Assembly (NCBI GenBank): GCA_965216565.1
Contig: OZ244170.1
Location: 384,001 to 448,000, forward strand
Length of the DNA: 64,000 bases
Source of the DNA: Bythopirellula sp.
GTDB taxonomy: Bacteria; Planctomycetota; Planctomycetia; Pirellulales; Lacipirellulaceae
Direction of reading: 5' to 3'
The notes under the pieces were generated by a model, which did no database searches, had not been told where the DNA came from, and was given only the letters and a program-made list of their open reading frames with translations. How positions within the stretch are numbered: position 1 is the first letter of the stretch; the number at the start of each line of letters is the position of its first letter. The position numbers and the translations under genes are program-made. Positions 1 through 64,000 of this stretch are shown here, in pieces.

Positions 1-245
1 GAAGAATCTGCACAGCTGGAGACTGTTCCGCAACCTGTAGCGTTATGGCAAGGTTGGTCGCAGCAGGATTCCACATAGCTAGAAGAACATCCCCAACAAT
101 CGGAACTCCAGCTTTCGTAGACAGGTTCGCTATAGACGACACCACATCCACAACCATCGGCCAATGCGGCCAGGGAGGGACCAAACGTCAAGGTAAGGGT
201 CATCGAATAAACTAATGTCTTCTGGAAGGCACGATACATCTTCAT
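1..245 (-). CDS. Cys-rich exported protein, runs off the window start (partial)
   Basis: Not in the ORF track. Hand translation from ATG 245 (RBS AAAGGA): MKMYRAFQKTLVYSMTLTLTFGPSLAALADGCGCGVVYSEPVYESWSSDCWGC..., a signal-peptide-like start then CxC/CC-rich; open to base 1. Confidence 0.7.
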   Translation of the reverse strand, partial: MKMYRAFQKTLVYSMTLTLTFGPSLAALADGCGCGVVYSEPVYESWSSDCWGCSSSYVESCCDQPCHNATGCGTVSSCADS

Positions 246-490
246 TTCCTTTACTAATTTCTCTTAGGCAAATGCACTCGCCTACGTCCTAGCGGGCGTT
301 GCGGTCTAGGCAGCAGCCCAGATCTCGCATGGCCAAATCGGGCCAGAGTAGCTAGCTTTCCATTTTCAATCAGCGAAATGCTCAGTTATCTATGGTAATC
401 AACATCAGCCCAAAGGCAAAGTTAGCACTAGAGGCTAGCCTTAACTTGCAGGCGAAAATGCCCGTGGGTGATGTCTATTATGAAGCCAGA

Positions 491-1375
491 CTAGTGAGCC
501 GGATTGACGGAACCCACGTCTTTGTAGGTGTGCTGGAGATAGCTGGACATCGATTCATGCTTATCTCTCACAAGCTTTTCTTCCATTCGATGTTGGGTAG
601 CTGCACTTTGCCAGCTTTGGGCAAAGGGACCGGTGAGCTGGTCGTTGTGCGAGTCCGTCAGCAGATTCACCGCTCGCCGATAGAGTTTCGCTCCGGCATG
701 GTGCCAGGTGCGAACCTGCTTGGCATGCAAAAGGAGCTTCGAATCGACACCAAGCTCATCGAGTGAATCAATTTCCTCAACGGCAGTCTCGTGCCCCTCT
801 GCGCGATGGCTGAGGTAATCGAACAGTTGCCAGCTATCGTGGTTGCCAGGTGTGGTGGTTCGTGCCTTAACTTCATCATTGATACATGTCACCAAGGCGA
901 GCCAGTACTTTTTAGTCGCAACAAACTTCTCTTCCTCGGTTAGCTCAGGGTGATCGGCAGTATCTTCTATGAGCTGTTCATCCGAAGCTTCGTCTGCTTC
1001 AGTCGAGGGTACGCTTTCAATTGGATCGGATTCGTTAGAAGCACTGGGAGAATCGCTCGACTCGGCGATAGGCGTCGTAATGCCGATTTCCGAGGTACCA
1101 ACACTTTCTAGCGAAACAGGTGATTCCTCTGCAGATTGTTCGACTGTGGTTTCAGTCTCACTTGCTACGGAATCTTTGTCCGAGAAGTAGCCTGGGTCGA
1201 CGATCTCTGCCTGCTCCAGGACGGTCGTGCACATGGTCTTCATGTCGACGCCCAGGTAAAACGAACCAAGGGCAACACCGCCGCCGAGTGCACAGAGGCA
1301 ACCAACGAATTCGACAAACGAAAGCCCTTTGCGAGAGTGACTAACACGAACGCCATCGTTCCCAAAAGAACCCAT
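491..1375 (-). CDS. Hypothetical protein with prepilin-like N-terminus and acidic linker
   Basis: RKG|LSFVE followed by a hydrophobic segment, then a Ser/Glu-rich region and a helical domain. Confidence 0.7.
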   Translation of the reverse strand: MGSFGNDGVRVSHSRKGLSFVEFVGCLCALGGGVALGSFYLGVDMKTMCTTVLEQAEIVDPGYFSDKDSVASETETTVEQSAEESPVSLESVGTSEIGITTPIAESSDSPSASNESDPIESVPSTEADEASDEQLIEDTADHPELTEEEKFVATKKYWLALVTCINDEVKARTTTPGNHDSWQLFDYLSHRAEGHETAVEEIDSLDELGVDSKLLLHAKQVRTWHHAGAKLYRRAVNLLTDSHNDQLTGPFAQSWQSAATQHRMEEKLVRDKHESMSSYLQHTYKDVGSVNPAH

Positions 1376-1624
1376 TTATCTTCTCCCCAGGTAAAAATAT
1401 GTCGCCCTTACTTGGCGGTGGAAAAAGCCAACGCGAGATTTACCAGCGCGCCTACTTTTGAAACATAGCTTTCCTCAGGCAACTTCAACCAAATCAATAG
1501 GAATCGCAGCGCTGGCATATCCGAGCGAGCCCCAATTAGATCCGCTCGTGGCGATTAATCCGATTGTGGGGAGTAGCGATGTGAATATCGCCAGACAGAA
1601 CTGAGGCCTGCGAACCGCTAGGCT

Positions 1625-3523
1625 CTAGCTCGTTGGTGGGGTATCTGCTGCTCGACGGGCGGCGCGACGTCGATCGGCTTCCTTGAGAAGGGTTTTTCGC
1701 AATCGAATAGTGCTTGGAGTGACCTCCACTAGCTCGTCGTCTTCGATGTATTCCAGACAAGCTTCTAGCGACATTTCCCGTACGGGTCGAACTTGGCTAT
1801 TATCATCCTTACCCGCGGCCCGGACGTTGGTCAGCTTTTTGCCGCGGACCACGTTTACGACCAAATCGCCCATTCGGCAATTTTCACCGACTACCTGACC
1901 CTCATAGATTGGATCGCCAGGACGAATGAAGAATTCGCCCCGATCGAATAAGGCGTCGAGCGAGTAAGCAGTGGCATTTCCCGGCTCATTGGCAACTAAT
2001 ACTCCCGCCGAACGTTGTGGGGTATCGCCGCGTACGGGTTCGTAGTTAAGCAGTGTATGGTGCATCACTGCTTGGCCTTGCGTCGCATTGAGCATCCGAC
2101 TCCTCAAGCCCATCAGTGAGCGGGCAGGAATCGTAAACTCCATGTGGACGTAGCCACCGGCCGTGCCGCGGTGACTAATTTTGGTGACAGTCGCCCTGCG
2201 ATCGCCTACGAGTGACATGACAGCACTTTGGCATTCTTCCGGGCAGTCGACGACAAGCTGCTCGATCGGCTCGCATTTTTTCCCATCGATTTCTCGATAG
2301 ATTACCTGAGGTTTGCCCACGCACAATTCGAACCCTTCACGGCGCATGTTTTCAATCAAGATACCGAGGTGCATGAGCCCCCTGCCAGAGACCCGGAACT
2401 GTTCTTGCGTTGCTCCTGGATTCACCCGCAACGCAACATTGGAACGCAATTCCCGATCGAGACGCTCTGATATCTGCCGACTGGTAAGGTATTTGCCGTC
2501 CTTGCCGGAAAAGGGGCCGTCGTTCACGCGGAAGGTCATGTGCAACGTCGGTTCGTCGATACTCACCAGTGGCAAGGGCTCGGCATAAGATGGATCGGCA
2601 ATGGTGTCGCCGATTTCGATCGGTTCCAGGCCAACCAGTGCGCATAAGTCTCCAGCATCGACACGGTCGACTTCTTTGCGGTCGAGGCCGTCAAATGCTA
2701 GGACTTGCTGAATTTGACGATTGCTGGACTGCCCCTGGCGATCGATCACCGTTACTTGTGTTTTTTTCTGTGCCGCGCCGGACAGAACCCTTCCGATGGC
2801 AATTCGCCCCACGAACTCTGAGTAGTCCAATGTCGTGACTTGCATCCGGAAAGGTTTGTCGGTGGGACCTGTCTGGGGGGCAGGAACCCGCTCAACGATT
2901 GTTTCAAACAGTGGCCGCATGGTCTTCGAGGGATTGTCTAAATCGAGCGTGGCCCAACCTTCTTTGGCAGAAGCAAAAATTGTGGGGAACTCGAGTACAT
3001 CATCGGGTGCTTCGAGATCGACAAGCAAATCGAAAACTTCGTCCACCACTTCATTAGGCCTGGCGTCGGGTCGATCGACCTTGTTGACCACGACAATTGG
3101 CTTCAGGCCATTCTGCAGAGACTTTTGCAACACAAATCGCGTCTGTGGCATCGGTCCTTCAAAGGCATCGACCAGCAACAGCGTCCCACTAGCCATGCCG
3201 AGTACGCGTTCCACCTCGCCACCAAAATCAGCGTGACCAGGGGTATCGATTAGATTGATTCGATAATCGTCCCCATCATCGGCTTGATAACGAACCGCGC
3301 AGTTCTTGCTGAGAATTGTAATGCCCCGTTCGCGCTCTAAATCGTTCGAATCGAAGATCAGTCCGTGTTGGCCTCCAGCCAACTTGGTCAGGTCTTCAGT
3401 TCGGAATTGGCCAGACTGGTACAGCAATTGATCGACCAGGGAGGTCTTGCCGTGGTCGACATGCGCAATAATGGCAACGTTTCGGAGCATGGATGAAGTA
3501 TGTGCGGGTGGAGCAATAGACAT
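1625..3523 (-). CDS. typA: Translational GTPase TypA/BipA
   Basis: RNVAIIAHVDHGKT, RERGITI, DTPGHADF, NKVD, KKLTNVRAAG and EVTPSTIRLRK motifs. Confidence 0.97.
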   Translation of the reverse strand: MSIAPPAHTSSMLRNVAIIAHVDHGKTSLVDQLLYQSGQFRTEDLTKLAGGQHGLIFDSNDLERERGITILSKNCAVRYQADDGDDYRINLIDTPGHADFGGEVERVLGMASGTLLLVDAFEGPMPQTRFVLQKSLQNGLKPIVVVNKVDRPDARPNEVVDEVFDLLVDLEAPDDVLEFPTIFASAKEGWATLDLDNPSKTMRPLFETIVERVPAPQTGPTDKPFRMQVTTLDYSEFVGRIAIGRVLSGAAQKKTQVTVIDRQGQSSNRQIQQVLAFDGLDRKEVDRVDAGDLCALVGLEPIEIGDTIADPSYAEPLPLVSIDEPTLHMTFRVNDGPFSGKDGKYLTSRQISERLDRELRSNVALRVNPGATQEQFRVSGRGLMHLGILIENMRREGFELCVGKPQVIYREIDGKKCEPIEQLVVDCPEECQSAVMSLVGDRRATVTKISHRGTAGGYVHMEFTIPARSLMGLRSRMLNATQGQAVMHHTLLNYEPVRGDTPQRSAGVLVANEPGNATAYSLDALFDRGEFFIRPGDPIYEGQVVGENCRMGDLVVNVVRGKKLTNVRAAGKDDNSQVRPVREMSLEACLEYIEDDELVEVTPSTIRLRKTLLKEADRRRAARRAADTPPTS

Positions 3524-3952
3524 AGATCGTTAACGGGCAAATTGAAAGTCTGGAGAGGGGGGAGGGGTGACTGCTGGCGGCCAAATTCAGAGAGAACTGG
3601 CAAACAACGCGTCAGGGGATCGTCTATTGTATTGATATTTCGCGGCAGGGGCAGTTCATTTTCACATCTTCTCGTCCCGGCACAGCGATCTTCTTGAGCC
3701 TTGTGAAACGTTTTTTCCCGCAAACTCTGTCTAAATGGATGTTCAGAGGGCTTTCTCAGTCTTTTATGCCAACCAATGCTCAGTAACTCAGGATGCATTG
3801 GTCGAACAAAAGAGTTGGGGGCAGTAGCTTAACTTGTTGAGCTTGCTCGTGGCTCGTATACTTTAAACGGACGGTGCATGAACCCGTGGGCACCGTTTGC
3901 CCTGAAGCAGCATGGACCGCAGCAACGTTGACTCGACACTTGGAAAACAGCG

Positions 3953-5719
3953 GTGTCAGAACCCTCCGTGTCGCAAACCGATCAAACCTCTTCCAGCGAC
4001 GCCAAGTCTCTCCCGCCCAAGGTCTTATTTTTGGGAGGGAGCCACGACGCGATGGTCGATTTTCGTCGTCACTTTGGTGACGAGGTCGAAATCGTCGAAG
4101 TCTTCTCACCGGTGAAGGCTCTCACGCGCATGGCTCGAGAAGAATTCACGGCCATCTACTGCGATGCCGACCATGTGGCCGAAGTCGCCGACGTAGGACG
4201 TTTGATCCGCAATGATCGAATACTGCAAGGAATGCCCGATGGAGTTGTGCTACTGGACAACGAAAATACCATCCTCTGGGGCAACGGTCGGCTCAGCGAA
4301 TGGAGTGGTCAGGATGACGTCATCGGTCAGAATTTTTACACCGTGCTAGGAAGCCCGGAAATCCTCGGCCCCGATTTCTGTCCGTTTCATACCGCGCTCA
4401 GTACAAAACATTCCAGCGTCTCTGTCGTACGTGTAGACGACAACCAGTACTACCGGATCCACTGCGCACCGATCATCGACTCGCCGAACGAAACGCCTCA
4501 GCATCTAGTCGTAACTGTTCACAACGTATCCGACGAGTTGCAGCAACAACAAAAACTGGCGGCAATTCATCAAGCGGGTGTCGAACTAGCAGATCTAACG
4601 ACCGATGAAGTCGACAGCCTGCCTGTGGAGGAGCGTATTGAGCTTCTCAAATCGAATATTGTTCAGTGTACTCAAGACGTGCTGCTAATCGACGTGATCG
4701 AGATTCGCATGCTCGATCAGGAAACCAACGAATTGCAACCGCTGCTGGCGGTGGGAATGATCGAGTCGGCTGAAAATCGAGAGCTTTTCGCCAAGGCTGA
4801 AGACAATGGTGTCACGGGTTTCGTAGCTGCCACCGGCAAGAGTTACGTCTGCGAGAATTGTGCGGAAGACCCCCTTTATTTGGAGGGAGCTGCGGGTGCG
4901 AGAAGTTCCCTAACGGTGCCTTTGATATTTCACGAGCAAGTGATCGGCACGCTCAACGTCGAGAGCCCCGAAGCGAATGCCTTCTCCGAAAGTGATTTGC
5001 AGTTTCTTGAGATTTTCGCCAGAAACGTAGCTGTCGCTATTCACACGCTCGACTTGTTGGCCGCTGAAAAAGCGAGTACGGCGGCCGCAAGCGTCGATGC
5101 GATCCACAGCGCGGTAGCTTTGCCCATCGATGTTATCCTAAATGATGCGGTAAATGTGATGGAGCGCTATATTGGTCACGAAGCGGAAGTGGTAGAGCGT
5201 TTGCAATCCATTCTCCGTAATGCCCGCGACATTAAACGAGTGATCCAAAAAGTGGGTCAAACGATGGCTCCGGCACAAGCCTCGCCAAGCTCGTCTGTGC
5301 CGATGGCTCGGCCATCACTGACCGGCAAACGCATTCTAGTGGTCGACGACGACGAACAGGTACGTGCCGCGGCCCATGCGTTGCTGGAGCGCTATCGCTG
5401 TATAGTTGAGACGGCTCGAAGTGCAAAAGAAGCTGGCTTAATGGTTAGCAACCTCGGGCCTGGGAACAAGTACGACGCGATTCTGGCGGATATTCGGCTT
5501 CCCGACGCCAATGGCTACGAATTCCTGCTGAGCATGAAGAAGTTGCTCGATTATGTCCCACTGATCCTAATGACTGGCTTTGGCTACGATCCTGGTCACA
5601 GCATATTGAAGGCACGGCAAGAAGGCGTGGCAAGCGTGCTGTATAAGCCTTTCCGATTAGACCAACTCCTCAGTGCCATCGAGGACCTTGTCGATTCGCA
5701 TCCCTCTGGTCAGGGTTGA
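3953..5719 (+). CDS. PAS-GAF-receiver signalling protein
   Basis: PAS-like MPDGVVLLD, GAF-like GVTGFVAATG...VPL...GTLNVES, C-terminal receiver ILVVDDD...DIRLP...KPF. Confidence 0.85.
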   Translation: MSEPSVSQTDQTSSSDAKSLPPKVLFLGGSHDAMVDFRRHFGDEVEIVEVFSPVKALTRMAREEFTAIYCDADHVAEVADVGRLIRNDRILQGMPDGVVLLDNENTILWGNGRLSEWSGQDDVIGQNFYTVLGSPEILGPDFCPFHTALSTKHSSVSVVRVDDNQYYRIHCAPIIDSPNETPQHLVVTVHNVSDELQQQQKLAAIHQAGVELADLTTDEVDSLPVEERIELLKSNIVQCTQDVLLIDVIEIRMLDQETNELQPLLAVGMIESAENRELFAKAEDNGVTGFVAATGKSYVCENCAEDPLYLEGAAGARSSLTVPLIFHEQVIGTLNVESPEANAFSESDLQFLEIFARNVAVAIHTLDLLAAEKASTAAASVDAIHSAVALPIDVILNDAVNVMERYIGHEAEVVERLQSILRNARDIKRVIQKVGQTMAPAQASPSSSVPMARPSLTGKRILVVDDDEQVRAAAHALLERYRCIVETARSAKEAGLMVSNLGPGNKYDAILADIRLPDANGYEFLLSMKKLLDYVPLILMTGFGYDPGHSILKARQEGVASVLYKPFRLDQLLSAIEDLVDSHPSGQG

Positions 5720-5754
5720 ACCCGCGACTCTTACGACAAGGTCTCTGACTACGC

Positions 5755-6930
5755 ATGATGGCAATCTTGTTTCTTGGTGCAGCTTTCGTGGCCTTGGTCG
5801 GCCACGGTTATTTTTGGGTCGCGATTGTTAATCGACTCCATGGTTTAGCTGGTCGTCGAAAACTAATTGATCTGGCAACACTCGCATGCACAGTTTGCTT
5901 TTTAGCCTTCCCGGTGTATGTGCTCGCACATGGCAAGGCAGTCTTCGCTTATTGGAATTCATTCTCGGTTTCCGAATCGTTGTTGGCTGTGCGATATTTT
6001 CAGGCATGTTTGCTGATGAGCCTGGGTGAATTTCTTGTCAAATCGCTATGGCCATCCGAGCGCGATCAATCATCTACCTTGCTTGAAGCAAGCCGCGAGT
6101 CAGTAGACGTCGACAATTCCTCTAGCCTGGATTACTACCGAGGATCGTATGCTCGGTTCCTCGGTGCCATTCCTGGTAATCAATCGACACAGCTGAGCAT
6201 CGACTGTAAACGCGTTATGGTGCCACAGCTTAATCACGCACTCGAGGGGATTCGGATTGTCCACCTGAGCGATTTTCATATGACGGGTCGCCTCGATGTC
6301 GAGTGGTACAAGATCGTTGTCGATCAGGTGACTCAGTTGGAGCCGGATGTTGTAATCATCACGGGGGACATTGTTGAAAATCCTGAGTGTTTTCCGTGGC
6401 TGGAGGAAACCATCGGCCAGCTTAGTGCGGAGTTTGGTGTGTATTTCATTCTCGGAAATCACGACAAATATGTGGATATCGCTCGCACAAAGATGATCCT
6501 GGCCAGTGCGGGCCATGTGTGTGTAAGTGGGCAGTGCTTAGAAACGGCGTGGAACGGTGTCCCTGTGTTTCTCGCAGGCAATGAACGCCCCTGGTTCGAA
6601 AACGTGGGGGCATGGCCTGAAGTTGGGAATCATGAAGCAAGAACAGCTCCCTTGCGCGTTGCCTTGCAGCACACACCCGACCAATGGGAATGGTCACGGA
6701 ATAACGACGTCGACTTAGTCTTTGCGGGGCACACGCACGGAGGCCAGATTTGTTTGCCAATTCTAGGGGCTGTGGCGTGCCCTAGTCTTTACGGAACGCG
6801 ATACGCTGCGGGAGTTTTTCGACGGGGAAACTGCGTGATGCACGTCACCCGAGGATTGTCGGGTCGCACGCCGTTGCGTTGGCTTTGCCCGCCCGAAATT
6901 GCACTGCTGGAGTTGGTTGGGCCGGCTTAG
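5755..6930 (+). CDS. Membrane-anchored metallophosphoesterase (YkuE/YaeI-like)
   Basis: SDFH, TGD, GNHD, HTPD and GHTHGGQ motifs with N-terminal TM helices. Confidence 0.92.
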   Translation: MMAILFLGAAFVALVGHGYFWVAIVNRLHGLAGRRKLIDLATLACTVCFLAFPVYVLAHGKAVFAYWNSFSVSESLLAVRYFQACLLMSLGEFLVKSLWPSERDQSSTLLEASRESVDVDNSSSLDYYRGSYARFLGAIPGNQSTQLSIDCKRVMVPQLNHALEGIRIVHLSDFHMTGRLDVEWYKIVVDQVTQLEPDVVIITGDIVENPECFPWLEETIGQLSAEFGVYFILGNHDKYVDIARTKMILASAGHVCVSGQCLETAWNGVPVFLAGNERPWFENVGAWPEVGNHEARTAPLRVALQHTPDQWEWSRNNDVDLVFAGHTHGGQICLPILGAVACPSLYGTRYAAGVFRRGNCVMHVTRGLSGRTPLRWLCPPEIALLELVGPA

Positions 6931-6957
6931 TGTGATTGCCCAGCTTAGTGTGATTGC
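6925..6957. repeat. 15-bp direct repeat GCTTAGTGTGATTGC x2 (18-bp period)
   Basis: Copies at 6925-6939 and 6943-6957 between convergent genes. Confidence 0.8.
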
Positions 6958-6965
6958 TGAGTCGA

Positions 6966-8150
6966 CTAGCCAGTTAGCACCATAGCACCCTGCGCAGGTG
7001 GTGTTGCGAAGGCGGTCGCCTCGATCCCCGTTTTTTCCTGGTACGCCTTGCTAATTGCCTCGGCGATCGCTTCGGCCTGTTCAGTTTTGACGAGTGAGAC
7101 TGTGCAGCCGCCAAACCCGCCCCCCGTCATTCGCGAGCCAAAGACTCCCTTCTCCAGTCCAAGCTGCTCCGCCAGGGAAACAAGGACATCGAGTTCATCG
7201 CAACTTACCTCGTAATCGTCTCGCAGCGATGCATGGCTCTCGTACATCAGCTGGCCAACCTGCTCCCACTGCCCAGCTTCGCAGGCCGTAGCCGCCTCGG
7301 TGGTCCGCTGGATTTCGCCAATCACGTGCCGCGCTCGGCGGTAGTGCACGTCGTCGATTTTTGCTTTGTTCTCCTCGAGCAGCGACATGGTTGCGTCTCT
7401 CAGAGATTTGACTCCCAGGCTGGCTGCAGCTGCTTCACATTGCTCACGGCGTTCAGCGTACTCGCCACCTGTCAGCTCGTGCTTGACGTTACTATTGATG
7501 ATTAAGATGCTAACGCTCGAGTCGGCTAGCGGGACCATCTGTGGTTCTTGGCTGCGGCAATCGAGTAGCATCAGGTGCCCCGACTGACATAACACAGAAC
7601 TGAATTGATCCATAATGCCACACGGTACGCCAACCTGATGTTCAGCTTGTTGGCTCACCAGGGCCTTCTTAACCGGAGGCATTGACTTGCCGGTGAGTTG
7701 TTCCACAAGTGTCGCGGTGGCAACCTCGAGCGCAGCGCTACTAGAGAGGCCTCCCCCCAGCGGTACAGTTGATTCAATGACGGCATCAAAGGGCAGGGCA
7801 GCGAGACCCTCTGCCCGACAGCCATCGAGCACACAGGCCACATACTGGGCCCATACTGGCAGGCTCGACCGATCCTGACTTTCGAGAGTGATTTCCTGTT
7901 TAGCTTCCACCGTGGAACTGTAGACGCATGCTTCGCCTTCGGCAGCGGAAGTCGGGTCAGCCGCGATCACGGTATATCGATCGATGGCCATTGGCAGCAC
8001 AAAGCCATCGTTGTAGTCAGTATGTTCGCCAATAAGGTTTACCCGCCCCGGCGCTGCGACGACGATTGTTGGCTCTCTTTGGAACTGGTTTCGGAAAGTA
8101 GCGGTCGCTCGCTCCGCCAAATCGGAAAGTGAAACAACTTTGTCCATCAC
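6966..8150 (-). CDS. galK: Galactokinase
   Basis: APGRVNLIGEHTDYN, GLSSSAA, CGIMDQ and GSRMTGGGFGG motifs. Confidence 0.97.
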   Translation of the reverse strand: MMDKVVSLSDLAERATATFRNQFQREPTIVVAAPGRVNLIGEHTDYNDGFVLPMAIDRYTVIAADPTSAAEGEACVYSSTVEAKQEITLESQDRSSLPVWAQYVACVLDGCRAEGLAALPFDAVIESTVPLGGGLSSSAALEVATATLVEQLTGKSMPPVKKALVSQQAEHQVGVPCGIMDQFSSVLCQSGHLMLLDCRSQEPQMVPLADSSVSILIINSNVKHELTGGEYAERREQCEAAAASLGVKSLRDATMSLLEENKAKIDDVHYRRARHVIGEIQRTTEAATACEAGQWEQVGQLMYESHASLRDDYEVSCDELDVLVSLAEQLGLEKGVFGSRMTGGGFGGCTVSLVKTEQAEAIAEAISKAYQEKTGIEATAFATPPAQGAMVLTG

Positions 8151-8218
8151 AGGGCCCTGAATCGATCGATTTACGGTTTAAACAGTCCTCGAAATTTCAA
8201 GTTTGCAGCTTGGCAAGA

Positions 8219-9502
8219 TCACGAAGCGATGTCAACGGCTCGCAAGTTCTTGACGAGTACTAAGGTCATCACTAGAAAACTCGCGATGGCACCGAAAAGC
8301 ATGGACCATGCCGCTCCGGCGACGCCAAACTCGCTGATCAGGGGATAAACAGTAAGTGAGATGGCGATAAAGGTGGCTACTTCGCCCCAAAAATTTGCCT
8401 CGGGTAATTGCAGGGCATTCAAGCCATTGGAACTAGTTAGCGCCAGGCTTGTGACCAAGGTATTAACGCTCAGGATGACTAGGACGCTGTTAGCCCAACT
8501 AAATTCGGGGCCAAAGATTTTCTCCAACAACCAGCTCCCGCCGAGAACAAAGATTACGCAGACGGTACCTAGAACGACCGAATAGATGGCTGCTGAACGA
8601 AATAGTTCTACGTGTAAGCCTTTCTTCCCATACTTGTTAAAGGCCCGGATGGCCCGCGGCTGGAGCAGATTGTTAAGGCCCCGTACGAATACCCAAGAGA
8701 ATCCTGCGAGAGTAACACATACTGCCAACACGCCAGCAGCAGAGCGGTCGATCAATCCGGCAACAATCCAGGGCATAGCCACCTGGCAACCATCTCCTAA
8801 GAGTCTGCCGTAGACTAACCATCGCGAGTATGTCCAATGTTGCTTCCAATGGGCTTGGATGGCGCGGCGATCGAACGTGAATTCAACCTTCGGCTTTCCG
8901 ACAAACCAGCTCAAGGCGCCAAAAGCACAAGCAACACTAATAGCTAGAAAACTGTATGGAATCGTTAACTTTTCAAGCCAAGCCATTGCGAGTAGCAATC
9001 CAACTTGAAGCAAGAACACCAGACCATCAACCACTAGGGCAGTTCGAAGTCTAAAATGGGCAAAACAAACTGTGCGCAAGAATTCCCGAAGCATGTAAGG
9101 GACAATCGCAACGCACAGAGCTAGAACGCTGAATGCCATTGTGCTCGCCCCCTCCGTGGCAAACAGGTAGCCACTGTAGAGACATGCAGCGAGGACCGTC
9201 AGCAGGGCCAGGATCAATTGGTGAACCAAAGTGCTGCCGAGTAGGCTAGCCAGCGCGGCATCTTGACGTTGCGCGGAAAACACCATGTACGGTACCGAGA
9301 GGCCCCTTGCTTGAATCATCGACGCGAACAGCACGAGCGAAAGGCACAGAGAATAGATTCCAACCTCTTCCGGAGTGCATACCCGCGCTAGGATTAGCAT
9401 CGTGAGGAAAGTTGTGGTGCTGGCGATGCCCTGGTCGAAAAGGGCCAGGACTCCCTGTCGGGCACCCTTGGAATCTACGACTTTTCTTACCTTTTGAACC
9501 AT
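8219..9502 (-). CDS. Wzx-like polysaccharide flippase
   Basis: Many TM segments; LARVCTPEEVGIY at the N-terminus and FGVAGAAW near the C-terminus. Confidence 0.8.
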   Translation of the reverse strand: MVQKVRKVVDSKGARQGVLALFDQGIASTTTFLTMLILARVCTPEEVGIYSLCLSLVLFASMIQARGLSVPYMVFSAQRQDAALASLLGSTLVHQLILALLTVLAACLYSGYLFATEGASTMAFSVLALCVAIVPYMLREFLRTVCFAHFRLRTALVVDGLVFLLQVGLLLAMAWLEKLTIPYSFLAISVACAFGALSWFVGKPKVEFTFDRRAIQAHWKQHWTYSRWLVYGRLLGDGCQVAMPWIVAGLIDRSAAGVLAVCVTLAGFSWVFVRGLNNLLQPRAIRAFNKYGKKGLHVELFRSAAIYSVVLGTVCVIFVLGGSWLLEKIFGPEFSWANSVLVILSVNTLVTSLALTSSNGLNALQLPEANFWGEVATFIAISLTVYPLISEFGVAGAAWSMLFGAIASFLVMTLVLVKNLRAVDIAS

Positions 9503-9759
9503 CGTGTTCTGTTCTCAGAGAGTTCGCTGGCTGGGGGGCGAATTCTCCGCGTGCTTCATGTCTGCACGTAGTGCTGCGCTATCTGCCCGGGAATAGCACC
9601 ACTCGAGAGGGGATCGGCTGACCACGATCTTACAACCAATGGAAGGCAGTGAGTCGTCTGCGCCTGATTGGCAATTGGGATTGGATTTCGGTTGTCCTCG
9701 ACACTGGTTCCGGTAATTGCCGCGAATCCCTTAATTCACAGTCTCAAAGTCGATTTTCC

Positions 9760-9788
9760 TTGACAATAAGAAAATGCCGGTTCATTAT
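9760..9788 (+). promoter_or_regulatory. Putative sigma70 promoter for the first secreted paralogue
   Basis: TTGACA-17nt-CATTAT. Confidence 0.5.
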
Positions 9789-9940
9789 ACACAAGTTAAG
9801 AGGATTGCACGGTTTATGCAGTCTGAAATGAATTGGACGATTCTGAGCCTTCCTGGCTCATAGTCAGCGTTTCAGTGAGTGTCCCCTACAGGACGGGGTG
9901 CTCTCATTCTCATGCCTTTCTTTTTTGGGGAGACTCCACG

Positions 9941-10366
9941 ATGAAGATGATGATGATTTTGCCAGCTTTGGCAATGATGTGCCTCGTGAGCTCGGCTCAA
10001 GCCGACAACGGTGCGATCGACAGTGCTACGCTTAGCGCCATGGGCCTAAGCAACGTTCAAGTGATGTCCGATGTAGAAGCTCAAGACGTACGCGGCATGG
10101 GCTATGCCCCACCTCGTAGAAGCTTGGCACTCGCATTTGGCGTCTCGTTCGCCAGCATCAATGCAGGTCCTGCCAGTGCCGGTACTTTGGACGGTTTCTT
10201 GTCCTATGGCAACCACGTTGCTAAGGGTCAGCATGAATCCGTAGCCCAGATCTCGGAAACCAAGACCAAAACTAAGACGATTCTTGGCGTACCTGCGTAC
10301 TCCATCACAAAGACTCGTACCTTGACAATTGGCGCTGGTGGTAGCTCCAGCTCGTTTGCTTTTTAA
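9941..10366 (+). CDS. Secreted protein, putative substrate of the Fap-like system (paralogue 1)
   Basis: RBS GGGGAG and ATG 9941; signal peptide ending AQA; MGLSNVQVMSDVEAQDVRG leader; beta-rich mature part. Confidence 0.85.
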   Translation: MKMMMILPALAMMCLVSSAQADNGAIDSATLSAMGLSNVQVMSDVEAQDVRGMGYAPPRRSLALAFGVSFASINAGPASAGTLDGFLSYGNHVAKGQHESVAQISETKTKTKTILGVPAYSITKTRTLTIGAGGSSSSFAF

Positions 10367-10412
10367 GCATGAAAGTGTGAGTTCCCAGGCATTTTCGATG
10401 CCTGACAATTTT

Positions 10413-10453
10413 AAGCGTCTCGACGTTTCCTGGTACGTCGAGACGCTTTTTTT
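10413..10453 (+). terminator. Rho-independent terminator
   Basis: AAGCGTCTCGACGT / ACGTCGAGACGCTT stem followed by a T run. Confidence 0.9.
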
Positions 10454-10940
10454 GTCTGTCGATCTAATCTGCCTCTGCTAGTTTAAAGCGAATCCCTAGG
10501 GGCTCTGAAGTCTGCTTCTCCATCAGAAGGTTTCCTTTATCCAGGGGATATTCGTTTTCTTTAGGGGCTGTGGCCCCGATTGGTTGAGGATTCGCCTCAA
10601 TCTCATAGCTCGCAAAGCGTCCATTGGCCGAAAAATATCCCCGCAAGATTGGTCTGGCGTGGCCAGTTTTGGTACTGCCTGTAACGGTTGTATGGGGAAT
10701 GGTAACGATTGTACGGCCTCTGCGAATTGTTCTTCTCTCGGACCTTGGAACCTAGGCAAATTTCCGAACTCCATTGTTGATGCACTGGGGGTCCCGATTA
10801 GCGTGAGATAGAGAGGGCAGCGACGGGCAACTCAACTTTACCCGGGAAGTTGACCAACCCGTCAAAAACCTCCAACTACTTTTCGGACTACTTAAAAGTC
10901 CACCATCTCACCTCTGTATTCTTACCAGGAGTACCACACG

Positions 10941-11408
10941 ATGACGAAGCTTTTTGTAACTTTGCCTGCTCTGGCTTTGGTTGTTGCCCTTTCCAGTAGC
11001 GCTGTTGCCGACAACGGCATTAACGATGCAACTCTTGCTGACATGGGCCTAGCCGGTGTTGAGCTGATGAACGATGCCGAAGCTATGGAAATCCGTGGCT
11101 TAGGCTACAACGGTGGCCATCAAATGCCACAACCCTCCGGACACGAGAAGCCATGGTCGCTGGCTTTCGGTGTTTCTTACGCTGGAGTTGAAGGTGGCGA
11201 CAGCCACAGTGGCGCTGGTGCCGGAACGCTTGATGGCTTTATTGCCGAAGGCAAGTTCATGGCCTCTGGCGAGCACTACTCGGAAGCTGGCTTGACCAAG
11301 GTTGAGTCGCACGAGCTGCAAGTGAAGGGTCAACCTGCGACTTTGGAAATCAAGACCAAGTCGATCAAGGTCTTCGCTGGTGGTTTCGCAACCGCTTCGA
11401 GCCTCTAA
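10941..11408 (+). CDS. Secreted protein, putative substrate of the Fap-like system (paralogue 2)
   Basis: RBS AGGAG; signal peptide ending AVA; MGLAGVELMNDAEAMEIRG; shares LAFGVS and AGTLDGF with 9941..10366. Confidence 0.9.
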   Translation: MTKLFVTLPALALVVALSSSAVADNGINDATLADMGLAGVELMNDAEAMEIRGLGYNGGHQMPQPSGHEKPWSLAFGVSYAGVEGGDSHSGAGAGTLDGFIAEGKFMASGEHYSEAGLTKVESHELQVKGQPATLEIKTKSIKVFAGGFATASSL

Positions 11409-11466
11409 GGAATAGATCACAGGCAAGTGCCTGATAAATGGTGATCAGGATGATCGCAAAAAAATA

Positions 11467-11503
11467 AAAGCGTCCTGTCGCAATGCGGCAGGACGCTTTT
11501 TTT
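11467..11503 (+). terminator. Rho-independent terminator, probably bidirectional
   Basis: AAAAGCGTCCTG...CAGGACGCTTTT stem with a T run; A run upstream. Confidence 0.85.
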
Positions 11504-11518
11504 CGTGGACCCCAGATA

Positions 11519-11566
11519 AAAAACCCACGGAAGGCCAGAGTTTGGCGGGGGAGGCCTCCCGTGGGT
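11519..11566 (-). terminator. Terminator of the minus-strand barrel gene
   Basis: ACCCACGGAAGGCC...GGCCTCCCGTGGGT stem preceded by an A run on the + strand. Confidence 0.65.
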
Positions 11567-11575
11567 GCGCTAGGT

Positions 11576-13147
11576 TCACCAAGTGAAGCCCGTGGCAACA
11601 GACACACCATACAGGTCGACAATCAGTCCAGGGGCATCTGCCGTTGTACTCACAACGTAGTCGTTCGTATCTCCCCCATCTGTGGTTTGTACTCCGGCAA
11701 AAGAGCCAGAAGCTGCTCCGCCGCTCGAGGCATCCCAATACTGGTATTCGAAGGCAGTCCGGAAGAATGCCTTGGCTGGCAGACAGCGTAGAGCAAAGTC
11801 CCACTGAATACCCGCCTGGAATTCGCCAATAAACAGATCGTCATTGACGCTGGTTCGGGCACCATCGATCGAACCTGCCGATCCACCTGGAACTGATCCA
11901 TCGGTAGGAATGACCGTTACCCCAGCACTTGTTTGGACTTCGCTGTGGTTACAGCCCCACAAAACAGACGAGCGGGCACTGTAGAACCAATGGGCACAAG
12001 AGCAAGGAAACAGTGGTTTGCGACCGTTCAGCCCGAACGTAAGTCCTGTACCATGGGCGCTACGATTTGCTCGGGTGGTTCCTTCGAGGATACCGTCCGT
12101 GGTATCGGTGCGGACGAACGAGCGACCGTAGATCGATTCGTGATGTTCAATCAAAGCATAACGTGCACCGAACGACAGTTGGTTTTTGCAGCCATGCAGG
12201 CAGAAGTTTCGGGTGACTTCCAGGTCAGCATAGTAGGCTTCAAATATGCTGTTTGCATTATAATCGTTGTCGGGATAGAGTTCCCATGGCTGGAGCGAAT
12301 CGAAATCATTCTCTCCTGCTCGCAAGTGGAAATAGCGACCAACGATGCCCCATTTGCAACCTTGAACACCGAGCCAAATTCGTGGAGCGACATAAAAGTC
12401 GTTTAGGTCGGCGTGATCCCAATAGGGACCGAATTGCTGGAGTCCAGTCCGCGTGCCATTTACGAGTTGTTCGAATTCATACGTGACACGTCTGCCATTA
12501 ATATCAGGCGACAAGAAGACTGCCTCAGTTCCTGCAACGATGGTGCAAGGCCGTTTGCAGCAGCGTTGACATGCACAGCCGCCTCCACAACAAGAGTCGC
12601 AAAAACCCTGCGCACAAGCATCGCAGCAACCGGTGGCTCCGCAGTAAAGCGGGTCCTGCCAGGTCGGTTCAGCTCCGCTATCATCCGGGGTTGGACCCAC
12701 GCTAGAGATAGCAGGTTCTTCTGCAGGTAGATCGTAGATCTCCTCGTTGGCTTGGGCACGGATGACTCGCGACGTCCCGATGTTGCCCACCGCAGAAATA
12801 TCATTTCGATAGGCGGATGCCGCTGGTCGGGGAGCGACCGGCGTAGAATGGGTCACACTTGTAACCAGAGGTCGCTGCTGTGGTTTTTCATCCGTCGCAA
12901 CAAAGTTGCCTTTGTCGTCCTGCTCCGTGAGCCAACGGACTGTCGTTGTTTGGGTATCTCCGCTGTTGCGAGTCGACTTGGATTCGAGGGATGCTTGCAT
13001 CCGTTCGAGCTGTGCCGCTTTTTCAGCTAGTTCTGCGGCCAGTTGCGATAGGTCGCCAGTCGATTGACCAGCTGCCCACAAGACGTTGCACCAAGAGGTG
13101 CCGACCATTGCCAAACAAATGGCAGTGATACTAAGTAGCTTCTTCAT
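11576..13147 (-). CDS. Outer-membrane beta-barrel protein (BBP7/Lpg1974-like) with Cys-rich linker
   Basis: Start reassigned to MKKLL; signal peptide, coiled coil, CCxxC cluster, amphipathic strands, YQYW and C-terminal GFTW. Confidence 0.8.
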   Translation of the reverse strand: MKKLLSITAICLAMVGTSWCNVLWAAGQSTGDLSQLAAELAEKAAQLERMQASLESKSTRNSGDTQTTTVRWLTEQDDKGNFVATDEKPQQRPLVTSVTHSTPVAPRPAASAYRNDISAVGNIGTSRVIRAQANEEIYDLPAEEPAISSVGPTPDDSGAEPTWQDPLYCGATGCCDACAQGFCDSCCGGGCACQRCCKRPCTIVAGTEAVFLSPDINGRRVTYEFEQLVNGTRTGLQQFGPYWDHADLNDFYVAPRIWLGVQGCKWGIVGRYFHLRAGENDFDSLQPWELYPDNDYNANSIFEAYYADLEVTRNFCLHGCKNQLSFGARYALIEHHESIYGRSFVRTDTTDGILEGTTRANRSAHGTGLTFGLNGRKPLFPCSCAHWFYSARSSVLWGCNHSEVQTSAGVTVIPTDGSVPGGSAGSIDGARTSVNDDLFIGEFQAGIQWDFALRCLPAKAFFRTAFEYQYWDASSGGAASGSFAGVQTTDGGDTNDYVVSTTADAPGLIVDLYGVSVATGFTW

Positions 13148-13760
13148 CTTAAGATTCCCCCCTGCCGCTGTACCGACAACGCTCGCGAATGCTAAGCGGT
13201 GTACCAACGACAAATTGCCAAAAAGTTCTTAACTGGGTCGAAAAGTTTGAGTCCCTGCTTCTTGCCCGAGATGCCTCAAAGAGATTCGCGAGCAAAAGGC
13301 AAACTTAGTACTCCGCATTCGTTGATCCATAAAAGGAATGCGACTGGCACTAGTCGGGTAACCGCCAATGGTGGACTAATGCAGAGAACAGGATCGACAG
13401 TCAAAACCGATTCGATCGAAGAATTTAGTACCCACTGATACAACCGGTAGAATCGTTAAACTCAACCATGTGTCTCAACGTGCGGAAATAGCGGTATTCG
13501 CGGGGTGGCAGCGCATTCGTGAGTCTTCAGGTGATAGCTCCGATAGCACTTTCTTAGACCGATCTTCCAGTATCCAGGCAGTGATTCTCAAGAGTATGCC
13601 TTAGTTAAGACGATGAATCGCTACAACCGGCATAACACGCAAAGTTTGCCAAATCGTGTCCCGCGGCGGTTGCTGGCCACATTTCGTACTGAATTATCAA
13701 CTAGCGCTGTGCGAAGCACGTTCCAACATGGCCAATACAACAGAGACCAATCGAACGAGC

Positions 13761-15830
13761 ATGAAATTGCAAGTGAGCTCAATAATGAAGCTCGCGTTGA
13801 CACTTTCAATTACGCTCGTGAGTTTCCAAAAGACCGAAGCGGTCGAGAAAAACTCACAAAGCTGGTTTCGCCCATTTGCCTGGCAAGAAAGTCCTGAACC
13901 CGGTCAGGGGTCCGGTATCGAAGCACCTCCGGTAGCCAGGAATCTGAACATTTTTAAATGGTCGAACGATGTCCAGCCGCAAGCTCAGCAGCCATCATCG
14001 GATACAACGCGGACTCAAGGCACACGTCTGCCGACGGTGCAGCAGCCCAGCACAAAACTATTGGCCGGTCTTCCATCTGGTCCGAGCATCCCTGCTGATT
14101 TAGATGCTGAATCGCCAGTGATTGCCACAGATAGCCTGCAACAACCTGGCTCCGTAGCGGTTACTGCTTCGCAGCAGTTCGCCACCATTGCTGAGCCTCA
14201 AGGTTCAGCGTCGAGTGTGTCGGATAACGTGCGTCAAACGGCCGCTTATGGGCAGCAGCCGGTGAATTGGCCTGCAGAGAATGAGCAATCCAATCAGGCA
14301 GCAAATTCATCCGGAAACAACAATCCATTTTCATGGACAAACTCAGGACCTGCAGTGCCTCAAAGTGTGGCACCTCCACAAACGGCTCCCATCATGGAGC
14401 GTAGCCGCCAGCCTTGGGAGTGGTCCAACAATCCTACGGTGCGAGAGAAGCCACAAGAGATTATGCCACCCGATGAACCCTCATTGGGTTCAGCATTGCA
14501 TAATGCCCTAAGCTGGTCTGACCAACCGAATCCAACACCACCAACGGCTGCCGAAAGTGGGCGGCCTCCGGAAGATGCAACCGACGCAGAATTGGTTGAA
14601 TGGGAAAAGCAAAAATATCCTTGGATCCGCCCCTTTTACTGGGCAAATAGCAACCCAGAACTTGGGGTAGAAAACGAAATCGCACCGCGTGACCCCACTC
14701 AAGTAGAAGGTTATGTACCGCTCCTGGCAAAACCGTTCAATTGGGACAATCGCCAGGTGAGCCAGCAGCCTAGGCCGCTCGCAGAAACGCCAAATGGGTT
14801 AACCAGCTATCCTACAACACAGGCTGCCGCATACTTTCAAGACGAGGAATCGCTACCGAATCCACTTGAAGAGCTCAAAATCCCTAGAGACGACGAGGCA
14901 GATCGTAATCAGACAGCGGGCACTGCTAAGGACAATGAGCTCGATGGCGAAAAGAAGGGCACGCTGGCCGAAGCAGAATCGCTTGGTGAAGCACCAGAAG
15001 ATAACAGCTTACAATTCCTCAGGGCCGATACGGTGCTGCTGAAGCCTGGAGACTTTCAGTTCGACTACGGCTTCGCCTATACCAAGTTTGATCGAACAAC
15101 GCCTGTCATTGTGGCTACTGATGCGGGTAACGTGGTCGAACATGCAGAGTTGCGACTGCGTGAACTTCGGGTTCCATTCGAAATTCGCTATGGTCTAGCC
15201 AGACGCGTCCAACTATTCCTGAACGTGCCCTTTGGATGGGTCAATTCAGAATTCAGCTTCCCCGGGTTCGACGAGTTCGAGAACGATGGCGGCATCGGCG
15301 ACATAGTCTTTGGTGGATCGTTTTTGCTAAGAGAAAACGATCCTTGCAACAAGCCTGACGCAATTCTTACGTTCGCTGCAGTGGCACCGACCGGGAATGA
15401 TCCTTTTCCCGCCGTAGGCGCATCGACTGCTGCTCCTTCGCTAGGCAATGGTTTTTGGTCGCTTGCTTCCAATTTGTTGTTCATTAAGAACTACGATCCG
15501 GTCGTGCTGTTCTACGGAGCGGGTACTCGCCAGAACTTCGATACAGAGTTCAACGGACAAGAGTTCCGTGCGGGTGGAGAATACAACTATCAATTTGGCG
15601 TTGGCTTCGGCGTTAACAGCAAAGTCACGTTTAGCACGCGCTTCAACGGTGCCTATGTAACGGAGTCGAGACTCGACGGTCAACGGATCCAAGGTTCAAT
15701 ACAGGAGCCGATGACCCTGGGTCTTGCCATGACCATTGCTAAGAACAAGAAGCTTATCGAGCCGTTCGTCGATTTTGGGCTCACCGACGATGCATCTGAC
15801 GCAAGATTTGGCATTACCTGGACGCGATAG
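13761..15830 (+). CDS. FapF-like outer-membrane transporter with long N-terminal extension
   Basis: C-terminal barrel with GIGD, APTGNDPF, LGNGFWS and KNYDPVVLF, resembling FapF/SphA-family motifs; start uncertain (13656-13785). Confidence 0.8.
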   Translation: MKLQVSSIMKLALTLSITLVSFQKTEAVEKNSQSWFRPFAWQESPEPGQGSGIEAPPVARNLNIFKWSNDVQPQAQQPSSDTTRTQGTRLPTVQQPSTKLLAGLPSGPSIPADLDAESPVIATDSLQQPGSVAVTASQQFATIAEPQGSASSVSDNVRQTAAYGQQPVNWPAENEQSNQAANSSGNNNPFSWTNSGPAVPQSVAPPQTAPIMERSRQPWEWSNNPTVREKPQEIMPPDEPSLGSALHNALSWSDQPNPTPPTAAESGRPPEDATDAELVEWEKQKYPWIRPFYWANSNPELGVENEIAPRDPTQVEGYVPLLAKPFNWDNRQVSQQPRPLAETPNGLTSYPTTQAAAYFQDEESLPNPLEELKIPRDDEADRNQTAGTAKDNELDGEKKGTLAEAESLGEAPEDNSLQFLRADTVLLKPGDFQFDYGFAYTKFDRTTPVIVATDAGNVVEHAELRLRELRVPFEIRYGLARRVQLFLNVPFGWVNSEFSFPGFDEFENDGGIGDIVFGGSFLLRENDPCNKPDAILTFAAVAPTGNDPFPAVGASTAAPSLGNGFWSLASNLLFIKNYDPVVLFYGAGTRQNFDTEFNGQEFRAGGEYNYQFGVGFGVNSKVTFSTRFNGAYVTESRLDGQRIQGSIQEPMTLGLAMTIAKNKKLIEPFVDFGLTDDASDARFGITWTR

Positions 15831-15867
15831 GCTTTCCGAGGCTCCGCTGCTTTGCGGAGGGTGAAAC

Positions 15868-16638
15868 ATGAACGTCAAAATATCTAGTTGCTGTTTACTC
15901 GTGGTCATAGCATTGGGTGCGGCTGCGCCCTGTCACACCTATGCGGAGGGCGATCGTCAGGAGCCCCCTAAAAAGAGCCAGCAAAAGAAACGCGAGCGTC
16001 CGGGCCCACCAGTTCGAGACCGCGAGCATACTTTTGCTAAACGTGTGCGAAACTACCGGGAGCTCAAACGCCAGAACATTGTTATGCAGCAGCGAGATTA
16101 CTCTTGCGGTGCGGCAGCATTGGCCACGATTGCCCACTACTATTGGCGGGACAACGTCGATGAGGAGTTCTTTCTGTCTATACTAGATCACATTCTAACC
16201 CTAGAAGAAGCTAAAGAGCGGGTCGAAAATGGCTTGGCGATGAGCGACCTGCGCCGTGCTGCCGTCGAGGCAGGCTACAAGGCTATTGTGGGTAAGGTTT
16301 CTTTTCAAAAACTCACCGAGTCGAAAGTGCCATTAATCGTGGGCATCACTGTCGACGACTACGATCACTTTGTCGTGTATCGCGGTACTGACGGCATCTA
16401 TGTTTATTTGGCTGATCCAATTCGCGGGAATCTTCGCGTTCGCAGCCATGTGTTCATCAAACAGTGGCAAAAGAATGCAATCTTGGCGATTGCTAAGCCG
16501 GGTGCCAAAGTGAAGGAATATTCCCGTCTGAGCATCACAGGCGACGAGCTATTCCTGGGTCGGCTCAATGATCAGGTTGTGCGGACGGCAGGCGAACGAC
16601 CGATCACGCGTCCCATCTATCGCCCCATCGTACGCTGA
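15868..16638 (+). CDS. FapD-like C39 cysteine peptidase
   Basis: QQRDYSCGAAALATI (Cys), HFVV (His), LADP..GN (Asp); signal peptide. Confidence 0.92.
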   Translation: MNVKISSCCLLVVIALGAAAPCHTYAEGDRQEPPKKSQQKKRERPGPPVRDREHTFAKRVRNYRELKRQNIVMQQRDYSCGAAALATIAHYYWRDNVDEEFFLSILDHILTLEEAKERVENGLAMSDLRRAAVEAGYKAIVGKVSFQKLTESKVPLIVGITVDDYDHFVVYRGTDGIYVYLADPIRGNLRVRSHVFIKQWQKNAILAIAKPGAKVKEYSRLSITGDELFLGRLNDQVVRTAGERPITRPIYRPIVR

Positions 16639-16655
16639 TCGGCGTGGCGTTAGGG

Positions 16656-16868
16656 CTATTCTGATTCGTCTGAGAGTGCTTCCTGGATGATCGACGCGAT
16701 GTCGAACTTGCCACTATTGATAGAATCGAAGACCGATTCGTGCATCGTCTGCGCGTCGTAGTCTTCCAGCTTTGCCAAGATCTTTCTGATCGCTACTGGG
16801 GAGTGGCCTTGCTCGCGCAACCATTCCATCAGTTCTTCATGATTCGGGTCTGGAGTAGACATGGGCAT
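16656..16868 (-). CDS. Small acidic hypothetical protein
   Basis: 70-aa ORF directly downstream of tsaB with protein-like composition. Confidence 0.7.
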   Translation of the reverse strand: MPMSTPDPNHEELMEWLREQGHSPVAIRKILAKLEDYDAQTMHESVFDSINSGKFDIASIIQEALSDESE

Positions 16869-16892
16869 TCATCCGTCAGAGTAAAGTTTGGA

Positions 16893-17600
16893 TTAGGCAA
16901 TCGCATCTGCTTTTTCTTCAGCTGCACTTTTGCGAAAGTAATTGGGCACGAGTTGCATGGGATCGATACCGCCTTGGCTGAGGAAAATCTTTGCTCCAAG
17001 TTTACCGATCGCTCTGGCAGTGGGCGACCATAGTTCGGACTCGGCAATTGTGACGCCACTGGGAATACGATCGGCAAGAGTATTCAGCGGCGGCCCTGTG
17101 ACTAGGTCACCGGGTTGAAGCAAGTCGAGCCACTCGTCGATTTTCAACAAAAGCGTATCTGGCGGAGTGACCATCTCAGACTCGCTTAGGAAAGTATAAC
17201 TGGCAGCAAACAGCTCTTGCCGTTGTGCGTCTAGTATTGCCCACACGCGTTGACTCTTTTTGTGCTCACCCGAGTCCGCAATCTTCATTGCGAGTGCGGA
17301 GAGGCTATGTACACCTACCAATTTCGCAGCGCTGGAATAGGCCAGAGTTTTTGCGGTGATGACACCAATCCTCAATCCAGTGAATGAACCTGGACCCGTG
17401 GCAACGCAGAGAAGATCTACGTTTTCGATGTCCCAGCTGCATTTCTTCAGTAGCGAGGAAATCTGCGGGACGAGGGAACACGCAGTTCGTTCATTTTTCG
17501 GTAACGAGACTTCTTGAACAAGCTCGCAGCAATCTTGCCGGACTGTCAGCGTAGCCAGGCTTCCCCGACGGTCGATGGATTCAATAGCAAGTATCCGCAT
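16893..17600 (-). CDS. tsaB: tRNA t6A biosynthesis protein TsaB
   Basis: MRILAIES, GPGSFTGLRIG, DAQRQE and PNYFRKSAAE motifs. Confidence 0.95.
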   Translation of the reverse strand: MRILAIESIDRRGSLATLTVRQDCCELVQEVSLPKNERTACSLVPQISSLLKKCSWDIENVDLLCVATGPGSFTGLRIGVITAKTLAYSSAAKLVGVHSLSALAMKIADSGEHKKSQRVWAILDAQRQELFAASYTFLSESEMVTPPDTLLLKIDEWLDLLQPGDLVTGPPLNTLADRIPSGVTIAESELWSPTARAIGKLGAKIFLSQGGIDPMQLVPNYFRKSAAEEKADAIA

Positions 17601-17971
17601 GGCAACTTTTTAGTAGATCTGGATCAGCATAGACCAAGTAATTGGGGACGCTTCGTCCGAGTTGAGTCCTGAGTTGCGGGTTTAGCCCGATCGTCCTGCC
17701 GGGCCTCCATTCTCGCTCGTAGAGATGGAATCCGCCACCATTCTCGAACACATTCTTGGCTTGGGCGATCGTAGCAGGAGCAGGGAGGTGCATTCTAACG
17801 AATCGCTGGGCGGATAGAGCGTCCTTGACCGGTCTCTTTTCGGGATTTAGACTAGCCAGTTGGATCGTACAGTCGAGGCCTCTTATTGCTTTTAGGGGTA
17901 ATCGAATTGAGCCCCGTCTCTAAGTCACGATCGCATAACTACAGCCCTTTCAGCGACTGGTTTTTGTTGCA

Positions 17972-18724
17972 GTGCGTCGAGCGATAATTAGTGACATTCA
18001 CGGTAATCATGTAGCCCTCGAGAGCGTGCTTGCGCACATTGCGGACCAAAAGGTCGATGAAGTCTACTGCTTGGGTGACATCATCGGCTATGGACCCAGT
18101 CCGTGCGAATGTCTCGATGCGGTGATCGACAACGCCAAAGTGTGCCTACTGGGCAATCATGACCAGGGTGCAATGTTCGATCCCGAAGGATTCAATAGTG
18201 GTGCTGAACGCGCCATTTTTTGGACTCGCGAACAACTGGAAAACAGTGGTGGTAGCCCAGATAAAATTGATCGCCGCTGGGATTTTCTGGGAACCTTGCC
18301 GCGTGTTCATCGAGAAGACCCTTGGCTGTATGTTCATGGATCACCGCGTAACCCGGTCAACGAGTATGTCTTTCCGGAAGACATTTACAATCAAAAGAAA
18401 ATGGAAAAGCTTTTTGGGTTGATTACCAAGGGCTGTTTCCAAGGGCACACTCATGTGCCGGGCGTGTTTCTTGAGAGCTTGGAATTTATCACACCCGAGC
18501 AGACTCAAAATGTTTTTGAGATCAAAGACGAGCGGTTCATGGTGAATGTGGGTTCCGTAGGCCAGCCTCGGGATGGAGATCCTCGTTCTTGCTATGTCGT
18601 GCAGGAAGACGACAAGATTACGTTCCATCGCGTGGAGTACGATGTGGATGTAACGGCAAATAAAATCTACCAGACTCCCGATCTGGATAATTTCTTAGGA
18701 GACCGTATCAAGGAAGGACGCTAG
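17972..18724 (+). CDS. Metallophosphoesterase family protein
   Basis: [26 protein letters not shown] and [12 protein letters not shown] motifs. Confidence 0.95.
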
Positions 18725-18885
18725 CCGATAGCGTGAGTCGCCTCCTGTGATGCAGTTGGCGGCTGGGGTCTCAGACAATCTGCCAATTCTACTGGTAGCC
18801 TCAACCCACCCCCCTCCCAGATTGTTGCTCTACCAGTGTAAAATATTTCTTTCTTTCCTCAGTCTTTTTTGCGAGAGCGTCCCAC

Positions 18886-21312
18886 GTGGAACAACGACGA
18901 GTCATCCTATTTTTAATGCTCTCGTTCACGGTATTGGTGCTCAATGGCCTGCTGTTCCCGCCTGAAGAAGTTGCGGACAACAAACTCCCTCCTAAGGGAA
19001 AGCAAGAAGCAGCGGCAGTCGCTGAGGGCGGTGCGGAAGCGGACGCCAGCGGCGAACATTTCGACCAAGGGGCCGATGCTCCAGGTGCTCTGGATGGCCA
19101 GGATCCCAACGAGCAGCCCGTTGAGCCAGTTGCTGAGGTCCCGCTCGAATTTGCGACCCTAGGATCTATCGCCGAAGACTCGTCTTATCGGATGCTGGTA
19201 ACACTGACCAACAAAGGGGCGGGTGTCCAACGTGTGGAACTTGCCAACCGTCGGTACCGAGATCTGCAGGATCGAGGGGGTTACCTGGGGCACTTGCAAC
19301 TAGTAAAGGCCGCGGAGGGCGGACTCCTAGTTCAGGTGGTCGGCGAGGGAACTCCCGCTGCGAATGCAGGAATCAAAAAGGGCGACCGACTGCTCTCTGC
19401 CAAAGCGGGCAAGACTTCAGCTGAGCTCAACTCGCCCAAGGATTTCACGAATCTTTTGGAAGAGCTCGAACCGGGGCGAGAGATCATCCTCAGAGTTGCT
19501 CGAGAAGATGGTCAAGATGAAGAAATCGAATTGGAATTGGTGCGTCGTCCGCTGGAAGTCATTCGTCCCGAGGCTGAGAACTTCCTGATGCGTACCGGGT
19601 CGATTCCTGCTGATTTGGAATCGCCTCCCTCTCTACTTTTTTCCCTCGAGCAACTGGGATCGCAGAAACTCACTGCCGAGATCGAAAAGGCGAAAGGTCG
19701 TGCCCAACAAGCGATTGAAGAACAAACGGGCGAACAAGTTTCCGTTCCCAAAGAACTTGCAGGGGTCGCGCTGAGCGAGTCAAACTGGGAAATCGTTGAG
19801 CAGGACGAAACAAGTGTCACTTTCCGCCAACGAGTGCCGCAGCATAACCTTGAAGTCATCAAGCGCTATCGGATTGCCACGATTGCGAACGAAGAACAGA
19901 GCGAAGCAGATTTTCCTGCCTACCATCTCACACTTGACATCGAAATCCGTAACGGTGGCGACAAGCCAATCAACAATCTTGCCTACCGTCTTGATGGCCC
20001 GAACGGACTTCCTCTGGAAGGTTGGTGGTATGCTCATAAAGTGGGACGTGAATGGACGGTAGGTCTCCGCGACATCTTTGCCCGACATGTAGGTGAGGAT
20101 GACCCCGTTCAGTTTGGGCCTCAGGCAGTGATCGATGGCGACTTCGAGCCCATGATGGGTACTCCTCTCGCATACATCGGCATCGATGCACAGTACTTCT
20201 CGGCAATGCTAATTCCCGAGAAACCATCGCTCGACACAACCTGGATTGATCAGGCACTAGCCACACTCTTGAGCCCTCAACCCAAAGCTCGCGGTACTGA
20301 AGGTCGCTACGCGAATGTTTCGTTCCGTTTGATAAGCAAAGAATTGACTCTCGAGCCGGGCGAGACACTCAAGCATTCCTATAAGCTCTTTGCCGGTCCC
20401 AAACGTCCTGAGCTACTTAAGAAGTATCAGGTTGTCGACGATCCTGCCTATTCGCTTGGCGACTTGGAGTATTACGGATGGTTCTCCAGCGTTTCTACAG
20501 GCATGCTCGCTATCCTGCATTTCTTCTATGGGATTGTTGGCAACTATGGCATAGCCATTATCATGCTCACGGTGCTGGTGCGTCTCTGCCTTTTTCCCAT
20601 CAGCCGCAAGCAAGCCAAGAGCATGGCTGCGATGCAAGCGCTGCGTCCTGAAATGGACAAGTTGAAGGAAAAGTACAAGAACGACATGCAGAAGCAGTCG
20701 TCTGAAATGCAGGCGCTGTACCGCAAGCACAACATCAATCCGCTGGGCGGCTGCCTGCCGATGTTTATCCAACTGCCCATAATGCTGGGGCTTTATAGGG
20801 CACTCGCGGTAGATCTGGAATTGCGACAAGCTCCGTTGATTAGCGAAAGCGTGCGATGGTGCTCCAATTTGGGTGCTCCCGATATGCTATTCGACTGGTC
20901 CGGGTTCATGCCCGAATTTATTACTAGTGGCCAAGGGTTTTTAGGATTAGGCCCTTACTTCAATATTCTGCCGATCGTCACCATCTTCCTGTTTATTTTG
21001 CAGCAAAAGCTCTTTATGCCTGAAGCAGCCAACGAGCAGGCTGCTTTGCAACAAAAGATCATGCAATACATGATGATTTTCATGGGCCTGATGTTCTTCA
21101 AGGTGGCATCGGGGTTGTGCATTTACTTTATTGCTTCCAGTATTTGGGGCATTGCAGAAAGAAAGCTCATTCCGCCACCAAAGGTGGCTGAAGGCAGTGG
21201 AAGCTCGAACGACAATGGCAATGGATTCAAGTCGAGTTCAGCTCGGTCATCCTCCGACAAGAAATCGAACTCCAAGAACAAAGGCAAGCGGAAGCCAAAG
21301 AAGAAGCGTTAA
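18886..21312 (+). CDS. yidC: Membrane protein insertase YidC with PDZ-like insert
   Basis: GNYGIAIIMLT, NPLGGCLPMFIQLPI and TM core; PDZ-like GTPAANAGIKKGDRL. Confidence 0.95.
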   Translation: MEQRRVILFLMLSFTVLVLNGLLFPPEEVADNKLPPKGKQEAAAVAEGGAEADASGEHFDQGADAPGALDGQDPNEQPVEPVAEVPLEFATLGSIAEDSSYRMLVTLTNKGAGVQRVELANRRYRDLQDRGGYLGHLQLVKAAEGGLLVQVVGEGTPAANAGIKKGDRLLSAKAGKTSAELNSPKDFTNLLEELEPGREIILRVAREDGQDEEIELELVRRPLEVIRPEAENFLMRTGSIPADLESPPSLLFSLEQLGSQKLTAEIEKAKGRAQQAIEEQTGEQVSVPKELAGVALSESNWEIVEQDETSVTFRQRVPQHNLEVIKRYRIATIANEEQSEADFPAYHLTLDIEIRNGGDKPINNLAYRLDGPNGLPLEGWWYAHKVGREWTVGLRDIFARHVGEDDPVQFGPQAVIDGDFEPMMGTPLAYIGIDAQYFSAMLIPEKPSLDTTWIDQALATLLSPQPKARGTEGRYANVSFRLISKELTLEPGETLKHSYKLFAGPKRPELLKKYQVVDDPAYSLGDLEYYGWFSSVSTGMLAILHFFYGIVGNYGIAIIMLTVLVRLCLFPISRKQAKSMAAMQALRPEMDKLKEKYKNDMQKQSSEMQALYRKHNINPLGGCLPMFIQLPIMLGLYRALAVDLELRQAPLISESVRWCSNLGAPDMLFDWSGFMPEFITSGQGFLGLGPYFNILPIVTIFLFILQQKLFMPEAANEQAALQQKIMQYMMIFMGLMFFKVASGLCIYFIASSIWGIAERKLIPPPKVAEGSGSSNDNGNGFKSSSARSSSDKKSNSKNKGKRKPKKKR

Positions 21313-21348
21313 CCTTGGTGATCGGCTTGACTCCGAGATCGCTCCGCG

Positions 21349-22713
21349 ATGGTGCTGGACCCTCACGATACAATCGTTGCCATTGGCACGCCGCCACGAC
21401 CTGCCGGTCGTGGAATCGTGCGCCTGAGTGGCCCTCGTGTGGTCGATTGTCTTTCTCGCAGCTTCGTTCCTGATGATTTCGATTGCGATTGGCAGTCGCT
21501 GCAGAGTGCCCGATGTCTGTCCGGTAAGATACTCTTGCAACAAGACATTCCCTGTAACCTACTTCTTTGGCCCACTGCCAAAAGTTACACGCGGCAACCA
21601 ACAGCCGAGATCAACACATTCGGGGCGATGCCGATTCTGGAAAAGATAGTCAAGCATCTGTGCGAGCAGGGGGCGCGACTAGCTGAGCCAGGCGAATTCA
21701 CTCTCCGCGCGTTTCTGGCCGGACGACTCGATTTGACCCAAGCCGAGGGAGTGCTAGGAGTGATCGATGCCCGCGCACCTGCGGAGCTTAACGCATCGCT
21801 CGAACAGCTTGCCGGAGGGCTTTCGCATCCGCTCCAAGTCACACGGCAGCAGCTGATCGAACTGCTTGCCGAACTGGAAGCTGGGCTCGATTTTGTGGAA
21901 GAAGATATCGAGTTCATATCCGTGGAGCAATTGTGCTCAAACTTGAAAGCTGCGCAAATATCGGTTCAGGAGACTCGCGTACAACTTTCCTCTCGGGCAA
22001 CCTCAATGGAGCTGCCGTGTGTTGCGGTCGTTGGACCTCCCAACGCTGGTAAGAGTAGTTTGTTCAATGAACTTCGCAGGAAATGGGGGGCAGATGTCGG
22101 CCAAGCCGAGGCGATTGTATCTCAGCAGGCTGGTACCACTCGTGATTATGTTACCGCTGAGCTAGAAATAAATGGAATTGGTTGCCTGTTGGTCGATACC
22201 GCTGGAGAGGACACTACAACCCAAGAAGCTTCGATTGATCGGATTGCCCAGGCGATGACAGGACGTCAGAAAGAAACAGCCTCTTTGCTTGTTTACTGTC
22301 GAGAGCTAACTAGTGCAGCCGATCACGAATGCCTTGATATCAAGACTGAGGCTTTGCCTGTCTGGACTAAAAGCGATCAGGTAGACGCTTCCGGAATCGA
22401 CGAGCTCACTTGTAGTGCTGTGACAGGTGAAGGTCTCGATCGATTGGCTACCGAGATCCAAACGCGGTTGGAGAGTTTGCTCGAAGAACGTGGGAGCATT
22501 ATCGGCTCGACGACCTTGCGATGCGGCGACAGTCTCGAAAATGCCGACAAAGCGTTATCAGAAGCGCTATTGCAGGCCGAACAGGCGGGCGGAGAAGAAT
22601 TGGTGGCCGCCGAGGTTCGTCTGGCACTGACAGAGATTGGCCGCGTAGTTGGTACGGTCTATACCGACGATATTCTGGATCAAATCTTTGGCCAATTCTG
22701 CATTGGCAAGTAG
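21349..22713 (+). CDS. mnmE: tRNA modification GTPase MnmE
   Basis: AEPGEFTLRAFLAG, GPPNAGKSS, GTTRD, DTAG and terminal FCIGK; follows yidC. Confidence 0.95.
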   Translation: MVLDPHDTIVAIGTPPRPAGRGIVRLSGPRVVDCLSRSFVPDDFDCDWQSLQSARCLSGKILLQQDIPCNLLLWPTAKSYTRQPTAEINTFGAMPILEKIVKHLCEQGARLAEPGEFTLRAFLAGRLDLTQAEGVLGVIDARAPAELNASLEQLAGGLSHPLQVTRQQLIELLAELEAGLDFVEEDIEFISVEQLCSNLKAAQISVQETRVQLSSRATSMELPCVAVVGPPNAGKSSLFNELRRKWGADVGQAEAIVSQQAGTTRDYVTAELEINGIGCLLVDTAGEDTTTQEASIDRIAQAMTGRQKETASLLVYCRELTSAADHECLDIKTEALPVWTKSDQVDASGIDELTCSAVTGEGLDRLATEIQTRLESLLEERGSIIGSTTLRCGDSLENADKALSEALLQAEQAGGEELVAAEVRLALTEIGRVVGTVYTDDILDQIFGQFCIGK

Positions 22714-22986
22714 CTGATCATCAAATTGCTTCGCAGGCTCTTACCTCCACAGATTGTCCAGCTACGAGGCTATTGGAGTGGCTTGAGTCTTTTTGAAACT
22801 ATCCTCCGATAACGGTCGCCCGTATTGCCCCACTTTAGACTTCTCTGAGACGCGTCGATTCCGCAAGATTTCGTCAAAACGCTCTTCCTAGTCGGGTATG
22901 TTTTTTAGTCGCCGTTCTTCGCTGCTTCCGTCTACATCTAAGAGTTGCCTGCTCGATTGAGGATTTCGTTGAACAAGTTACCGAGA

Positions 22987-24555
22987 ATGATGTCGTTGCC
23001 CTCACTGTTCATTGGGGCATTCCTATTCGGGGTGGCACTTCCCTCCGATTGTTCACTAGCTGAAAACCTCTGGCTCGATAGTGCGAGGGCTTCGATCACG
23101 ACTGATGAGCTCCATGCGCATGCCGGCTTTATGGCCGACGATATGCTCGAAGGGAGGGAAGCAGGTTCGCGCGGTGGTTTGGCCGCCGCTAGATACATTG
23201 TCAGCAGGCTCGAAGAATGCGGCTTGAAGCCGGGGGGACCCAGCGGAACCTTTACACAAACGTTTCCCGGCAACTCACAGAATATACTCGGCGTATTAGA
23301 GGGAACCGATCCCGACCTGAAGCACGAGTTCATTGTGGTCGGCGCTCACTACGATCACGTTGGCTACGGCACCCGTCGTAATAGCTATGGACCGATTGGT
23401 TTTATCCATAATGGTGCCGACGACAATGCCAGTGGCGTGGCCACGCTGTTGGAGGTCATCGACGCTCTGGCCCAGACCTCGCATCGACCCCGTCGATCGA
23501 TATTGTTCGCATTCTGGGATGGCGAAGAGAAAGGCCTGCTTGGTTCGAAGCACTGGATGAGCAGTCCCACCGTGCCAATATCAGACGTACGTCTGGCCTG
23601 GAATATTGATATGGTGGGTAGGCTCGAAGGGGGCCGGATCGAGGTTATGGGAGCCCGCACGGGGGCAGGAATGAGGCAACTCTTGAGCTCATCCTCACTC
23701 GATGACGGGATTTGGGTCGATTTCACTTGGGAATACAAAGACAACAGCGATCACTGGACGTTCTACCAAGCAGGCATCCCGGCACTCTGTCTGCATACTG
23801 GCTTACACGACGACTACCATCGACCCTCTGACGACGTTGAGAAACTCAACATCGAGGGTATGCGGTTTGTCTCGCGCTACTTCGTCGAGCAGATCACTAA
23901 GCAGGCCGATGCCGACGTGTTACCAGCGTTTCGTGCCCAATCGCGGCATGAGAATAAGTTCACTCAAAAACGACAGCAACGAGCTCTACCAGATTTCGCA
24001 CCTCGATTTGATTTTGCGTGGGAGTTCCAGCCAGGCACTGAACCAAGACTCTTAGTCACTAATGTCCCGCGGCGTTCGATGGCCGAGCAAGCAGGTCTGC
24101 AGGGTGGCGATCGAATTGTGAGTGTCAACTCGTTGCCGATCAAGAGTAAGGCTTTACTACCTGCAGCCGCCTTGCAGGCGGAGACAGAGCTTTTGTTGAT
24201 CGTAGAGCGGGATGAGCCGCAAGGGTTGGTGGAGATCGAGTTGCCGCTTGCCGGAGGGCCGGTACGACTTGGCCTGTCGTGGCGCGACGATCCAGCAGAA
24301 CCCAATTCTGCCTATGTAACCCGCGTAGTGCCCTATTCGCCCGCACACCAGGCGGGCATTAAACTTTTTGATCGAGTTCATGCTCTCAATGGGGAACCGA
24401 TTGCCGGTCAGGCCGATTTTCTGACCAAAGTGCGTGAGCTGTTAGCAACCGACGCTCAAGAACTGCGGCTTGAAATAGAATCGAATGGCCTTGTGACTGA
24501 GCGAGAAGTCTCTTTCCTTTTGCCCACCGAGAGTGAGCAGGACGCCACATTGTAG
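22987..24555 (+). CDS. M28 family metallopeptidase with two PDZ domains
   Basis: GAHYDH, NGADDNASG, GEEKGLLGS, SDH and DYHRPSD motifs; two PDZ-like repeats. Confidence 0.92.
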   Translation: MMSLPSLFIGAFLFGVALPSDCSLAENLWLDSARASITTDELHAHAGFMADDMLEGREAGSRGGLAAARYIVSRLEECGLKPGGPSGTFTQTFPGNSQNILGVLEGTDPDLKHEFIVVGAHYDHVGYGTRRNSYGPIGFIHNGADDNASGVATLLEVIDALAQTSHRPRRSILFAFWDGEEKGLLGSKHWMSSPTVPISDVRLAWNIDMVGRLEGGRIEVMGARTGAGMRQLLSSSSLDDGIWVDFTWEYKDNSDHWTFYQAGIPALCLHTGLHDDYHRPSDDVEKLNIEGMRFVSRYFVEQITKQADADVLPAFRAQSRHENKFTQKRQQRALPDFAPRFDFAWEFQPGTEPRLLVTNVPRRSMAEQAGLQGGDRIVSVNSLPIKSKALLPAAALQAETELLLIVERDEPQGLVEIELPLAGGPVRLGLSWRDDPAEPNSAYVTRVVPYSPAHQAGIKLFDRVHALNGEPIAGQADFLTKVRELLATDAQELRLEIESNGLVTEREVSFLLPTESEQDATL

Positions 24556-24591
24556 GTTGGACCGTTTGTAAGCGACAGCTCATCACAAGGT

Positions 24592-24891
24592 TCAGTGGCT
24601 TGCGCCGATTGCTCGTAGTTTGTCCCAAGTGTATAGCCCCGAATTGTGGCCGTCGGACCAGTGGACTCGAATCGCATAGCCACCCACGGGTTCCATTTTT
24701 TCGATTTTAATGTCGCTGGGAACAGAATCAGGGTCTAAGATTCGTTCACCCGTCCATTCGTTCACGCAGTGTGCACATTGGCAGAGGCCTCGTAGCTTGA
24801 AGAAGGAAATCTCGTCTTGACGATCGTCCCACTGGACGGACAAAACACCTTTATCTCGCTGGGCACTAATATCGTTGGGAACTTTGCTCAT
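24592..24891 (-). CDS. DUF971 / GBBH N-terminal-like metal-binding protein
   Basis: LRGLCQCAHC and VGGYAIRVHWSDGHNSGLYTW; start reassigned to MSKVP. Confidence 0.88.
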   Translation of the reverse strand: MSKVPNDISAQRDKGVLSVQWDDRQDEISFFKLRGLCQCAHCVNEWTGERILDPDSVPSDIKIEKMEPVGGYAIRVHWSDGHNSGLYTWDKLRAIGASH

Positions 24892-25089
24892 AGTGTTTCC
24901 AAGATAGTCCGAACCGAGCTGCCTCGCTATGTCTCCGATAGATGGCAGCTCCGAACCAGAGCATGGCAATAGGAAAGCCCAGCAGAGCCCAGAATCAAGA
25001 CCTAGTCGATGCCACTAGCACCGGCTATACTTCTCTGCCAGGCCAAGCTGGAGGTCTCAGGCAGTCAGGAAGGCTGGCATGAACAATTA

Positions 25090-25173
<84 letters not shown>

Positions 25174-25209
25174 CTTATGTGGCTGGAGACTTACACCTCC
25201 TGCCTCTCC

Positions 25210-25282
<73 letters not shown>

Positions 25283-25284
25283 CT

Positions 25285-25318
25285 AGATAACCCTAGTTTT
25301 ATAGGGTTATCTTTTTTT
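25285..25318 (+). terminator. Terminator after tRNA-Lys
   Basis: AGATAACCCTA / TAGGGTTATCT stem followed by a T run. Confidence 0.85.
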
Positions 25319-25325
25319 ATGCTTT

Positions 25326-25398
25326 GTAGTGCACGGTCGACTAATCGACCTAAGTAGTGCAGAATCGACCCGTTTTGTAGTGAAAGAAGTAGTGAAAG
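25326..25398. repeat. GTAGTG(C/A)A direct repeats x4, putative integrase arm-type sites
   Basis: GTAGTGCA at 25326 and 25354; GTAGTGAAAG at 25377 and 25389. Confidence 0.65.
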
Positions 25399-25577
25399 TT
25401 TTTTTATCTATTGAAGACACCATTCAAACTTGAGGCCGAGAAAGCATTACGCGGTTCTAAGATATGGGGCTGCTGAGATTGTTCTTGGAGCAAATTGATA
25501 GCCCATCCAAGCTAGTCTTGGTTGTATGAACGAGGTCGATCTCGGAGGCCTTGAAATAGGTTTTTGTCAATAGTGCA

Positions 25578-26462
25578 CTACTCAACATCAACACCTAGGA
25601 TGCGTGCTATGAAATGAGAAAATGGTTCGCCCGTTAGCATATTGGCTTCACCCATGTTCCGAGCGTAGCTCATTATCCATTCTCTTGGATCAGAGACAAC
25701 GATACCTTCTTTGTCAGCCAGTTCCTGCTTAAGAGTGTCTAACACGAGAGGTAAAGCACCCTGGCGTTTCGCGTCAGATAGTATGACGAAAAGGTGCGTA
25801 TCTATTTTATTTTTCTCATCTAGCTGTTCGCTTCTAGGCGATTCTTGCCGCAATAAAAGGTTACGCAATCGACTGGAATGAAGTGGTGCCTGGTGCACGG
25901 GATTCTGGTAGATATAGGCGAGAATTGAGGAATAGGCATCTACATTTATGTCGTGTTTAGTTGCTAAAGCCTCTTGTCTTTCTACTTCCCTAAACATCCA
26001 GCTTGCAGGGTCTTCAGTTAGAATCCCTTCATGCTCAAGAAGGTCTTTTTGAAGTTGGTCGAGGACCGCATTTTCTATTCCAGCTTCTCGCACACTATAT
26101 AGCTCAGCAAATACGGCCATGGGCAGTCGAGGTCCGCGGGCATTCATTTCAACACCGTTTTGAACGTAAGTTTTCCTTAGCAGCAAGTTTCTAAGATTGC
26201 TGGCATGATGTGCAATTTTTTCTCCAAGTTGTTGCTCTTGCGATATGGCTGGGTGAGTTTCGGGCGTCTCACTTGAAGTATTGAAGACAGCATCAAATCC
26301 AGGTGCGGGGGATGAGTTCTCGTGAGCAATGATCTCCTGCCTTCGTCCTTCACCCTCTGGTGCTACCTCTTTAAGGTCGATGGTTGAGGTCAGGTCAGTA
26401 CCACTTGTTGATTGCGATTGGCCTGGTAATGAAATAATCGGGGTCATTTGATTGCTCTCCAA
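25578..26462 (-). CDS. Hypothetical protein with internal domain duplication
   Basis: LRNLLLR...VLD.L...L...EGI...DP..W occurs twice; start uncertain. Confidence 0.75.
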   Translation of the reverse strand: MESNQMTPIISLPGQSQSTSGTDLTSTIDLKEVAPEGEGRRQEIIAHENSSPAPGFDAVFNTSSETPETHPAISQEQQLGEKIAHHASNLRNLLLRKTYVQNGVEMNARGPRLPMAVFAELYSVREAGIENAVLDQLQKDLLEHEGILTEDPASWMFREVERQEALATKHDINVDAYSSILAYIYQNPVHQAPLHSSRLRNLLLRQESPRSEQLDEKNKIDTHLFVILSDAKRQGALPLVLDTLKQELADKEGIVVSDPREWIMSYARNMGEANMLTGEPFSHFIARILGVDVE

Positions 26463-26712
26463 AACCTTACAGATAATTACTTTCGCTGTTCTTCTCTACG
26501 AAAGTTATTGGAGGGTTGTCAGGTGGAGTAGCATAGATACTTAAGTTAGGTGGCATGCTTGGAGCAATCGAACGTAGCCTCATCTGGCTTAATCAATATG
26601 ATTTAGATGGCTTTTCTTAGGGATGAACTCTGGTACATTAGGGTGTTAGGAAAATCCCTCGTTCTTGAGCCAGTCGTGATAGATTAGCCTGAGATTAAAG
26701 GCGTTATAAGTA

Positions 26713-27555
26713 ATGTCGCAGGACACCCTCAATCTCGGTGATTTCGACTCTTCTCTATGTCGACCTCTTGGTTGTACCTTCTATTTCATCACCTCAATAG
26801 TAATGGTCTTTGGGTACAAGGTTGATATTCTGTTCCCAATTGGTGGTGAGGACTGGTTTTGGGGAGTCCTGGTAACGGCAGGCGGTGCCGTTCTCTTCAT
26901 GTGGCCTATTGGTTTAGTTTTTCTGCTGCTCTCTATTCCGTTCATCAAATTACTCGGTAAAGGTCTAGGCTTTCTAGCTATCTTGCTATGTATGGTTCTA
27001 TTTTACCCCGCACTGAACGTAGCAATTGGAGTAAGCCAAGGACACTTTGAAGATAAGGCCAAGATTCTTCTTCGTATGGATAGAGAACGTGGAGTCCGTG
27101 AAGAGCTCCCCGAGGAGTTATCCCACAAGCGGGTGGAGTACTTTGTTTTTTTGACGGAGAGCGTAAACAGTTCGTTTCTAGATGCAAAGACAGCCTTTGA
27201 AAAACTGATTGATATCAACTTCATCAAGTCCCTACAGCCCAATATTGAGAAGCAAATGCAAATAGGGGAAATCGTCGATGAAAGCATTAAAGAGTTATCG
27301 AGAATGCAAGGCAGTATGCCCGCAAGAGAGGTACATGTGGACAATTGGAAATACTTTAACGGAGCATTCCTCGAGGCTTCACTGGAGATAAAACGACTAA
27401 GTGAAATACGCAGCATTCACTTTGAGGAGGGGGAATTATTAAGCGTTAATAGAGAGGCCCCAAAGACTCATAGCCCGCTAATGACTTTTCTTGCTTTTTG
27501 GTTTTTTGTTGGCATCGGCATGATCGTGATTAAAGGAATCATGAAGGGCAATTGA
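26713..27555 (+). CDS. Hypothetical membrane protein
   Basis: Three N-terminal and one C-terminal hydrophobic segments. Confidence 0.75.
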   Translation: MSQDTLNLGDFDSSLCRPLGCTFYFITSIVMVFGYKVDILFPIGGEDWFWGVLVTAGGAVLFMWPIGLVFLLLSIPFIKLLGKGLGFLAILLCMVLFYPALNVAIGVSQGHFEDKAKILLRMDRERGVREELPEELSHKRVEYFVFLTESVNSSFLDAKTAFEKLIDINFIKSLQPNIEKQMQIGEIVDESIKELSRMQGSMPAREVHVDNWKYFNGAFLEASLEIKRLSEIRSIHFEEGELLSVNREAPKTHSPLMTFLAFWFFVGIGMIVIKGIMKGN

Positions 27556-27587
27556 CTTGCTCAGCTACGAGTTCAGAAAGTGATGGC

Positions 27588-29111
27588 TCAGTCGTCACGA
27601 AAACTCTTTATGTCATCAGGTCCGAAGTCATCTTCTTCGTGTTCATCGTTAGCTCCGAGTGCATTCTCTATTTTTGTTGAATCCCATTCGGGTGCTTCCC
27701 AATCGTCCTCGAAGAACTGGGTTGGTAACCACTTCTTTCTCCCATCTGGTAACTTTTCAGGTTCCCAATAGGGTTGGAAGAACTTCTCTCTGATATTGAA
27801 GGGCTCAGCATGTTGATCGATGATATCTCGGGTAAATCCAGAAATTCGTCCATCGGACTTAATATTCCTGATGTCTTTTTCCGAGATGATAGTGTCCAGA
27901 ACCCTCGCCCCACCAACCTTTTTAGTTTGGCGTTCCTTATTCCATGGCTCATCTGCCGCTACGTTCTTTTCAGTCGAAGCCTCTTTCGGACCTAATAATT
28001 CGGCGGCCCATTTGGTATCTTTGGGGTCCTCAACTGCAAGAATCATTTTATTGCCAAGCTGACTAGTAAGCGTCTCTACGTTAGCTTCTGTTTTGAATGC
28101 CGAAACAAGAGAATGTCTTGTTTGGAAAGCCAATAGAGCAAAAATACCGAGCCAGCGACCTTCCAATAGAGTTGTTGATAGAGCTTCATGGTTTGAGAAT
28201 TTAGCAAACTCATCAATTATTATTGCAGTATTGAACGGCGAATCGTCACCTTCTTTAGGTGGATTCAAGTCCCGATTTAAGAGGATTGCTTGAAGACGTG
28301 TCATCACAGTGCGATTAAGCTCATTGAGCATAGAGCTAGGCTCTGTGTCAGCACCAAGCACTAGAATACCTTCTGTCTTGACCCAATTCTTCAAGCTAAC
28401 TGATTTGCCGTCCATCACGTGTTGATGCATGTAATCTGAGAGCCGTCTTAATCCTTCAAATCGTCCCCTCACATCGGCTTGAATATTATCAGCTGTTCGA
28501 TCAGAACCAAGATCGGCGAGAAGTTCGCGACCGTGCTGTCGGGTTGCAATAACCTTCCGCCTAAGATCAGGATTTAGCATGACGTAGACAAAATCCGTGA
28601 ATGTCCAGTCTTGCTTTAGTATGCTTTTTAGACCGAGAAGCGTATGGGTTATTAGTCCACGACTCATCTTATTAAAAAACATCGCGGCGTCATCGGTCCC
28701 AGTTGGCTCGGGGACTAAAGTGGCGGCAATTCCCATCGCATCATTCTCGTGAGCAACATCAGCGGCGATGTCCCAGGCATAAGCTCTTTTGTCATGCGGG
28801 TGCATAAGAATTAGATCTACGCCGCTGTCTTTTATTGCATAGATGTTGGAAGCGAACTCCGGCTTTGGGTCATAAATGATGAGACGTTGATTACTCCCTG
28901 GGAGTATGTAGGGAACGATATCATGTAGGATCGTATGTATGACTGTGCTTTTTCCACTCCCTGTCGCACCCATAATCATGAAATGACGTTCACGCACTTT
29001 CCTGAGAGGAAGTTTCTTACGGAAGTCACCCCAGAAAATCTTTCTTTCCGTTGGTTTTGGTCGAAACCAATTTCGTATTGCTGCAAAAAGTCCGGTTTTT
29101 TTTGTGGCCAT
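27588..29111 (-). CDS. Type IV coupling protein (TrwB/TraD-like)
   Basis: HFMIMGATGSGKS, IYDPKPE, IIIDEF and LAFQ motifs; co-oriented with the relaxase. Confidence 0.9.
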   Translation of the reverse strand: MATKKTGLFAAIRNWFRPKPTERKIFWGDFRKKLPLRKVRERHFMIMGATGSGKSTVIHTILHDIVPYILPGSNQRLIIYDPKPEFASNIYAIKDSGVDLILMHPHDKRAYAWDIAADVAHENDAMGIAATLVPEPTGTDDAAMFFNKMSRGLITHTLLGLKSILKQDWTFTDFVYVMLNPDLRRKVIATRQHGRELLADLGSDRTADNIQADVRGRFEGLRRLSDYMHQHVMDGKSVSLKNWVKTEGILVLGADTEPSSMLNELNRTVMTRLQAILLNRDLNPPKEGDDSPFNTAIIIDEFAKFSNHEALSTTLLEGRWLGIFALLAFQTRHSLVSAFKTEANVETLTSQLGNKMILAVEDPKDTKWAAELLGPKEASTEKNVAADEPWNKERQTKKVGGARVLDTIISEKDIRNIKSDGRISGFTRDIIDQHAEPFNIREKFFQPYWEPEKLPDGRKKWLPTQFFEDDWEAPEWDSTKIENALGANDEHEEDDFGPDDIKSFRDD

Positions 29112-29116
29112 AGTGA

Positions 29117-29584
29117 TTATCTCCAAAAAAAGATGATTCTAAAGATGACCCTAAAGGCGGGGTCAGCCCACCCAGGCTCGCCTCTCCCACGATCATCTGC
29201 TTTCGACTCTGGAGGAACACAAAGGAACAGGTAGACTACTGCTGAAAAGAGAGCGGGAATCGTGCAGAGCCAGAAAGGAACTGCACTTAGGCTTTCTTTA
29301 GAGTGCAAGTACCCAGGTATCCCCCAGACGAAAAACATTGATAGCATCGAGAGAATAGCAAGGGCGTTTTTCTCCAAGAGGGAGAGGTTAAGAGCTTTAT
29401 GATAGAAAGAGACCGCGAAGTATGAGAAGGGGAGGAGGTAAGCATATACGAGAGTTGGGGAAGGGTTCTCAGGGAGAAAGGTATATTGAAATTCTTTGTC
29501 CTGTGCGATCAGGTAGTAGACGATTGCAGCCAGTGATGCAGCAAGTGCACAAGTAAGAGCAAGATGGAATATAGGTTTCAACAT
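29117..29584 (-). CDS. Four-TM membrane protein between relaxase and coupling protein
   Basis: Hydrophobic segments and operon position. Confidence 0.7.
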   Translation of the reverse strand: MLKPIFHLALTCALAASLAAIVYYLIAQDKEFQYTFLPENPSPTLVYAYLLPFSYFAVSFYHKALNLSLLEKNALAILSMLSMFFVWGIPGYLHSKESLSAVPFWLCTIPALFSAVVYLFLCVPPESKADDRGRGEPGWADPAFRVIFRIIFFWR

Positions 29585-29613
29585 GATGATGCCAGAGTTG
29601 GACAGACCGCTGT

Positions 29614-32445
29614 CTATTTGTCGTACGAGGTGTCGTGTGTAGGGGGCAGAACTTTTGGAGGAGCATTTTGTTCAGCGATTGAGGCAGCCAACTCATGGGC
29701 CATCTCTTGTCGCCGTGATCTTTCAAGTTGAGACTTAAGCGGGCCATCAAGAGGCTGCTGAACAGGCTTATTCTCGTAGTCATATTTTGGTGGAGCTAGG
29801 GTTCCTCGTGCTAACTGGGTAAGAACTTCGCCAGCACTGTGTTCCGTCGTGTATAGGTTAAGGGTCTTTTTGTGGCGACTCCCTTGAACATAGCTCATTT
29901 CTTTATCTGTCATTGAGTCCCCAAGTGCCACATACATGTTATCGATTGTTGCCCCTTGAAGTTTATGCACTGTATCTGCGTAGCTAAGGCGAAAAGCGGG
30001 GCGTTGATCGTGCTTATCCGGTTTGGCAAACTTGGTTCGACCGATGATTGTTTCTAAAGGGATGAGGCGAATATCATCATCGTTGGGCCTGTATTTGAAT
30101 GTAGGTTTTTCAGGGGCTTGCCTTAAAAGCTGGATTGCTGAGTGCTTGAGTAGCTCTGTCGCCTTTGTCTTTAGGGATTTTTTCGGCACGTCAATTTTCA
30201 CCGCGATCGCTTTAGTCCAGCCCCAATCTCGAATCCCAAGGATAATGCCCTCATCGCCGTTAAAGACTCGAAGCTTTCGTGAGTTCTTCTGGAACTTGAT
30301 TTTATCGCCCACATAGAAAGTAGTGTCATCGAACATTAACCGCTTCTTAGACTCTAGTTGACCTGCTTTGAGCCTGACTTGCTGTGCCGCAAGGTTTAAG
30401 GCATCAACTTGTTTGTTGGTTGAGGCAGCAATGACATGGCTGTCTGGATCTTCCGCACCACCTGCCTTCTCCCAATCTTTGATAATCTTCTCTTCTAGTT
30501 CGTGTGAGGTCTCAGAGACATTAAGAAACCCTTTTTCAGCATATGCTCTAAGGAAATCCTCAACTCTTGCCTCAGAGATGTCTATTGTGGCTTTTTTAGC
30601 CCAGTCTTTTTCTTGACGTTCAACTTTGACCAGCTTACTGCTTCCAAACATGTTGATGATTTGAGTAAACGCAGCACCGGGACCAACAGGAGGGAGTTGC
30701 TTATCGTCACCAACAACGATGAGGCGGGCACCTTGTTCCTCAACAGCTTTAACTAGTAGCTGCATGTCGCCTGTTGTAACCATGCTTGCTTCATCAAGCA
30801 CTAACACCTTCTTTTGGGATAGTTTTAGTTTCTCACGTTTGTAGGTCCACTTCTTTCGTGCAGCACGAGTCAGTTGTCGTAAGTGATGCTTTACTAGGTA
30901 TTTCTTCTCTGGGTAGATCTGCAAAAGTCGCATTTTGAGCGTATCGGTTGGTATGCCAGCTCCAGCTTGTAGCTCCTGACGTGCTCTATGAGTAGGAGTG
31001 AGGCCGATTACCTCATAGCCTTGAGCCTCATAAGCTTGTCGTGTTGCCGCAAGCATGGTGGTCTTACCAGTACCAGCTAAACCCGTCACAACACGCACGG
31101 TAGCGTCACCTAATACGAGATGCTGTACAGCCTCTGCCTGTTCAGAATTAAGTTCGAGAGAGAAATCACTACCTTTTTTATCAACAAGTTGAATTGGCTT
31201 ACTAAGAAGCTTCTCAACCTTCTTCTTGGATAGCTGTACTAGCTTCCTATCTTTCAAGGTATTTAGAGATTCAGTTAGCAACCGCTCAGATTCAAGGGTT
31301 GAGCTAGTAGTGAAGTATTGCTCGAAACTTCTGGTTCCCAGGTTATGCAATCTGCTTGAGTCAGCAACTTCCTTGTCAAACTGAGAAAGGAAGTAATCTG
31401 GCGTAACGCCAGAAGCTTGTAGCTGATGAGCAACTTCAAGCATAAGGTCTTTACGCGAGAAGTAGCTCTTGATGCTTTCTAGTGACTCAACTCCTTCAGA
31501 AAGTGACCGCCGTAGCACTGAGTACCTATCTGTCTTAGCTCGCCCTTTGCCTAACAACTCGCGTGCTTTGGAAAGGGTGAAGCCTACTTCGCTAGACTCA
31601 TGCCGCCAGCGATCAAACAGTTCGCTTCTTGCAGGAACTACGTCCTTCACTGCCCGAGTGGCTAGATTTGCTAAGGCAGCAGCTGAAGCGGTCTCAACAC
31701 CTTTCTTCCCAAGTTCTTTCTCAATTTGCTTACGTCTTTTAGAGAATGCATCCCTAACATCTTTGGATATTCCGGCAACTTCAAAAGAAGTATCATTCTG
31801 CTCAATTGCTAATCCAAGTTCTTGCTCAAGTATGTGGGCGAACTCCAGCCTATAGATTGCACCAGCAAGCATCTTATGCTGGTAAAAGGGTTTGCTTAGA
31901 AGAGCGCGAACATTTGAATCGGGGCAGAATCCAAGATTGAGAAGTAGGCAGTGAGTATGAAGCTGTGGGTCGAGTGCTCGACTAGTACTATGCTCAAAAG
32001 CTGCTACTACTAGCTTTGCAGGAACCAGTTCAGAGCCACCTTTGCCAATACGTGCATACGCAACATTATCTTCTATATATTTTACCGCACGTCTTACGGC
32101 AGCTAAGTGAGCTTTCTGTAGTTTAGTTCGGGCATCCGGCTCCAGCTGTGCCCAAAGGACACTCACAGACTTAGGAGCGGAGAAGGTGAGATCCCAGCCT
32201 GGTTTTCGCTCTAGTTTGCCACTAGTTTTACCAGCGTTTTGAACCAACGCTTTACCCTCTGGGGAAAAGCCTCGCATTAGCTGCTTTAGCTGCTCAGGCT
32301 CAACTGTGCCACCTAGCTTCAGATGTCTACACCCTTCCCCTAGCCAACGGCCTTCAGGTTCACCACCTTCAAGGTAGTAATCCTCGACCGCTAGCGAGAG
32401 ATAATACTTTTCTCCGCCTAGCGACATGTGAGAAATCGAAAGCAT
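29614..32445 (-). CDS. MOBF relaxase-helicase (TrwC/TraI-like)
   Basis: KYY...EDYY, DLTFSAPKSVS, HSTSRALDPQLHTH, GLAGTGKT, LDEASM and GDDKQL motifs. Confidence 0.96.
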   Translation of the reverse strand: MLSISHMSLGGEKYYLSLAVEDYYLEGGEPEGRWLGEGCRHLKLGGTVEPEQLKQLMRGFSPEGKALVQNAGKTSGKLERKPGWDLTFSAPKSVSVLWAQLEPDARTKLQKAHLAAVRRAVKYIEDNVAYARIGKGGSELVPAKLVVAAFEHSTSRALDPQLHTHCLLLNLGFCPDSNVRALLSKPFYQHKMLAGAIYRLEFAHILEQELGLAIEQNDTSFEVAGISKDVRDAFSKRRKQIEKELGKKGVETASAAALANLATRAVKDVVPARSELFDRWRHESSEVGFTLSKARELLGKGRAKTDRYSVLRRSLSEGVESLESIKSYFSRKDLMLEVAHQLQASGVTPDYFLSQFDKEVADSSRLHNLGTRSFEQYFTTSSTLESERLLTESLNTLKDRKLVQLSKKKVEKLLSKPIQLVDKKGSDFSLELNSEQAEAVQHLVLGDATVRVVTGLAGTGKTTMLAATRQAYEAQGYEVIGLTPTHRARQELQAGAGIPTDTLKMRLLQIYPEKKYLVKHHLRQLTRAARKKWTYKREKLKLSQKKVLVLDEASMVTTGDMQLLVKAVEEQGARLIVVGDDKQLPPVGPGAAFTQIINMFGSSKLVKVERQEKDWAKKATIDISEARVEDFLRAYAEKGFLNVSETSHELEEKIIKDWEKAGGAEDPDSHVIAASTNKQVDALNLAAQQVRLKAGQLESKKRLMFDDTTFYVGDKIKFQKNSRKLRVFNGDEGIILGIRDWGWTKAIAVKIDVPKKSLKTKATELLKHSAIQLLRQAPEKPTFKYRPNDDDIRLIPLETIIGRTKFAKPDKHDQRPAFRLSYADTVHKLQGATIDNMYVALGDSMTDKEMSYVQGSRHKKTLNLYTTEHSAGEVLTQLARGTLAPPKYDYENKPVQQPLDGPLKSQLERSRRQEMAHELAASIAEQNAPPKVLPPTHDTSYDK

Positions 32446-32454
32446 CTCTTCTAA

Positions 32455-32958
32455 CTACTTTTCTGGTGGTGCCGACCTCCTGGTCTTCTTAGGTACAGCG
32501 GCATCTGCCATTGATGCTGCCATCGCTATCCATTCTTGCTGTGGTTTCTTCTCGTACGCTGCTGGTCGCAGGTGTTTTAACAGGGTAAATAATGCTCTTC
32601 CTAAGTCCCCCCTAGAAATTAGATTTTCAGCATCAGGAGTCTGAGACTGATTCCGAGGTTCAGCATCCTGAAGCTTCACTAAACCAGTTATTACAGCCTC
32701 AGCGTGGGACTTCTGAACTTTGCGAAGGGACTCCTGCTCTCGTCGGATTTGAACAACATCATCAAACAATTGTTCAAACTGGTCTCTGACGGCCTTAACT
32801 TCATGGAAGAGCTGGCTATCTTGCTCATCTTCTAGAAGATGGCTACTCATGATCTGCTCTGTGTATTTAGTCTTTGACAGGCCTGCAGCAGCAGCCCGTT
32901 TTAGGAGGATATTGTGAGCATCTTCTGGGAGTCGATATGAGGTTGAGTGGGATGCCAT
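32455..32958 (-). CDS. Ribbon-helix-helix relaxosome accessory protein (TrwA/MobC-like)
   Basis: STSYRLPEDAHNILLKRAAAAGLSKTKY RHH pattern directly upstream of the relaxase. Confidence 0.65.
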   Translation of the reverse strand: MASHSTSYRLPEDAHNILLKRAAAAGLSKTKYTEQIMSSHLLEDEQDSQLFHEVKAVRDQFEQLFDDVVQIRREQESLRKVQKSHAEAVITGLVKLQDAEPRNQSQTPDAENLISRGDLGRALFTLLKHLRPAAYEKKPQQEWIAMAASMADAAVPKKTRRSAPPEK

Positions 32959-32969
32959 GCTGCACACCC

Positions 32970-33360
32970 TGTATACGCCTAGAAAATAGGGATATTCTTA
33001 GTGAAGAGGACTATTCTGTGTGCAAGTTGCACCCAGCCTAAACCTAACCAATAGCGAAGCATGCGACAAGAATGTAAACAAAAAGCGGTACCGTAGGTGC
33101 ATTCAGGTGTGGAGTATTCTGTGAGTGAAACGAGCAGAATACTCAGTTAGGCAATTGGCAGTGGAGGTGCCAATTGCAGTGCCGAGCAAGGATTGTGAGG
33201 CACGTAAGCTAAGGCTGATATGGAGGCCAGAGGAGGGGAGTTCCAGGCCTTCAGAGTGGGGCTCTGAAGGCCTGATTAACTGTGGGCCAATGAAGACAAA
33301 GACATGAGTATAGGGTGCGTAAGGGGGCAAGCTAGAGCTAGCAACGGAGTGCCTATGGGC
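32970..33360 (+). other. Putative oriT with candidate nic site at 33110/33111
   Basis: Short hairpin GTACC-GTA-GGTGC followed by ATTCAGGTGT^GG, plus several inverted repeats, upstream of RHH-relaxase. Confidence 0.6.
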
Positions 33361-33363
33361 TAG

Positions 33364-33807
33364 CTATCTGGGGCGAGCTGGAGCAGTTGAGTCGGCAAGT
33401 TCAGCTAAGCTATAGGAGCCGCCGTCATTGGCAAATTCTGGCTCAGAGAGTGCCTCAGTAAACCTTAGTGAGAGCCCCATTTTGGATTTGCCCTGGCTAG
33501 TGATGATTTCTTCTACCTTGGGCTTTAGCTCATCTTCTGTGAAGTTTTCACCATTAGCAAGCAAGGCCGAGATAGCTTCTACGACATCCTTCCTAGTAGG
33601 AGACGGCTTACCAGGGGAACGCTTCTTCCTACTCCCCGCCGTTTTCTTAATCGGCTTAGAGCTTAAAGCTGCAACACCTTCCTCAATTTGTGTTAGCTCC
33701 ACTAGAAGCTCACCCTCACGGGCTTTAACTTCCGTAAGCTCCGACAGTAGTCGCTCTCGTTCCTTCTCAAGCATAGACACTGCATCATCAATTACCTTAG
33801 TAGCCAT
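33364..33807 (-). CDS. Coiled-coil + basic linker + putative winged-helix protein
   Basis: RBS GAGGAG; heptad N-terminus, KKTAGSRKKR linker, helical C-domain. Confidence 0.7.
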   Translation of the reverse strand: MATKVIDDAVSMLEKERERLLSELTEVKAREGELLVELTQIEEGVAALSSKPIKKTAGSRKKRSPGKPSPTRKDVVEAISALLANGENFTEDELKPKVEEIITSQGKSKMGLSLRFTEALSEPEFANDGGSYSLAELADSTAPARPR

Positions 33808-33965
33808 GAGATTAGGCTCCTCAGAAATAGGAGTAGGTGGCTTTGGTTTGGGAACAATTTCAGTGTAGTTAGGGGGATTGGTAATGAGAAGTAGCAAGAG
33901 TGCTATTAAAGGAAAATAATCGAAAGGGGAGGGAAGCCTCGCGGCCTCCCTCGGAACTAACTGAT

Positions 33966-34253
33966 TTAAGCAAGCAAGCCCATATTGCGAAGCATTCGCC
34001 GTACGCTGAGTGGATTTAGTCCAAAGAACTCACACACCACCTCAAAGGCAAGTGGTTCATTACTATTTGATTGAAACCAATCAACAGCCGACTGAAAGGC
34101 CTTTCCATGTTTAAAAGCTAGGTCACGCACAGCCCTATCAGTCACCCGAACCAGCAATTTATGTTCTGGTAGGCTGGGGCCTTTAAAGTGAATTGCCTCT
34201 AAGATGGTTAATGTACTTTCATGAAGGTCTAGTTTTTCTTGGGCTCCTACCAT
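33966..34253 (-). CDS. Small phage/MGE-type hypothetical protein
   Basis: PEHKLL...RAVRD...AVDWF...FEVVCEFFGLNP pattern; RBS GGAGG; translationally coupled. Confidence 0.75.
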   Translation of the reverse strand: MVGAQEKLDLHESTLTILEAIHFKGPSLPEHKLLVRVTDRAVRDLAFKHGKAFQSAVDWFQSNSNEPLAFEVVCEFFGLNPLSVRRMLRNMGLLA

Positions 34254-34564
34254 TTCAACATACCTCCCAATAGAGCTAGGTTGCGAAGGCGAGAACCAAC
34301 AGTGTGCAACTTCTCGGCTACGCCCTTACAAAGAGCCTGGAAGTACAAAGAACGGACAAGCTTACAAACGGCACCTATAGAGCAATAAAGAGAATCATAT
34401 AGCTCCGTAAGTTGGCTATTGAACTCATGGCAGACCTGAGCATTCAGGTCACCTATATAGCGATGAAAATCAATCTCTGTCTCATAGGCTAGTTGTATTT
34501 CAGCTAGTTGCCGCTGAAGTTCTTCTTGTAGTACTGCGAGATGTTCTCCTGAATATTGATGCAT
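34247..34564 (-). CDS. Helical hypothetical protein (paralogue of 34615..34920)
   Basis: EIDFHRYIGDLNAQVC vs EIERHRVQGSLDAFTC; RBS AGGAG. Confidence 0.75.
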   Translation of the reverse strand: MHQYSGEHLAVLQEELQRQLAEIQLAYETEIDFHRYIGDLNAQVCHEFNSQLTELYDSLYCSIGAVCKLVRSLYFQALCKGVAEKLHTVGSRLRNLALLGGMLKW

Positions 34565-34569
34565 AGTAG

Positions 34570-34618
34570 ATACTCCTAAAAAAAGTGGCTGGGTAAATCC
34601 CAGCCAGATATTGCTTAG
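34570..34618 (-). repeat. Intergenic hairpin-RBS repeat, copy 1
   Basis: ATACTCCT...GGCTGGG-loop-CCCAGCCAGATATTGCTTAG. Confidence 0.85.
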
Positions 34619-34920
34619 CCTCTTAGAACTAACCTGCTAACCAAGTGCTTTCGTAAGTCAATCATGGCCTCAGTTACCACACGCAACACAAACCTGCGTG
34701 AAATAACAAGGGCCTTAGACTTTATCTCCTTGCTTGATTTCTGCAGAAGGTTGTGGACACCAAAGAGTTCTTTTTTTAGCCTTCTGCAAGTAAAGGCATC
34801 TAGTGAGCCTTGAACCCTATGGCGTTCTATCTCACCCTCTACCGAATGAAGAATGCCTAAAAGCTCGTGCTCAACTGAAGCTATCTGGCGACGTAAATGG
34901 ATTATGTTTTCTCTGTTCAT
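34615..34920 (-). CDS. Helical hypothetical protein (paralogue of 34247..34564)
   Basis: Shared motif with 34247..34564; RBS AAGGAG. Confidence 0.75.
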   Translation of the reverse strand: MNRENIIHLRRQIASVEHELLGILHSVEGEIERHRVQGSLDAFTCRRLKKELFGVHNLLQKSSKEIKSKALVISRRFVLRVVTEAMIDLRKHLVSRLVLRG

Positions 34921-34923
34921 CGA

Positions 34924-34979
34924 ATACTCCTTAAGAAAGTAAAGAAGGCTGGGCCGAAACCCAGCCAGGTATTGCTTAG
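34924..34979 (-). repeat. Intergenic hairpin-RBS repeat, copy 2
   Basis: ATACTCCT...GGCTGGG-loop-CCCAGCCAGGTATTGCTTAG. Confidence 0.85.
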
Positions 34980-35371
34980 GCGGTTACATCTGAAGGTGCT
35001 ACGTAGGCCGAACCAGCAAGAGAAGTATCCACTGATGGAGGTAGCTGTTGTGGACTAAGCTTATTCTTTAGCTCTCTAATCTTTTCCTTGGCTTTGTAAG
35101 CAGCCTCAATCACCTCATCTAGCTCATCCTCAGAGACAGAACAGGGCTTGAACTGCCCTGTGTTCTCATCCTTGTACCAACGAACAATAGGTGAGGCCTT
35201 GTAGTAGACAGAGCCATCTTGCTTGTTGATGTTCTCAAAGATTCTCACCTTAAAGCGGCCTACTTTGACAAAAGGCGTTTCCCCTGTCGCTTGTCCCGCT
35301 TCGCCTCTTCCATTATCAGCTAGACCGTTGTTTGAGTTTTTCTCTGCTGGGTTCTTCTGCGTATTTGTCAT
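34976..35371 (-). CDS. Hypothetical protein, possible PC4/YdbC-like ssDNA-binding fold
   Basis: VGRFKVRIFEN...YY...RWYKD...F...EDELDEVIEAA, beta strands then a helix; start reassigned to MTNTQ with RBS GGAG. Confidence 0.65.
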   Translation of the reverse strand: MTNTQKNPAEKNSNNGLADNGRGEAGQATGETPFVKVGRFKVRIFENINKQDGSVYYKASPIVRWYKDENTGQFKPCSVSEDELDEVIEAAYKAKEKIRELKNKLSPQQLPPSVDTSLAGSAYVAPSDVTA

Positions 35372-35377
35372 GGTGAA

Positions 35378-35573
35378 TTCTCCAATAAAATAAATAAAAG
35401 GTTTCATCTTCATGCGAGTTGAAAAGCGGGCCTGTTCTGGCTGTCAACAATTTTCGGCGGAGCGTAGCGAGCACTAAAAATGTTGAAGGCAACGATTAGA
35501 AGTAGCTGCCGCCAGCCAAAGAACAGGTCTGCTCAACTTGAGCAGTGAAAGGGAAACTTTTCTTTATGGAGAA
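35378..35573. promoter_or_regulatory. ~200-nt branched stem-loop, Frpo/ssi-like single-stranded promoter candidate
   Basis: Nested complementary arms; TTGACA on the minus strand inside the structure. Confidence 0.65.
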
Positions 35574-35773
35574 GGAGGAAGTGGCAAATACCTAGAGAAG
35601 CCAGGTGAACAGGAAAAACTCAAACAATGGGCACTCCAACCGCTTTTGTCTCCTCGTACGGTGATCTATCGAGTGGCTAGCAAGAAGATGCACCGATTAG
35701 AACTGCCTGGTGGATTGGTAGGTTCAAATTATGCGATGCATATTTTGAAGAGGTATGCATCTCACTCGCTGGG

Positions 35774-36136
35774 TTACCACCAAGAGTCATAGTAAACCAC
35801 GAGCCCATTTGAGATTGCTTTCCGAGCTTTAGCAATGAAATGTAAGTCATCCTCAATTTCAGTGCCGTCAGATATGCCAAAGAAGAACCCTGATGTCCAT
35901 GGAAGTCGTGATGATTTAATGTCCGACTCTAATCTTCCAAGGTCTTTAATCGTTAAGGCGACTTTTGCACAGTTAAACTGCTTAATGCCGCCTTTCTCAT
36001 AGTAAAGTTCCTCCATCCATCCGTGGAGGTCAGGGTGCTTTCGCCACTCGTGAAGACAGCGGTGCGGCTCAACATCAAAGTCCACTTCGTCAGTAATAAC
36101 ATCGGATGTTGTCCATGCGTACATATCAAGTCCCAT
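35774..36136 (-). CDS. Phage/MGE-type conserved hypothetical protein (MGLDMY...WRKH family)
   Basis: MGLDMYA, WRKHPDLHGW, FNC, GFFFG and YDSWW; RBS GGAGG. Confidence 0.85.
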   Translation of the reverse strand: MGLDMYAWTTSDVITDEVDFDVEPHRCLHEWRKHPDLHGWMEELYYEKGGIKQFNCAKVALTIKDLGRLESDIKSSRLPWTSGFFFGISDGTEIEDDLHFIAKARKAISNGLVVYYDSWW

Positions 36137-36316
36137 TTATTTCCTCCAAAAAAGTTTTGTCCTTACACCCACCGGGTGAGGACAAAACTAGAATCGAGGA
36201 CGCGAGCTTAGCGTGAGCTATTTGGAAATGGCGAGGTAGGGGAGAGAGCCATCGCATAGTCAATGAGAAGGGTTAGCACTAAAAACGAACTATGCCAGAA
36301 CCGTTTAGGCTACAAG

Positions 36317-36624
36317 ACAGAGAAAGCAACACGGAGTGAGCATCGAGCCGTGGCGGTTGCTATTGCAATGAAGCTGCCTTTTCGCAGTTAGGCGACCCAT
36401 TTTCATCGATAATGGTTTGAGCGAACCGTTATAGGTCCCCCCAGAAATGTCGTGCTCTGAAATCGCGAAGTATTAAACGAGCCTGGAACCATGTCAGTAG
36501 TGCTAAATAGCTGCACATGATCTGAACCAAAGCGACCATAGAGGATAGCTCCACAAATAAGAAGGACGAGATAGGCCCTAAGTTCCCGCTCAGCATTTGC
36601 TATTGCCTGAGTATTCACCTCCAT
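36317..36624 (-). pseudogene. Decayed duplicate of 37198..37508
   Basis: Nucleotide similarity over ~310 bp; protein similarity (LYGRF.S..VQLF) is lost after a frameshift. Confidence 0.8.
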
Positions 36625-36671
36625 TCGTATTCAATTCAACGTGAATTCCTACTTTTTTAGTCTCTCCCCTA

Positions 36672-36998
36672 TTAACTTGCATCATTAACAAGAGCTTTCT
36701 TTTCGTCTAGGAATTCTTGGGCAAGGGTTTCGAGTGCCATCCAGCAGTCGCAGTCTGAATACTCCTTCTCAATACACCGAGCGATTCGCTGCATGTCATC
36801 GTCAGTAAATGTTCGAGCGTCGTCTTTCGATAATACGCACAGCAGATCATTCCGGCAGAGGGACGAAATCTCAAATGGCTTGCTCCAAAAATGCACTTCA
36901 TCTGATACCGGCGAGGGTTTGCGGGTGGCAGCATCAGTGATTGCATCGATAGTTGCTTCTTCACTTTGGCTATTTTCCGTTAGTTTTTTAGTGGCCAT
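36672..36998 (-). CDS. Hypothetical protein (paralogue of 37251..37508)
   Basis: CRNDL...DMQRIAR...W..LE..AQ..LDEKK shared; RBS GAGGAG. Confidence 0.8.
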   Translation of the reverse strand: MATKKLTENSQSEEATIDAITDAATRKPSPVSDEVHFWSKPFEISSLCRNDLLCVLSKDDARTFTDDDMQRIARCIEKEYSDCDCWMALETLAQEFLDEKKALVNDAS

Positions 36999-37250
36999 TT
37001 AATACTCCTCAATTGGATATCAATGTTTGCCCTTCTAGGTGATGTAGTTTTCATTTTGCAGTTCCTAAATAAGAATAGTCCTTTCGCCTCTTGGGGAAGG
37101 ACTATTCTGCCTAATAAGTCGGATACGATGCTGGAGAGCATTTCATTATTATGGTGAGAATCAAGGAACGACGTTGCATAGCAATGCACGTTAAAGAACA
37201 GAGAAAGCAACACGGAGTGAGGCATCGAGCCGTGGCGGTTGCTATTTCGA

Positions 37251-37508
37251 TTAAGCTGCCTCTTTGAAGTTAGGCGACTTTTTTTCATCGAGTATGGTTT
37301 GTGCGAACCGTTCTAGGTCGTTCCAGAAATGCCGTGCTCTGTAGGCATCGTGCATTAAACGAGCCAAGCGAAGCATATCGGGATAGGTAAACAGCTGCAC
37401 ATCAACCGAATCAAAGCGACCATAAAGATCAGCTCTGCAAATCGAAATCACCGGATAGGCTTTAAGCTCAATTTCAACGTCTGTTGCTGCCTGAGTATCT
37501 TTCTTCAT
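37251..37508 (-). CDS. Hypothetical protein (paralogue of 36672..36998)
   Basis: CRADL...DMLRLAR...W..LE..AQ..LDEKK; RBS GGGAG. Confidence 0.8.
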   Translation of the reverse strand: MKKDTQAATDVEIELKAYPVISICRADLYGRFDSVDVQLFTYPDMLRLARLMHDAYRARHFWNDLERFAQTILDEKKSPNFKEAA

Positions 37509-37541
37509 CGTTCACTCCCAAATTACAGTCGCTCCGCGTCG

Positions 37542-38216
37542 CTATTTCTTTCTTTTCCGAAGCACAAGGCATACATCATGAACTCTCGGTATGAATGAGA
37601 AATGATACGTGCGGTTAGTGGAAGTAGCTCCGTGACTAAGCCGAATAATCTCTGGACACGCCAGCTCAAGCCCTACTTGTGTTGCTACACACCACGTGCG
37701 AAATGGAAGGGCATCGTAAGAGCCTCGGCAGGTTCTATCACCAATTAGAATTGCAATATGGCCGTATGGAGAAAGCGTGTCTGCACAATTTTGTAAGACT
37801 GCTTTTAGTTTTACTAGAAACGAGTTCACGTCTTTGCAGCGAGACAAACATCTTGGGTCATCTTGGTACTTGATCAAAGTGTGATAGGGAGGGTGAAGCC
37901 ACACCATATCAAACTCTAGTAAGCCACTAAAGCTACTTGGCTCAGCTGCATCAAAGTCATCTTTTAAGTCAAATCCTTGATAGCGAATATCGAGAGACTC
38001 TGCGACATCCCGTGCAGTGCCTCCCCCTTGCATTGGGTCAAGTAGGTTTCGAGGTTTGAAGTAGTTGAGTAGGTCTCTAATCAGGAGCCCCGAACAATTA
38101 CCGCGATAACTTGGGTCGCCAAAATCACCTCTACCTTCTTCAGCATGGATACTGCATAGCGTTGGAACAGGGCTTGTAGTATTCGGAATTTCAAGAGGGA
38201 CTGTTAGTGTCGTCAT
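37542..38216 (-). CDS. Orphan N4-C/N6-A DNA methyltransferase
   Basis: LDPMQGGGT SAM-binding motif and HPPY catalytic motif; start reassigned to MTTLT with RBS GGAG. Confidence 0.85.
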   Translation of the reverse strand: MTTLTVPLEIPNTTSPVPTLCSIHAEEGRGDFGDPSYRGNCSGLLIRDLLNYFKPRNLLDPMQGGGTARDVAESLDIRYQGFDLKDDFDAAEPSSFSGLLEFDMVWLHPPYHTLIKYQDDPRCLSRCKDVNSFLVKLKAVLQNCADTLSPYGHIAILIGDRTCRGSYDALPFRTWCVATQVGLELACPEIIRLSHGATSTNRTYHFSFIPRVHDVCLVLRKRKK

Positions 38217-38537
38217 AGGGTATATCTCCAAAAAAATGTTTGTCCTTTTGCCCTTTTGCAAAGGACAAACATTTACCGCTACCCGTAACAACTATGAGAA
38301 AAGCGAAATGGGCGTGTTATGCAACACGTGTGTACTAGCCAGCATAATGCTGATGTAGGGCCAGCTTGAAATGACGAAGCTGAGCAAGGCGTTATGGAGG
38401 ATGCTATGCAGGTCTTAAAAGGCACAAAAGGAAGTGAGTCTCGGCGGGACGATTCAACGCGAGCCGTAGAGCCTAAGGGGACTGCCGTTGAAGGGGCACT
38501 GTTTGAGCGGCTAACTGAAAGTAAAATTGGAGACCTT

Positions 38538-38825
38538 ATGTGCGAGGGACGATGCCTAAGGGACTACATATCTCATCAAACAAGTGATGGAATCTCAGTT
38601 GTGACTGATAGTGATTTGATGATTTTCTTACACGGGGAGCAGAATTGGTTCCGTGTCGATTTCGATGAAACAGCGGCTGACATCAATGATTGGGTAAAGA
38701 AAAACGACGGGTTCTACTACGAGTATTCAGCACCGAGTTACCAGGGGCAGGGGCATCGTGACACAGCGATTGCAGAGGCCCGCGAACAAGGTAGAAAAGT
38801 TGTCGTGATTTGCAATTTAGGCTAA
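38538..38825 (+). CDS. Hypothetical protein
   Basis: RBS GGAG before ATG 38538; the ORF track extends it to 38394. Confidence 0.55.
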   Translation: MCEGRCLRDYISHQTSDGISVVTDSDLMIFLHGEQNWFRVDFDETAADINDWVKKNDGFYYEYSAPSYQGQGHRDTAIAEAREQGRKVVVICNLG

Positions 38826-38845
38826 TCGCCGGAGAGTCGCGTTGC

Positions 38846-41071
38846 TTATTTACTAAGCTGAAAAGCACCTGGCACTTCTTTTCCAGCTCGCTCAGCATCC
38901 GAGACGTGATGAAAGGTTAGATAAGCCTTCTTATCTTTTCGATTGATTTTGAGCAACGTTCCATACTCACGATATTGGTCAAAGATAGTTCCGAGAGTAG
39001 GATTCGAGTTGCCAAGTGGCACACCTACGCAATGGGGCCTTGGTAGTTTCTGGTGATAACCGAGCACGTGCGGTTTGATATTTTTATTTGAGCCCATAGT
39101 CATACCGTAGGTGACGATGGCTGCTTTTTCTGCGTCACGGGAACGTTGGAAAGTAACGTATGAAGAGGCGAGATCTGGTGAGTCTCTATCCTTTACTAAG
39201 TTTATCTCATCAATCACGCCGAATCGGCCAAGCTCATCTCGTAGTAGATCTTCAGTGACATCGGGAGGAAGTTTATGAATACAAATGCAACTGCGAGTGG
39301 AATGAATAACAGAGAGACGATGTTGGGCACGTGAGGCAGCAAGATACCAATAGGTTTTGGGACTTCCTTTGAGTCTCGAAGGATGTTGGTAGTCAATAAC
39401 GATGATGCAATCAGCTTCTAAACCTTTGACCTGCCCGCCAACTAAATACCGCACTTGGGTATTGTTGCGGGGACGAGAAGCTTCTACTAGTTGTGGATTC
39501 TTGAGTGTGCTAAGCGATGTATCTTTAAGGGGTCTTCGTCCGACTACTAGTATTTGCGATGAGAGAAATCCTTGCTCTTGATAATGTTTTAGGTGTGCAG
39601 CTAATGCATGTCGTTGGTCGCACGGGTCAACTTCGTCTTCAAGAGGGGGCTCACCAGCAGGGGCGTCATCGTTGGGTCGCGACTCAACATTGACGGCCTC
39701 ATAAATGTAGCGAGCAATGGCCTTTGTATTGCGGTAGTTCTTATCCCATTTCATTCGAAACATGTCGGGAGGTAAACTAAGTCTATCTCGATAAGATTGT
39801 TTGCCCTGAAAAAAGAACTGGCGAAAGTTCTGGTCAGGGTCGTAAAATATACACAGACGACCATTTTTACCGTGTTTTAGTAGCAATGGGTCTTCAATTA
39901 GTGTCCACCAATCGTTCTCAAAATCCTGCCCTTCGTCGATTATGATCTGATCGTATGTTGTGTAAGGAGTGCCTTCTCGCTGCAATGAGTCGAGACATTC
40001 GTAACAGAGCATAAGCGCCTGAGTGGAGTAAAACTCTCTAAGTTCACCTGGGTCATCAGGTTCAATCCATTCGCTTGCTCTTCCAGCGGCGGTGATGACT
40101 GCTTTACAGAAAGTATGGAATGAAAATACGTCAACATACTTACAGCCAGAAAGTTGTGAGGCAATCCACTCTGCAAGATTCTGGTTGAAGGTAAGGAATA
40201 GAACTCGCTCAGCTTTTTTATTTAGCTCATGTGCATAAGAGAGGGCAGCGACTGTTTTACCTGACCCCGCAACTCCCTGTATCAATCGACGAGGTTCATC
40301 AATGGCGTATAGAAAGTCCTCCACCCTTTGTTTGAGTGAGCCGAATCGTTCTTTTTCAACTGATACGGGGTCGGGAGCAGTCTCTAAGGTCCAATCACCT
40401 AGTAGAGCGGTCTTAACGAGATTGAATTCATCTCGGGTAAGCGGTTGTGGCATCGGTTTGTTGAAGTAGCGATAAGCACCACGTATCCAGCCCTCAAAGC
40501 TTTCTTGGCTATTTGCATCTTCGTGCAGCATCGTTATGGCAAGGTCACCTGCTGAGCCCACTGATTGGTACTTTATGGCAATCTCTGATTGAACGGCGGG
40601 GTCGGTGAATGACTTTTGGCTCTCTAAGGCAAATTCCCGAGACCGAGTTTGCCTCACATTGGGCAGTGCAATAGCGAAACCGTGTGGGACACCGCGTGTT
40701 CTAAACCACGCCCGTCCCTTACCAAGTGTTGCCATGTATTGGTTGATCTTGGTAATAAACCCAAACTTCGTTGTGGCTGCTTGTTTGAATGGGTCTTTTT
40801 CTAAGGGATGCTCATTCTGATACCAACTACCATCTTTACACCTTACAAAGCCTGTTTTTGCCTCAACTAAAAGAAGTCCCAATTGCCGGTGCAGGAGTAA
40901 GAAGTCTGCTTCTCCGTCTCGTAGGCGGTCACTATGGTCTGGAAACAAGACCTGCTGGCTATGGAGCACAAGAAACTCATCGCTAAGAGCGTTCTCAAAT
41001 ACAGGAAATAGGAGCCTCTCAGCATGGCTGCCTGAGGAGTGTATGTACTCCTTTGGAATCATACGAGCCAT
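38846..41071 (-). CDS. NERD nuclease + SF1 (UvrD-like) helicase + C-terminal RRM-like domains
   Basis: GEADFLLL...LVEAK; GVAGSGKT, DEGQD, NYRN, KGLE, ASRA; IHKLPPDVTEDLLRDELGRFG...YVTF. Confidence 0.88.
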   Translation of the reverse strand: MARMIPKEYIHSSGSHAERLLFPVFENALSDEFLVLHSQQVLFPDHSDRLRDGEADFLLLHRQLGLLLVEAKTGFVRCKDGSWYQNEHPLEKDPFKQAATTKFGFITKINQYMATLGKGRAWFRTRGVPHGFAIALPNVRQTRSREFALESQKSFTDPAVQSEIAIKYQSVGSAGDLAITMLHEDANSQESFEGWIRGAYRYFNKPMPQPLTRDEFNLVKTALLGDWTLETAPDPVSVEKERFGSLKQRVEDFLYAIDEPRRLIQGVAGSGKTVAALSYAHELNKKAERVLFLTFNQNLAEWIASQLSGCKYVDVFSFHTFCKAVITAAGRASEWIEPDDPGELREFYSTQALMLCYECLDSLQREGTPYTTYDQIIIDEGQDFENDWWTLIEDPLLLKHGKNGRLCIFYDPDQNFRQFFFQGKQSYRDRLSLPPDMFRMKWDKNYRNTKAIARYIYEAVNVESRPNDDAPAGEPPLEDEVDPCDQRHALAAHLKHYQEQGFLSSQILVVGRRPLKDTSLSTLKNPQLVEASRPRNNTQVRYLVGGQVKGLEADCIIVIDYQHPSRLKGSPKTYWYLAASRAQHRLSVIHSTRSCICIHKLPPDVTEDLLRDELGRFGVIDEINLVKDRDSPDLASSYVTFQRSRDAEKAAIVTYGMTMGSNKNIKPHVLGYHQKLPRPHCVGVPLGNSNPTLGTIFDQYREYGTLLKINRKDKKAYLTFHHVSDAERAGKEVPGAFQLSK

Positions 41072-41639
41072 CGGATTTCACCGCGACTAGAGGAAGATTT
41101 GATGGGATATGTGAGAGTAGGGACCGGGATGTTAGCCTAGTCCAATTTAAGCTAAGCCGTTTTAGATAACCAGTAATGTCTGGTTTGAAATCATATGGAA
41201 TTGGGCGATTTACGGAGTCAATGTAGGCAGTGAATTAGCTTCGTTTTGTTAGGGGGCTCAGCCATTTGATATACTGGTCCTTTCTCAGTTCGTCTGTAAT
41301 CAACCATGTTGTATCGCAACATACTGCCTAGTAAATGGTACCAAGTGATTTCCTGCTGCAATTAGTTTAGTTCCTTCCCGAACGGCTCAAAAATCACCGA
41401 CATTATCCACTTTGGTGTGATCTGTATTTACTTAGGAGTGTGCGAAGGAATAGTTGTAATATTGCTCGAAAGCGAGAGAATAGGGGATGCGAGCCGTGGC
41501 TGCTGTGGATGATTATTCCACCTGACGAAATACTTGATTGAGGCAAAGCATGATGGGCGACGAATACGACGTATTGGTCTTATTGGAACACGCGAAACGT
41601 GATGCACTGTTTGGGGTATAGCCTTCGGGGTTCGCACCA

Positions 41640-42458
41640 ATGGAAATAATCGACAACTATAAATACGAGTGTGGAGCAATTGGCGAGAAGGAGTCTGGTA
41701 CGGTTGTCATTAGTGATGTGAATCTGGACTCTCGGGGTCTTCGAGCCGTAGAACACCAACGGTCTGATCAGACATTCTTCTGGGATGTGCCAATAGAACG
41801 AAAAGATATAGTAAGCTCGTTTGACGGCTTACATCCCGACGCATATGGGTTTCGAGACTCGGGAGACGGCGAATACTCTGAGAACGTGCGGGCACTTTAC
41901 GAAGAGTGGGAGCTTGAAGACAGAGTGGAATACACATGGCTGCAAGCAGCGATTAGGTATGAAGTTTTCTCGCACCTTTTGGAAGTTCGGGCACCATGTG
42001 TTGCAAGAACACTTGGTATGATCGCGGAACGACAACGGCATCAGGCTCTTGATATTACTGAAGCCGATTTCTCTGGTGATACGGTACCGCTAGCCGTCGA
42101 TAGAGTGAGAATAGATAAGGCTTTGGCACATCTGCTAAGAATATTTGGTCAAGAGGGTTGTGAAAGGGACCTAATGCGGGTCTCAGATAAGCAATATCGA
42201 CAAGCTATGGCCCAATCAATTGAAGAAGTCGCAGACTCGCTTAGTCCAGAGGCTGCACAAGAGTATGTGGATGCTCTAGCATCCCTGACCGAGGGAATCT
42301 TTCATGGAGAGAAAGAGCCTGATAACTATACTCCAGAATTGCTCTTCCCTCTGATGGAATGTTTGAAAGATCAAGATAAAGTTGTCGATATGACAGAAAT
42401 CGTAAAACACTTGAGCTTAGATTCTTTCACACTGGAATCTCGCAAGAAACGCGATTAA
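41640..42458 (+). CDS. Acidic hypothetical protein
   Basis: 272-aa ORF, first of four co-oriented genes. Confidence 0.75.
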   Translation: MEIIDNYKYECGAIGEKESGTVVISDVNLDSRGLRAVEHQRSDQTFFWDVPIERKDIVSSFDGLHPDAYGFRDSGDGEYSENVRALYEEWELEDRVEYTWLQAAIRYEVFSHLLEVRAPCVARTLGMIAERQRHQALDITEADFSGDTVPLAVDRVRIDKALAHLLRIFGQEGCERDLMRVSDKQYRQAMAQSIEEVADSLSPEAAQEYVDALASLTEGIFHGEKEPDNYTPELLFPLMECLKDQDKVVDMTEIVKHLSLDSFTLESRKKRD

Positions 42459-42472
42459 AGAAAGTAGAATCA

Positions 42473-43192
42473 ATGGTGAATTACCACGAACTGCTGGGAC
42501 TAAATAAAAACGCTTCACTAGAAGAGGTGAAAGCGAACTATCGGAAGTTGTGCCTTGAGAATCATCCAGATCGTGAGGCAGGGAATGAAGAGCGGTTCAG
42601 AGAAGTACAAGCAGCTTTTGAAGTTCTCATAGAAGAAGTGAGTGGAAATGTTGCTGAGGAACCTGAGGAAGAAGAACCGAAGCCTGTGCCACTTGAGGAC
42701 AACGACAAACTCGTGTGGCCGAGAAGGCCTAAACACGGCCCTTTCAAAAAGATTCGCTTTGAATCATTTTTTGACTGGAATACCTGGTACGGAGACGAAA
42801 AGGCCTATGGTCCTAGTATGAAGCTTCCCTCGAACTGCTCAATTGGCTCTCTGTGGTTAATTGAAGATGGAAACGTGTGCGAGCAGTGGGATAGGTTCTA
42901 CAACTTTAGTGCAATGAAATCTTTTACCCCCCTGGGTGAACAGACGCCAATTGTAGATGGGGAATGGTCAGTCTTTGAGTCGAGCCATAATGGAACTTTC
43001 TTTATTGGAACAGGTAGTGGTGAAACTCCTAGAGTGCGAGTGCTGGCGAGGGGACATAAAGATGAGAATTCAGCATGGGTGGTGAATCAGTCTTATCTAT
43101 ATCGCTACATGAACAGTGCATGGTGGGAGCAGAGAGTGCAATTGGATGAAGCTGAGCGTACGTTTTACAAGGAACTAGGAATGGATATGTGA
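42473..43192 (+). CDS. J-domain (DnaJ-like) protein with unknown C-terminal domain
   Basis: NYHELLGL...EVKANYRKL...HPD...F.EV..AFEVL. Confidence 0.9.
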   Translation: MVNYHELLGLNKNASLEEVKANYRKLCLENHPDREAGNEERFREVQAAFEVLIEEVSGNVAEEPEEEEPKPVPLEDNDKLVWPRRPKHGPFKKIRFESFFDWNTWYGDEKAYGPSMKLPSNCSIGSLWLIEDGNVCEQWDRFYNFSAMKSFTPLGEQTPIVDGEWSVFESSHNGTFFIGTGSGETPRVRVLARGHKDENSAWVVNQSYLYRYMNSAWWEQRVQLDEAERTFYKELGMDM

Positions 43193-43217
43193 GAGTCGTG
43201 GTAGATGGGAAAATCTG

Positions 43218-43643
43218 ATGGAAGATCTTAGATGCGGGCCAATTCTGTTTGTGAGAGAGGATGGGGAGATTAAGTTCTTCTTAGTCCGAGATGAGCATGT
43301 TGGTCTATTACTTCCATGCACCCTCCAAGAAAAGAACGAGACTGAGGTAGAGACTGCCCGTCGTCTACTATTAGAGCTAACTGGCAAAGAGGCACTTAAG
43401 AGTTACGAGACTCAGCCAATTAGAAACGAATACGTTTCAAATATTGGAGGAGAAAAGTTGCTTAGGAAAATGGAATTCTACGTCTATGAATTTAGTGATG
43501 TAGAGCTTTATCTACAACGTGATTGTCTTGTCGAATATAGTTGGATAAGTCATCAGAGTGTTCGGGATTCGTTAGGAGAGAGCCGGGTAGTTGAGATTCT
43601 TGACGATGCTTTGCGTGTTCTTGGGCAGGAGCCATCGGTCTAG
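43218..43643 (+). CDS. Nudix-fold protein with degenerate Nudix box
   Basis: LPCTLQEKNETEVETARRLLLELTG versus consensus Gx5Ex7REUxEExGU. Confidence 0.7.
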   Translation: MEDLRCGPILFVREDGEIKFFLVRDEHVGLLLPCTLQEKNETEVETARRLLLELTGKEALKSYETQPIRNEYVSNIGGEKLLRKMEFYVYEFSDVELYLQRDCLVEYSWISHQSVRDSLGESRVVEILDDALRVLGQEPSV

Positions 43644-43675
43644 TAAAACTCTTTAATTGAACAGAGTGAGAGTAG

Positions 43676-44074
43676 GTGAGGAATCTGATGGACTCTGACA
43701 AACAAAATTTAGAGAGCTACAAAGAGCTTCTAGGTTTACTCGAAAAACTTACTGAGATCCGAGCGAGTATGGATGCTGAAAAAGCATCTTGCTTGCCTGA
43801 TGAGTATCGGAGAAGAGGAGTATCAGACGACAGATTCTGTGAATGGCACGAAGAACATCTCGAGTACGGCAAAAAAACAGACACTGAACTTGAGAGTTCC
43901 TATCTTTTCTTTGAGCTTCGCGATGCAGCACAGCCTCTCCTTAAGGCCATAAGAGAACACCCGGCATGGGTGAATTTTTATGAAATGAAAGGGATGTTTG
44001 ATGAGTTCCAGCAGTTAAGTACTCCAAAGAAAAGTGCTGATGTTGTGGAGCCGGACAATGAGTGTCCGTTTTAG
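43676..44074 (+). CDS. Acidic helical hypothetical protein
   Basis: 132-aa ORF ending VEPDNECPF. Confidence 0.7.
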   Translation: MRNLMDSDKQNLESYKELLGLLEKLTEIRASMDAEKASCLPDEYRRRGVSDDRFCEWHEEHLEYGKKTDTELESSYLFFELRDAAQPLLKAIREHPAWVNFYEMKGMFDEFQQLSTPKKSADVVEPDNECPF

Positions 44075-44118
44075 CAGACGTATAGGGACTGCTTGAAACG
44101 GGCTCAATCATACCGTAG

Positions 44119-44160
44119 AACGAACATTGGGAGAGCCCTTAGCTGTGTTCGTTTTTTCTT
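44119..44160 (+). terminator. Probable terminator of the four-gene operon
   Basis: AACGAACA / TGTTCGTT arms with an inner hairpin and a T run. Confidence 0.55.
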
Positions 44161-44414
44161 TTCGTCTCTCAGGGTGCCATAGGGGATTGCTCGGCTAATA
44201 ACTCAGACTTCGTGACTATCTCACAATGTTCTGTTGCTGAGACACATTGCCTAAAGAGTTTCCACTGATGGCGGATAGTCGCGTTCCGTTAGGGGCTCTC
44301 TCGTTAATTTATTGTAGCTCCATTCCGAATCGTGTTACCTTAAATGGATGCAAGAGAAACTTACGGTTTTTCTCTTTTGATAGCCACACCTATTCGTCAA
44401 GTACTTATAGGCTA

Positions 44415-45032
44415 CTACTTAGTAGCTGTGCCAAAAAGAACAGCCGATGCCACGCCACTCCCTCGACGACGAAGAAGTATACGCTTTCTGATGAGCCATG
44501 ACTCTTGCTCTATAGCCTCCATGCAAACAGGGTTAAATGCGATCAATTGAATTTCTCTGGGATTGGCTTCAATCGAATCTCTAATGTTATTTAACACACC
44601 ATGCAACGTTGGTCCTCCGAAAGGATTAAAGAAGAAAAAGATTGTTCCCTCCCGTATTTCAAAAGTCGCTGCATCACCATGATGTATTTCAATCTCAGTC
44701 CGTCGCACCCTAAGTCGCCGAGAGTTCTCCTTGGCCTTTTGTGCCCATAATGAATTGTATTCCACACCGTATACTTTTGACAGCTTGTATCTTGCGGCGA
44801 AACAAACAACACGACCAGTGCCACAACCAAAGTCGATCACTACATCGTTATTGCGGAGTAGAAGTCTGGAAAAGAGCTTGAAGAGGATCCAATAAGGAGT
44901 AGCAAGACATTCGAAGCTGTCTGGATGCGATCCCGGCTCTGAATCAATGTCTCTAGTAGATATAGCGTAAAAAGAATCAAGAACAAAGTCGTGTAGACCC
45001 ACGACTAACCTCGCAACGCTACTTATCACCAT
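44415..45032 (-). CDS. Class I SAM methyltransferase (DOT1-like), paralogue 2
   Basis: TPYW, DFGCGTGRV, GVE, GDA and FNPFGG; start reassigned to MVISS with RBS AGGAG. Confidence 0.88.
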   Translation of the reverse strand: MVISSVARLVVGLHDFVLDSFYAISTRDIDSEPGSHPDSFECLATPYWILFKLFSRLLLRNNDVVIDFGCGTGRVVCFAARYKLSKVYGVEYNSLWAQKAKENSRRLRVRRTEIEIHHGDAATFEIREGTIFFFFNPFGGPTLHGVLNNIRDSIEANPREIQLIAFNPVCMEAIEQESWLIRKRILLRRRGSGVASAVLFGTATK

Positions 45033-45048
45033 TTTTCTCCTAAGAACT

Positions 45049-45666
45049 CTACTTTGCGTTTTTATACATGACTGCCGACACTTCGCCATTTCTTCGTTTT
45101 AAGAGCACTTGTTTTTTATCTAACCAATCTTGCTCCTCAAACTGCGAGAAACAGGCAGGGTTTAGCGCGACAATACGAATAGATCGGGGCCTCTCGTGAA
45201 TCGACAGCCTTATATTCTCTATTACTCTCTTTAGGGTTCCGCCGCCAAAGGGATTAAAAAAGTAAAAAATCGTGCCGTCGATGCAGTCGAATTCGACGGC
45301 ATCCTGCTCAGCAACGACAACTTCTGAACGCCGCTTCTTGAGACGAGTCGCGTTACTTCGTGCTTGAGCTGCCCATCTTGGGTTAAGCTCTACGCCATAA
45401 ACTCTACTAAAGTGCATTCGAGCCGCGAGGCAAATCACTCTCCCTGTCCCCGCCCCAAAATCAACAAAAACATCATTCGGACCCATCACTATTCTGCTTA
45501 GAATTCGTTGGGCTACCCAGTAAGGAGTCGGAAGACATTCAAAGTGTTCCGCAGATTTCGTATTACTACTTTGTAACTCCTCTTCTAGGGTATACACACC
45601 TAGTCGATAATCCATATAGCGATTGTGGTAGCTAACAACCTTTGGATATAGTAAATTTGCTGCCAT
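45049..45666 (-). CDS. Class I SAM methyltransferase (DOT1-like), paralogue 1
   Basis: TPYW, DFGAGTGRV, GVE, QDA and FNPFGG. Confidence 0.88.
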   Translation of the reverse strand: MAANLLYPKVVSYHNRYMDYRLGVYTLEEELQSSNTKSAEHFECLPTPYWVAQRILSRIVMGPNDVFVDFGAGTGRVICLAARMHFSRVYGVELNPRWAAQARSNATRLKKRRSEVVVAEQDAVEFDCIDGTIFYFFNPFGGGTLKRVIENIRLSIHERPRSIRIVALNPACFSQFEEQDWLDKKQVLLKRRNGEVSAVMYKNAK

Positions 45667-45714
45667 TAAAAACCTCTCTCCTGTAAGCCTCGAATCATAA
45701 TAGCTCCTTTGTGG

Positions 45715-45830
45715 TCAGCCGTTTTGCTCCATAAATTCGATCTCCTCTTGGGTAATGTCTGGTAAGCGCCGAATGAAATTTACAAGCTTCCAAGCCGTTA
45801 GCTGCGTGGCACACAGCACAATGAGGGGTA
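45715..45830 (-). pseudogene. c-type cytochrome remnant
   Basis: HCAVCHAANG in one frame directly joined to WKLVNFIRRLPDITQEEIEFME in another. Confidence 0.6.
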
Positions 45831-46064
45831 CTGCCAACATGTTGCACAGCATTACATGGGATGGAGAAGGTGAGCAAACCATGGCTAAAGACCCATCATG
45901 TTTTACTTCCAAAAGGGATAGTTTTACTTCCTGAGAATTCTGAAACTCGTGAAGTATCCCTTTGATTTTACTCGTTTTTCTTCACGAGAATTATTGACAG
46001 CCAGGGCTTTGTATAGCTTAGTAGTCTCACGACTGACGCTTTGGTGTACTAATCCAACTGATAG

Positions 46065-47078
46065 TTAATTCGCTAGTTCGCCACCATCGCGAGTCGACAT
46101 AGCACGCCAGACCGCGAGGTCAATTTCGTCCGGGATAGACTGTACAGAACCATCAAGAAGGCCTACTTGTACCTGCCCCGGGTGGAAGCTTCGTGACGTA
46201 ATCATCGCGAAGGTTGGATCACCAGCACTGCCATTCTTGCCCTCTTGCCATGAGTTGTAATCCGCATCCACTTCTTCTCCGTCCATCATGTGCGGCACGA
46301 AAGTATTAGGTGTCATCGTTGCTGTGAACCCCGTGTGATGGACTCGACCATCTGGCCATTCGGTGTGACCAGTACCTTTCTCTTGAGCACCAGACTCAAC
46401 CGCAGCGACCGCTTCAGCGATGGTGTTGGGAATATCAGTTGTCGCAGGGCCACCATTACGTGTATAGGGAGTCCAGGCTTTGACTTCTGCACAAAGTAGT
46501 GTGTTGCTAGTTCCATCGGTGACGCGAGCGAGTGGCAAGTTGCTGTTTGGATAAAAGGTTCCATTCCCCCCTTCTTGAGTCGTAGGATCAAAGACGAACC
46601 AAGTACCAAGATTGAACCCATAGTTCGTAGGCCACAGTGTCGGACGGTTATCCGAAAAAGTACGGGACTCTTCGCTCTTGAAATCACTTGGACACTGAAA
46701 CACTGGGATGCGTACATCGCTAATTGCTTGTTGATCATCCCAGGCGGCTTCGATGTTCACTAAATCTCTCAAGTTGTCTTGTTCCAAATAATTGAGGATG
46801 CGACCGTGAACTCCCCAAGAACCATTGTTGCCGGTACTGGTAACACTTAGATTAACCAAAGCACTAGGAGGTAAATGTCTTCTCGCACTTTCATAGTTAA
46901 GAATTCCAATTCCCAGTTGACGTAGATTGTTCTTGCATTGACTTCGTCTAGCGGCCTCCCTAGCAGCTTGGACGGCAGGTAGCAGCAAAGCTACCAAGAC
47001 ACCAATAATCGCAATTACGACCAACAGTTCCACGAGTGTAAAACCAAGGCTATAACGCGTCTTGCTGTTGTACTTCAT
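46065..47078 (-). CDS. DUF1559 prepilin-type protein (H-X9-DG)
   Basis: [31 protein letters not shown] and SFHPG...DGSV. Confidence 0.95.
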
Positions 47079-47143
47079 CTGTTCCTCTGACTGTTCTCAG
47101 GAGTTGGGGCATATTCGAGTTCCAATAGTAGATTTCTCTCCGT

Positions 47144-47159
47144 AGCAATCATCGTTCCA
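47144..47159 (-). promoter_or_regulatory. Sigma54 -24/-12 promoter
   Basis: Minus strand reads TGGAAC-GATGA-TTGCT upstream of the DUF1559 gene. Confidence 0.8.
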
Positions 47160-47243
47160 TAAGGCAATTTCACGTGCTGTTCGTTTGTAGTAGCAGTATT
47201 TATAATGAGACTTTTTAATCTGTACGATATCCATAGTTAATCG

Positions 47244-47282
47244 TGACGGTTGATTCGACACCTCGTGTCGAATGAATCGACA
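47244..47282. promoter_or_regulatory. Tandem palindromic enhancer sites (UAS)
   Basis: TGACGG-N5-TCGACA and TGTCGA-N5-TCGACA about 100 bp upstream of the sigma54 promoter. Confidence 0.7.
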
Positions 47283-47309
47283 CTCCCTTATTTACGGTAG
47301 AGGACAAAA

Positions 47310-48719
47310 GTGATGCGTATGCCGATTCGCTATCAATTCATGCTACCGCTCTTGGGAGTTGCTATCGCAAGTTTAGTGGCTATCGGCAGCATCAATGCCC
47401 GCTGGGCCACTCAGCAAACGAGAAGTCGCATTGAGGAGCAGCTACGTGGAGTGGTCTCGGTACTCACCAACAGCAGCTATCCACTGACCAATTCCGTCTT
47501 AAAACAAATGGGAGGATTGGCTAACGCGGAATTCGTGTTGACGGACTCAAGTGGAAGAATGCAAGAGTCTAGCAGTTCGTTGAGCGTCGAAAGACTAGAA
47601 CCAAATAGTTTGACGAGTAAAAACGCCGAAGACGTAACTTTAGGTCCGCTGCTGATTTTAGATTCCAACCCATACCTGCACTCGTCGATTTGGGTGCAAA
47701 GACGAACACGACTAACTGAGCCGAACGTGCTGCATATCTTGTTTGCTCAGGAAGAATTTGATGCAGCTTGGCGAGCAGCATTTTTTCCACCGTTTTTCGT
47801 TGGCATGGGTACTCTCTTGGCGGTTACCGTCGTGATTCATATTGTGGCAGGTAGAGTAAGTAGAATTCTGGCACGGCTAGGTAGAGAAGTGCAGCGATTG
47901 TCGCAAGGAGATTATTCTGTAATTGAGCAACCTGCCTGGAATGACGAGACCAGAGATTTGGCAACATCGATTAATCAAGCAGCCGGTCAGTTGTCAGAAT
48001 ACGAAACAGAATTACGACGCACGGAACGGCTGCAAACCGTTGCCATGTTGGGAGCGGGTTTAGCCCACGAAATGCGAAACGCAGCAACGGGATGTCGCTT
48101 AGCACTCGACTTGCACACCGAAGGTTGTCATGAACAACAGGATGACGACAGCCTAGAAGTTGCTAGGCGTCAGTTAGTATTGATGGAGAATCGTTTGCAA
48201 CAACTGTTGCAAATCGGACATCAGTCAGTAGGGATGACTGAAAGTTCCATTGATCTTTCGGCTCTTGTGTCCGAGTCCATCAGTCTTATTCAGCCCGCAG
48301 CACGTCATGCTGGAATCCAACTTAATTGGGACGCACCCAATGAAGACGTAACCGTTAAAGCAGATGCAGAACTGTTGAGTCAAGCAATTATGAACCTCTT
48401 GCTCAACGCTCTCGATGCTGCCGCTAAAAACCAGACTAAGTGCGAACAAGCAGGCTTAGTTCAGGTTGAAGTGAACCGCTTAGCAGGGCAGTCGGAATTG
48501 ATCGTCTCTGATTCTGGAAACGGCCCTGCTAATAATAGCCCAGGTGATGTCTTCGAGCCTTTCGTAACCAGTAAACCGGAAGGTGTTGGCCTTGGACTAG
48601 CAGTTGCCAAACGAGTAGTCGAAACTTGTGGCGGTCAAATTGGCTGGACTCGCGTCGCTGGCCTGACAAAATTTCGCATACGGTTGCCGTTGGCAACAGC
48701 AGGAGTAAGCAATGTCTAA
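47310..48719 (+). CDS. HAMP sensor histidine kinase
   Basis: Two TMs; AHEMRN, NLLLNA, DSGNG, FEPFVTSK and GLGL boxes. Confidence 0.95.
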   Translation: MMRMPIRYQFMLPLLGVAIASLVAIGSINARWATQQTRSRIEEQLRGVVSVLTNSSYPLTNSVLKQMGGLANAEFVLTDSSGRMQESSSSLSVERLEPNSLTSKNAEDVTLGPLLILDSNPYLHSSIWVQRRTRLTEPNVLHILFAQEEFDAAWRAAFFPPFFVGMGTLLAVTVVIHIVAGRVSRILARLGREVQRLSQGDYSVIEQPAWNDETRDLATSINQAAGQLSEYETELRRTERLQTVAMLGAGLAHEMRNAATGCRLALDLHTEGCHEQQDDDSLEVARRQLVLMENRLQQLLQIGHQSVGMTESSIDLSALVSESISLIQPAARHAGIQLNWDAPNEDVTVKADAELLSQAIMNLLLNALDAAAKNQTKCEQAGLVQVEVNRLAGQSELIVSDSGNGPANNSPGDVFEPFVTSKPEGVGLGLAVAKRVVETCGGQIGWTRVAGLTKFRIRLPLATAGVSNV

Positions 48720-50109
48720 GATATTGGTCGTCGATGATGAGCAGGCGATTTGCTGGGGCTTCGTCAAACTTGGCGAAAGCATGGGGCACCAAGTACTAAC
48801 AGCAGCTTCTGCTGAGGAAGGGCTTCGGGTGGCAGCCCAATCGTCTCCCGACTTACTCGTACTCGATGTTCGTTTGCCCGGCATTGATGGACTAACAGCC
48901 TTGGAAAAATTCAAGGCAATTATCGGGAATGCTCCGGTCATTATTATTACTGCCTTTGGAGCCCTAGATATTGCTGTGAAAGCGGTTCGCGGTGGTGCTT
49001 TTGAGTATCTCATCAAGCCTTTTGATTTAACGGAAGTGCGGGCGGCAATAGAACGTGCACTTCGTAGTGTTGATGAGATTGCTATCGCTCCCTCACATAA
49101 TGACTCTCATGATGAGATGGTTGGAGCAACTCCGATTATGCAGGCCCTATTCAAGCGGATCGCGTTGGCTGCCCAGTCAGAAGCCAATATCCTAGTTAAT
49201 GGCGAAAGCGGAGTCGGCAAGGAATTGGCGGCACGTGCTATTCACTGTTATAGCCCACGAGCAGACGCTCCCTTCGTCGCGGTCAATGTTGCTGCCTTGA
49301 ATTCTAACCTTGCCGAATCAGAATTGTTTGGCCACGTCGATGGTGCCTTTACAGGAGCTAAAAGCAGTAGAGAGGGACTTCTGCAACAAGCCGATGGCGG
49401 TACGCTATTTCTGGATGAAGTTGCGGATATTCCGATGGCACTACAAGTAAAACTTTTGCGTGCAATTGAGCAGCAAGAGGTCTTGCCAGTGGGAGCTGAC
49501 GAGCCAATCAAGACTTCCTTCCGCGTGATTTCAGCAACACACCAGAATCTAAAAAGTCAGGTGAAAGCAAGTGCATTCCGGCACGATCTTTTTTATCGAA
49601 TTTCTGCTTTTGAAATCGTTATCCCTGCACTCCGCCAGCGAATCGAGGACATTCCGCTGTTGGCATCGTTTTTTGCAGTACAAGTGGGTGATGGGTCTCT
49701 CTCGTTAGCTCAAAGCACCCTTACTGACATGAAACAACGCAACTGGTCTGGCAATGTTCGGGAACTTCGCAACGCTATAGAACATGCCAGTGTTGTTGCT
49801 CGTACAGGGATTATTCTGCCTGAACACTTACCCGCTGAACAAGCGAGCTGTGAACCTGAGCCACCTACTTTACCAACTAGCAATCCAAGTTTAGCTGCCG
49901 CCTTAAATCATCGTGCCAACGAGTTGCTCGATGATCCCACAGCGGTAGGGATAGTCTACGAGACACTATTGAAAGAGGCGGAAGCACCTTTACTTAGCAA
50001 TGCTATGGAACGGTTCGACAACGAATGTGCTCCAGCCGCTCGCGCACTGGGTTTGCATCGCACTACATTGAAAAAGAAGCTCAAACAGCACAACATTGTT
50101 GGCGATTAA
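48712..50109 (+). CDS. Sigma54-dependent response regulator (NtrC family)
   Basis: Receiver domain, GESGVGKE, GAFTGA, LFLDEV, GNVREL and Fis-type HTH. Confidence 0.96.
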   Translation: MSKILVVDDEQAICWGFVKLGESMGHQVLTAASAEEGLRVAAQSSPDLLVLDVRLPGIDGLTALEKFKAIIGNAPVIIITAFGALDIAVKAVRGGAFEYLIKPFDLTEVRAAIERALRSVDEIAIAPSHNDSHDEMVGATPIMQALFKRIALAAQSEANILVNGESGVGKELAARAIHCYSPRADAPFVAVNVAALNSNLAESELFGHVDGAFTGAKSSREGLLQQADGGTLFLDEVADIPMALQVKLLRAIEQQEVLPVGADEPIKTSFRVISATHQNLKSQVKASAFRHDLFYRISAFEIVIPALRQRIEDIPLLASFFAVQVGDGSLSLAQSTLTDMKQRNWSGNVRELRNAIEHASVVARTGIILPEHLPAEQASCEPEPPTLPTSNPSLAAALNHRANELLDDPTAVGIVYETLLKEAEAPLLSNAMERFDNECAPAARALGLHRTTLKKKLKQHNIVGD

Positions 50110-50458
50110 GTGAAGTTCGAAGCTTCTTACCTCGGCAGTTTGAACTGTCCGAAAAATCGCAGCTGAAATACAAACCGATACGAATTTCGTATTACGCTAT
50201 GTCGCCTTAGGTGGGATCTGCCGAATGTATTTCATGCAATCTTTTGTTGACCTCGGTCGCCCACACCGAACGTAGATGTGGTTAGTAAGCTGATGGAGGT
50301 TGAATCTTTTGCAGCGAGATTATCGAGTTGCACATTCTTAGATTTTCGATGGCTAAACCATGCCTACGTAGGAAGGGAGGGGCAGAGAAGATTCTTTGAG
50401 AGGATTCCTACTTCTTTTGACAGCCTTACTTCACGAGAATTAGAAAACTAAGGATCTA

Positions 50459-51556
50459 TTGATCTCTGCGCATCCAAAGTGCCTTTCATAATTTCAACTG
50501 GGCGGATTTGAAGAAGGATTGTTTTAAGGAATGACTGATTTGTTGGCCTTTCAGTGTCGATCGAGCTTTGCGTTTGAGGTGCGACACGTCGTCGGGGACG
50601 AAGTTCGCCAGCTTTCCGTACTTCGCATGGCTCCATCTCGGCTCGACCGGATTGAGTTCGGGGGAGTATGCCGGCAGCCACTCGAATTCAACGCTTTCGA
50701 CTCGCGATGCCTCGATACGCTTGCTAACCGCGCGATGGACGCTCCAACGATCCCAAACGACGATCATCGGACGTTGCAGCTTTCGGCGCATCTCGGTGAG
50801 AAACGCGACAACTTCGTTGGTGCGGATGTTGTCGTCATGAATTTGAAACGGCGTACTGATAGTTCGTCGCGTCGGAGAAAGCGCCACGGCACCAATGACG
50901 CTCAAGCGATCGTAACGATCCCAAGCCCGTTGCACCGGTGTCTCACCTGTTTTCGCCCACGTTCGACGGTTCACCGGCTGCAGACGGAAGCCCGTTTCAT
51001 CGATAAATACAATGCTGGCGCCACGCCGACGGGCTTTTTTTTGATCCGCGGCCAATCTTTCTTGCGCCATCGCTCGACCGCTTCGGCGTCTTGTTCGCGG
51101 GCGACTTGTCGAGGTTTCTGCGGGCTGAAGCCCAAGTCGTGCATGATGCGACCGAGGTGGTCGGGATGGTACGTGACGCGAAAACGCTTGCGCACCAACT
51201 CGGCGACGCGAGCGCAAGTCCATAGATCGGTCGAAAAACCCGCTGCGATCGGCCCGGCAACTAGCAGTTCGACTAATTCCTCGCGTTGCTTCTCGGACAA
51301 CTTGGCTTCCCGTGGCGGATGTGGTTTGGCGGCCAAAGCATCCACGCCACCCGACTTCCAAGCCGACTTCCAACGCTTCACGCTGGTCAGGCTCACGCCA
51401 AAAAGGCGGGAAATGGTGCGCAGAGATTCCCCTGTATGGAAATGCTCTGCAGCGCGACGACGACGAGCCTCCAGCTCTGTCGCACTGCCTGGTGTTCTCA
51501 TGGAACATAGTACGGTGCTAGCTCCAGGCAAGGTTCATTTCACGCGCAGAGATCAA
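50459..51556 (-). mobile_element. IS630-family insertion sequence
   Basis: Terminal IRs TTGATCTCTGCGC / GCGCAGAGATCAA flanked by duplicated TA in a CTAG context; GC-richer than its flanks. Confidence 0.93.
50486..51501 (-). CDS. IS630 transposase (two frames joined by a probable -1 frameshift)
   Basis: HTH ORF ends WPRIKKK; DDE ORF has FIDETG, WD and LPAYSPELNPVE; A8G run at ~51034-51042. Confidence 0.9.
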
Positions 51557-51629
51557 TAGAATTATTCAGAATTTTGGTAATCATTAGGTAAGGCAACTCA
51601 GTTCTCATTGAGCTGAAATATAGGGATGG

Positions 51630-52061
51630 GTGTATATGGCTAATCGACCAATTCCAACGCAGTGCCTCGACTGCAAGAAACCTTTTCTTCATGGGGAGGA
51701 GATAAGGAATATTCTTATGGGAATAGAGAGGATTGATGATGGCGGCGGAATTATCACTGACGGTGATATTCTATACCACGTTGCGTTTTGCCTAGACTGC
51801 TGGGGTAGCGTAGGTCAGGAAGCAATAATTGTTCCCGGTCTGTCATTAGAAGCTCCAAAGTTTGAACAGTCAGATTACATCTGCTTCGCAAGTCATAGCT
51901 CAATCAATAACGGAGATAAAATGGTATCGGCATGTACCAATGCAGAATATCACAGTGGGAAATACCCGCTACAAATAGTTGGTGGAGACTGGATTTGGAT
52001 GCTTTGTATGAACTGTGCCTCGGATGTTGATTTCACTGAAGTACAGATACAGCAAAGGTAA
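51630..52061 (+). CDS. Cys-rich putative Zn-binding protein
   Basis: CLDC, FCLDC, CFAS and LCMNC in two similar halves. Confidence 0.65.
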   Translation: MYMANRPIPTQCLDCKKPFLHGEEIRNILMGIERIDDGGGIITDGDILYHVAFCLDCWGSVGQEAIIVPGLSLEAPKFEQSDYICFASHSSINNGDKMVSACTNAEYHSGKYPLQIVGGDWIWMLCMNCASDVDFTEVQIQQR

Positions 52062-52120
52062 TGAGACAGCAGCTCATTTTAGAAGGGGGATTCTGACACT
52101 GCTATTTTTTTTGGTTCAGG

Positions 52121-52507
52121 TTACTTAGGGTCAACGTATTTGACCGGCACTAGATTATGTGTGGCCATATCAACTGCTAGTTGAGCTTGTTCCATAGGAA
52201 TGTAACCGAGTAAGGGTTCGTAGCCGCCTCCTTCTGGCTGCATATCGACGAACAAGATTTCCGTGCGTACCGCACGACAGCCGTCTATCTGAAGTTTTAC
52301 AGATCCCCATACTTCAGCGGTGGTAGTGCTTTGGTTACCTAGTTCAACCTTGACCTTACCTAAATGTTCAAGCTGACCTAGACAGTCTTTCCAAGCCGAA
52401 GGTAATGCTAAGAAGACAGTACCAGTATCGACTAATGCATTGCACTCAAAGGTGGTGTTTGGCTCGCTGAGATTCGAGATTGTGAGTTTAGTAGTAATCC
52501 GCCCCAT
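52121..52507 (-). CDS. Clan AA (retropepsin-like) aspartyl protease
   Basis: ALVDTGT and PLLG motifs. Confidence 0.85.
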   Translation of the reverse strand: MGRITTKLTISNLSEPNTTFECNALVDTGTVFLALPSAWKDCLGQLEHLGKVKVELGNQSTTTAEVWGSVKLQIDGCRAVRTEILFVDMQPEGGGYEPLLGYIPMEQAQLAVDMATHNLVPVKYVDPK

Positions 52508-52691
52508 GAGCGAAGCTTAACACATCAGGAACTGTCATGAATACTATTGATAGAAGAGATTTTTGGCAGCGAGCTAATAGCGTGGTTCGCGAGCGAGGGA
52601 TGAGGTGACCCCAAGGCTTTAGCAGATTCTATTGGTCGACAAGACAATTCGTGATGGGGATGCTCACTAATTTGAGCAAGTCATGATGACT

Positions 52692-55600
52692 TTACTCGTT
52701 GGCGATGAATGCCCTTATAGCCCCGATTGTCCCCTCCTCAGGCTCTTTCAATCTAAGCCACTCGCGTCGCGCTTGACGTACCCATTCCTTCAGCTGATCG
52801 TCGTCCGACAGTTCAGGAGGAGGAAAACGCGTAGCGAGAAGCCGCGATGGTCGCCTTAGCCGAACTCCAAATCGGAACCATGCTAGAGTTCCCGGCGAAT
52901 CGCATCCGTATTTAATGCACATCGGCAAACTAGCGAGTGCGAGTGGTACGTCTCCGTCTAGAATCTGCTCCGCTATGGCTAAGAAACCACCTGCGATCAG
53001 CGACAGTGACGACCAGGCGTCATGGGAAACAGAAAGTGCTTTAGGGATTGGCTTACCCGCAATTCGATCACTGTCGATCTCGTCGACATCTTTTTCAGTA
53101 ATAATACTTGCGATTTCAAGGAAGCTCTTACCCGCCATCCAAGCATCGAGGGGTTTCTCAGCAGAGTTCCATGCTTCTTCCCAGAATTCTGGCGGCTTCC
53201 AATTCAAATCGCGATCGTGGAACAGGTCGGTGTGGTCTCTCACGATGGCTTTGAATTCTGCGGACACATGTTTCAGTTTGGGCGCAGGAATTTGTTTTGC
53301 CAATAAACCCGGTGGAATGTGTTTCACGAGCCGCAAGAATTCCTCACGCCAATCGATGACGTTCCAGTCCCGATAATCCGGCGGCAGCTCAGTTCGTACA
53401 GTATTCCAGGCCTGACTAATCGCAAGCGTTAGAAAGAAGTCTAATCCGGCACGCTGTGCAGCGATGGTTAACCATTCGGGCGCATCTGTCGACTCAATGA
53501 ATTCGGTGCCGATTGCAAGCAAAGCATCCGCATTTGCTTCTGTGACTTCCGGTTCACCACTCTTTCGTCGAAGGTATGCGGCGTATGTTCGACGCAGGAC
53601 TGGCTTCGGATCGATCTGATGCTCATCACCGCCGGCAAGCAGAGACACTACCTGCAACTCTGTGTCGTTAGCTTGATCGGAGCGAAGCGTGTCTGCACAA
53701 AGTGAGTCTAGGAAATCTGATAAGCCACTTTGAACGCGTACAGAATCATCGCTTTTCTGTAGGTAGTCGACTTGGCTTCTCGCACGCTTGACCGAATCGA
53801 AGTCATCGAACGCCACCGGTTTGTCTGGCACTGCCACAACAAGCCCTTGGTTGGCAAAACCTGCTCGTCCAGCACGGCCAGCAGCATTGAGTAACTGCGA
53901 AAACTTTCTACGTTGAACATTCTCTTGTTCTTCTCCCCGTGGGTCGCCAATACGAGAACCGGCAATGATGACGGCGATCGCCGGAAGATTGAGTCCTTGG
54001 GCGAGCGTTCCTGTTGCAAACATGACCGGAGCGCTACGAGACCGGAACATTGATTCAGCACCGATCTTCTCCGTTTCCAACATCAATGACGTGTGAACAG
54101 CAACTCCCTTGTCAAGAAGCGAAAACACTTGTGACTCGGTCCCTAGTTCGTACTCGGCCAACGTGCGGCAGATATCGACGAGTGGGGCATGAGCTGGGAG
54201 TGCGTCGAGAATGGATTCAGCCAACTTGACTTTTTTCCCGTTTGAGAAAGGGTAATGCTTGCTGGCGGGAGTGAAGATCAACGTCTGAATACCGGATTGT
54301 GCAAGCTTACTCCCCAGACTAATGGCGCACTTGTTGACCCAACTGTCACCTTCCCAATGGTATTCCCATTTCTTGAGACGCTTTTCTCGTACCAGTTTCA
54401 GCGGAGCTTCACAGTCGACTCGTGTTACGGCATAGTCGTCCTGTTCTTCCGATTGCCACGCGCCTTGCAGGTTTACGGCGAGAGCGCATTCCGACTTGAA
54501 GGATATCTTCTTCGTTCTGATTGGTCGAGTTTTCAAATCTTCGATAGAGTCACCCGCTCGACTCTGTACGGAGTCGTTATCGACGCCCAAAACCGCTCGC
54601 AACGTCCGCGTGGGACGCCAGCGAATCGTTACAGCTCCACTCGTTCCCTCTGTCGCCTCGGCTAGCCATTCGGAAAGTTCCTCTGGGTTCTGGACGATTG
54701 CCGACATCAGCAGAAAACGACATCCTGGTGCTCTGATCATTAGCTGAGTCAGGACGAGTTCCGCCACCGGCCCGCGAGTAGAACCAGTGTCTCCTAGAAG
54801 ATGACATTCGTCGAAGACAACCAACTGGCAGTCGTGAAATGCTCCAGGTGACAGCCGTAGTGCCAGAGCACACTTTTCGGGCGTCATCACTGCGACCGAA
54901 TTAGCTGGCATTTGATCGACGCGTTCAGCCGTAAATATTGAGTATTCTTGGTCCCCAATAAACGCGAAAATCTCTGTATCCAAGTCCCTTAGCCCTTCGC
55001 GAAGGTCGCCACGGATTTGCTCCGTAAGTGCGTTGGTTGGAGCCAAGTAGAGCACCCAGCCATTTTGAACGGCTTGTGAAATTGCCAATTCGGCGACAAA
55101 AGACTTCCCACTGCCAGTGGGCATCGCTGCTACGCAGTGTTTGGTGTCGCCAAGCAAACAAGCCCGCACGTATTCGAACGCTGATGGCCATAACACCGGC
55201 CGACTCATTGAGCGAGCATTTCCTACCGATCTCGCCTTCAAGTAACTACGATATGCCTCAGCATTCCCGCCTGCTGGATCGGGCACGACGTGAATAAGGG
55301 CTCGCTCTCCAAGGGCAGGTATGCAAAGCCTAAGGAGTACGCTCAGATGAAATATCCGGCTGTATTCATAGCCAAAAAGGGGAAGATTGGCTTCAGCTGA
55401 CTCCATTGAGAGAGCGTTGATGATGCTATCAAGCCGTTGTGTCGAGGAAGATAGAGCATCCTCTACACCTGCGAGCCACGAAGAGAACTCGCCTGCAGCA
55501 GCCCCTAGTTCTATGTAAAGCCGGGCAACGGTGTCCTGCTCAAGTGCTTCGGGCTCTAGGTCATCAGCGTTTCCAAAGTCTTCTGAGAATTCCGTACCCA

Positions 55601-56129
55601 AGGTCGGAGACAGATTCAAACGACACAATGTTTCAAGTCGCTGGAAACACCACACTGCTGCCACATCAGCGATCGAGTTACTTCTCTGGGCCGCTGACTC
55701 GCTTGCTCTCAAAACACTAGCAGCACATGCATCGTATCTGGCAAACAGGTACAGCAGCGATGATTCGACTCTGGCAAACCGCTCGGCTGATCGAACTTCC
55801 TCGACTCGTTCTTCTTCACTAGCTTCCACCGCAACGGCAAGGTAATCAGCCATGAGCGCAATCGCCTCGGCAGCCACAAAACCTGCCGCTTGACGTTCGG
55901 AAGTCTCACGGGCTTCGTCAAGAACGACGTGGAAGATCAAGGTGTTCGCCAAACGCCGCAGGAATGGCTGAACGTCACCTAGTTGCTCAGCAGCATCCTC
56001 GGAGCCGTTGACGCGATATTGAACTACTGCGAGGTAAGCCTGTGACAGTGCACGAGTCGCGTTCTCTTGAATGAGCCCGTCAAACTCTGAGAAGTCCGCG
56101 AACAGGGATCGTGCATAGTCGTCAAACAT
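52692..56129 (-). CDS. Ski2-like SF2 helicase, HamB-like
   Basis: MPTGSGKS, APTNAL, TPEK, DECH, MSA, TLAQGLNLP and AGRAGRAG motifs. Confidence 0.9.
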   Translation of the reverse strand: MFDDYARSLFADFSEFDGLIQENATRALSQAYLAVVQYRVNGSEDAAEQLGDVQPFLRRLANTLIFHVVLDEARETSERQAAGFVAAEAIALMADYLAVAVEASEEERVEEVRSAERFARVESSLLYLFARYDACAASVLRASESAAQRSNSIADVAAVWCFQRLETLCRLNLSPTLGTEFSEDFGNADDLEPEALEQDTVARLYIELGAAAGEFSSWLAGVEDALSSSTQRLDSIINALSMESAEANLPLFGYEYSRIFHLSVLLRLCIPALGERALIHVVPDPAGGNAEAYRSYLKARSVGNARSMSRPVLWPSAFEYVRACLLGDTKHCVAAMPTGSGKSFVAELAISQAVQNGWVLYLAPTNALTEQIRGDLREGLRDLDTEIFAFIGDQEYSIFTAERVDQMPANSVAVMTPEKCALALRLSPGAFHDCQLVVFDECHLLGDTGSTRGPVAELVLTQLMIRAPGCRFLLMSAIVQNPEELSEWLAEATEGTSGAVTIRWRPTRTLRAVLGVDNDSVQSRAGDSIEDLKTRPIRTKKISFKSECALAVNLQGAWQSEEQDDYAVTRVDCEAPLKLVREKRLKKWEYHWEGDSWVNKCAISLGSKLAQSGIQTLIFTPASKHYPFSNGKKVKLAESILDALPAHAPLVDICRTLAEYELGTESQVFSLLDKGVAVHTSLMLETEKIGAESMFRSRSAPVMFATGTLAQGLNLPAIAVIIAGSRIGDPRGEEQENVQRRKFSQLLNAAGRAGRAGFANQGLVVAVPDKPVAFDDFDSVKRARSQVDYLQKSDDSVRVQSGLSDFLDSLCADTLRSDQANDTELQVVSLLAGGDEHQIDPKPVLRRTYAAYLRRKSGEPEVTEANADALLAIGTEFIESTDAPEWLTIAAQRAGLDFFLTLAISQAWNTVRTELPPDYRDWNVIDWREEFLRLVKHIPPGLLAKQIPAPKLKHVSAEFKAIVRDHTDLFHDRDLNWKPPEFWEEAWNSAEKPLDAWMAGKSFLEIASIITEKDVDEIDSDRIAGKPIPKALSVSHDAWSSLSLIAGGFLAIAEQILDGDVPLALASLPMCIKYGCDSPGTLAWFRFGVRLRRPSRLLATRFPPPELSDDDQLKEWVRQARREWLRLKEPEEGTIGAIRAFIANE

Positions 56130-56135
56130 GCCAAT

Positions 56136-57020
56136 TTACCCTTCCCACGCAGCGTATGTACGCATAATGACACAAATGTTATCAAACGCTTCACGAGCGT
56201 CGGCTAACGCCAAAGGAATTAGGATTTTTCGGGAAACAGGAATCGCCAGTTTGCTTAAGGACTGACGCCTTCGATTCCAGTCGCTGGAATGGGCATCATC
56301 ACAGCAGATGAATGGCAAATAACTCCGTTCTTCTTTCCAGAAGCTACTAGCCAGTTTACTGTTCACATCTGCTGGCAAAGCGCACCTAAGTTGATTTACA
56401 GCTGCACGGATCTCTATATCTCGTTTGTTAGAATCAACTTCCCCAAGCTTATTTGATGCGTCAGTGATGCCGCGTCCAGGGTCCTCGAAATAGGCCTTAC
56501 ACTCCCCGGCAGACACTCCCAACGCATCCGATTGATAGACGGCAATCATATCAAGCCCGTGATCGTGAACGTCATACTTGATGCTTGTTTTGGCGAGCAC
56601 ATGTCCGCTCGGATGAAAAGCCTCATCCTTTCGCGATAGATGCATCAGCATGTGGCTGATCCCTTCCCACATCCAAGGGTTACGCACCATGGTTTTAAAC
56701 TCCTCATCGACGTCCTCTTCACCAACTACGGCAACCACGTCTGCGAGAAGCTCCCGATTGAAATTCTGCTCAGCGAAAAGCGCGCGGCGTATTTGAAGGT
56801 TTGCGTCAATGCTCTGAGCAATTGCTGAGACAAGGTAGACGGCTGTGGCATCCAGGCATTGCTGCAGATCGAAGTTGCTCAACAGTGACACGGAATGTGT
56901 TTTGCACTCTGTCTGTTGGAGGCCAAGGCTATCTGAGAGTTCCTCTAACGCCGTCTCAACATCATCGCTGAGTCGATTCACGCCAAAGTAGAGTCCGCTG
57001 GTGGTAATACAATCTGACAT
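56136..57020 (-). CDS. HamA/DUF1837-like PD-(D/E)xK protein
   Basis: HGLD...GECKAY motif, 6 bp upstream of the helicase. Confidence 0.65.
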   Translation of the reverse strand: MSDCITTSGLYFGVNRLSDDVETALEELSDSLGLQQTECKTHSVSLLSNFDLQQCLDATAVYLVSAIAQSIDANLQIRRALFAEQNFNRELLADVVAVVGEEDVDEEFKTMVRNPWMWEGISHMLMHLSRKDEAFHPSGHVLAKTSIKYDVHDHGLDMIAVYQSDALGVSAGECKAYFEDPGRGITDASNKLGEVDSNKRDIEIRAAVNQLRCALPADVNSKLASSFWKEERSYLPFICCDDAHSSDWNRRRQSLSKLAIPVSRKILIPLALADAREAFDNICVIMRTYAAWEG

Positions 57021-57483
57021 CGCTCTTTGATTTGTCTCGACAATAGGACTGAAACCTATTGAGTTAAGTCCTCCGTGGCAGAAACGTACTAAGGCTCTCC
57101 ACCCGTCCTAACTGCTGTTGCTGCTTAGGCCGGATTGTTGAGTATGGAACATATAGTGACTTATCAGCATATTAGAGACTTTTTTCGACATCTGTCCATG
57201 TGACTCATCCTCATTGACAATAGTTTTCACGAAACGTTGCCTACTTGCGCAGATATATGCTGCTTAAAATCATAGGCCTGGGCACGAAGCCAACAGACGT
57301 CCGTTCCTTCAACTAAGGCTCGGCGACAGCAATCGGTCACAGTGATAAGACTAAGCAGCAGTCGAACGGAAAATGCGACCGTCTCGACAGAGCCTGAAAC
57401 CGCAGTCCCCGTTTGGGCTTTGCGTCAGGCAACGCCAAAGTTGTACGTCGAAGAATCTGCCTAGAAAAATAAGTTGTTAAACT

Positions 57484-57925
57484 TCACTCAGCATCAATAA
57501 TGACTTCACAACCGACTGCCTGATGGATTTGAGTAAGGGCCTCCGCCAAGGTCACAGTATTTCTTGCAACTTGGAGTTCGAACATCAAAACCTCGGTAAA
57601 CCCATTGGCAACTTATCCGAAATCAACGAGTCGTCCACGGTAATCGGCAGAGACAAGCTGCAGCGCTCGCCTGGCTCGGGGTAGAATGGGATCGTTATAG
57701 AGACGCAACTGTTCATCTGCGGCATTCGCCTGTTCAGTGAGGCGACGAATCTGACGGTACGTGTCATCACGAGCGTCTGTAAACTCTCGCGAGGAGGCAG
57801 CTACATTGGCAGAGGCCTCTCTGATACCCGCGCTAATGCGCTCCCGCCAAATTGGGAGCATCAAACCAACCATGAAATTAACGTTGTCGTGACCGTTGGC
57901 CGATCCTGCGACAGCGAGTTGATCT
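57484..57925 (-). pseudogene. TolC/CzcC-family outer-membrane efflux protein, C-terminal fragment
   Basis: LPIWRERISAGIREA...ILPRARRALQ...YRG; the frame continues past an internal TAA at 57613-57615 to ...QAVGCEV; N-terminus absent. Confidence 0.75.
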
Positions 57926-58019
57926 CCATGAGATGGACATACGTTCCGTCGATGAAATCAAGCCCTACTCGGTTTTAAGGCGAACTGTAAGTTAATTCCC
58001 TAAAAATCGGACTGGCCTC

Positions 58020-58074
58020 TTGACGCAAGTTTAGCCTTGGCTAAACTATCGCAAAGTTTAGCCTGCGCTTAACT
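58020..58074 (+). promoter_or_regulatory. Promoter overlapped by two DtxR/MntR-type operators
   Basis: TTGACG-16nt-TAAACT; palindrome AGTTTAGCC-TT-GGCTAAACT (58028-58047) and imperfect copy (58055-58074). Confidence 0.75.
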
Positions 58075-58174
58075 TGGTTCGGCATTGCCGTTTGGTTCTC
58101 TCAAAGAGTCCGTACGGTTGTACGGAGAAGTTGCGCGCATCCTCAATCCCTTCACGCAATTCCGGGAGGTAGGT

Positions 58175-59212
58175 ATGAGTCGGTATCTTGATCGTTGCAC
58201 GAGGTCGTCAAGATTCGCAGGTTTTACTCTGGTCGAGTTGTTGGTTGTGATCGCAATTATTGGGGTTCTAATTGCGATGTTGCTGCCGGCAGTTCAGGCA
58301 GCTCGCGAAGCCGCAAGGCGGGCTTCTTGCCAGAATAATTTGAAGCAGCTGGGTCTAGCGATTCAGAATCATCTTGCCGCCCAGGGTAGCTTCCCGGCAG
58401 GTGTAATCCGCAAGAAGTGGGATCAGCAACCAACGTGGTCGGAGGGACATTGGGCTTGGGGTGTGTTCGCAAATGTCTTGCCGTACATCGAACAAGGCAA
58501 TCTTCACGGGGCGCTCCGTCTCGACATGCCCCTACTGGGTGCCCCACCGATGTTTCCCATTCTTCCAGACCATCAAGAATTGGTTAACAAGCACGTAGAA
58601 ATATACCTTTGCCCCAGCGATAGCGAAGTGGTGCTTGATGAGCGATATCGGCCACTGAATTACGTGGCATGTCTGGGAAGCGGGGTTCAGACAGAGACGC
58701 AAACTGCTGGATCAGATCGTGAAGTGGACGGCTTATTTTATGTTAACTCGTACATTAAGCCTCGTCAGATCACGGACGGACTGTCCAATACGATCGCGAT
58801 CTCGGAGACTATCCTCGGCCCAGGAGGTCCAGGCCCCGATGGCTATGTCGTTTCCACCCCGCCCTCTGCACTGTCCGACGTCTGGGCTGCTCTGATGTCC
58901 CCAGATTTGAGCGAGAGCAATTGCGACTCGGCCGGTTCCTTCGGAGTGACGCGTGGAAACACCTGGGCGGCAGCCAGTCATCTAAGTGGCTTCTTCAATG
59001 CCTATCTGCCGCCCAACACTTCGCGTCCAGATTGTATCGCCCATTTTACCTTCTCACCTGGATGGGTCGCCGCGCGCAGTCGACACCCAGGAGGTGTCAA
59101 CACCCTGTTTGCCGATGGAAGCGTGCGACTGGCGCAAGATGCAGTCGATATTATGTTGTGGAGATCGCTTGCTACGCGAAACGGTAGTGAAACAGCACAA
59201 ACGCTGGAGTAA
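58175..59212 (+). CDS. DUF1559 prepilin-type protein (H-X9-DG)
   Basis: [29 protein letters not shown] and SRHPGGVNTLFADGSV. Confidence 0.95.
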   Translation: MSRYLDRCTRSSRFAGFTLVELLVVIAIIGVLIAMLLPAVQAAREAARRASCQNNLKQLGLAIQNHLAAQGSFPAGVIRKKWDQQPTWSEGHWAWGVFANVLPYIEQGNLHGALRLDMPLLGAPPMFPILPDHQELVNKHVEIYLCPSDSEVVLDERYRPLNYVACLGSGVQTETQTAGSDREVDGLFYVNSYIKPRQITDGLSNTIAISETILGPGGPGPDGYVVSTPPSALSDVWAALMSPDLSESNCDSAGSFGVTRGNTWAAASHLSGFFNAYLPPNTSRPDCIAHFTFSPGWVAARSRHPGGVNTLFADGSVRLAQDAVDIMLWRSLATRNGSETAQTLE

Positions 59213-59337
59213 TTGGACGGTGCACTGAAATTCTTATAGACCTAAGGGTAGCTGATTTCAGTTTGGCAGGGAGTCAATTGCTCTGGCCGTTTACGCACGT
59301 TCGAAGGGTCTGCTGTAGAGGTAATGAGGATATTCCG

Positions 59338-60495
59338 ATGAATGTTAGACCTGCGGCTACATTGAGTGATTCAGGTTATTTTCCTGCTGAGGAAGGCATA
59401 CACAAGGGATCGGAACCGTCCGATCAGCAGGCGCTATCCGAAACAAGTACGTTCAATTTTGGACGGAGAATACGCATTGCAATGCTGTTCTGGATTTTGG
59501 GCCTGTCACTGACAGCTGCCGGTCATTGGGTCTACGTTTCTCTAAGATCTCTCGATCGTGATTTCTCTGCTTCCACGTATAGACAGGCTGGTGCTCCAGT
59601 CGCGTGGGTGGGCCATGGCACTCTTGAAGAAGCTAAGCATCAGGCATGGACACGTCATGGATCGCCAATGAAACTGCCTGTTGCCGAGAAGCCGAACCAG
59701 CCTGTTGTTCATACACTGCCAATGTCGCGATTTTGGACAGCAATAAGTTTGTCATTAGTTGGTGGCACGTTTCTTTTAATCTGGCTGGGACAGTTCCTGA
59801 AGGACAACGGGCTCCAGTCGTTCCTCGGTGCCTTAGCGGGTCACGCCCTATGGCTCGGCGGGATAGAGATTGGACTGGATCTTGCGTCTCGACGACTTGG
59901 TCTAGCGGGTAGCCTTGAAGTTCATGAGGGCAAACTTATTGGCGTACATGGAACGGGAATTCTGATCCAGATGTCAGCTGTCTTTCTCATCCCTATGTTG
60001 ATCGGGCTAACCTTTCATGAATCGAACCGTTGTGCCGTTTTTCGCTGGGTGCGAAAGCGCTTGCCGCTAACCCGCCGGCAACTAGTCAGCGGCCACGTGG
60101 ACAACTACGCTGCGCGGACGGCACTTCAATACTTCATGACAGTCTGGTTCTGTTATGTAACTGTTCTCTGGCTGGCCGATCCGGCGGCCTCCATGGTTGG
60201 ACATATTTTGCTATTCGCTGCTCTCGTGGCGATTGCAGTTTTCACGCCATACATGATCTGGCGTGCTGCATCTCAGCCCACGTCGGCCCAGGCACTCCGC
60301 TACAGCGTTAGTGGTGCCGTCGTTACGTGGACAGGTATTGAAATTGCGGCCGCGATGAGATTATTCGAAGAACCCTGGCCGAATGAGAGTTTGGCAATAG
60401 GCGCCGTTCTGGTGGGCCTATGTATAGCAGTTTCCCTAATGTCAGTGCGAGTCTTGGTCAACACACATAGCAGCAAACTGACCTCGGCAACATGA
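59338..60495 (+). CDS. Polytopic membrane protein of unknown function
   Basis: About 8 hydrophobic segments; RBS GAGGA before ATG 59338. Confidence 0.8.
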   Translation: MNVRPAATLSDSGYFPAEEGIHKGSEPSDQQALSETSTFNFGRRIRIAMLFWILGLSLTAAGHWVYVSLRSLDRDFSASTYRQAGAPVAWVGHGTLEEAKHQAWTRHGSPMKLPVAEKPNQPVVHTLPMSRFWTAISLSLVGGTFLLIWLGQFLKDNGLQSFLGALAGHALWLGGIEIGLDLASRRLGLAGSLEVHEGKLIGVHGTGILIQMSAVFLIPMLIGLTFHESNRCAVFRWVRKRLPLTRRQLVSGHVDNYAARTALQYFMTVWFCYVTVLWLADPAASMVGHILLFAALVAIAVFTPYMIWRAASQPTSAQALRYSVSGAVVTWTGIEIAAAMRLFEEPWPNESLAIGAVLVGLCIAVSLMSVRVLVNTHSSKLTSAT

Positions 60496-60772
60496 ATTCC
60501 CTACCGATGGCTAATTGGGCCAATCCATCGAGTAGGTGCCCGACTCGCTAATCTATTTGAGACCCCATTTGACTTCTAAAATTGCGCTTACCATTCTTGA
60601 TGCGAGCTGCTCACGATACTGAGGTCCGCTCTGCTGACTTCGGATCTTTCGAGATGAACCCGGCGGGATTGACTGCTAAAGCCAGGTCAGACAATATGGA
60701 ACCTTTACTTACACAGCTCATCATCCATTGGCCTAGTAGGGCCCCTGGTCCAGATTCGAGGGGTGCCACGCC

Positions 60773-61207
60773 GTGCCACGCAGTCGTTCAGCATCAAACC
60801 CACACGCCCGGACTCGCAGTGACCACACGACAGAAACAGCTGAAGACTATGTCGAGGCAATTGCTTCGATTATAGACGATCGTGGTAGTTGTCGTGGTGT
60901 TGACTTGGCAAAACGATTCGCCGTGAGTCACGCTACAGTAAACCGCAGTGTTACGAGGTTGCAGAAGCAAGGCTTGATTTCGACCAGGCCATATCGCCCA
61001 ATCGTGTTGACATCCAAGGGCAAGAAACTTGCTTCCATATCAAAAGAGCGACATCAAACAGTACATGATTTCTTGATCGCGATTGGGGTCGATGAAGCAA
61101 CGGCCGCAGTAGACGCCGAAGGGATCGAGCATCATGTTAGCAAGAAGACTTTGGATTGCCTCAAACAAGTCACGCGACGGCTGCACAGGTCAAGATTGAG
61201 CAAATAA
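60773..61207 (+). CDS. mntR: DtxR/MntR-family metal-dependent repressor
   Basis: AEDYVEAI, HTH LAKRFAVSHATV, RH..V..FL and DAEGIEHHVS. Confidence 0.92.
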   Translation: MPRSRSASNPHARTRSDHTTETAEDYVEAIASIIDDRGSCRGVDLAKRFAVSHATVNRSVTRLQKQGLISTRPYRPIVLTSKGKKLASISKERHQTVHDFLIAIGVDEATAAVDAEGIEHHVSKKTLDCLKQVTRRLHRSRLSK

Positions 61208-61401
61208 TGCTCCTTCAGAATTACCGACCATACGAATCGTACGAGGAGGGAGGGTCCAGAAGTGGTGTCATTACAAGAATCCATGTTAGTCGTATTGTGC
61301 CATGTATTGAGTAGATCGAAAGCAATAGTGGCGTACAGTGCGCCTGACTCACGAGTGTCGATGTCGGTGCTATAAGTCTGGTTGACGCAACCGAGTTCTC
61401 C

Positions 61402-61893
61402 TCACTTGAGGTCGACGATATCGACGTTGCTAGTTTCAGTATCTAGTAGTGCGACTGTCGGGCGACCGAACGACCAGCCGCCGGTTTCGCCGGGGTTAAT
61501 GAGCAGCTGGCCAGCTTCGCCACGTCGAACGCGAGGTTTGTGGGTATGACCGAACACAGCGACATCGTAGTACTGGTCAACATTTCGCAATTGTCGCTCC
61601 ATGTGGGTTATCACGAACTTCGTGCCGTCATCCCCGTTGTAGAACACCGGCGGTTCTCCAAAGGCGCTGGTGACGATGCTCAGTCCTGACAGAAGTCCAA
61701 CTTTATTGCCTTCGTTGTCACCAAAGCAGCCGACCAATGGACATCGCAACGCGCGCAGTGGCGGAACGGCAATCGTGGAAACCAGATCGCCTGCAAATAT
61801 CACCAATTCACAAGACGCGTCGTTGAAGCGCTGGACGGCTAAGCGAAGATGGTCTAGGTGATCGTGTGAATCTGCAAACAGTCCTACTTGCAT
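61402..61893 (-). CDS. YfcE/MJ0936-type phosphodiesterase
   Basis: ADSHD, AGD, GDNE, GHTH and NPGE motifs; start reassigned to MQVGL. Confidence 0.88.
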   Translation of the reverse strand: MQVGLFADSHDHLDHLRLAVQRFNDASCELVIFAGDLVSTIAVPPLRALRCPLVGCFGDNEGNKVGLLSGLSIVTSAFGEPPVFYNGDDGTKFVITHMERQLRNVDQYYDVAVFGHTHKPRVRRGEAGQLLINPGETGGWSFGRPTVALLDTETSNVDIVDLK

Positions 61894-61958
61894 GGCATGC
61901 GGGCCGGCGGACCGAACAAAGCTAAGAGCAGGGGCACTTAGCTTTGCTCGATCTAGAC

Positions 61959-62318
61959 CTACTCGGTCGGTTGTGGTGGTTTCTGGCCGGTCTTGGCCTC
62001 GTAGCGTGCGGCAAATTTGTCGAAACGTGCAGGGCTGCAAAGGAAACACTGGGACTCGGGTCGATTGTGTTCGTCGCACCAGTCACCCTCTTCTTTGAAC
62101 TTGGCAACCAGCGACTTGTCACACAAGGCGCACTCTCCCTCCGGAACGCCATGTTCAACGCACCACCAACCACCGTGACTGTGGTCGACGGCAGTCGCGG
62201 CGGGTGATTCGGCAGCTCCCTCGGAAGCGGTGTCGCTATTGCTGCATCCAGCCAACATGATCGCTGCTGTCGCCAGCACACCAAGTGACATCTTCCGTAC
62301 GCTCAAAATCCACTGCAT
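61959..62318 (-). CDS. Lipoprotein with duplicated Cys/His metal-binding motif
   Basis: Lipobox LAGC; WCVEHGVPEGECALC and WCDEHNRPESQCFLC. Confidence 0.85.
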   Translation of the reverse strand: MQWILSVRKMSLGVLATAAIMLAGCSNSDTASEGAAESPAATAVDHSHGGWWCVEHGVPEGECALCDKSLVAKFKEEGDWCDEHNRPESQCFLCSPARFDKFAARYEAKTGQKPPQPTE

Positions 62319-62351
62319 CAAGAATCTCCTTTCGGCTTAGCCGAATCTAGG

Positions 62352-64000
62352 TTAGACCGACACCTCTTCCGGCAATTGCGCGGTTTCGCGCTTTGCTCCA
62401 GGTCCTGGGTCGGTCGGTTCAATGGGTTCGAAACGATGACCGTCATCGTCTCCTCCATCTTCATCAACACTCTCCGTCGGCAAATTGAAGACAACGTAGA
62501 GCACTCGTAAAACAAGCAAACTCATGATCATGGCGCTACAGACGCCACCGATGACGACCGTCGCCAACGGCCGCTGGACTTCCGCGCCCATGCCAGTGCT
62601 AAAGGCCATCGGCACGAAACCAAGGCTGGCGACGAGCGTCGTCATCAGAATTGGTCGCAATCGCGTCATTGCAGCCTCTTCGACCGCTTCGTCTAGCGAG
62701 CGGCCACGCCGGCGGAGCTGACGAATCGTCGAGACCAGCAGCATGTCATCCAAGACAGCAACGCCAGATAGCGCAATAAACCCGACCGCTGCCGAAATTG
62801 AAAACGGCATGTCTCGGATCCACAAGGCCAGAACGCCACCGATCCAAGCAAACGGCACTCCAGTGAATACTCGCAACGAGTCGATCCAATTGCGATACGT
62901 CATGTAAAGCAATGCCAGAATCATCAGCAATGCAATTGGGACAACAATCATCAGCCGCGTTTGAGCACGCTGAAGATTTTCGAACTGTCCCCCCCATTCA
63001 ATGCGGTAGCGGCCAGCAGGGAGTTGCACGTTTTCAGCAACGACTCGCTGCGCCTCGGCAACAAAGCTGCCAAGGTCTCGGCCGCGCACGTTGGATTCAA
63101 TCGTTATGCGGCGCTGGTACCAATCGCGTTTGATCGTGTTAAAGCCCTCAACGCGTTCAATGGAGGCGAGTCGCGAAAGAGGAATCCGCTGTCCCGATGG
63201 TGTGGCGACCAAGATCTTGCCAATCGCTTCGGGGTCGGCTCGGGCCGCCTCCGGTAAACGGATGACCAACGGAAACCGCAGTTGCCCTTCATGCACCTCT
63301 CCGACGTGGTTGCTGCCTAGCGAACGGACCAGGTTCATCACCGAGCGCGCGGGAATCCCATAGCGAGCGATTTCGTCTTGCTTGACACGAATCTCCAGGA
63401 CCGGCTGGCCGGTAATTTGCTCGATCTTGACGTCTTCAGCGCCCCGAATTGAATTGAGCAATCGTTCAATTTCTACGGCCTTTGCGTTCATCAGGTCGAG
63501 ATCGTCGCCATACAGAATGGCTGCAACATCCGAACGAACGCCCGATATCATTTCGTTCATGCGCATTTCAATTGGCTGGGACAACGCTAAGCGTGGTCCT
63601 GGCAAATCGCGAAGTTCGTGGTGCACAAGCGTCGTCAGTTCCTCCTGCGTAGTGGCTCGCGTCCAGTGCTGGCGCGGGTGGAGCGTGATAAACAGGTCGG
63701 TCAACTCAGTACCCATCGGGTCGGTCGCAACTTCGGCAGTCCCGATCCGGCTCCACACCTGGTTGACCTCGTCGGGAAACTTCTCCAACAAAACCTGCTC
63801 CATACGAGTGTTGTAGCGCATTGATTCTTCCAGAGGCGTCCCCGCAAGTCTCACGACGTTAAGCGTGATGGCACCTTCGGAAAGCCGAGGTACGAATTCG
63901 CTGCCAAGATTGGGAGCCACGAGACTGAACACACTGACAAGCAGCAGCAGTGCCGAGCCGATGACGAACGCCTTGTGGTGCATGGTGAACCGCAGAACTG
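62352..64000 (-). CDS. czcA: CusA/CzcA heavy-metal RND efflux transporter (partial)
   Basis: EFVPRLSEG, SQPIEMR, VRGRDLGSFV, GFIALSGVAV, RLRPILMT and GAEVQRPLATVVIGG; open past the window end. Confidence 0.93.
   Translation of the reverse strand, partial: VLRFTMHHKAFVIGSALLLLVSVFSLVAPNLGSEFVPRLSEGAITLNVVRLAGTPLEESMRYNTRMEQVLLEKFPDEVNQVWSRIGTAEVATDPMGTELTDLFITLHPRQHWTRATTQEELTTLVHHELRDLPGPRLALSQPIEMRMNEMISGVRSDVAAILYGDDLDLMNAKAVEIERLLNSIRGAEDVKIEQITGQPVLEIRVKQDEIARYGIPARSVMNLVRSLGSNHVGEVHEGQLRFPLVIRLPEAARADPEAIGKILVATPSGQRIPLSRLASIERVEGFNTIKRDWYQRRITIESNVRGRDLGSFVAEAQRVVAENVQLPAGRYRIEWGGQFENLQRAQTRLMIVVPIALLMILALLYMTYRNWIDSLRVFTGVPFAWIGGVLALWIRDMPFSISAAVGFIALSGVAVLDDMLLVSTIRQLRRRGRSLDEAVEEAAMTRLRPILMTTLVASLGFVPMAFSTGMGAEVQRPLATVVIGGVCSAMIMSLLVLRVLYVVFNLPTESVDEDGGDDDGHRFEPIEPTDPGPGAKRETAQLPEEVSV

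Follow-up and report, generated by a model that had tools for sequence, protein, structure and literature searches.

The best described relative of the locus studied here is the functional-amyloid (Fap) system of Pseudomonas, fapABCDEF (available sections of PMC5557850, PMC6173800 and PMC12459412). In the sections of PMC5557850 that are available, FapF needs its coiled coil for secretion and the N terminus of FapE is removed in vivo; the target of FapD is given as unproven, with cleavage of FapF proposed as an alternative. A second relative is the putative Fil pilus of Acinetobacter, represented in NCBIfam by FilA to FilD (our locus L078). Rouse et al. (2018) noted that five more phyla have fapD/fapF pairs which lack Fap subunits. 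The literature searched (most subscription papers lay outside the search) contains no description of the planctomycete module, nothing on Acinetobacter FilA-C pili and, since 2019, nothing on FapD in combination with a leader peptide, the periplasm and a fibre.

Here we analyse a window of 64,000 nucleotides from Bythopirellula sp. (Lacipirellulaceae, Pirellulales). The original prediction for this DNA was that a Fap-like machinery exports a non-Fap subunit, an interpretation that is largely supported by our results. We read the locus, with a probability of about 0.6, as a Fap-type line for secreting a new fibre subunit, encoded by a module of four gene families.

Gene arrangement

The five genes were confirmed at their stated positions. 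The cargo genes A (9941..10366, plus strand, 141 aa) and B (10941..11408, plus strand, 155 aa) are followed by the gene for a second barrel, our candidate anchor (11576..13147, minus strand, 523 aa), a FapF-like pore (13761..15830, plus strand, about 689 aa; the start is uncertain, as the frame is open from 13656) and a stand-alone secreted C39 peptidase (15868..16638, plus strand, 256 aa). The signal peptides of the module proteins were judged by eye, without a predictor. The second barrel is present as predicted, and its place could be refined: its gene separates cargo from pore and is read from the opposite strand, which makes the locus a set of about four transcription units and not one operon.

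Gene A is followed by an intrinsic terminator hairpin (10413..10448, plus strand; 14 pairs, T run, z -6.2). A bidirectional terminator (11466..11503), with an A run 5' and a T run 3' of the stem, separates B from the converging second barrel gene; its hairpin (11470-11496) has z values of -5.2 on the plus and -4.7 on the minus strand, with T runs on both. The terminator scan that listed the A hairpin did not contain the B hairpin. The best promoter candidate upstream of A is a sigma-70-like site, TTGACA-17-CATTAT (9760..9788, plus strand), with a 10/12 match; it is weak, as six sites were found and 7.9 were expected. An Rfam search of 8000-18000 gave no matches. The sequencing runs matching this DNA (8 rows, 3 studies) included no RNA run. 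The GC content (52.4% vs 53.6%) does not indicate recent transfer, and a link to the neighbouring polysaccharide flippase was dropped because the flippase adjoins the module in only two of the loci listed.

Pore and peptidase

The pore is a homologue of FapF. It matched the FapF crystal structures 5o65, 5o67 and 5o68 with E values of 3e-16 to 2e-15 (the best over 257 residues), and it reached 63 bits with NF058560, below the equivalog cut-off of 700. Behind its signal peptide it has a Pro/Gln/Ser-rich region of about 400 aa with six PFxW[ST]N-like motifs, a plug-like helix and the barrel (14976-15827). No N-terminal coiled coil was found: its crude heptad score is 0.79, and 21 pore homologues scored 0-1.2 vs 1.5-1.7 for three FapF-type controls. 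A further pair of second barrel and pore elsewhere in the genome stands without a neighbouring cargo or peptidase gene.

The peptidase scored 69.5 bits with PF03412 (cut-off 22) and 92 bits with the FapD model NF058616 (cut-off 330). Its catalytic residues Gln74, Cys80, His167 and Asp183 are intact by alignment to 6mpz and 22 loci. Read by eye, Cys, His and Asp are kept in 22 of the 22 listed loci, one of them split by a frameshift. Pore and peptidase genes are 37 nt apart. The predicted adjacency of a FapF-like barrel and a FapD-like C39 peptidase was thus borne out, both by position and by structure and profile matches.

The cargo family

As had been proposed, A and B are secreted, separately terminated and paralogous to each other, with 41% identity over 147 aa (E 7e-33). 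The predicted Gly/Ser/Ala/Thr richness was also found, these residues making up 47% (A) and 42% (B) after residue 21; Asn plus Gln make up 6.6% and 6.0%, and on average 5% in the 89 family members. In agreement with the predicted lack of Asn/Gln-rich repeats of the kind found in FapB and FapC, none of the 89 contains NQQ or GN.GN.

The NCBIfam models of FapB, FapC and FapE (NF058559) did not match A or B, nor were they among the best 25 of the 29 families matched by the 89 members at E<=1; the same holds for FilA (NF050077). As positive controls, the Fap models found the Aeromonas subunits (E 1e-20, 1e-50 and 2e-12, respectively) and the FilA model found the control FilA (E 3e-98). The expectation that the small proteins are unlike ordinary FapB/C/E was therefore confirmed. 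Pfam, NCBIfam and PDB sequence searches assigned no family to the cargo, and its Atlas look-alikes are planctomycete clusters without names. The cargo is a family of small, leader-tagged beta-strand proteins not described before.

Codon bias places A and B at percentiles 99.0 and 99.2, in the top 1%, vs 52-83 for the machinery genes; after composition correction z is 2.5 and 2.7. Cargo genes are often multiplied, up to five in locus L084, and 37 of 45 have their own terminator-like hairpin, counted without a shuffle control.

A C39-type leader behind the signal peptide

The original prediction had overlooked a conserved leader behind the cargo signal peptide, MSD..A..[IV]RG-x|G, which was found in 249 of 263 homologues. 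In A, it follows the signal peptide (aa 1-21) at aa 22-53 (10004..10099, plus strand), ends MSDVEAQDVRG-M and precedes a mature domain predicted to have 88 aa and four strands. In B, the signal peptide (1-23) is followed by the leader at 24-54 (11010..11102, plus strand), ending MNDAEAMEIRG-L, and a predicted mature domain of 101 aa. V/I at -4, R at -3 and G at -2 are invariant in 89 aligned leaders and -12 is hydrophobic; the structure model has a helix at -10 to -3 (45-52 in B).

This is the geometry which LahT reads, as far as the available part of PMC6363468 describes it. The double-glycine leaders and peptidases of LahT and PCAT1 in the same source share with the module a short helix with hydrophobic residues at -4 and -12, Gly at -2 and the Cys-His-Asp triad. 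In contrast to them, the planctomycete peptidase is periplasmic and lacks a fused ABC transporter, and the leader stands behind a Sec signal and has Ala at -7, Arg at -3 and a bulky -1. The canonical Leu at -7 is replaced by Ala (70 of 89) or Gly (17), and at -1 Met, Lys, Leu and Phe are commonest instead of Gly, Ala or Ser. These departures make the cut site a guess; cleavage would most likely occur after R-G-x, freeing G-[YFW], and conservation falls directly after R-G-x-G-[YFW].

Among the 53,677 frames of the window's genome, the leader HMM found exactly four proteins (E<=1e-13; next 0.53), one of them with an unrelated tail, and the genome has one C39 peptidase. Some leader-only paralogues have His/Lys-rich tails. 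Across the loci, the HMM matched no pore, barrel or peptidase. The leader spacing recurs in an Aeromonas FapE-like protein and in Acinetobacter FilA; the HMM does not score FapE-like leaders, and spacing is the only common feature.

Predicted fold of the cargo

The cargo model has four short strands with one small, invariant face (pLDDT 64, pTM 0.41, both middling); in B they are predicted at 72-83, 92-103, 107-126 and 134-153. One strand face is Ala/Gly/Ser/Asn and the other is often charged. The b3-b4 insert varies from 5 to 184 residues, and in 228 of 268 sequences the chain ends exactly 7 residues past the last GG. The strand registers are 175, 210 and 262, with 227 or 225 for b1-b4; b2-b3 and b1-b4 covary on the conserved face only. 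In a tree-aware test of 27 pairs, S73-S154 showed 7 joint changes vs 2.4 expected (p 0.003) and D98-H112 7 vs 1.0, in a test of such low power that the true hairpin pairs V78-L97 and L74-I101 fail as well. An earlier, uncalibrated tree metric ranked S73-S154 at 324 of 707.

The covariation favours two hairpins face to face with four free edges, an arrangement fit for stacking. If b1-b2 and b3-b4 pack through Ala, Gly and Ser as these patterns suggest, stability would need stacking. The beta-only mature domain, the top-1% codon bias and the edge-exposing covariation would suit a polymer subunit. A VIA-align search of 48,161 chains found none at Z>=5, a result that speaks for neither a new fold nor a different one; the only matches are flat meanders of low score (best Z 3.2), which do not confirm the sandwich. 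An oligomeric membrane barrel resembling trimeric autotransporters was rejected for the cargo since the variable face is often charged.

The second barrel

The second barrel protein consists of a signal peptide, a low-complexity region that includes a short coiled-coil-like stretch, a Cys cluster and a barrel formed by the last 323 aa (11579-12547), with ten very long strands (AF2 pLDDT 96, pTM 0.89). In VIA-align it matched 9nh1 (Z 22.2; rmsd 3.3 over 243 aligned residues), OpcA 2vdf (Z 20.0) and OmpT 7xw0 (Z 16.1). A homologue of the second barrel occurs in the cultured Bythopirellula polymerisocia. Pfam gave no match in 15 members; language-model look-alikes at 0.96 belong to PF05150, which is a lead. 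The FilD model NF050080 did not match, and the modelled barrel is 10-stranded, not of the FadL type. The long 10-stranded fold is common to Legionella MOMP/Lpg1974 (PF05150), BBP7, the Dot/Icm porin I (9nh1) and OpcA (2vdf). In contrast to these, the second barrel is a module-linked clade with cargo-like strand tips and no Pfam match; the literature searched does not link those families to Fap-type export.

The last four extracellular strand tips of the barrel partly resemble the cargo strands, with the same order and register. When the alignment set on the window was applied to 17 held-out barrels, its register was the best of 9 shifts and its strand order the best of 24. The mean score was -32.8, vs -56.2 for 11 unlinked paralogues, of which eight form one clade. 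The totals are negative; only b2 scores clearly and b1 not at all. The locus-matched excess had p 0.012 in 30 related loci and p 0.07 in 11 thinned loci, and whole-profile comparison of cargo and barrel found nothing (probability 1.3%). Because of this partial mirroring, the second barrel could anchor or seed the fibre, which is the more tentative part of our reading.

Co-inheritance

All four gene families are passed on together as a single module. In the family Lacipirellulaceae, cargo, peptidase orthologue (E<1e-30) and second barrel (E<1e-55) occur in the same 19 of 101 genomes and the pore in 18 of these, the exception being a 66%-complete genome; in 17 of the 19 they lie on one contig within about 7 kb. 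In the Pirellulales sample, cargo, peptidase and pore were each found in 39 of 201 genomes (38 shared) and module parts in 11 of 30 families. All three are present in 38 of the 40 genomes with any part, and 161 have none; the genomes in these counts are related, not independent. Of 20 loci taken from other families, 18 contain all four gene families, with varied gene order. The predicted co-occurrence with fapD/fapF homologues thus holds, and the genes are also linked, so that neither outcome named as refuting the original prediction was seen. Cargo, peptidase and pore were found in 0 of 300 other planctomycetes, by queries that may overlook distant pairs. No fifth conserved gene that might be a FapA regulator was seen in the loci, in a comparison without a FapA positive control.

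Discussion

The planctomycete module is neither Fap nor Fil. With Fap it shares a pore homologous to FapF that has the plug-like helix and the first PTG, next to it a secreted C39 peptidase that stands alone and has an intact triad, and a Sec-exported small beta-type cargo with FapE-like leader spacing. It differs in that the cargo has no Asn/Gln repeats and no FapB/C/E match, every cargo protein carries the leader, and antiparallel hairpins are predicted instead of a three-layer beta-solenoid. Moreover, the pore has PFxW repeats and no coiled coil, a 10-stranded barrel is added, and the transcription units are split and partly divergent. With Fil it has in common a non-Fap cargo of the same leader spacing, a C39 peptidase (FilB), a FapF-like pore without coiled coil (FilC) and a second outer-membrane barrel. 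Yet the cargo is unrelated to FilA (281 aa), scores are far below the cut-offs, and the second barrel resembles OpcA and Legionella porins, not the FadL-type FilD. The idea that the locus is simply a diverged form of Fap or Fil, or that its genes are neighbours by accident, has hardly any chance of being true. Pore and peptidase do match Fap and Fil models, but far below cut-off, and the subunit and FilD models do not match while the FapB/C/E and FilA controls worked; together with the 38 of 40 order genomes this refutes it.

In the mechanism we propose, the signal peptides would take A and B into the periplasm. There the second leader would be bound, and probably cleaved, by the C39 peptidase, after which the chains of 88-101 residues would leave through the FapF-like pore. 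By analogy with Fap and with C39 biochemistry, both cleavage and export are probable. Outside, each chain is predicted to form two beta-hairpins, and the edges of neighbouring subunits would join to build a surface fibre, possibly a visible planctomycete appendage, decorated by the variable insert and perhaps anchored or seeded by the second barrel. In the full picture, which is offered tentatively, protease-activated subunits of two hairpins with a silk-like core of Ala, Gly and Ser would build a two-layered antiparallel cross-beta filament. It would bear a loop that is free to vary, up to about 180 residues, and would be both seeded and tethered by a 10-stranded barrel whose extracellular strand tips copy one subunit.

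There is a minor chance that the cargo is processed and exported but forms a short complex on the second barrel, as a variable adhesin or receptor cap. The co-inherited barrel with its OpcA-adhesin fold and partial mirroring of the cargo strands would fit this, and the hypervariable insert fits surface display. However, separate terminators, multiplied genes and codon bias (99th percentile vs 63rd for the barrel) point to cargo in large excess over barrel. Microcin- or bacteriocin-like peptides typically have C39 leaders and bodies rich in Gly, Ala and Ser, and some pore-formers build barrels from four strands per protomer. A released bioactive peptide or signal would also account for the leader-only paralogues, and the weak fold matches include pore-forming hairpins (Z<=3.1, no better than chance). 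It is unlikely, since neither strand face is lipid-facing, no further conserved immunity-type gene is present among the loci listed, and a Sec signal with an outer-membrane pore is unlike the bacteriocin route. It is quite unlikely that the peptidase uses the leader just as a tag for gating or chaperoning, or that it cuts the pore, with the cargo staying periplasmic or uncut. The conserved catalytic residues, the loss of conservation after the leader and the lack of leader HMM matches to pore, barrel or peptidase in the loci speak against it, although the FapD target is unproven in the cited source and residue -1 is non-canonical.

The secretion line for a new fibre subunit is thus our preferred reading, and the module names a cargo and a fourth component for the fapD/fapF pair in about a fifth of the sampled Pirellulales genomes. 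With one peptidase per genome and few tagged proteins, including a tag-only paralogue, the cut is directly testable, and the module offers a direct test system for the question of the FapD substrate. If the fibre is real, it would provide a genetic handle on planctomycete surface fibres and a cross-beta architecture unlike the Fap or curli solenoids. Further gains would be a nucleator made of a membrane barrel and a scaffold of 90 residues with a natural tolerance for large inserts.

Gene arrangement and co-inheritance

On the single 5.2 Mb contig (C1) of this Bythopirellula genome (G000), two small secreted cargo genes, A (9941-10366, +) and B (10941-11408, +), are followed by a second barrel (11576-13147, -), a pore (13761-15830, +) and a secreted C39 peptidase (15868-16638, +). 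The five genes lie where the original prediction had placed them. A and B are indeed paralogues (41% identity); their Gly/Ser/Ala/Thr-rich composition, their separate termination (both terminators were found) and the homology of pore and peptidase to FapF and FapD were likewise borne out. One bidirectional hairpin marks the meeting point of the convergent B and second barrel genes, and the second barrel and pore genes are divergent. The GC content of the module resembles that of the genome. It is flanked by a polysaccharide flippase on one side and a TsaD-family gene on the other. The left flank (5755-9502) comprises a metallophosphoesterase, a galactokinase and the flippase; the right flank (16893-22713) has the TsaD-family gene, a metallophosphoesterase and further genes, which we take to be yidC and mnmE. 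The flippase and right flank also occur in the fetched locus L002.

Of the 101 family genomes searched, 19 gave a match to the cargo profile. The same 19 contained the strong peptidase matches and the second barrels of the E<1e-55 tier, and 18 of them a pore. Weak peptidase matches in 7 other family genomes (E 4e-9 to 1e-6, frames of 381-818 aa) are probably ABC-transporter domains. Weaker paralogues of the second barrel are present in 25 further genomes, and in 12 fetched loci of these paralogues no cargo, pore or peptidase was seen. The module genes share one contig in 17 of the 19 genomes, the other two assemblies being broken there. Across 201 sampled genomes of the order, matches to cargo or leader, to peptidase and to pore were found in 39 each, with 38 in common, so that the small proteins co-occur with fapDF homologues, as the original prediction requires; one exception retains only a fragment of a cargo gene, where its contig stops, the other only a distant peptidase-pore pair. 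These matches touch 11 of the 30 families of the order. Twenty of the matching loci were selected to favour large contigs and a wide spread of families. All four gene families are present in 18 of them, in several gene orders, and two are of the distant peptidase-pore type without a second barrel. A sample of 300 genomes from elsewhere in the phylum yielded no cargo, peptidase or pore. Presence is patchy inside genera (6/16 in Bythopirellula) and always joint, related genomes not being independent. Cargo, peptidase, pore and second barrel are one inherited unit.

Some loci deviate in detail. C39 genes form tandem pairs in L094 and L099, the peptidase is in two frames in L048 and the pore is split in L087 (assembly error or decay). 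L001, under a gammaproteobacterial genus name, has a 74%-identical cargo gene and is possibly mislabelled or mis-binned; cargo was otherwise seen only in planctomycetes.

The cargo leader

Behind the signal peptide, the cargo carries a leader of ~31 residues, LxxMGL...MSDxxAxx[IV]RG-x-G-[YFW], which a pattern search detected in 249 of 263 homologues; several misses are fragments. Counted back from the predicted cut (x = -1), 89 sequences show Met/Val/Leu/Ile at -12, Asp at -10, Ala/Gly at -7, Val/Ile at -4, Arg at -3 and Gly at -2, and the AF2 model has a helix from -10 to -3. LahT, as described in PMC6363468, binds a leader helix from -4 to -11 with hydrophobic positions -4, -7 and -12. The same spacing as in the cargo occurs in an Aeromonas FapE-like protein, Acinetobacter FilA and three small genes of Cupriavidus/Polymorphobacter Fap-like loci and is missing from the remaining 5 of 10 proteins tested; the pattern used was composed after those sequences had been seen, and the planctomycete leader HMM gives no score to the FapE-like, FilA and Cupriavidus/Polymorphobacter leaders. 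Secretion is reported to require active FapD, and the FapE N terminus is lost (PMC5557850); a 2026 preprint still gives the role of FapD only as involvement in precursor processing (10.64898/2026.10.01.755530).

A search of G000 with the leader HMM recovers A, B, an orphan paralogue and a further protein with an unrelated His/Lys-rich tail; the leader is thus a portable tag. A distant peptidase-pore pair in another genome, G026, is accompanied by a small gene of its own that bears a similar tag. The orphan leader genes of G000 lie at C1:3889865-3890338 and 1751692-1752036; one is a full cargo with a Gly-rich insert, the other places the leader on the His/Lys-rich tail, and L005 has a tandem pair of the latter kind. 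A more distant peptidase-pore type without a second barrel was seen in L052 (8122-10675), L095 and L100. Its neighbour in L052 and L095 is a small protein that bears a leader and has strands of alternating Val and Lys; it belongs to a different cargo family.

Predicted architecture of the mature cargo

The four strands b1-b4 have the consensus AxGxS[FY]A, AGSxNG[YF]xA, AxGxNxSxAG and VxAGGxSxAxA-end. Conserved small residues make up one face; the other varies and is often charged. Between b3 and b4 lies an insert of 5 to 184 residues, a Thr/Lys hairpin or Gly-rich stretch. Of 268 sequences, 228 end 7 residues past their last GG, 14 have other lengths there and 26 gave no match. Coupling analysis of the 204 of these 268 sequences having all four strands, with 13 near-invariant columns dropped, gave antiparallel registers of 175 (b1-b2), 210 (b2-b3) and 262 (b3-b4), and for b1-b4 either 227 (33/60 half-samples) or 225 (27/60). 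Since 227 = 175-210+262, b1 and b4 come together at equal height. The outer face couples in b1-b2 (z up to 4.9) and b3-b4 (z up to 5.7); for b2-b3 and b1-b4, coupling is confined to the inner face (outer z<=1.1). In cargo B numbering, S73-S154 and D98-H112 change jointly above expectation on the tree, in a test that misses some true pairs.

In a flat monomer, b1 and b4 cannot meet. Two arrangements would bring them together: pairing of b4 with b1 of the next subunit, or face-to-face packing of two hairpins, which fits the face pattern better. Both arrangements leave free edges and imply polymerisation. AF2 predicts the four strands with a pLDDT of about 70; the structure-search matches of this model, weak flat meanders, suggest that it may be flat.

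Pore and codon use

The pore retains a plug-like helix and the first PTG and, like FilC, has no coiled coil. Its disordered N-terminal region (13761-14975) contains PFxW[ST]N-like motifs, 2-6 of which were found in 14 of 21 homologues; one clade, whose N terminus is longer, lacks them. These motifs could be holding sites for cargo or peptidase.

Codon use served as a proxy for abundance, not a measurement, with 15 clustered basic genes, presumably ribosomal protein genes, as the reference. In the ranking of 3,648 predicted genes, the cargo genes stand at 99.0 (A), 99.2 (B) and 99.6 percent (the orphan), and the machinery at 63 (second barrel), 52 (pore) and 83 percent (peptidase). After correction for composition, z is 2.5-3.3 for the cargo genes and 3.2 for the other barrel copy of G000. 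C1:3400953-3402320 is also among the most codon-biased non-ribosomal genes; it encodes a protein of 456 aa with a signal peptide and a Cys-rich start, which may be a major outer-membrane protein.

The second barrel as a possible anchor

The second barrel is modelled confidently by AF2 as 10-stranded, with later strands of 24-32 residues; Legionella Dot/Icm porin I, OpcA and OmpT have the nearest folds. Like b1-b4 of the cargo, the last four barrel strands alternate in direction: out, in, out, in. In 18 of 21 linked barrels, the b2 profile scores best 98-104 residues from the barrel end, and in about half it reaches p<=0.05 at that site. With registers fixed on the window, the scores were -14.8 for 19 family barrels, -32.8 for 17 held-out barrels of other families and -56.2 for 11 unlinked paralogues; the fixed register and the in-order strand assignment were best for linked barrels only. 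Locus-matched barrels and cargo are more alike than mismatched ones (p 0.012, 30 loci; p 0.07 on 11 thinned loci), and the membrane-strand control gave p 0.68. The match is partial and started as a post hoc impression, and a role as anchor is a tentative proposal with the odds against it.

Just before the barrel lies a cluster of 12 Cys in 65 residues (about 12545-12740, -); homologues have 2-16 Cys. A second divergent barrel and pore pair at C1:3003564-3007672, 64% and 44% identical to those of the window, has no adjoining peptidase or cargo. Its barrel shows high-expression codon use, and L068 is arranged alike. The members of one clade in this barrel family (L056, L058-L062, L064, L065) are not linked to the module; their extracellular tips are very conserved but different, and no partner genes were seen at those loci.

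Relation to Fap and Fil systems

The module probably works like Fap. Yet it departs from Fap in its subunits, in agreement with the original prediction of non-Fap substrates, and in the missing coiled coil of the pore. FapC and FapB are described as three-layer beta-solenoids (PMC12459412), whereas the predicted cargo build differs. With Fil, whose pili have been termed a rare type III pilus (PMC3203104), the module shares the plan, including a second barrel, but not FilA and FilD. Pairs of fapD and fapF without Fap subunits have already been published for five more phyla (PMC6173800). In the literature searched, we found no description of the cargo family, its predicted architecture or the linked 10-stranded barrel. 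That the barrel anchors a fibre of a new kind seems rather unlikely on balance. For the cargo itself, we consider it probable (about 0.6) that it is trimmed, exported and stacked into a surface fibre.

Follow-up and report, generated by a model that had tools for sequence, protein, structure and literature searches.

The 64,000-nt window of Bythopirellula sp. contig OZ244170.1 analysed here contains, on its minus strand, a 741-codon open reading frame (38846-41071) whose predicted product combines a NERD nuclease, an SF1 helicase, and two RRM domains in one polypeptide. The N-terminal start of the protein, MARMIP, agrees with the N-terminus common to its relatives, and the reading frame is uninterrupted. 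The gene, its parts, and its neighbors are listed below, with positions counted from the first nucleotide of the window and the basis of each assignment in parentheses.

25090-25283, plus strand: tRNA-Leu and tRNA-Lys, left border of a low-GC island of ca. 25.3-46 kb (ARAGORN; Rfam)
27588-32445, minus strand: transfer module of the island, including a 155-aa ORF (Pfam)
27588-29126, minus strand: type IV coupling protein (Pfam TrwB_AAD_bind, E 1.2e-39)
29614-32445, minus strand: TrwC relaxase-helicase (Pfam TrwC, E 2.3e-78)
37542-38291, minus strand: N6/N4-type DNA methyltransferase, an apparent orphan and island cargo (PADLOC MTase_II, E 1.2e-18; Pfam N6_N4_Mtase, 23.5 bits, below the cut-off)
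38394-38825, plus strand: convergent 143-aa ORF that ends 21 nt from the stop of the nuclease-helicase gene (context only)
38846-41071, minus strand: whole nuclease-helicase-RRM gene (ORF list; Pfam; singleton cluster in the protein collection)
38849-39031, minus strand: RRM2, residues 681-741, shortened, with strands CVGVPL and KKAYLTF (fold model; Foldseek; hhalign; likeness to P0121)
39032-39061, minus strand: short basic linker between the RRMs, residues 671-680 (pLDDT dip to 63; composition)
39062-39292, minus strand: RRM1, residues 594-670, with RNP2 ICIHKL and RNP1 LASSYVTF (Pfam; PDB sequence matches; fold model)
39305-40336, minus strand: UvrD-like SF1 helicase core, approximately residues 246-589 (Pfam UvrD-helicase, SLFN-g3_helicase, and UvrD_C_2; motif blocks)
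39314-39346, minus strand: motif VI region YLAASRAQHRL, residues 576-586 (motif blocks)
39923-39937, minus strand: Walker B, DEGQD (motif blocks)
40253-40276, minus strand: Walker A, GVAGSGKT (motif blocks)
40769-41032, minus strand: NERD (PD-(D/E)xK-type) nuclease domain, residues 14-101 (Pfam NERD)
40856-40912, minus strand: NERD catalytic residues E54, D56, E70, and K72 (alignments of relatives)
41072-41639, no strand assigned: divergent intergenic gap, with the presumed promoters of both flanking genes (Rfam, folding, promoter scan)

The GC content drops from ca. 0.52 to 0.44-0.48 within the island. The RRM tail, the nuclease-helicase core, the relaxase, and the coupling protein all have a GC3 of 0.39-0.42, while the MnmE and M28-peptidase genes beyond the tRNAs have a GC3 of 0.52-0.58. 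The nuclease-helicase gene lies ca. 6.4 kb from the TrwC relaxase, with several small ORFs, the methyltransferase, and the plus-strand ORF in between. The product of the latter had no match in Pfam, PADLOC, NCBIfam, or PHROGs, and in the Atlas it fell into clusters of low recognition value, labelled "hypothetical protein" only. A search for att-type repeats of the tRNA end was negative, and no integrase was recognised among the ORFs scanned; the borders of the island and its type of mobility are therefore approximate. The best reading of these sequence features is that the gene is cargo on an integrated, tRNA-flanked mobilisable island.

A contig from an independent public sequencing run spans the helicase-RRM junction (39070-39438) with zero differences, and the fusion is thus not an assembly artefact. 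Contig fragments from four other sequencing runs were at least 99% identical to the locus and offered no variation for analysis; the same DNA is present in several independent samples.

The N-terminal domain belongs to the NERD family (PF08378), with a Pfam score of 28.2 bits against a cut-off of 22.1. In an alignment of 26 sequences, each of the four catalytic residues is common to at least 85%, and in a set of 12 all four are invariant. In the helicase core, residues 262-335 matched Pfam UvrD-helicase (PF00580) at 28.3 bits (cut-off 23), and SLFN-g3_helicase (PF09848) was matched at 26.4 bits (cut-off 24). The GSGKT, DEGQD, and SRA-H-L elements are conserved among aligned relatives, as in a UvrD-like SF1 helicase. 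A profile search of the PDB identified HelD (E 8.9e-21), PcrA, UvrD1, and Rep as the closest solved relatives of this core, and the NCBIfam model HelD_BACSU matched the protein at E 8.6e-8. We conclude that, judged by predicted motifs, both the NERD nuclease and the UvrD-like SF1 ATPase/helicase are intact.

A tail of 152 aa extends past the helicase core. The original prediction, made from the sequence without database searches, was of a nuclease-helicase with an RRM-like tail straight after motif VI. Both the position, given the location of YLAASRAQHRL, and the nature of the tail were borne out, the latter by Pfam, a fold model, Foldseek, and hhalign. RRM1 belongs to Pfam RRM_1 (PF00076; residues 597-662, 45.2 bits against a cut-off of 20.7, E 8.5e-12) and scored 41.8 bits in a six-frame scan of the genome. 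Its sequence matches in the PDB included HuR and PABP, and the order of elements in the fold model was beta1-alpha1-beta2-beta3-alpha2-beta4. The second module is more divergent: its beta2-beta3 loop is deleted, it stayed below the gathering cut-off when scanned alone against RRM_1 (12.5 bits, E 0.14), and it scored at most 10 bits in phmmer against any RRM except its counterpart in P0121, a protein described below. Aligned by hhalign with native planctomycete RRMs, it gave a probability of 80% and an E of 1.3e-5. The AlphaFold2 model of the tail (pLDDT 90.3, and 91-96 across the blocks of tail residues 91-150) folded into two RRM units, as the RRM fold claimed for the C-terminus demands, though the evidence for RRM2 is partly circular, since the model was built on an alignment of RRM proteins. 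A model of the whole protein obtained without an alignment had a pLDDT of 34 and was discarded. The top Foldseek matches of the tail were tandem RRM crystal structures (probability 1.00, ca. 150 aligned columns), and the best of them included, according to the structure titles, tandem RRMs that bind ssDNA in addition to RNA (RBM45, 7csz; FIR, 7q8a; ETR-3, 9urh). Fifteen eukaryote-type proteins (17 alignments) were colinear with the tail across both modules. One further match, P0177, which covered the linker region, was set aside as internally repetitive. Taken together, the model and the alignments support the assignment of RRM2 as a divergent, shortened RRM.

The RNP2/RNP1-like spacing that had been claimed for both modules is right, but the motifs themselves are not canonical. 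In the canonical RRM consensus, RNP2 position 2 and RNP1 positions 3 and 5 are all aromatic. According to the alignments, the Tyr at RNP1 position 5 is the sole canonical aromatic retained in each module: RNP2 position 2 is occupied by Cys in RRM1 and by Val in RRM2, and RNP1 position 3 by Ser and Lys, respectively. The second member of the family, described below, has lost the same aromatics, and neither protein has the motifs of a canonical RNA-binding RRM. The pI is 6.1 (near neutral) for RRM1, 9.25 for RRM2, and 8.98 for the whole tail. Because two of the three stacking aromatics are missing and RRM1 has a pI of 6.1, it is uncertain whether the modules bind ssRNA in the canonical way, and they may bind protein instead. 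As to the source of the modules, the best single-domain score of RRM1 was 27.2 bits against native planctomycete RRMs (10 sequences) and 31.1 bits against eukaryote-type matches (147 sequences), a difference too small to favor either source. A comparison of RRM2 with RRM1 gave 6.6 bits, too low to show or exclude an internal duplication.

The fusion is extremely rare. Among ca. 15 billion proteins, one further NERD-helicase-RRM copy was found, so that two are known in total, and the architecture did not turn out to be common. The second copy is recorded as two separate pieces, P0121 and P0270, one of 222 aa and the other of 186 aa. They probably lie on one metagenome contig, which we judge from their same source and from the length of 11,265 bp of both contigs, and the copy may be a broken gene or pseudogene. 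P0270 is 47% identical to the Bythopirellula protein over the core piece (residues 113-330), and P0121 is 47% identical over motif VI and the tail, with 44% identity in the RRM2 module. Both RRM modules are conserved between the two copies, including the unusual strings CVGVPL, KIN-KD, and AFQL-K. An identity of 47%, with the RRM modules kept at about the level of the core, points to long purifying selection on the fusion; comparison of the two sequences thus argues for maintenance of the RRM tail by selection in fused form. A search of genome contigs and metagenome contigs with the tail alignment revealed no further locus, and the fusion was absent from the 119 other relatives listed as well as from 400 further genomes of the phylum. 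A full-text search of the published literature did not find it either. The earlier remark that such a fusion is not known therefore holds for the literature, the listed relatives, the 400 genomes of the phylum, and 80 genomic loci of core relatives.

These core relatives are tail-less NERD-helicases of 520-590 aa that stop right after motif VI. All 25 of the closest end within ca. 10 residues of it. An RRM is absent from all 80 genomic loci; at 72 of them, no more than 48 residues follow the match, and the other eight are early-ending matches or the L091 extension, which contains no RRM. These sequences show the RRM tail to be an add-on, confined to a tiny lineage, to a widespread NERD-helicase family whose members are frequently found in DISARM and Druantia operons. 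At 16 of the 35 well-flanked loci of relatives, PADLOC defence genes were present in the same-strand chain: DrmB at seven (five also with DrmA and one with DrmC), DruE at four, and other PADLOC matches at five. The Bythopirellula protein itself was matched by the PADLOC models RTasNERD-Hel (E 2.1e-33) and "NERD+UvrD" (E 1.5e-23) when PADLOC was applied to five proteins around the gene. The setting of this copy is different, with both flanking genes on the opposite strand. Between 22 and 52 kb of the window, no ORF exceeds 943 aa, the relaxase being the largest, and neither DrmA, DrmB, DruE, nor a reverse transcriptase is encoded nearby. The locus is thus not a DISARM-type or Druantia-type operon, in which DrmA and DrmB or DruE adjoin. 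No RVT_1 match was present in the whole 5.2-Mb genome (94% complete by marker genes), and, with no adjacent reverse transcriptase, the protein is not a UG34/DRT-associated NERD-helicase despite its match to the RTasNERD-Hel model. In a tree of 36 core sequences obtained by a quick search, the protein formed a long branch (1.73) in no well-supported clade, within a group of 12 rows (SH-aLRT 94) that included four DruE-linked ones. The original designation as a one-gene defence effector is plausible, as the core family is defence-linked at the 16 loci. For the Bythopirellula copy, which has no adjoining defence partner, such a role is extrapolated from the family.

Several known systems resemble parts of the protein. 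Over residues 1-589 it is homologous to the tail-less NERD-SF1 helicases of defence operons (22-32% identity), with the same catalytic residues and motifs. One cluster of these, RTasNERD-Hel, has UG34 reverse transcriptases as neighbors, according to Mestre et al. 2022 (PMC9226505). The closest counterpart by architecture is Nhi (nuclease-helicase immunity, SERP2475) of Staphylococcus epidermidis, which, as described in the preprint (bioRxiv 10.1101/776245), is itself a single-gene defence in which an N-terminal nuclease and a PF09848-type SF1 helicase are both required for immunity. Its authors' model is that phage replication intermediates are degraded (bioRxiv 10.1101/776245). As in the Bythopirellula protein, a PD-(D/E)xK-type nuclease precedes a PF09848/DUF2075-type SF1 helicase in one polypeptide encoded on mobile DNA. 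However, the PADLOC Nhi model (PDLC02372) matched only residues 263-298, a 36-residue stretch at Walker A (E 4.5e-5), and not the full length. Moreover, the Bythopirellula nuclease is of the NERD type and its helicase is nearest to UvrD/PcrA/HelD, whereas a Dda/Upf1-type helicase is named for Nhi, and the C-terminus of Nhi is described as a different, poorly conserved domain in place of the RRM pair. By these sequence comparisons, Nhi is an analogue, and the Bythopirellula protein is not a member of its family.

The best mechanistic precedent for the tail comes from the DEAD-box helicases DbpA/YxiN, in which a C-terminal RRM is described as tethering the enzyme to a specific nucleic acid and as an allosteric switch of the helicase core (PMC5389509, PMC8536315). 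There too, a helicase core is followed by an RRM fold. No homology is implied. These SF2 RNA helicases act in ribosome assembly, have one RRM, of another Pfam family (PF03880), and lack a nuclease; they are chromosomal housekeeping proteins. In sequence and in fold, the tail is matched best by eukaryote-type proteins with two RRMs and a short linker, such as PABP, HuR/HuD, Sxl, CUGBP1, and RBM45. They are 20-30% identical to the tail, but keep the RNP aromatics and a full-length second RRM, and none of the 25 scanned contained a nuclease or a helicase. Small single-RRM bacterial proteins include the cyanobacterial Rbp type and the products of native planctomycete RRM genes. Of 151 genomes of the class, 129 have native RRM_1 genes, G000 among them, and the Bythopirellula genome has one besides the fusion. 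These genes belong to the same Pfam family as RRM1, but are mostly frames of ca. 100-250 aa with one RRM and canonical RNP motifs that score ca. 80-94 bits, as against 42-45 bits for RRM1 of the fusion, which aligned with the genome's own RRM protein over 36 residues only. Finally, DUF499 ATPases of BREX-related systems are described as carrying hypervariable C-terminal RRM/ferredoxin-fold domains, proposed to be sensors of foreign nucleic acid (PMC12839542); the resemblance to the Bythopirellula protein is that a defence NTPase ends in an RRM-fold module. Their RRM-fold class is, however, likened by the authors to Cas7 (PMC12839542). It is not Pfam RRM_1 and sits on a STAND/AAA+ ATPase instead of a NERD-SF1 helicase.

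We consider that there is an even chance that the protein is a stand-alone, Nhi-like anti-invader nuclease-helicase, carried as island cargo, in which targeting has passed to the RRM pair through its binding of single-stranded nucleic acid. In the multi-gene systems, DrmA/DrmB or DruE would find the invader and the NERD-helicase would execute; here, the RRM pair would fill the targeting role of those partner proteins by binding single-stranded nucleic acid that the invader exposes. Candidate ligands are the ssDNA of rolling-circle or conjugative entry, replication intermediates, nascent transcripts, and R-loops. Ligand binding may tether or release the helicase, which would then translocate and feed DNA into the NERD nuclease. 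A more specific version, which we put forward only tentatively, is that the RRM pair serves as an in-built sensor in place of the separate sensor proteins of DISARM- or Druantia-type systems; on recognising ssRNA of the invader (nascent transcripts of a phage or plasmid, R-loops) or ssDNA, it would license the DNA-degrading nuclease-helicase. A tandem RRM naturally suggests that the enzyme is triggered or guided by single-stranded nucleic acid, as originally proposed, but with two of three stacking aromatics gone from each module the case is weaker.

The classical RRM_1 is the commonest RNA-binding module of eukaryotes. To our knowledge, bacterial RRM_1 domains occur almost only as small stand-alone proteins, and no role of a classical RRM in prokaryotic immunity was described in the literature searched. 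The kind of core enzyme is already known from defence operons; its fusion with an RRM pair is new. The gene offers a compact, one-gene test case both of how NERD-helicases get aimed at invaders and of the ligands of bacterial RRMs whose RNP motifs are non-canonical. Should the tail prove to be a targeting module, it would show that an effector of multi-gene defence can gain autonomy through the capture of a nucleic-acid-binding domain; if the sensor version is true, the protein would be a single-protein immune effector that senses RNA or ssDNA with a eukaryote-style RRM. The extreme rarity, with two copies found, limits the general importance.

It had also been suggested that the gene-free region upstream could supply an RNA partner. 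The analysis lent this no support. No Rfam match was obtained in the ca. 570-bp gap, even at E up to 1, and the folding of the gap was no better than that of shuffled sequence (z +1.25 on the minus and +1.09 on the plus strand), with 91 and 89 of 100 shuffles, respectively, folding at least as well. Repeats and hairpin arrays were absent from the gap, which had only a chance-level 17-nt match elsewhere. A single σ70-like site was found in it, on the plus strand (41246-41275), fewer sites than in shuffles; upstream of the nuclease-helicase gene, no such site was present on its own strand in a scan that omits planctomycete promoter types. That RNA from this gap guides or activates the enzyme via the RRMs is thus most improbable: the point in its favor is only that a long gene-free gap adjoins an RRM-bearing protein, and the gap looks like an ordinary divergent promoter region.

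The tail could, alternatively, be a protein-interaction module like the U2AF-homology-type RRMs, which docks on a host or invader protein (e.g., RNA polymerase or SSB) or auto-inhibits the core until it is displaced. The residues at RNP2 position 2 (Cys/Val) and RNP1 position 3 (Ser/Lys), non-aromatic in the second member too, and the pI of RRM1 fit such a role, as does the proximity of the helicase core to HelD, an RNA-polymerase-associated factor. A phage SSB is reported to modulate Nhi immunity (bioRxiv 10.1101/776245). However, the Tyr at RNP1 position 5 is kept in four of four modules, RNP2 position 4 of RRM1 is His/Tyr, and both RRM2 and the tail as a whole are basic. The likeness to HelD is limited to generic helicase domains, and no partner gene is evident. 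UHM-type RRMs have an Arg-x-Phe motif after alpha2, which was not seen when the sequence was read at this position. We regard this alternative as rather unlikely. Service to the mobile element itself is a distinctly unlikely explanation. The protein would then be an accessory nuclease-helicase that acts on the single-stranded intermediate formed when the element is transferred or replicated, or that excludes rival elements, and the RRMs would hold the ssDNA. Conjugative DNA enters cells as ssDNA, there are tandem RRMs with ssDNA as a ligand (titles of 7csz, 7q8a, and 9urh), and the gene shares the low-GC island and a matching GC3 with the TrwC relaxase and the coupling protein. Yet the gene lies outside the relaxase operon, the recurrent partners of the core family are DrmA/B and DruE and not transfer genes, and defence genes are commonplace cargo of mobilisable islands.

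A decaying or neutral accident would be a rare domain shuffle, the tail having no selected function and the protein acting, if at all, like a tail-less NERD-helicase. The degenerate RNP motifs, and the count of just two copies, one of them in pieces and perhaps broken, are what such an accident would leave. It is nevertheless improbable, given that the 741-codon frame is intact, that identical DNA recurs in several independent samples, and that the two copies, at 47% identity, have kept the RRM modules and their odd motifs about as well as the core.

The study gene (38846-41071, minus strand) was called in the window as an unbroken frame of 741 codons, with a start codon that we consider correct because the N-terminus, MARMIP, is also common to relatives. 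The original prediction, a NERD nuclease-helicase with two RRMs, was borne out by Pfam for NERD, the helicase and RRM1, and by the predicted fold, Foldseek and hhalign for RRM2. Pfam matches of the protein were as follows.

Residues 14-101: NERD, 28.2 bits (cut-off 22.1)
Residues 262-335: UvrD-helicase, 28.3 bits (cut-off 23)
Same protein: SLFN-g3_helicase/PF09848, 26.4 bits (cut-off 24)
Residues 547-589: UvrD_C_2, weak
Residues 597-662: RRM_1, 45.2 bits (cut-off 20.7), E 8.5e-12

The study protein was aligned with its 25 best relatives (26 sequences in all). The NERD catalytic residues E54, D56, E70 and K72, Walker A (GVAGSGKT, 266-273), Walker B (DEGQD, 379-383), and Y576, R581-A582 and L586 of the motif VI region were each common to at least 85% of these sequences, and E54, D56, E70, K72, K272, D379, E380, Q382, D383 and R581 were invariant in a 12-sequence alignment. 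Judged by these motifs, the nuclease and helicase appear intact, and nothing suggests a dead enzyme. When the core profile was compared with solved structures, UvrD-like SF1 helicases were nearest (HelD, E 8.9e-21; PcrA, UvrD1, Rep and UvrD), with Schlafen, Upf1 and GajB ranking lower.

The tail (residues 590-741) follows directly after motif VI. Its first module is a clear RRM: Pfam recognizes it, and its sequence matches HuR, PABP and RBMY structures. The second, shortened module fell below the Pfam cut-off when scanned alone (RRM_1, 12.5 bits, E 0.14), and its phmmer scores against RRMs did not exceed 10 bits, apart from that against its counterpart in P0121, a metagenome protein record. 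Fifteen eukaryote-type proteins carried tandem RRMs of their own that were colinear with both modules in one stretch (17 alignments), a MAFFT alignment kept both modules in the same register as these matches, and structure prediction, proposed earlier as a check of the C-terminus, returned two RRM units (tail residues 5-81 and 92-149), with pLDDT 90.3 for the model and a fall to 63 in the linker. The best Foldseek matches of the tail were solved tandem RRM pairs (CUGBP1, HuD, PABP, RBM45, HuR and Sxl; ca. 150 columns); TM-scores near 0.45 are expected when two domains differ in their relative orientation. The fold model is partly circular, since its alignment consists of RRM proteins. Non-circular evidence was provided by conservation in the second family member and by hhalign, which is independent of that alignment: a two-sequence profile of module 2 matched ten native planctomycete single RRMs with 80% probability (E 1.3e-5), staying in register between alpha1 and alpha2 and lacking five residues in the beta2-beta3 loop. 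We conclude that the tail is, as judged by sequence and model, a pair of RRM folds.

The NERD-helicase-RRM architecture is real and nearly unique. The study protein was a singleton cluster in the protein collection, and PF00076 was found in none of the 119 other relatives (521-650 aa) among the matches listed, the best 120 of 485. The ten Atlas clusters among the matches listed for a whole-protein query were all NERD-helicases of 541-586 aa, none with an RRM. An exhaustive HMMER search of 1.84 billion cluster representatives with the tail gave 234 matches at E ≤0.001, and among those listed only P0121 (186 aa, E 1.4e-27) matched the whole tail. A Pfam scan that took in 26 of the 149 other tail matches listed, P0121 among the 26, revealed RRM_1 alone in P0121 and a nuclease or helicase in none of the remaining 25, which are eukaryotic-type multi-RRM proteins (MLLE, WW, HAT repeats). 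P0121, whose first residues fall within helicase motif VI (...TYWYLAASRAQHRLSV...), shares 47% identity with the study protein over 187 residues; a search among short proteins yielded P0270 (222 aa), another metagenome record, 47% identical to residues 113-330. Each lies on an 11,265-bp ENA contig, and from this matching length and the source only we infer that the contig is the same one. The whole architecture therefore occurs in one more, divergent copy, known from two or more pieces that may reflect a broken gene or a mis-assembly.

Searches with the tail found no further fusion locus in genome or metagenome contig collections. The fusion occurs once in the host genome and in none of 400 other genomes from the phylum, two of which have weak tail matches in open frames of 112-177 aa. 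At 72 of 80 loci of core relatives, at most 48 residues lay past the match; at seven of the remaining eight the match ended early inside the helicase, and the last, L091 (107 extra residues), had no RRM. A local tail profile that recovered all positive controls (the study locus itself plus 10 native RRM genes) matched nothing at the 80 loci, either fused or up to 7 kb away. The fusion had been put forward as not previously known, and full-text literature searches turned up no paper describing a NERD-helicase-RRM protein.

Contigs of four other public runs were at least 99% identical to the study locus. In the independent sequencing run X6, record 5 (39070-39438) spans the helicase-RRM junction with zero differences; thus, the fusion is not an assembly chimera. 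One 426-nt contig of X6 was exact over 40268-40598 and then ran into 95 nt of unrelated sequence. This loose end at 40598, in the gene, may come from a copy in the sample that is rearranged or variant, or from an assembly-graph artefact.

The best PADLOC models for the study protein were RTasNERD-Hel (E 2.1e-33) and the 'NERD+UvrD' candidate (E 1.5e-23), with matches to GajB, AbiO and Nhi confined to the P-loop region or other short segments. According to Mestre et al. 2022 (PMC9226505), a NERD+helicase cluster adjoins 7 of 17 UG34 reverse transcriptases; no RVT_1 match was present in the whole host genome. Neighbourhoods were counted at the 35 loci with full flanks among the 80, which come from many phyla, using a PADLOC threshold of E up to 1e-5. 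Same-strand ORFs lay within 150 nt at 28 of the 35 (56 ORFs) and at seven there were none. DrmB was found at 7/35 loci, with DISARM genes immediately upstream of the NERD-helicase: together with DrmA at L043, L062, L071, L074 and L085, with DrmC at L018, and alone at L088. Since L018 has DrmC too, the NERD-helicase is not always a DrmC replacement. DruE (PADLOC E = 0; 1,955-2,096 aa) was directly upstream at 4/35 loci, the two genes adjoining or overlapping by up to 42 nt.

L016:1101-8692, DruE and NERD-helicase
L017:707-8740, DruE and NERD-helicase
L067:831-8746, DruE and NERD-helicase
L077:840-8737, DruE and NERD-helicase

These four loci span Planctomycetota, Pseudomonadota, Acidobacteriota and Myxococcota, and beside the pair stands a further 327-352-aa or 478-aa ORF with no PADLOC match; the pair may be a Druantia-type variant. 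Other defence models matched at 5/35 loci (TmtA, PDC-M43B/PDC-S03, HEC-05, GajB-like, RTasRmuC/PDC-M27A). With defence genes at 16 of 35 loci, the core family is thus tied to defence operons. In a quick-search tree of 36 cores the study protein was a long branch and unplaced. In another planctomycete (L051:1905-8725), a gene for a 1,689-aa TmtA-like protein (PADLOC E 1.5e-210) overlaps the NERD-helicase start by 27 nt, which looks like another recurrent pairing of the core family.

Three intact modules in one protein, the defence association of the core family and the lack of partner genes here are directly established. From the operons of its core family, the study protein likely has a role in defence, and to this extent, as for the architecture, the original interpretation holds. 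The NERD-helicase would be the executing nuclease-motor of defence systems, and in the study lineage the tandem RRM would stand in for partner proteins as target finder, presumably through contact with single-stranded nucleic acid. The ligand could equally well be ssDNA or RNA, because the best fold matches include several tandem RRM structures with ssDNA. The RNA partner suggested to arise from the gap upstream of the gene was not supported: the 568 nt up to the start of the 272-aa ORF matched nothing in Rfam at E ≤1, folded no better than shuffles (z +1.25 and +1.09 for the two strands) and contained one sigma70-like site, on the plus strand.

The canonical RRM consensus has aromatics at RNP2 position 2 and RNP1 positions 3 and 5. 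In RRM1 and RRM2, respectively, RNP2 position 2 is Cys and Val and RNP1 position 3 is Ser and Lys, so that these aromatics are absent; Tyr at RNP1 position 5 is kept in both modules, and the second family member has the identical pattern of loss and retention. The pI is near neutral for RRM1 (6.1) and basic for RRM2 (9.25) and the whole tail (8.98). With two canonical aromatics absent per module and RRM1 near neutral, canonical RNA stacking cannot be assumed. Such degenerate RNP motifs would also suit an RRM pair that binds protein, not nucleic acid, which we regard as unlikely. That the study protein serves the DNA traffic of the island on which it lies, which encodes a coupling protein and a relaxase, seems quite unlikely.

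The study protein belongs to the same broad NERD-SF1 helicase family as its counterparts in DISARM-like, Druantia-like and UG34 contexts, without their partners. It would be alike in its workings to Nhi, without being a member of that family: in Nhi (bioRxiv 10.1101/776245), one polypeptide joins a nuclease at its N-terminus to an SF1 helicase of the PF09848 type, and immunity requires the two activities. Its authors propose phage replication intermediates as what it senses and degrades; a phage SSB counteracts Nhi. In DbpA/YxiN, the helicase core is both tethered and allosterically controlled by a C-terminal RRM (PMC5389509, PMC8536315). The closest printed precedent that we found (PMC12839542) is the BREX-related DUF499 ATPases, whose hypervariable RRM/ferredoxin-fold C-terminus is a proposed sensor of foreign nucleic acid; they differ from the study protein in both RRM-fold class and ATPase.

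The island and its surroundings comprise the following features.

25090-25283: tRNA-Leu and tRNA-Lys, then a low-GC tract of ca. 20 kb
On the island: type IV coupling protein and TrwC relaxase-helicase
On the island: small ORFs of no assigned family
37542-38291: orphan N6/N4 DNA methyltransferase, on the island
41640-44074, plus strand: four-gene row divergent from the NERD gene (272-aa, DnaJ-domain, NUDIX-like and 132-aa ORFs)
44415-45666, minus strand: two adjacent, overlapping SAM methyltransferases (224 and 205 aa), island right edge
46065-47078: DUF1559/N-methyl protein, a marker of a planctomycete host

Neither an integrase among the scanned island ORFs nor an att-type copy of the tRNA end was recognised, and the term 'integrative mobilisable element' is therefore applied on the grounds of gene content. 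The ORFs beside the tRNAs (25578-27555; 294 aa, minus, and 280 aa, plus), the expected integrase position, had no Pfam, NCBIfam or PHROGs match. Both neighbours of the study gene are on the opposite strand; one, encoding 143 aa and ending 21 nt from its stop, matched no known family (Pfam, PADLOC, NCBIfam, PHROGs, Atlas). In the divergent row, a 239-aa protein has an N-terminal J domain only (E 5e-15), a 141-aa protein is weakly NUDIX-like (E 0.047), and the 272-aa and 132-aa ORFs are without family; a J-domain protein is unusual as island cargo. Both SAM methyltransferases had DOT1-like Pfam matches (23.7 and 30.7 bits, cut-off 23).

RRM_1 genes are native to the lineage: of 151 genomes in the class, 129 had matches, genome G000 among them. 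Among the matches listed, native RRM_1 scored ca. 80-94 bits and the open frames were mostly ca. 100-250 aa long; the host genome also has one native-type gene (78 bits). The fusion RRM1 is distant from the host's own RRM protein (only 36 residues align by BLASTP), and its scores against native RRMs and against those of eukaryote type are about the same. GC3 was 0.39-0.42 in the tail, core, relaxase and coupling protein, whereas the MnmE and M28-peptidase genes beyond the tRNAs had 0.52-0.58. From the base composition shared by tail, core and island, we therefore conclude that the fusion came with the island and was not a recent local capture.

Elsewhere on the island, 36317-36614 and 37198-37498 form a direct duplication of ca. 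300 nt (71-100% identity in three segments, spacing 881-884 nt), which yields paralogous small ORFs without assigned family at 36403-36624 (73 aa) and 37251-37508 (85 aa). Beyond a sigma54 two-component pair, an IS630-type DDE_3 transposase (50486-51508, minus strand, E 2e-26) is overlain by a long antisense ORF (50531-51559).
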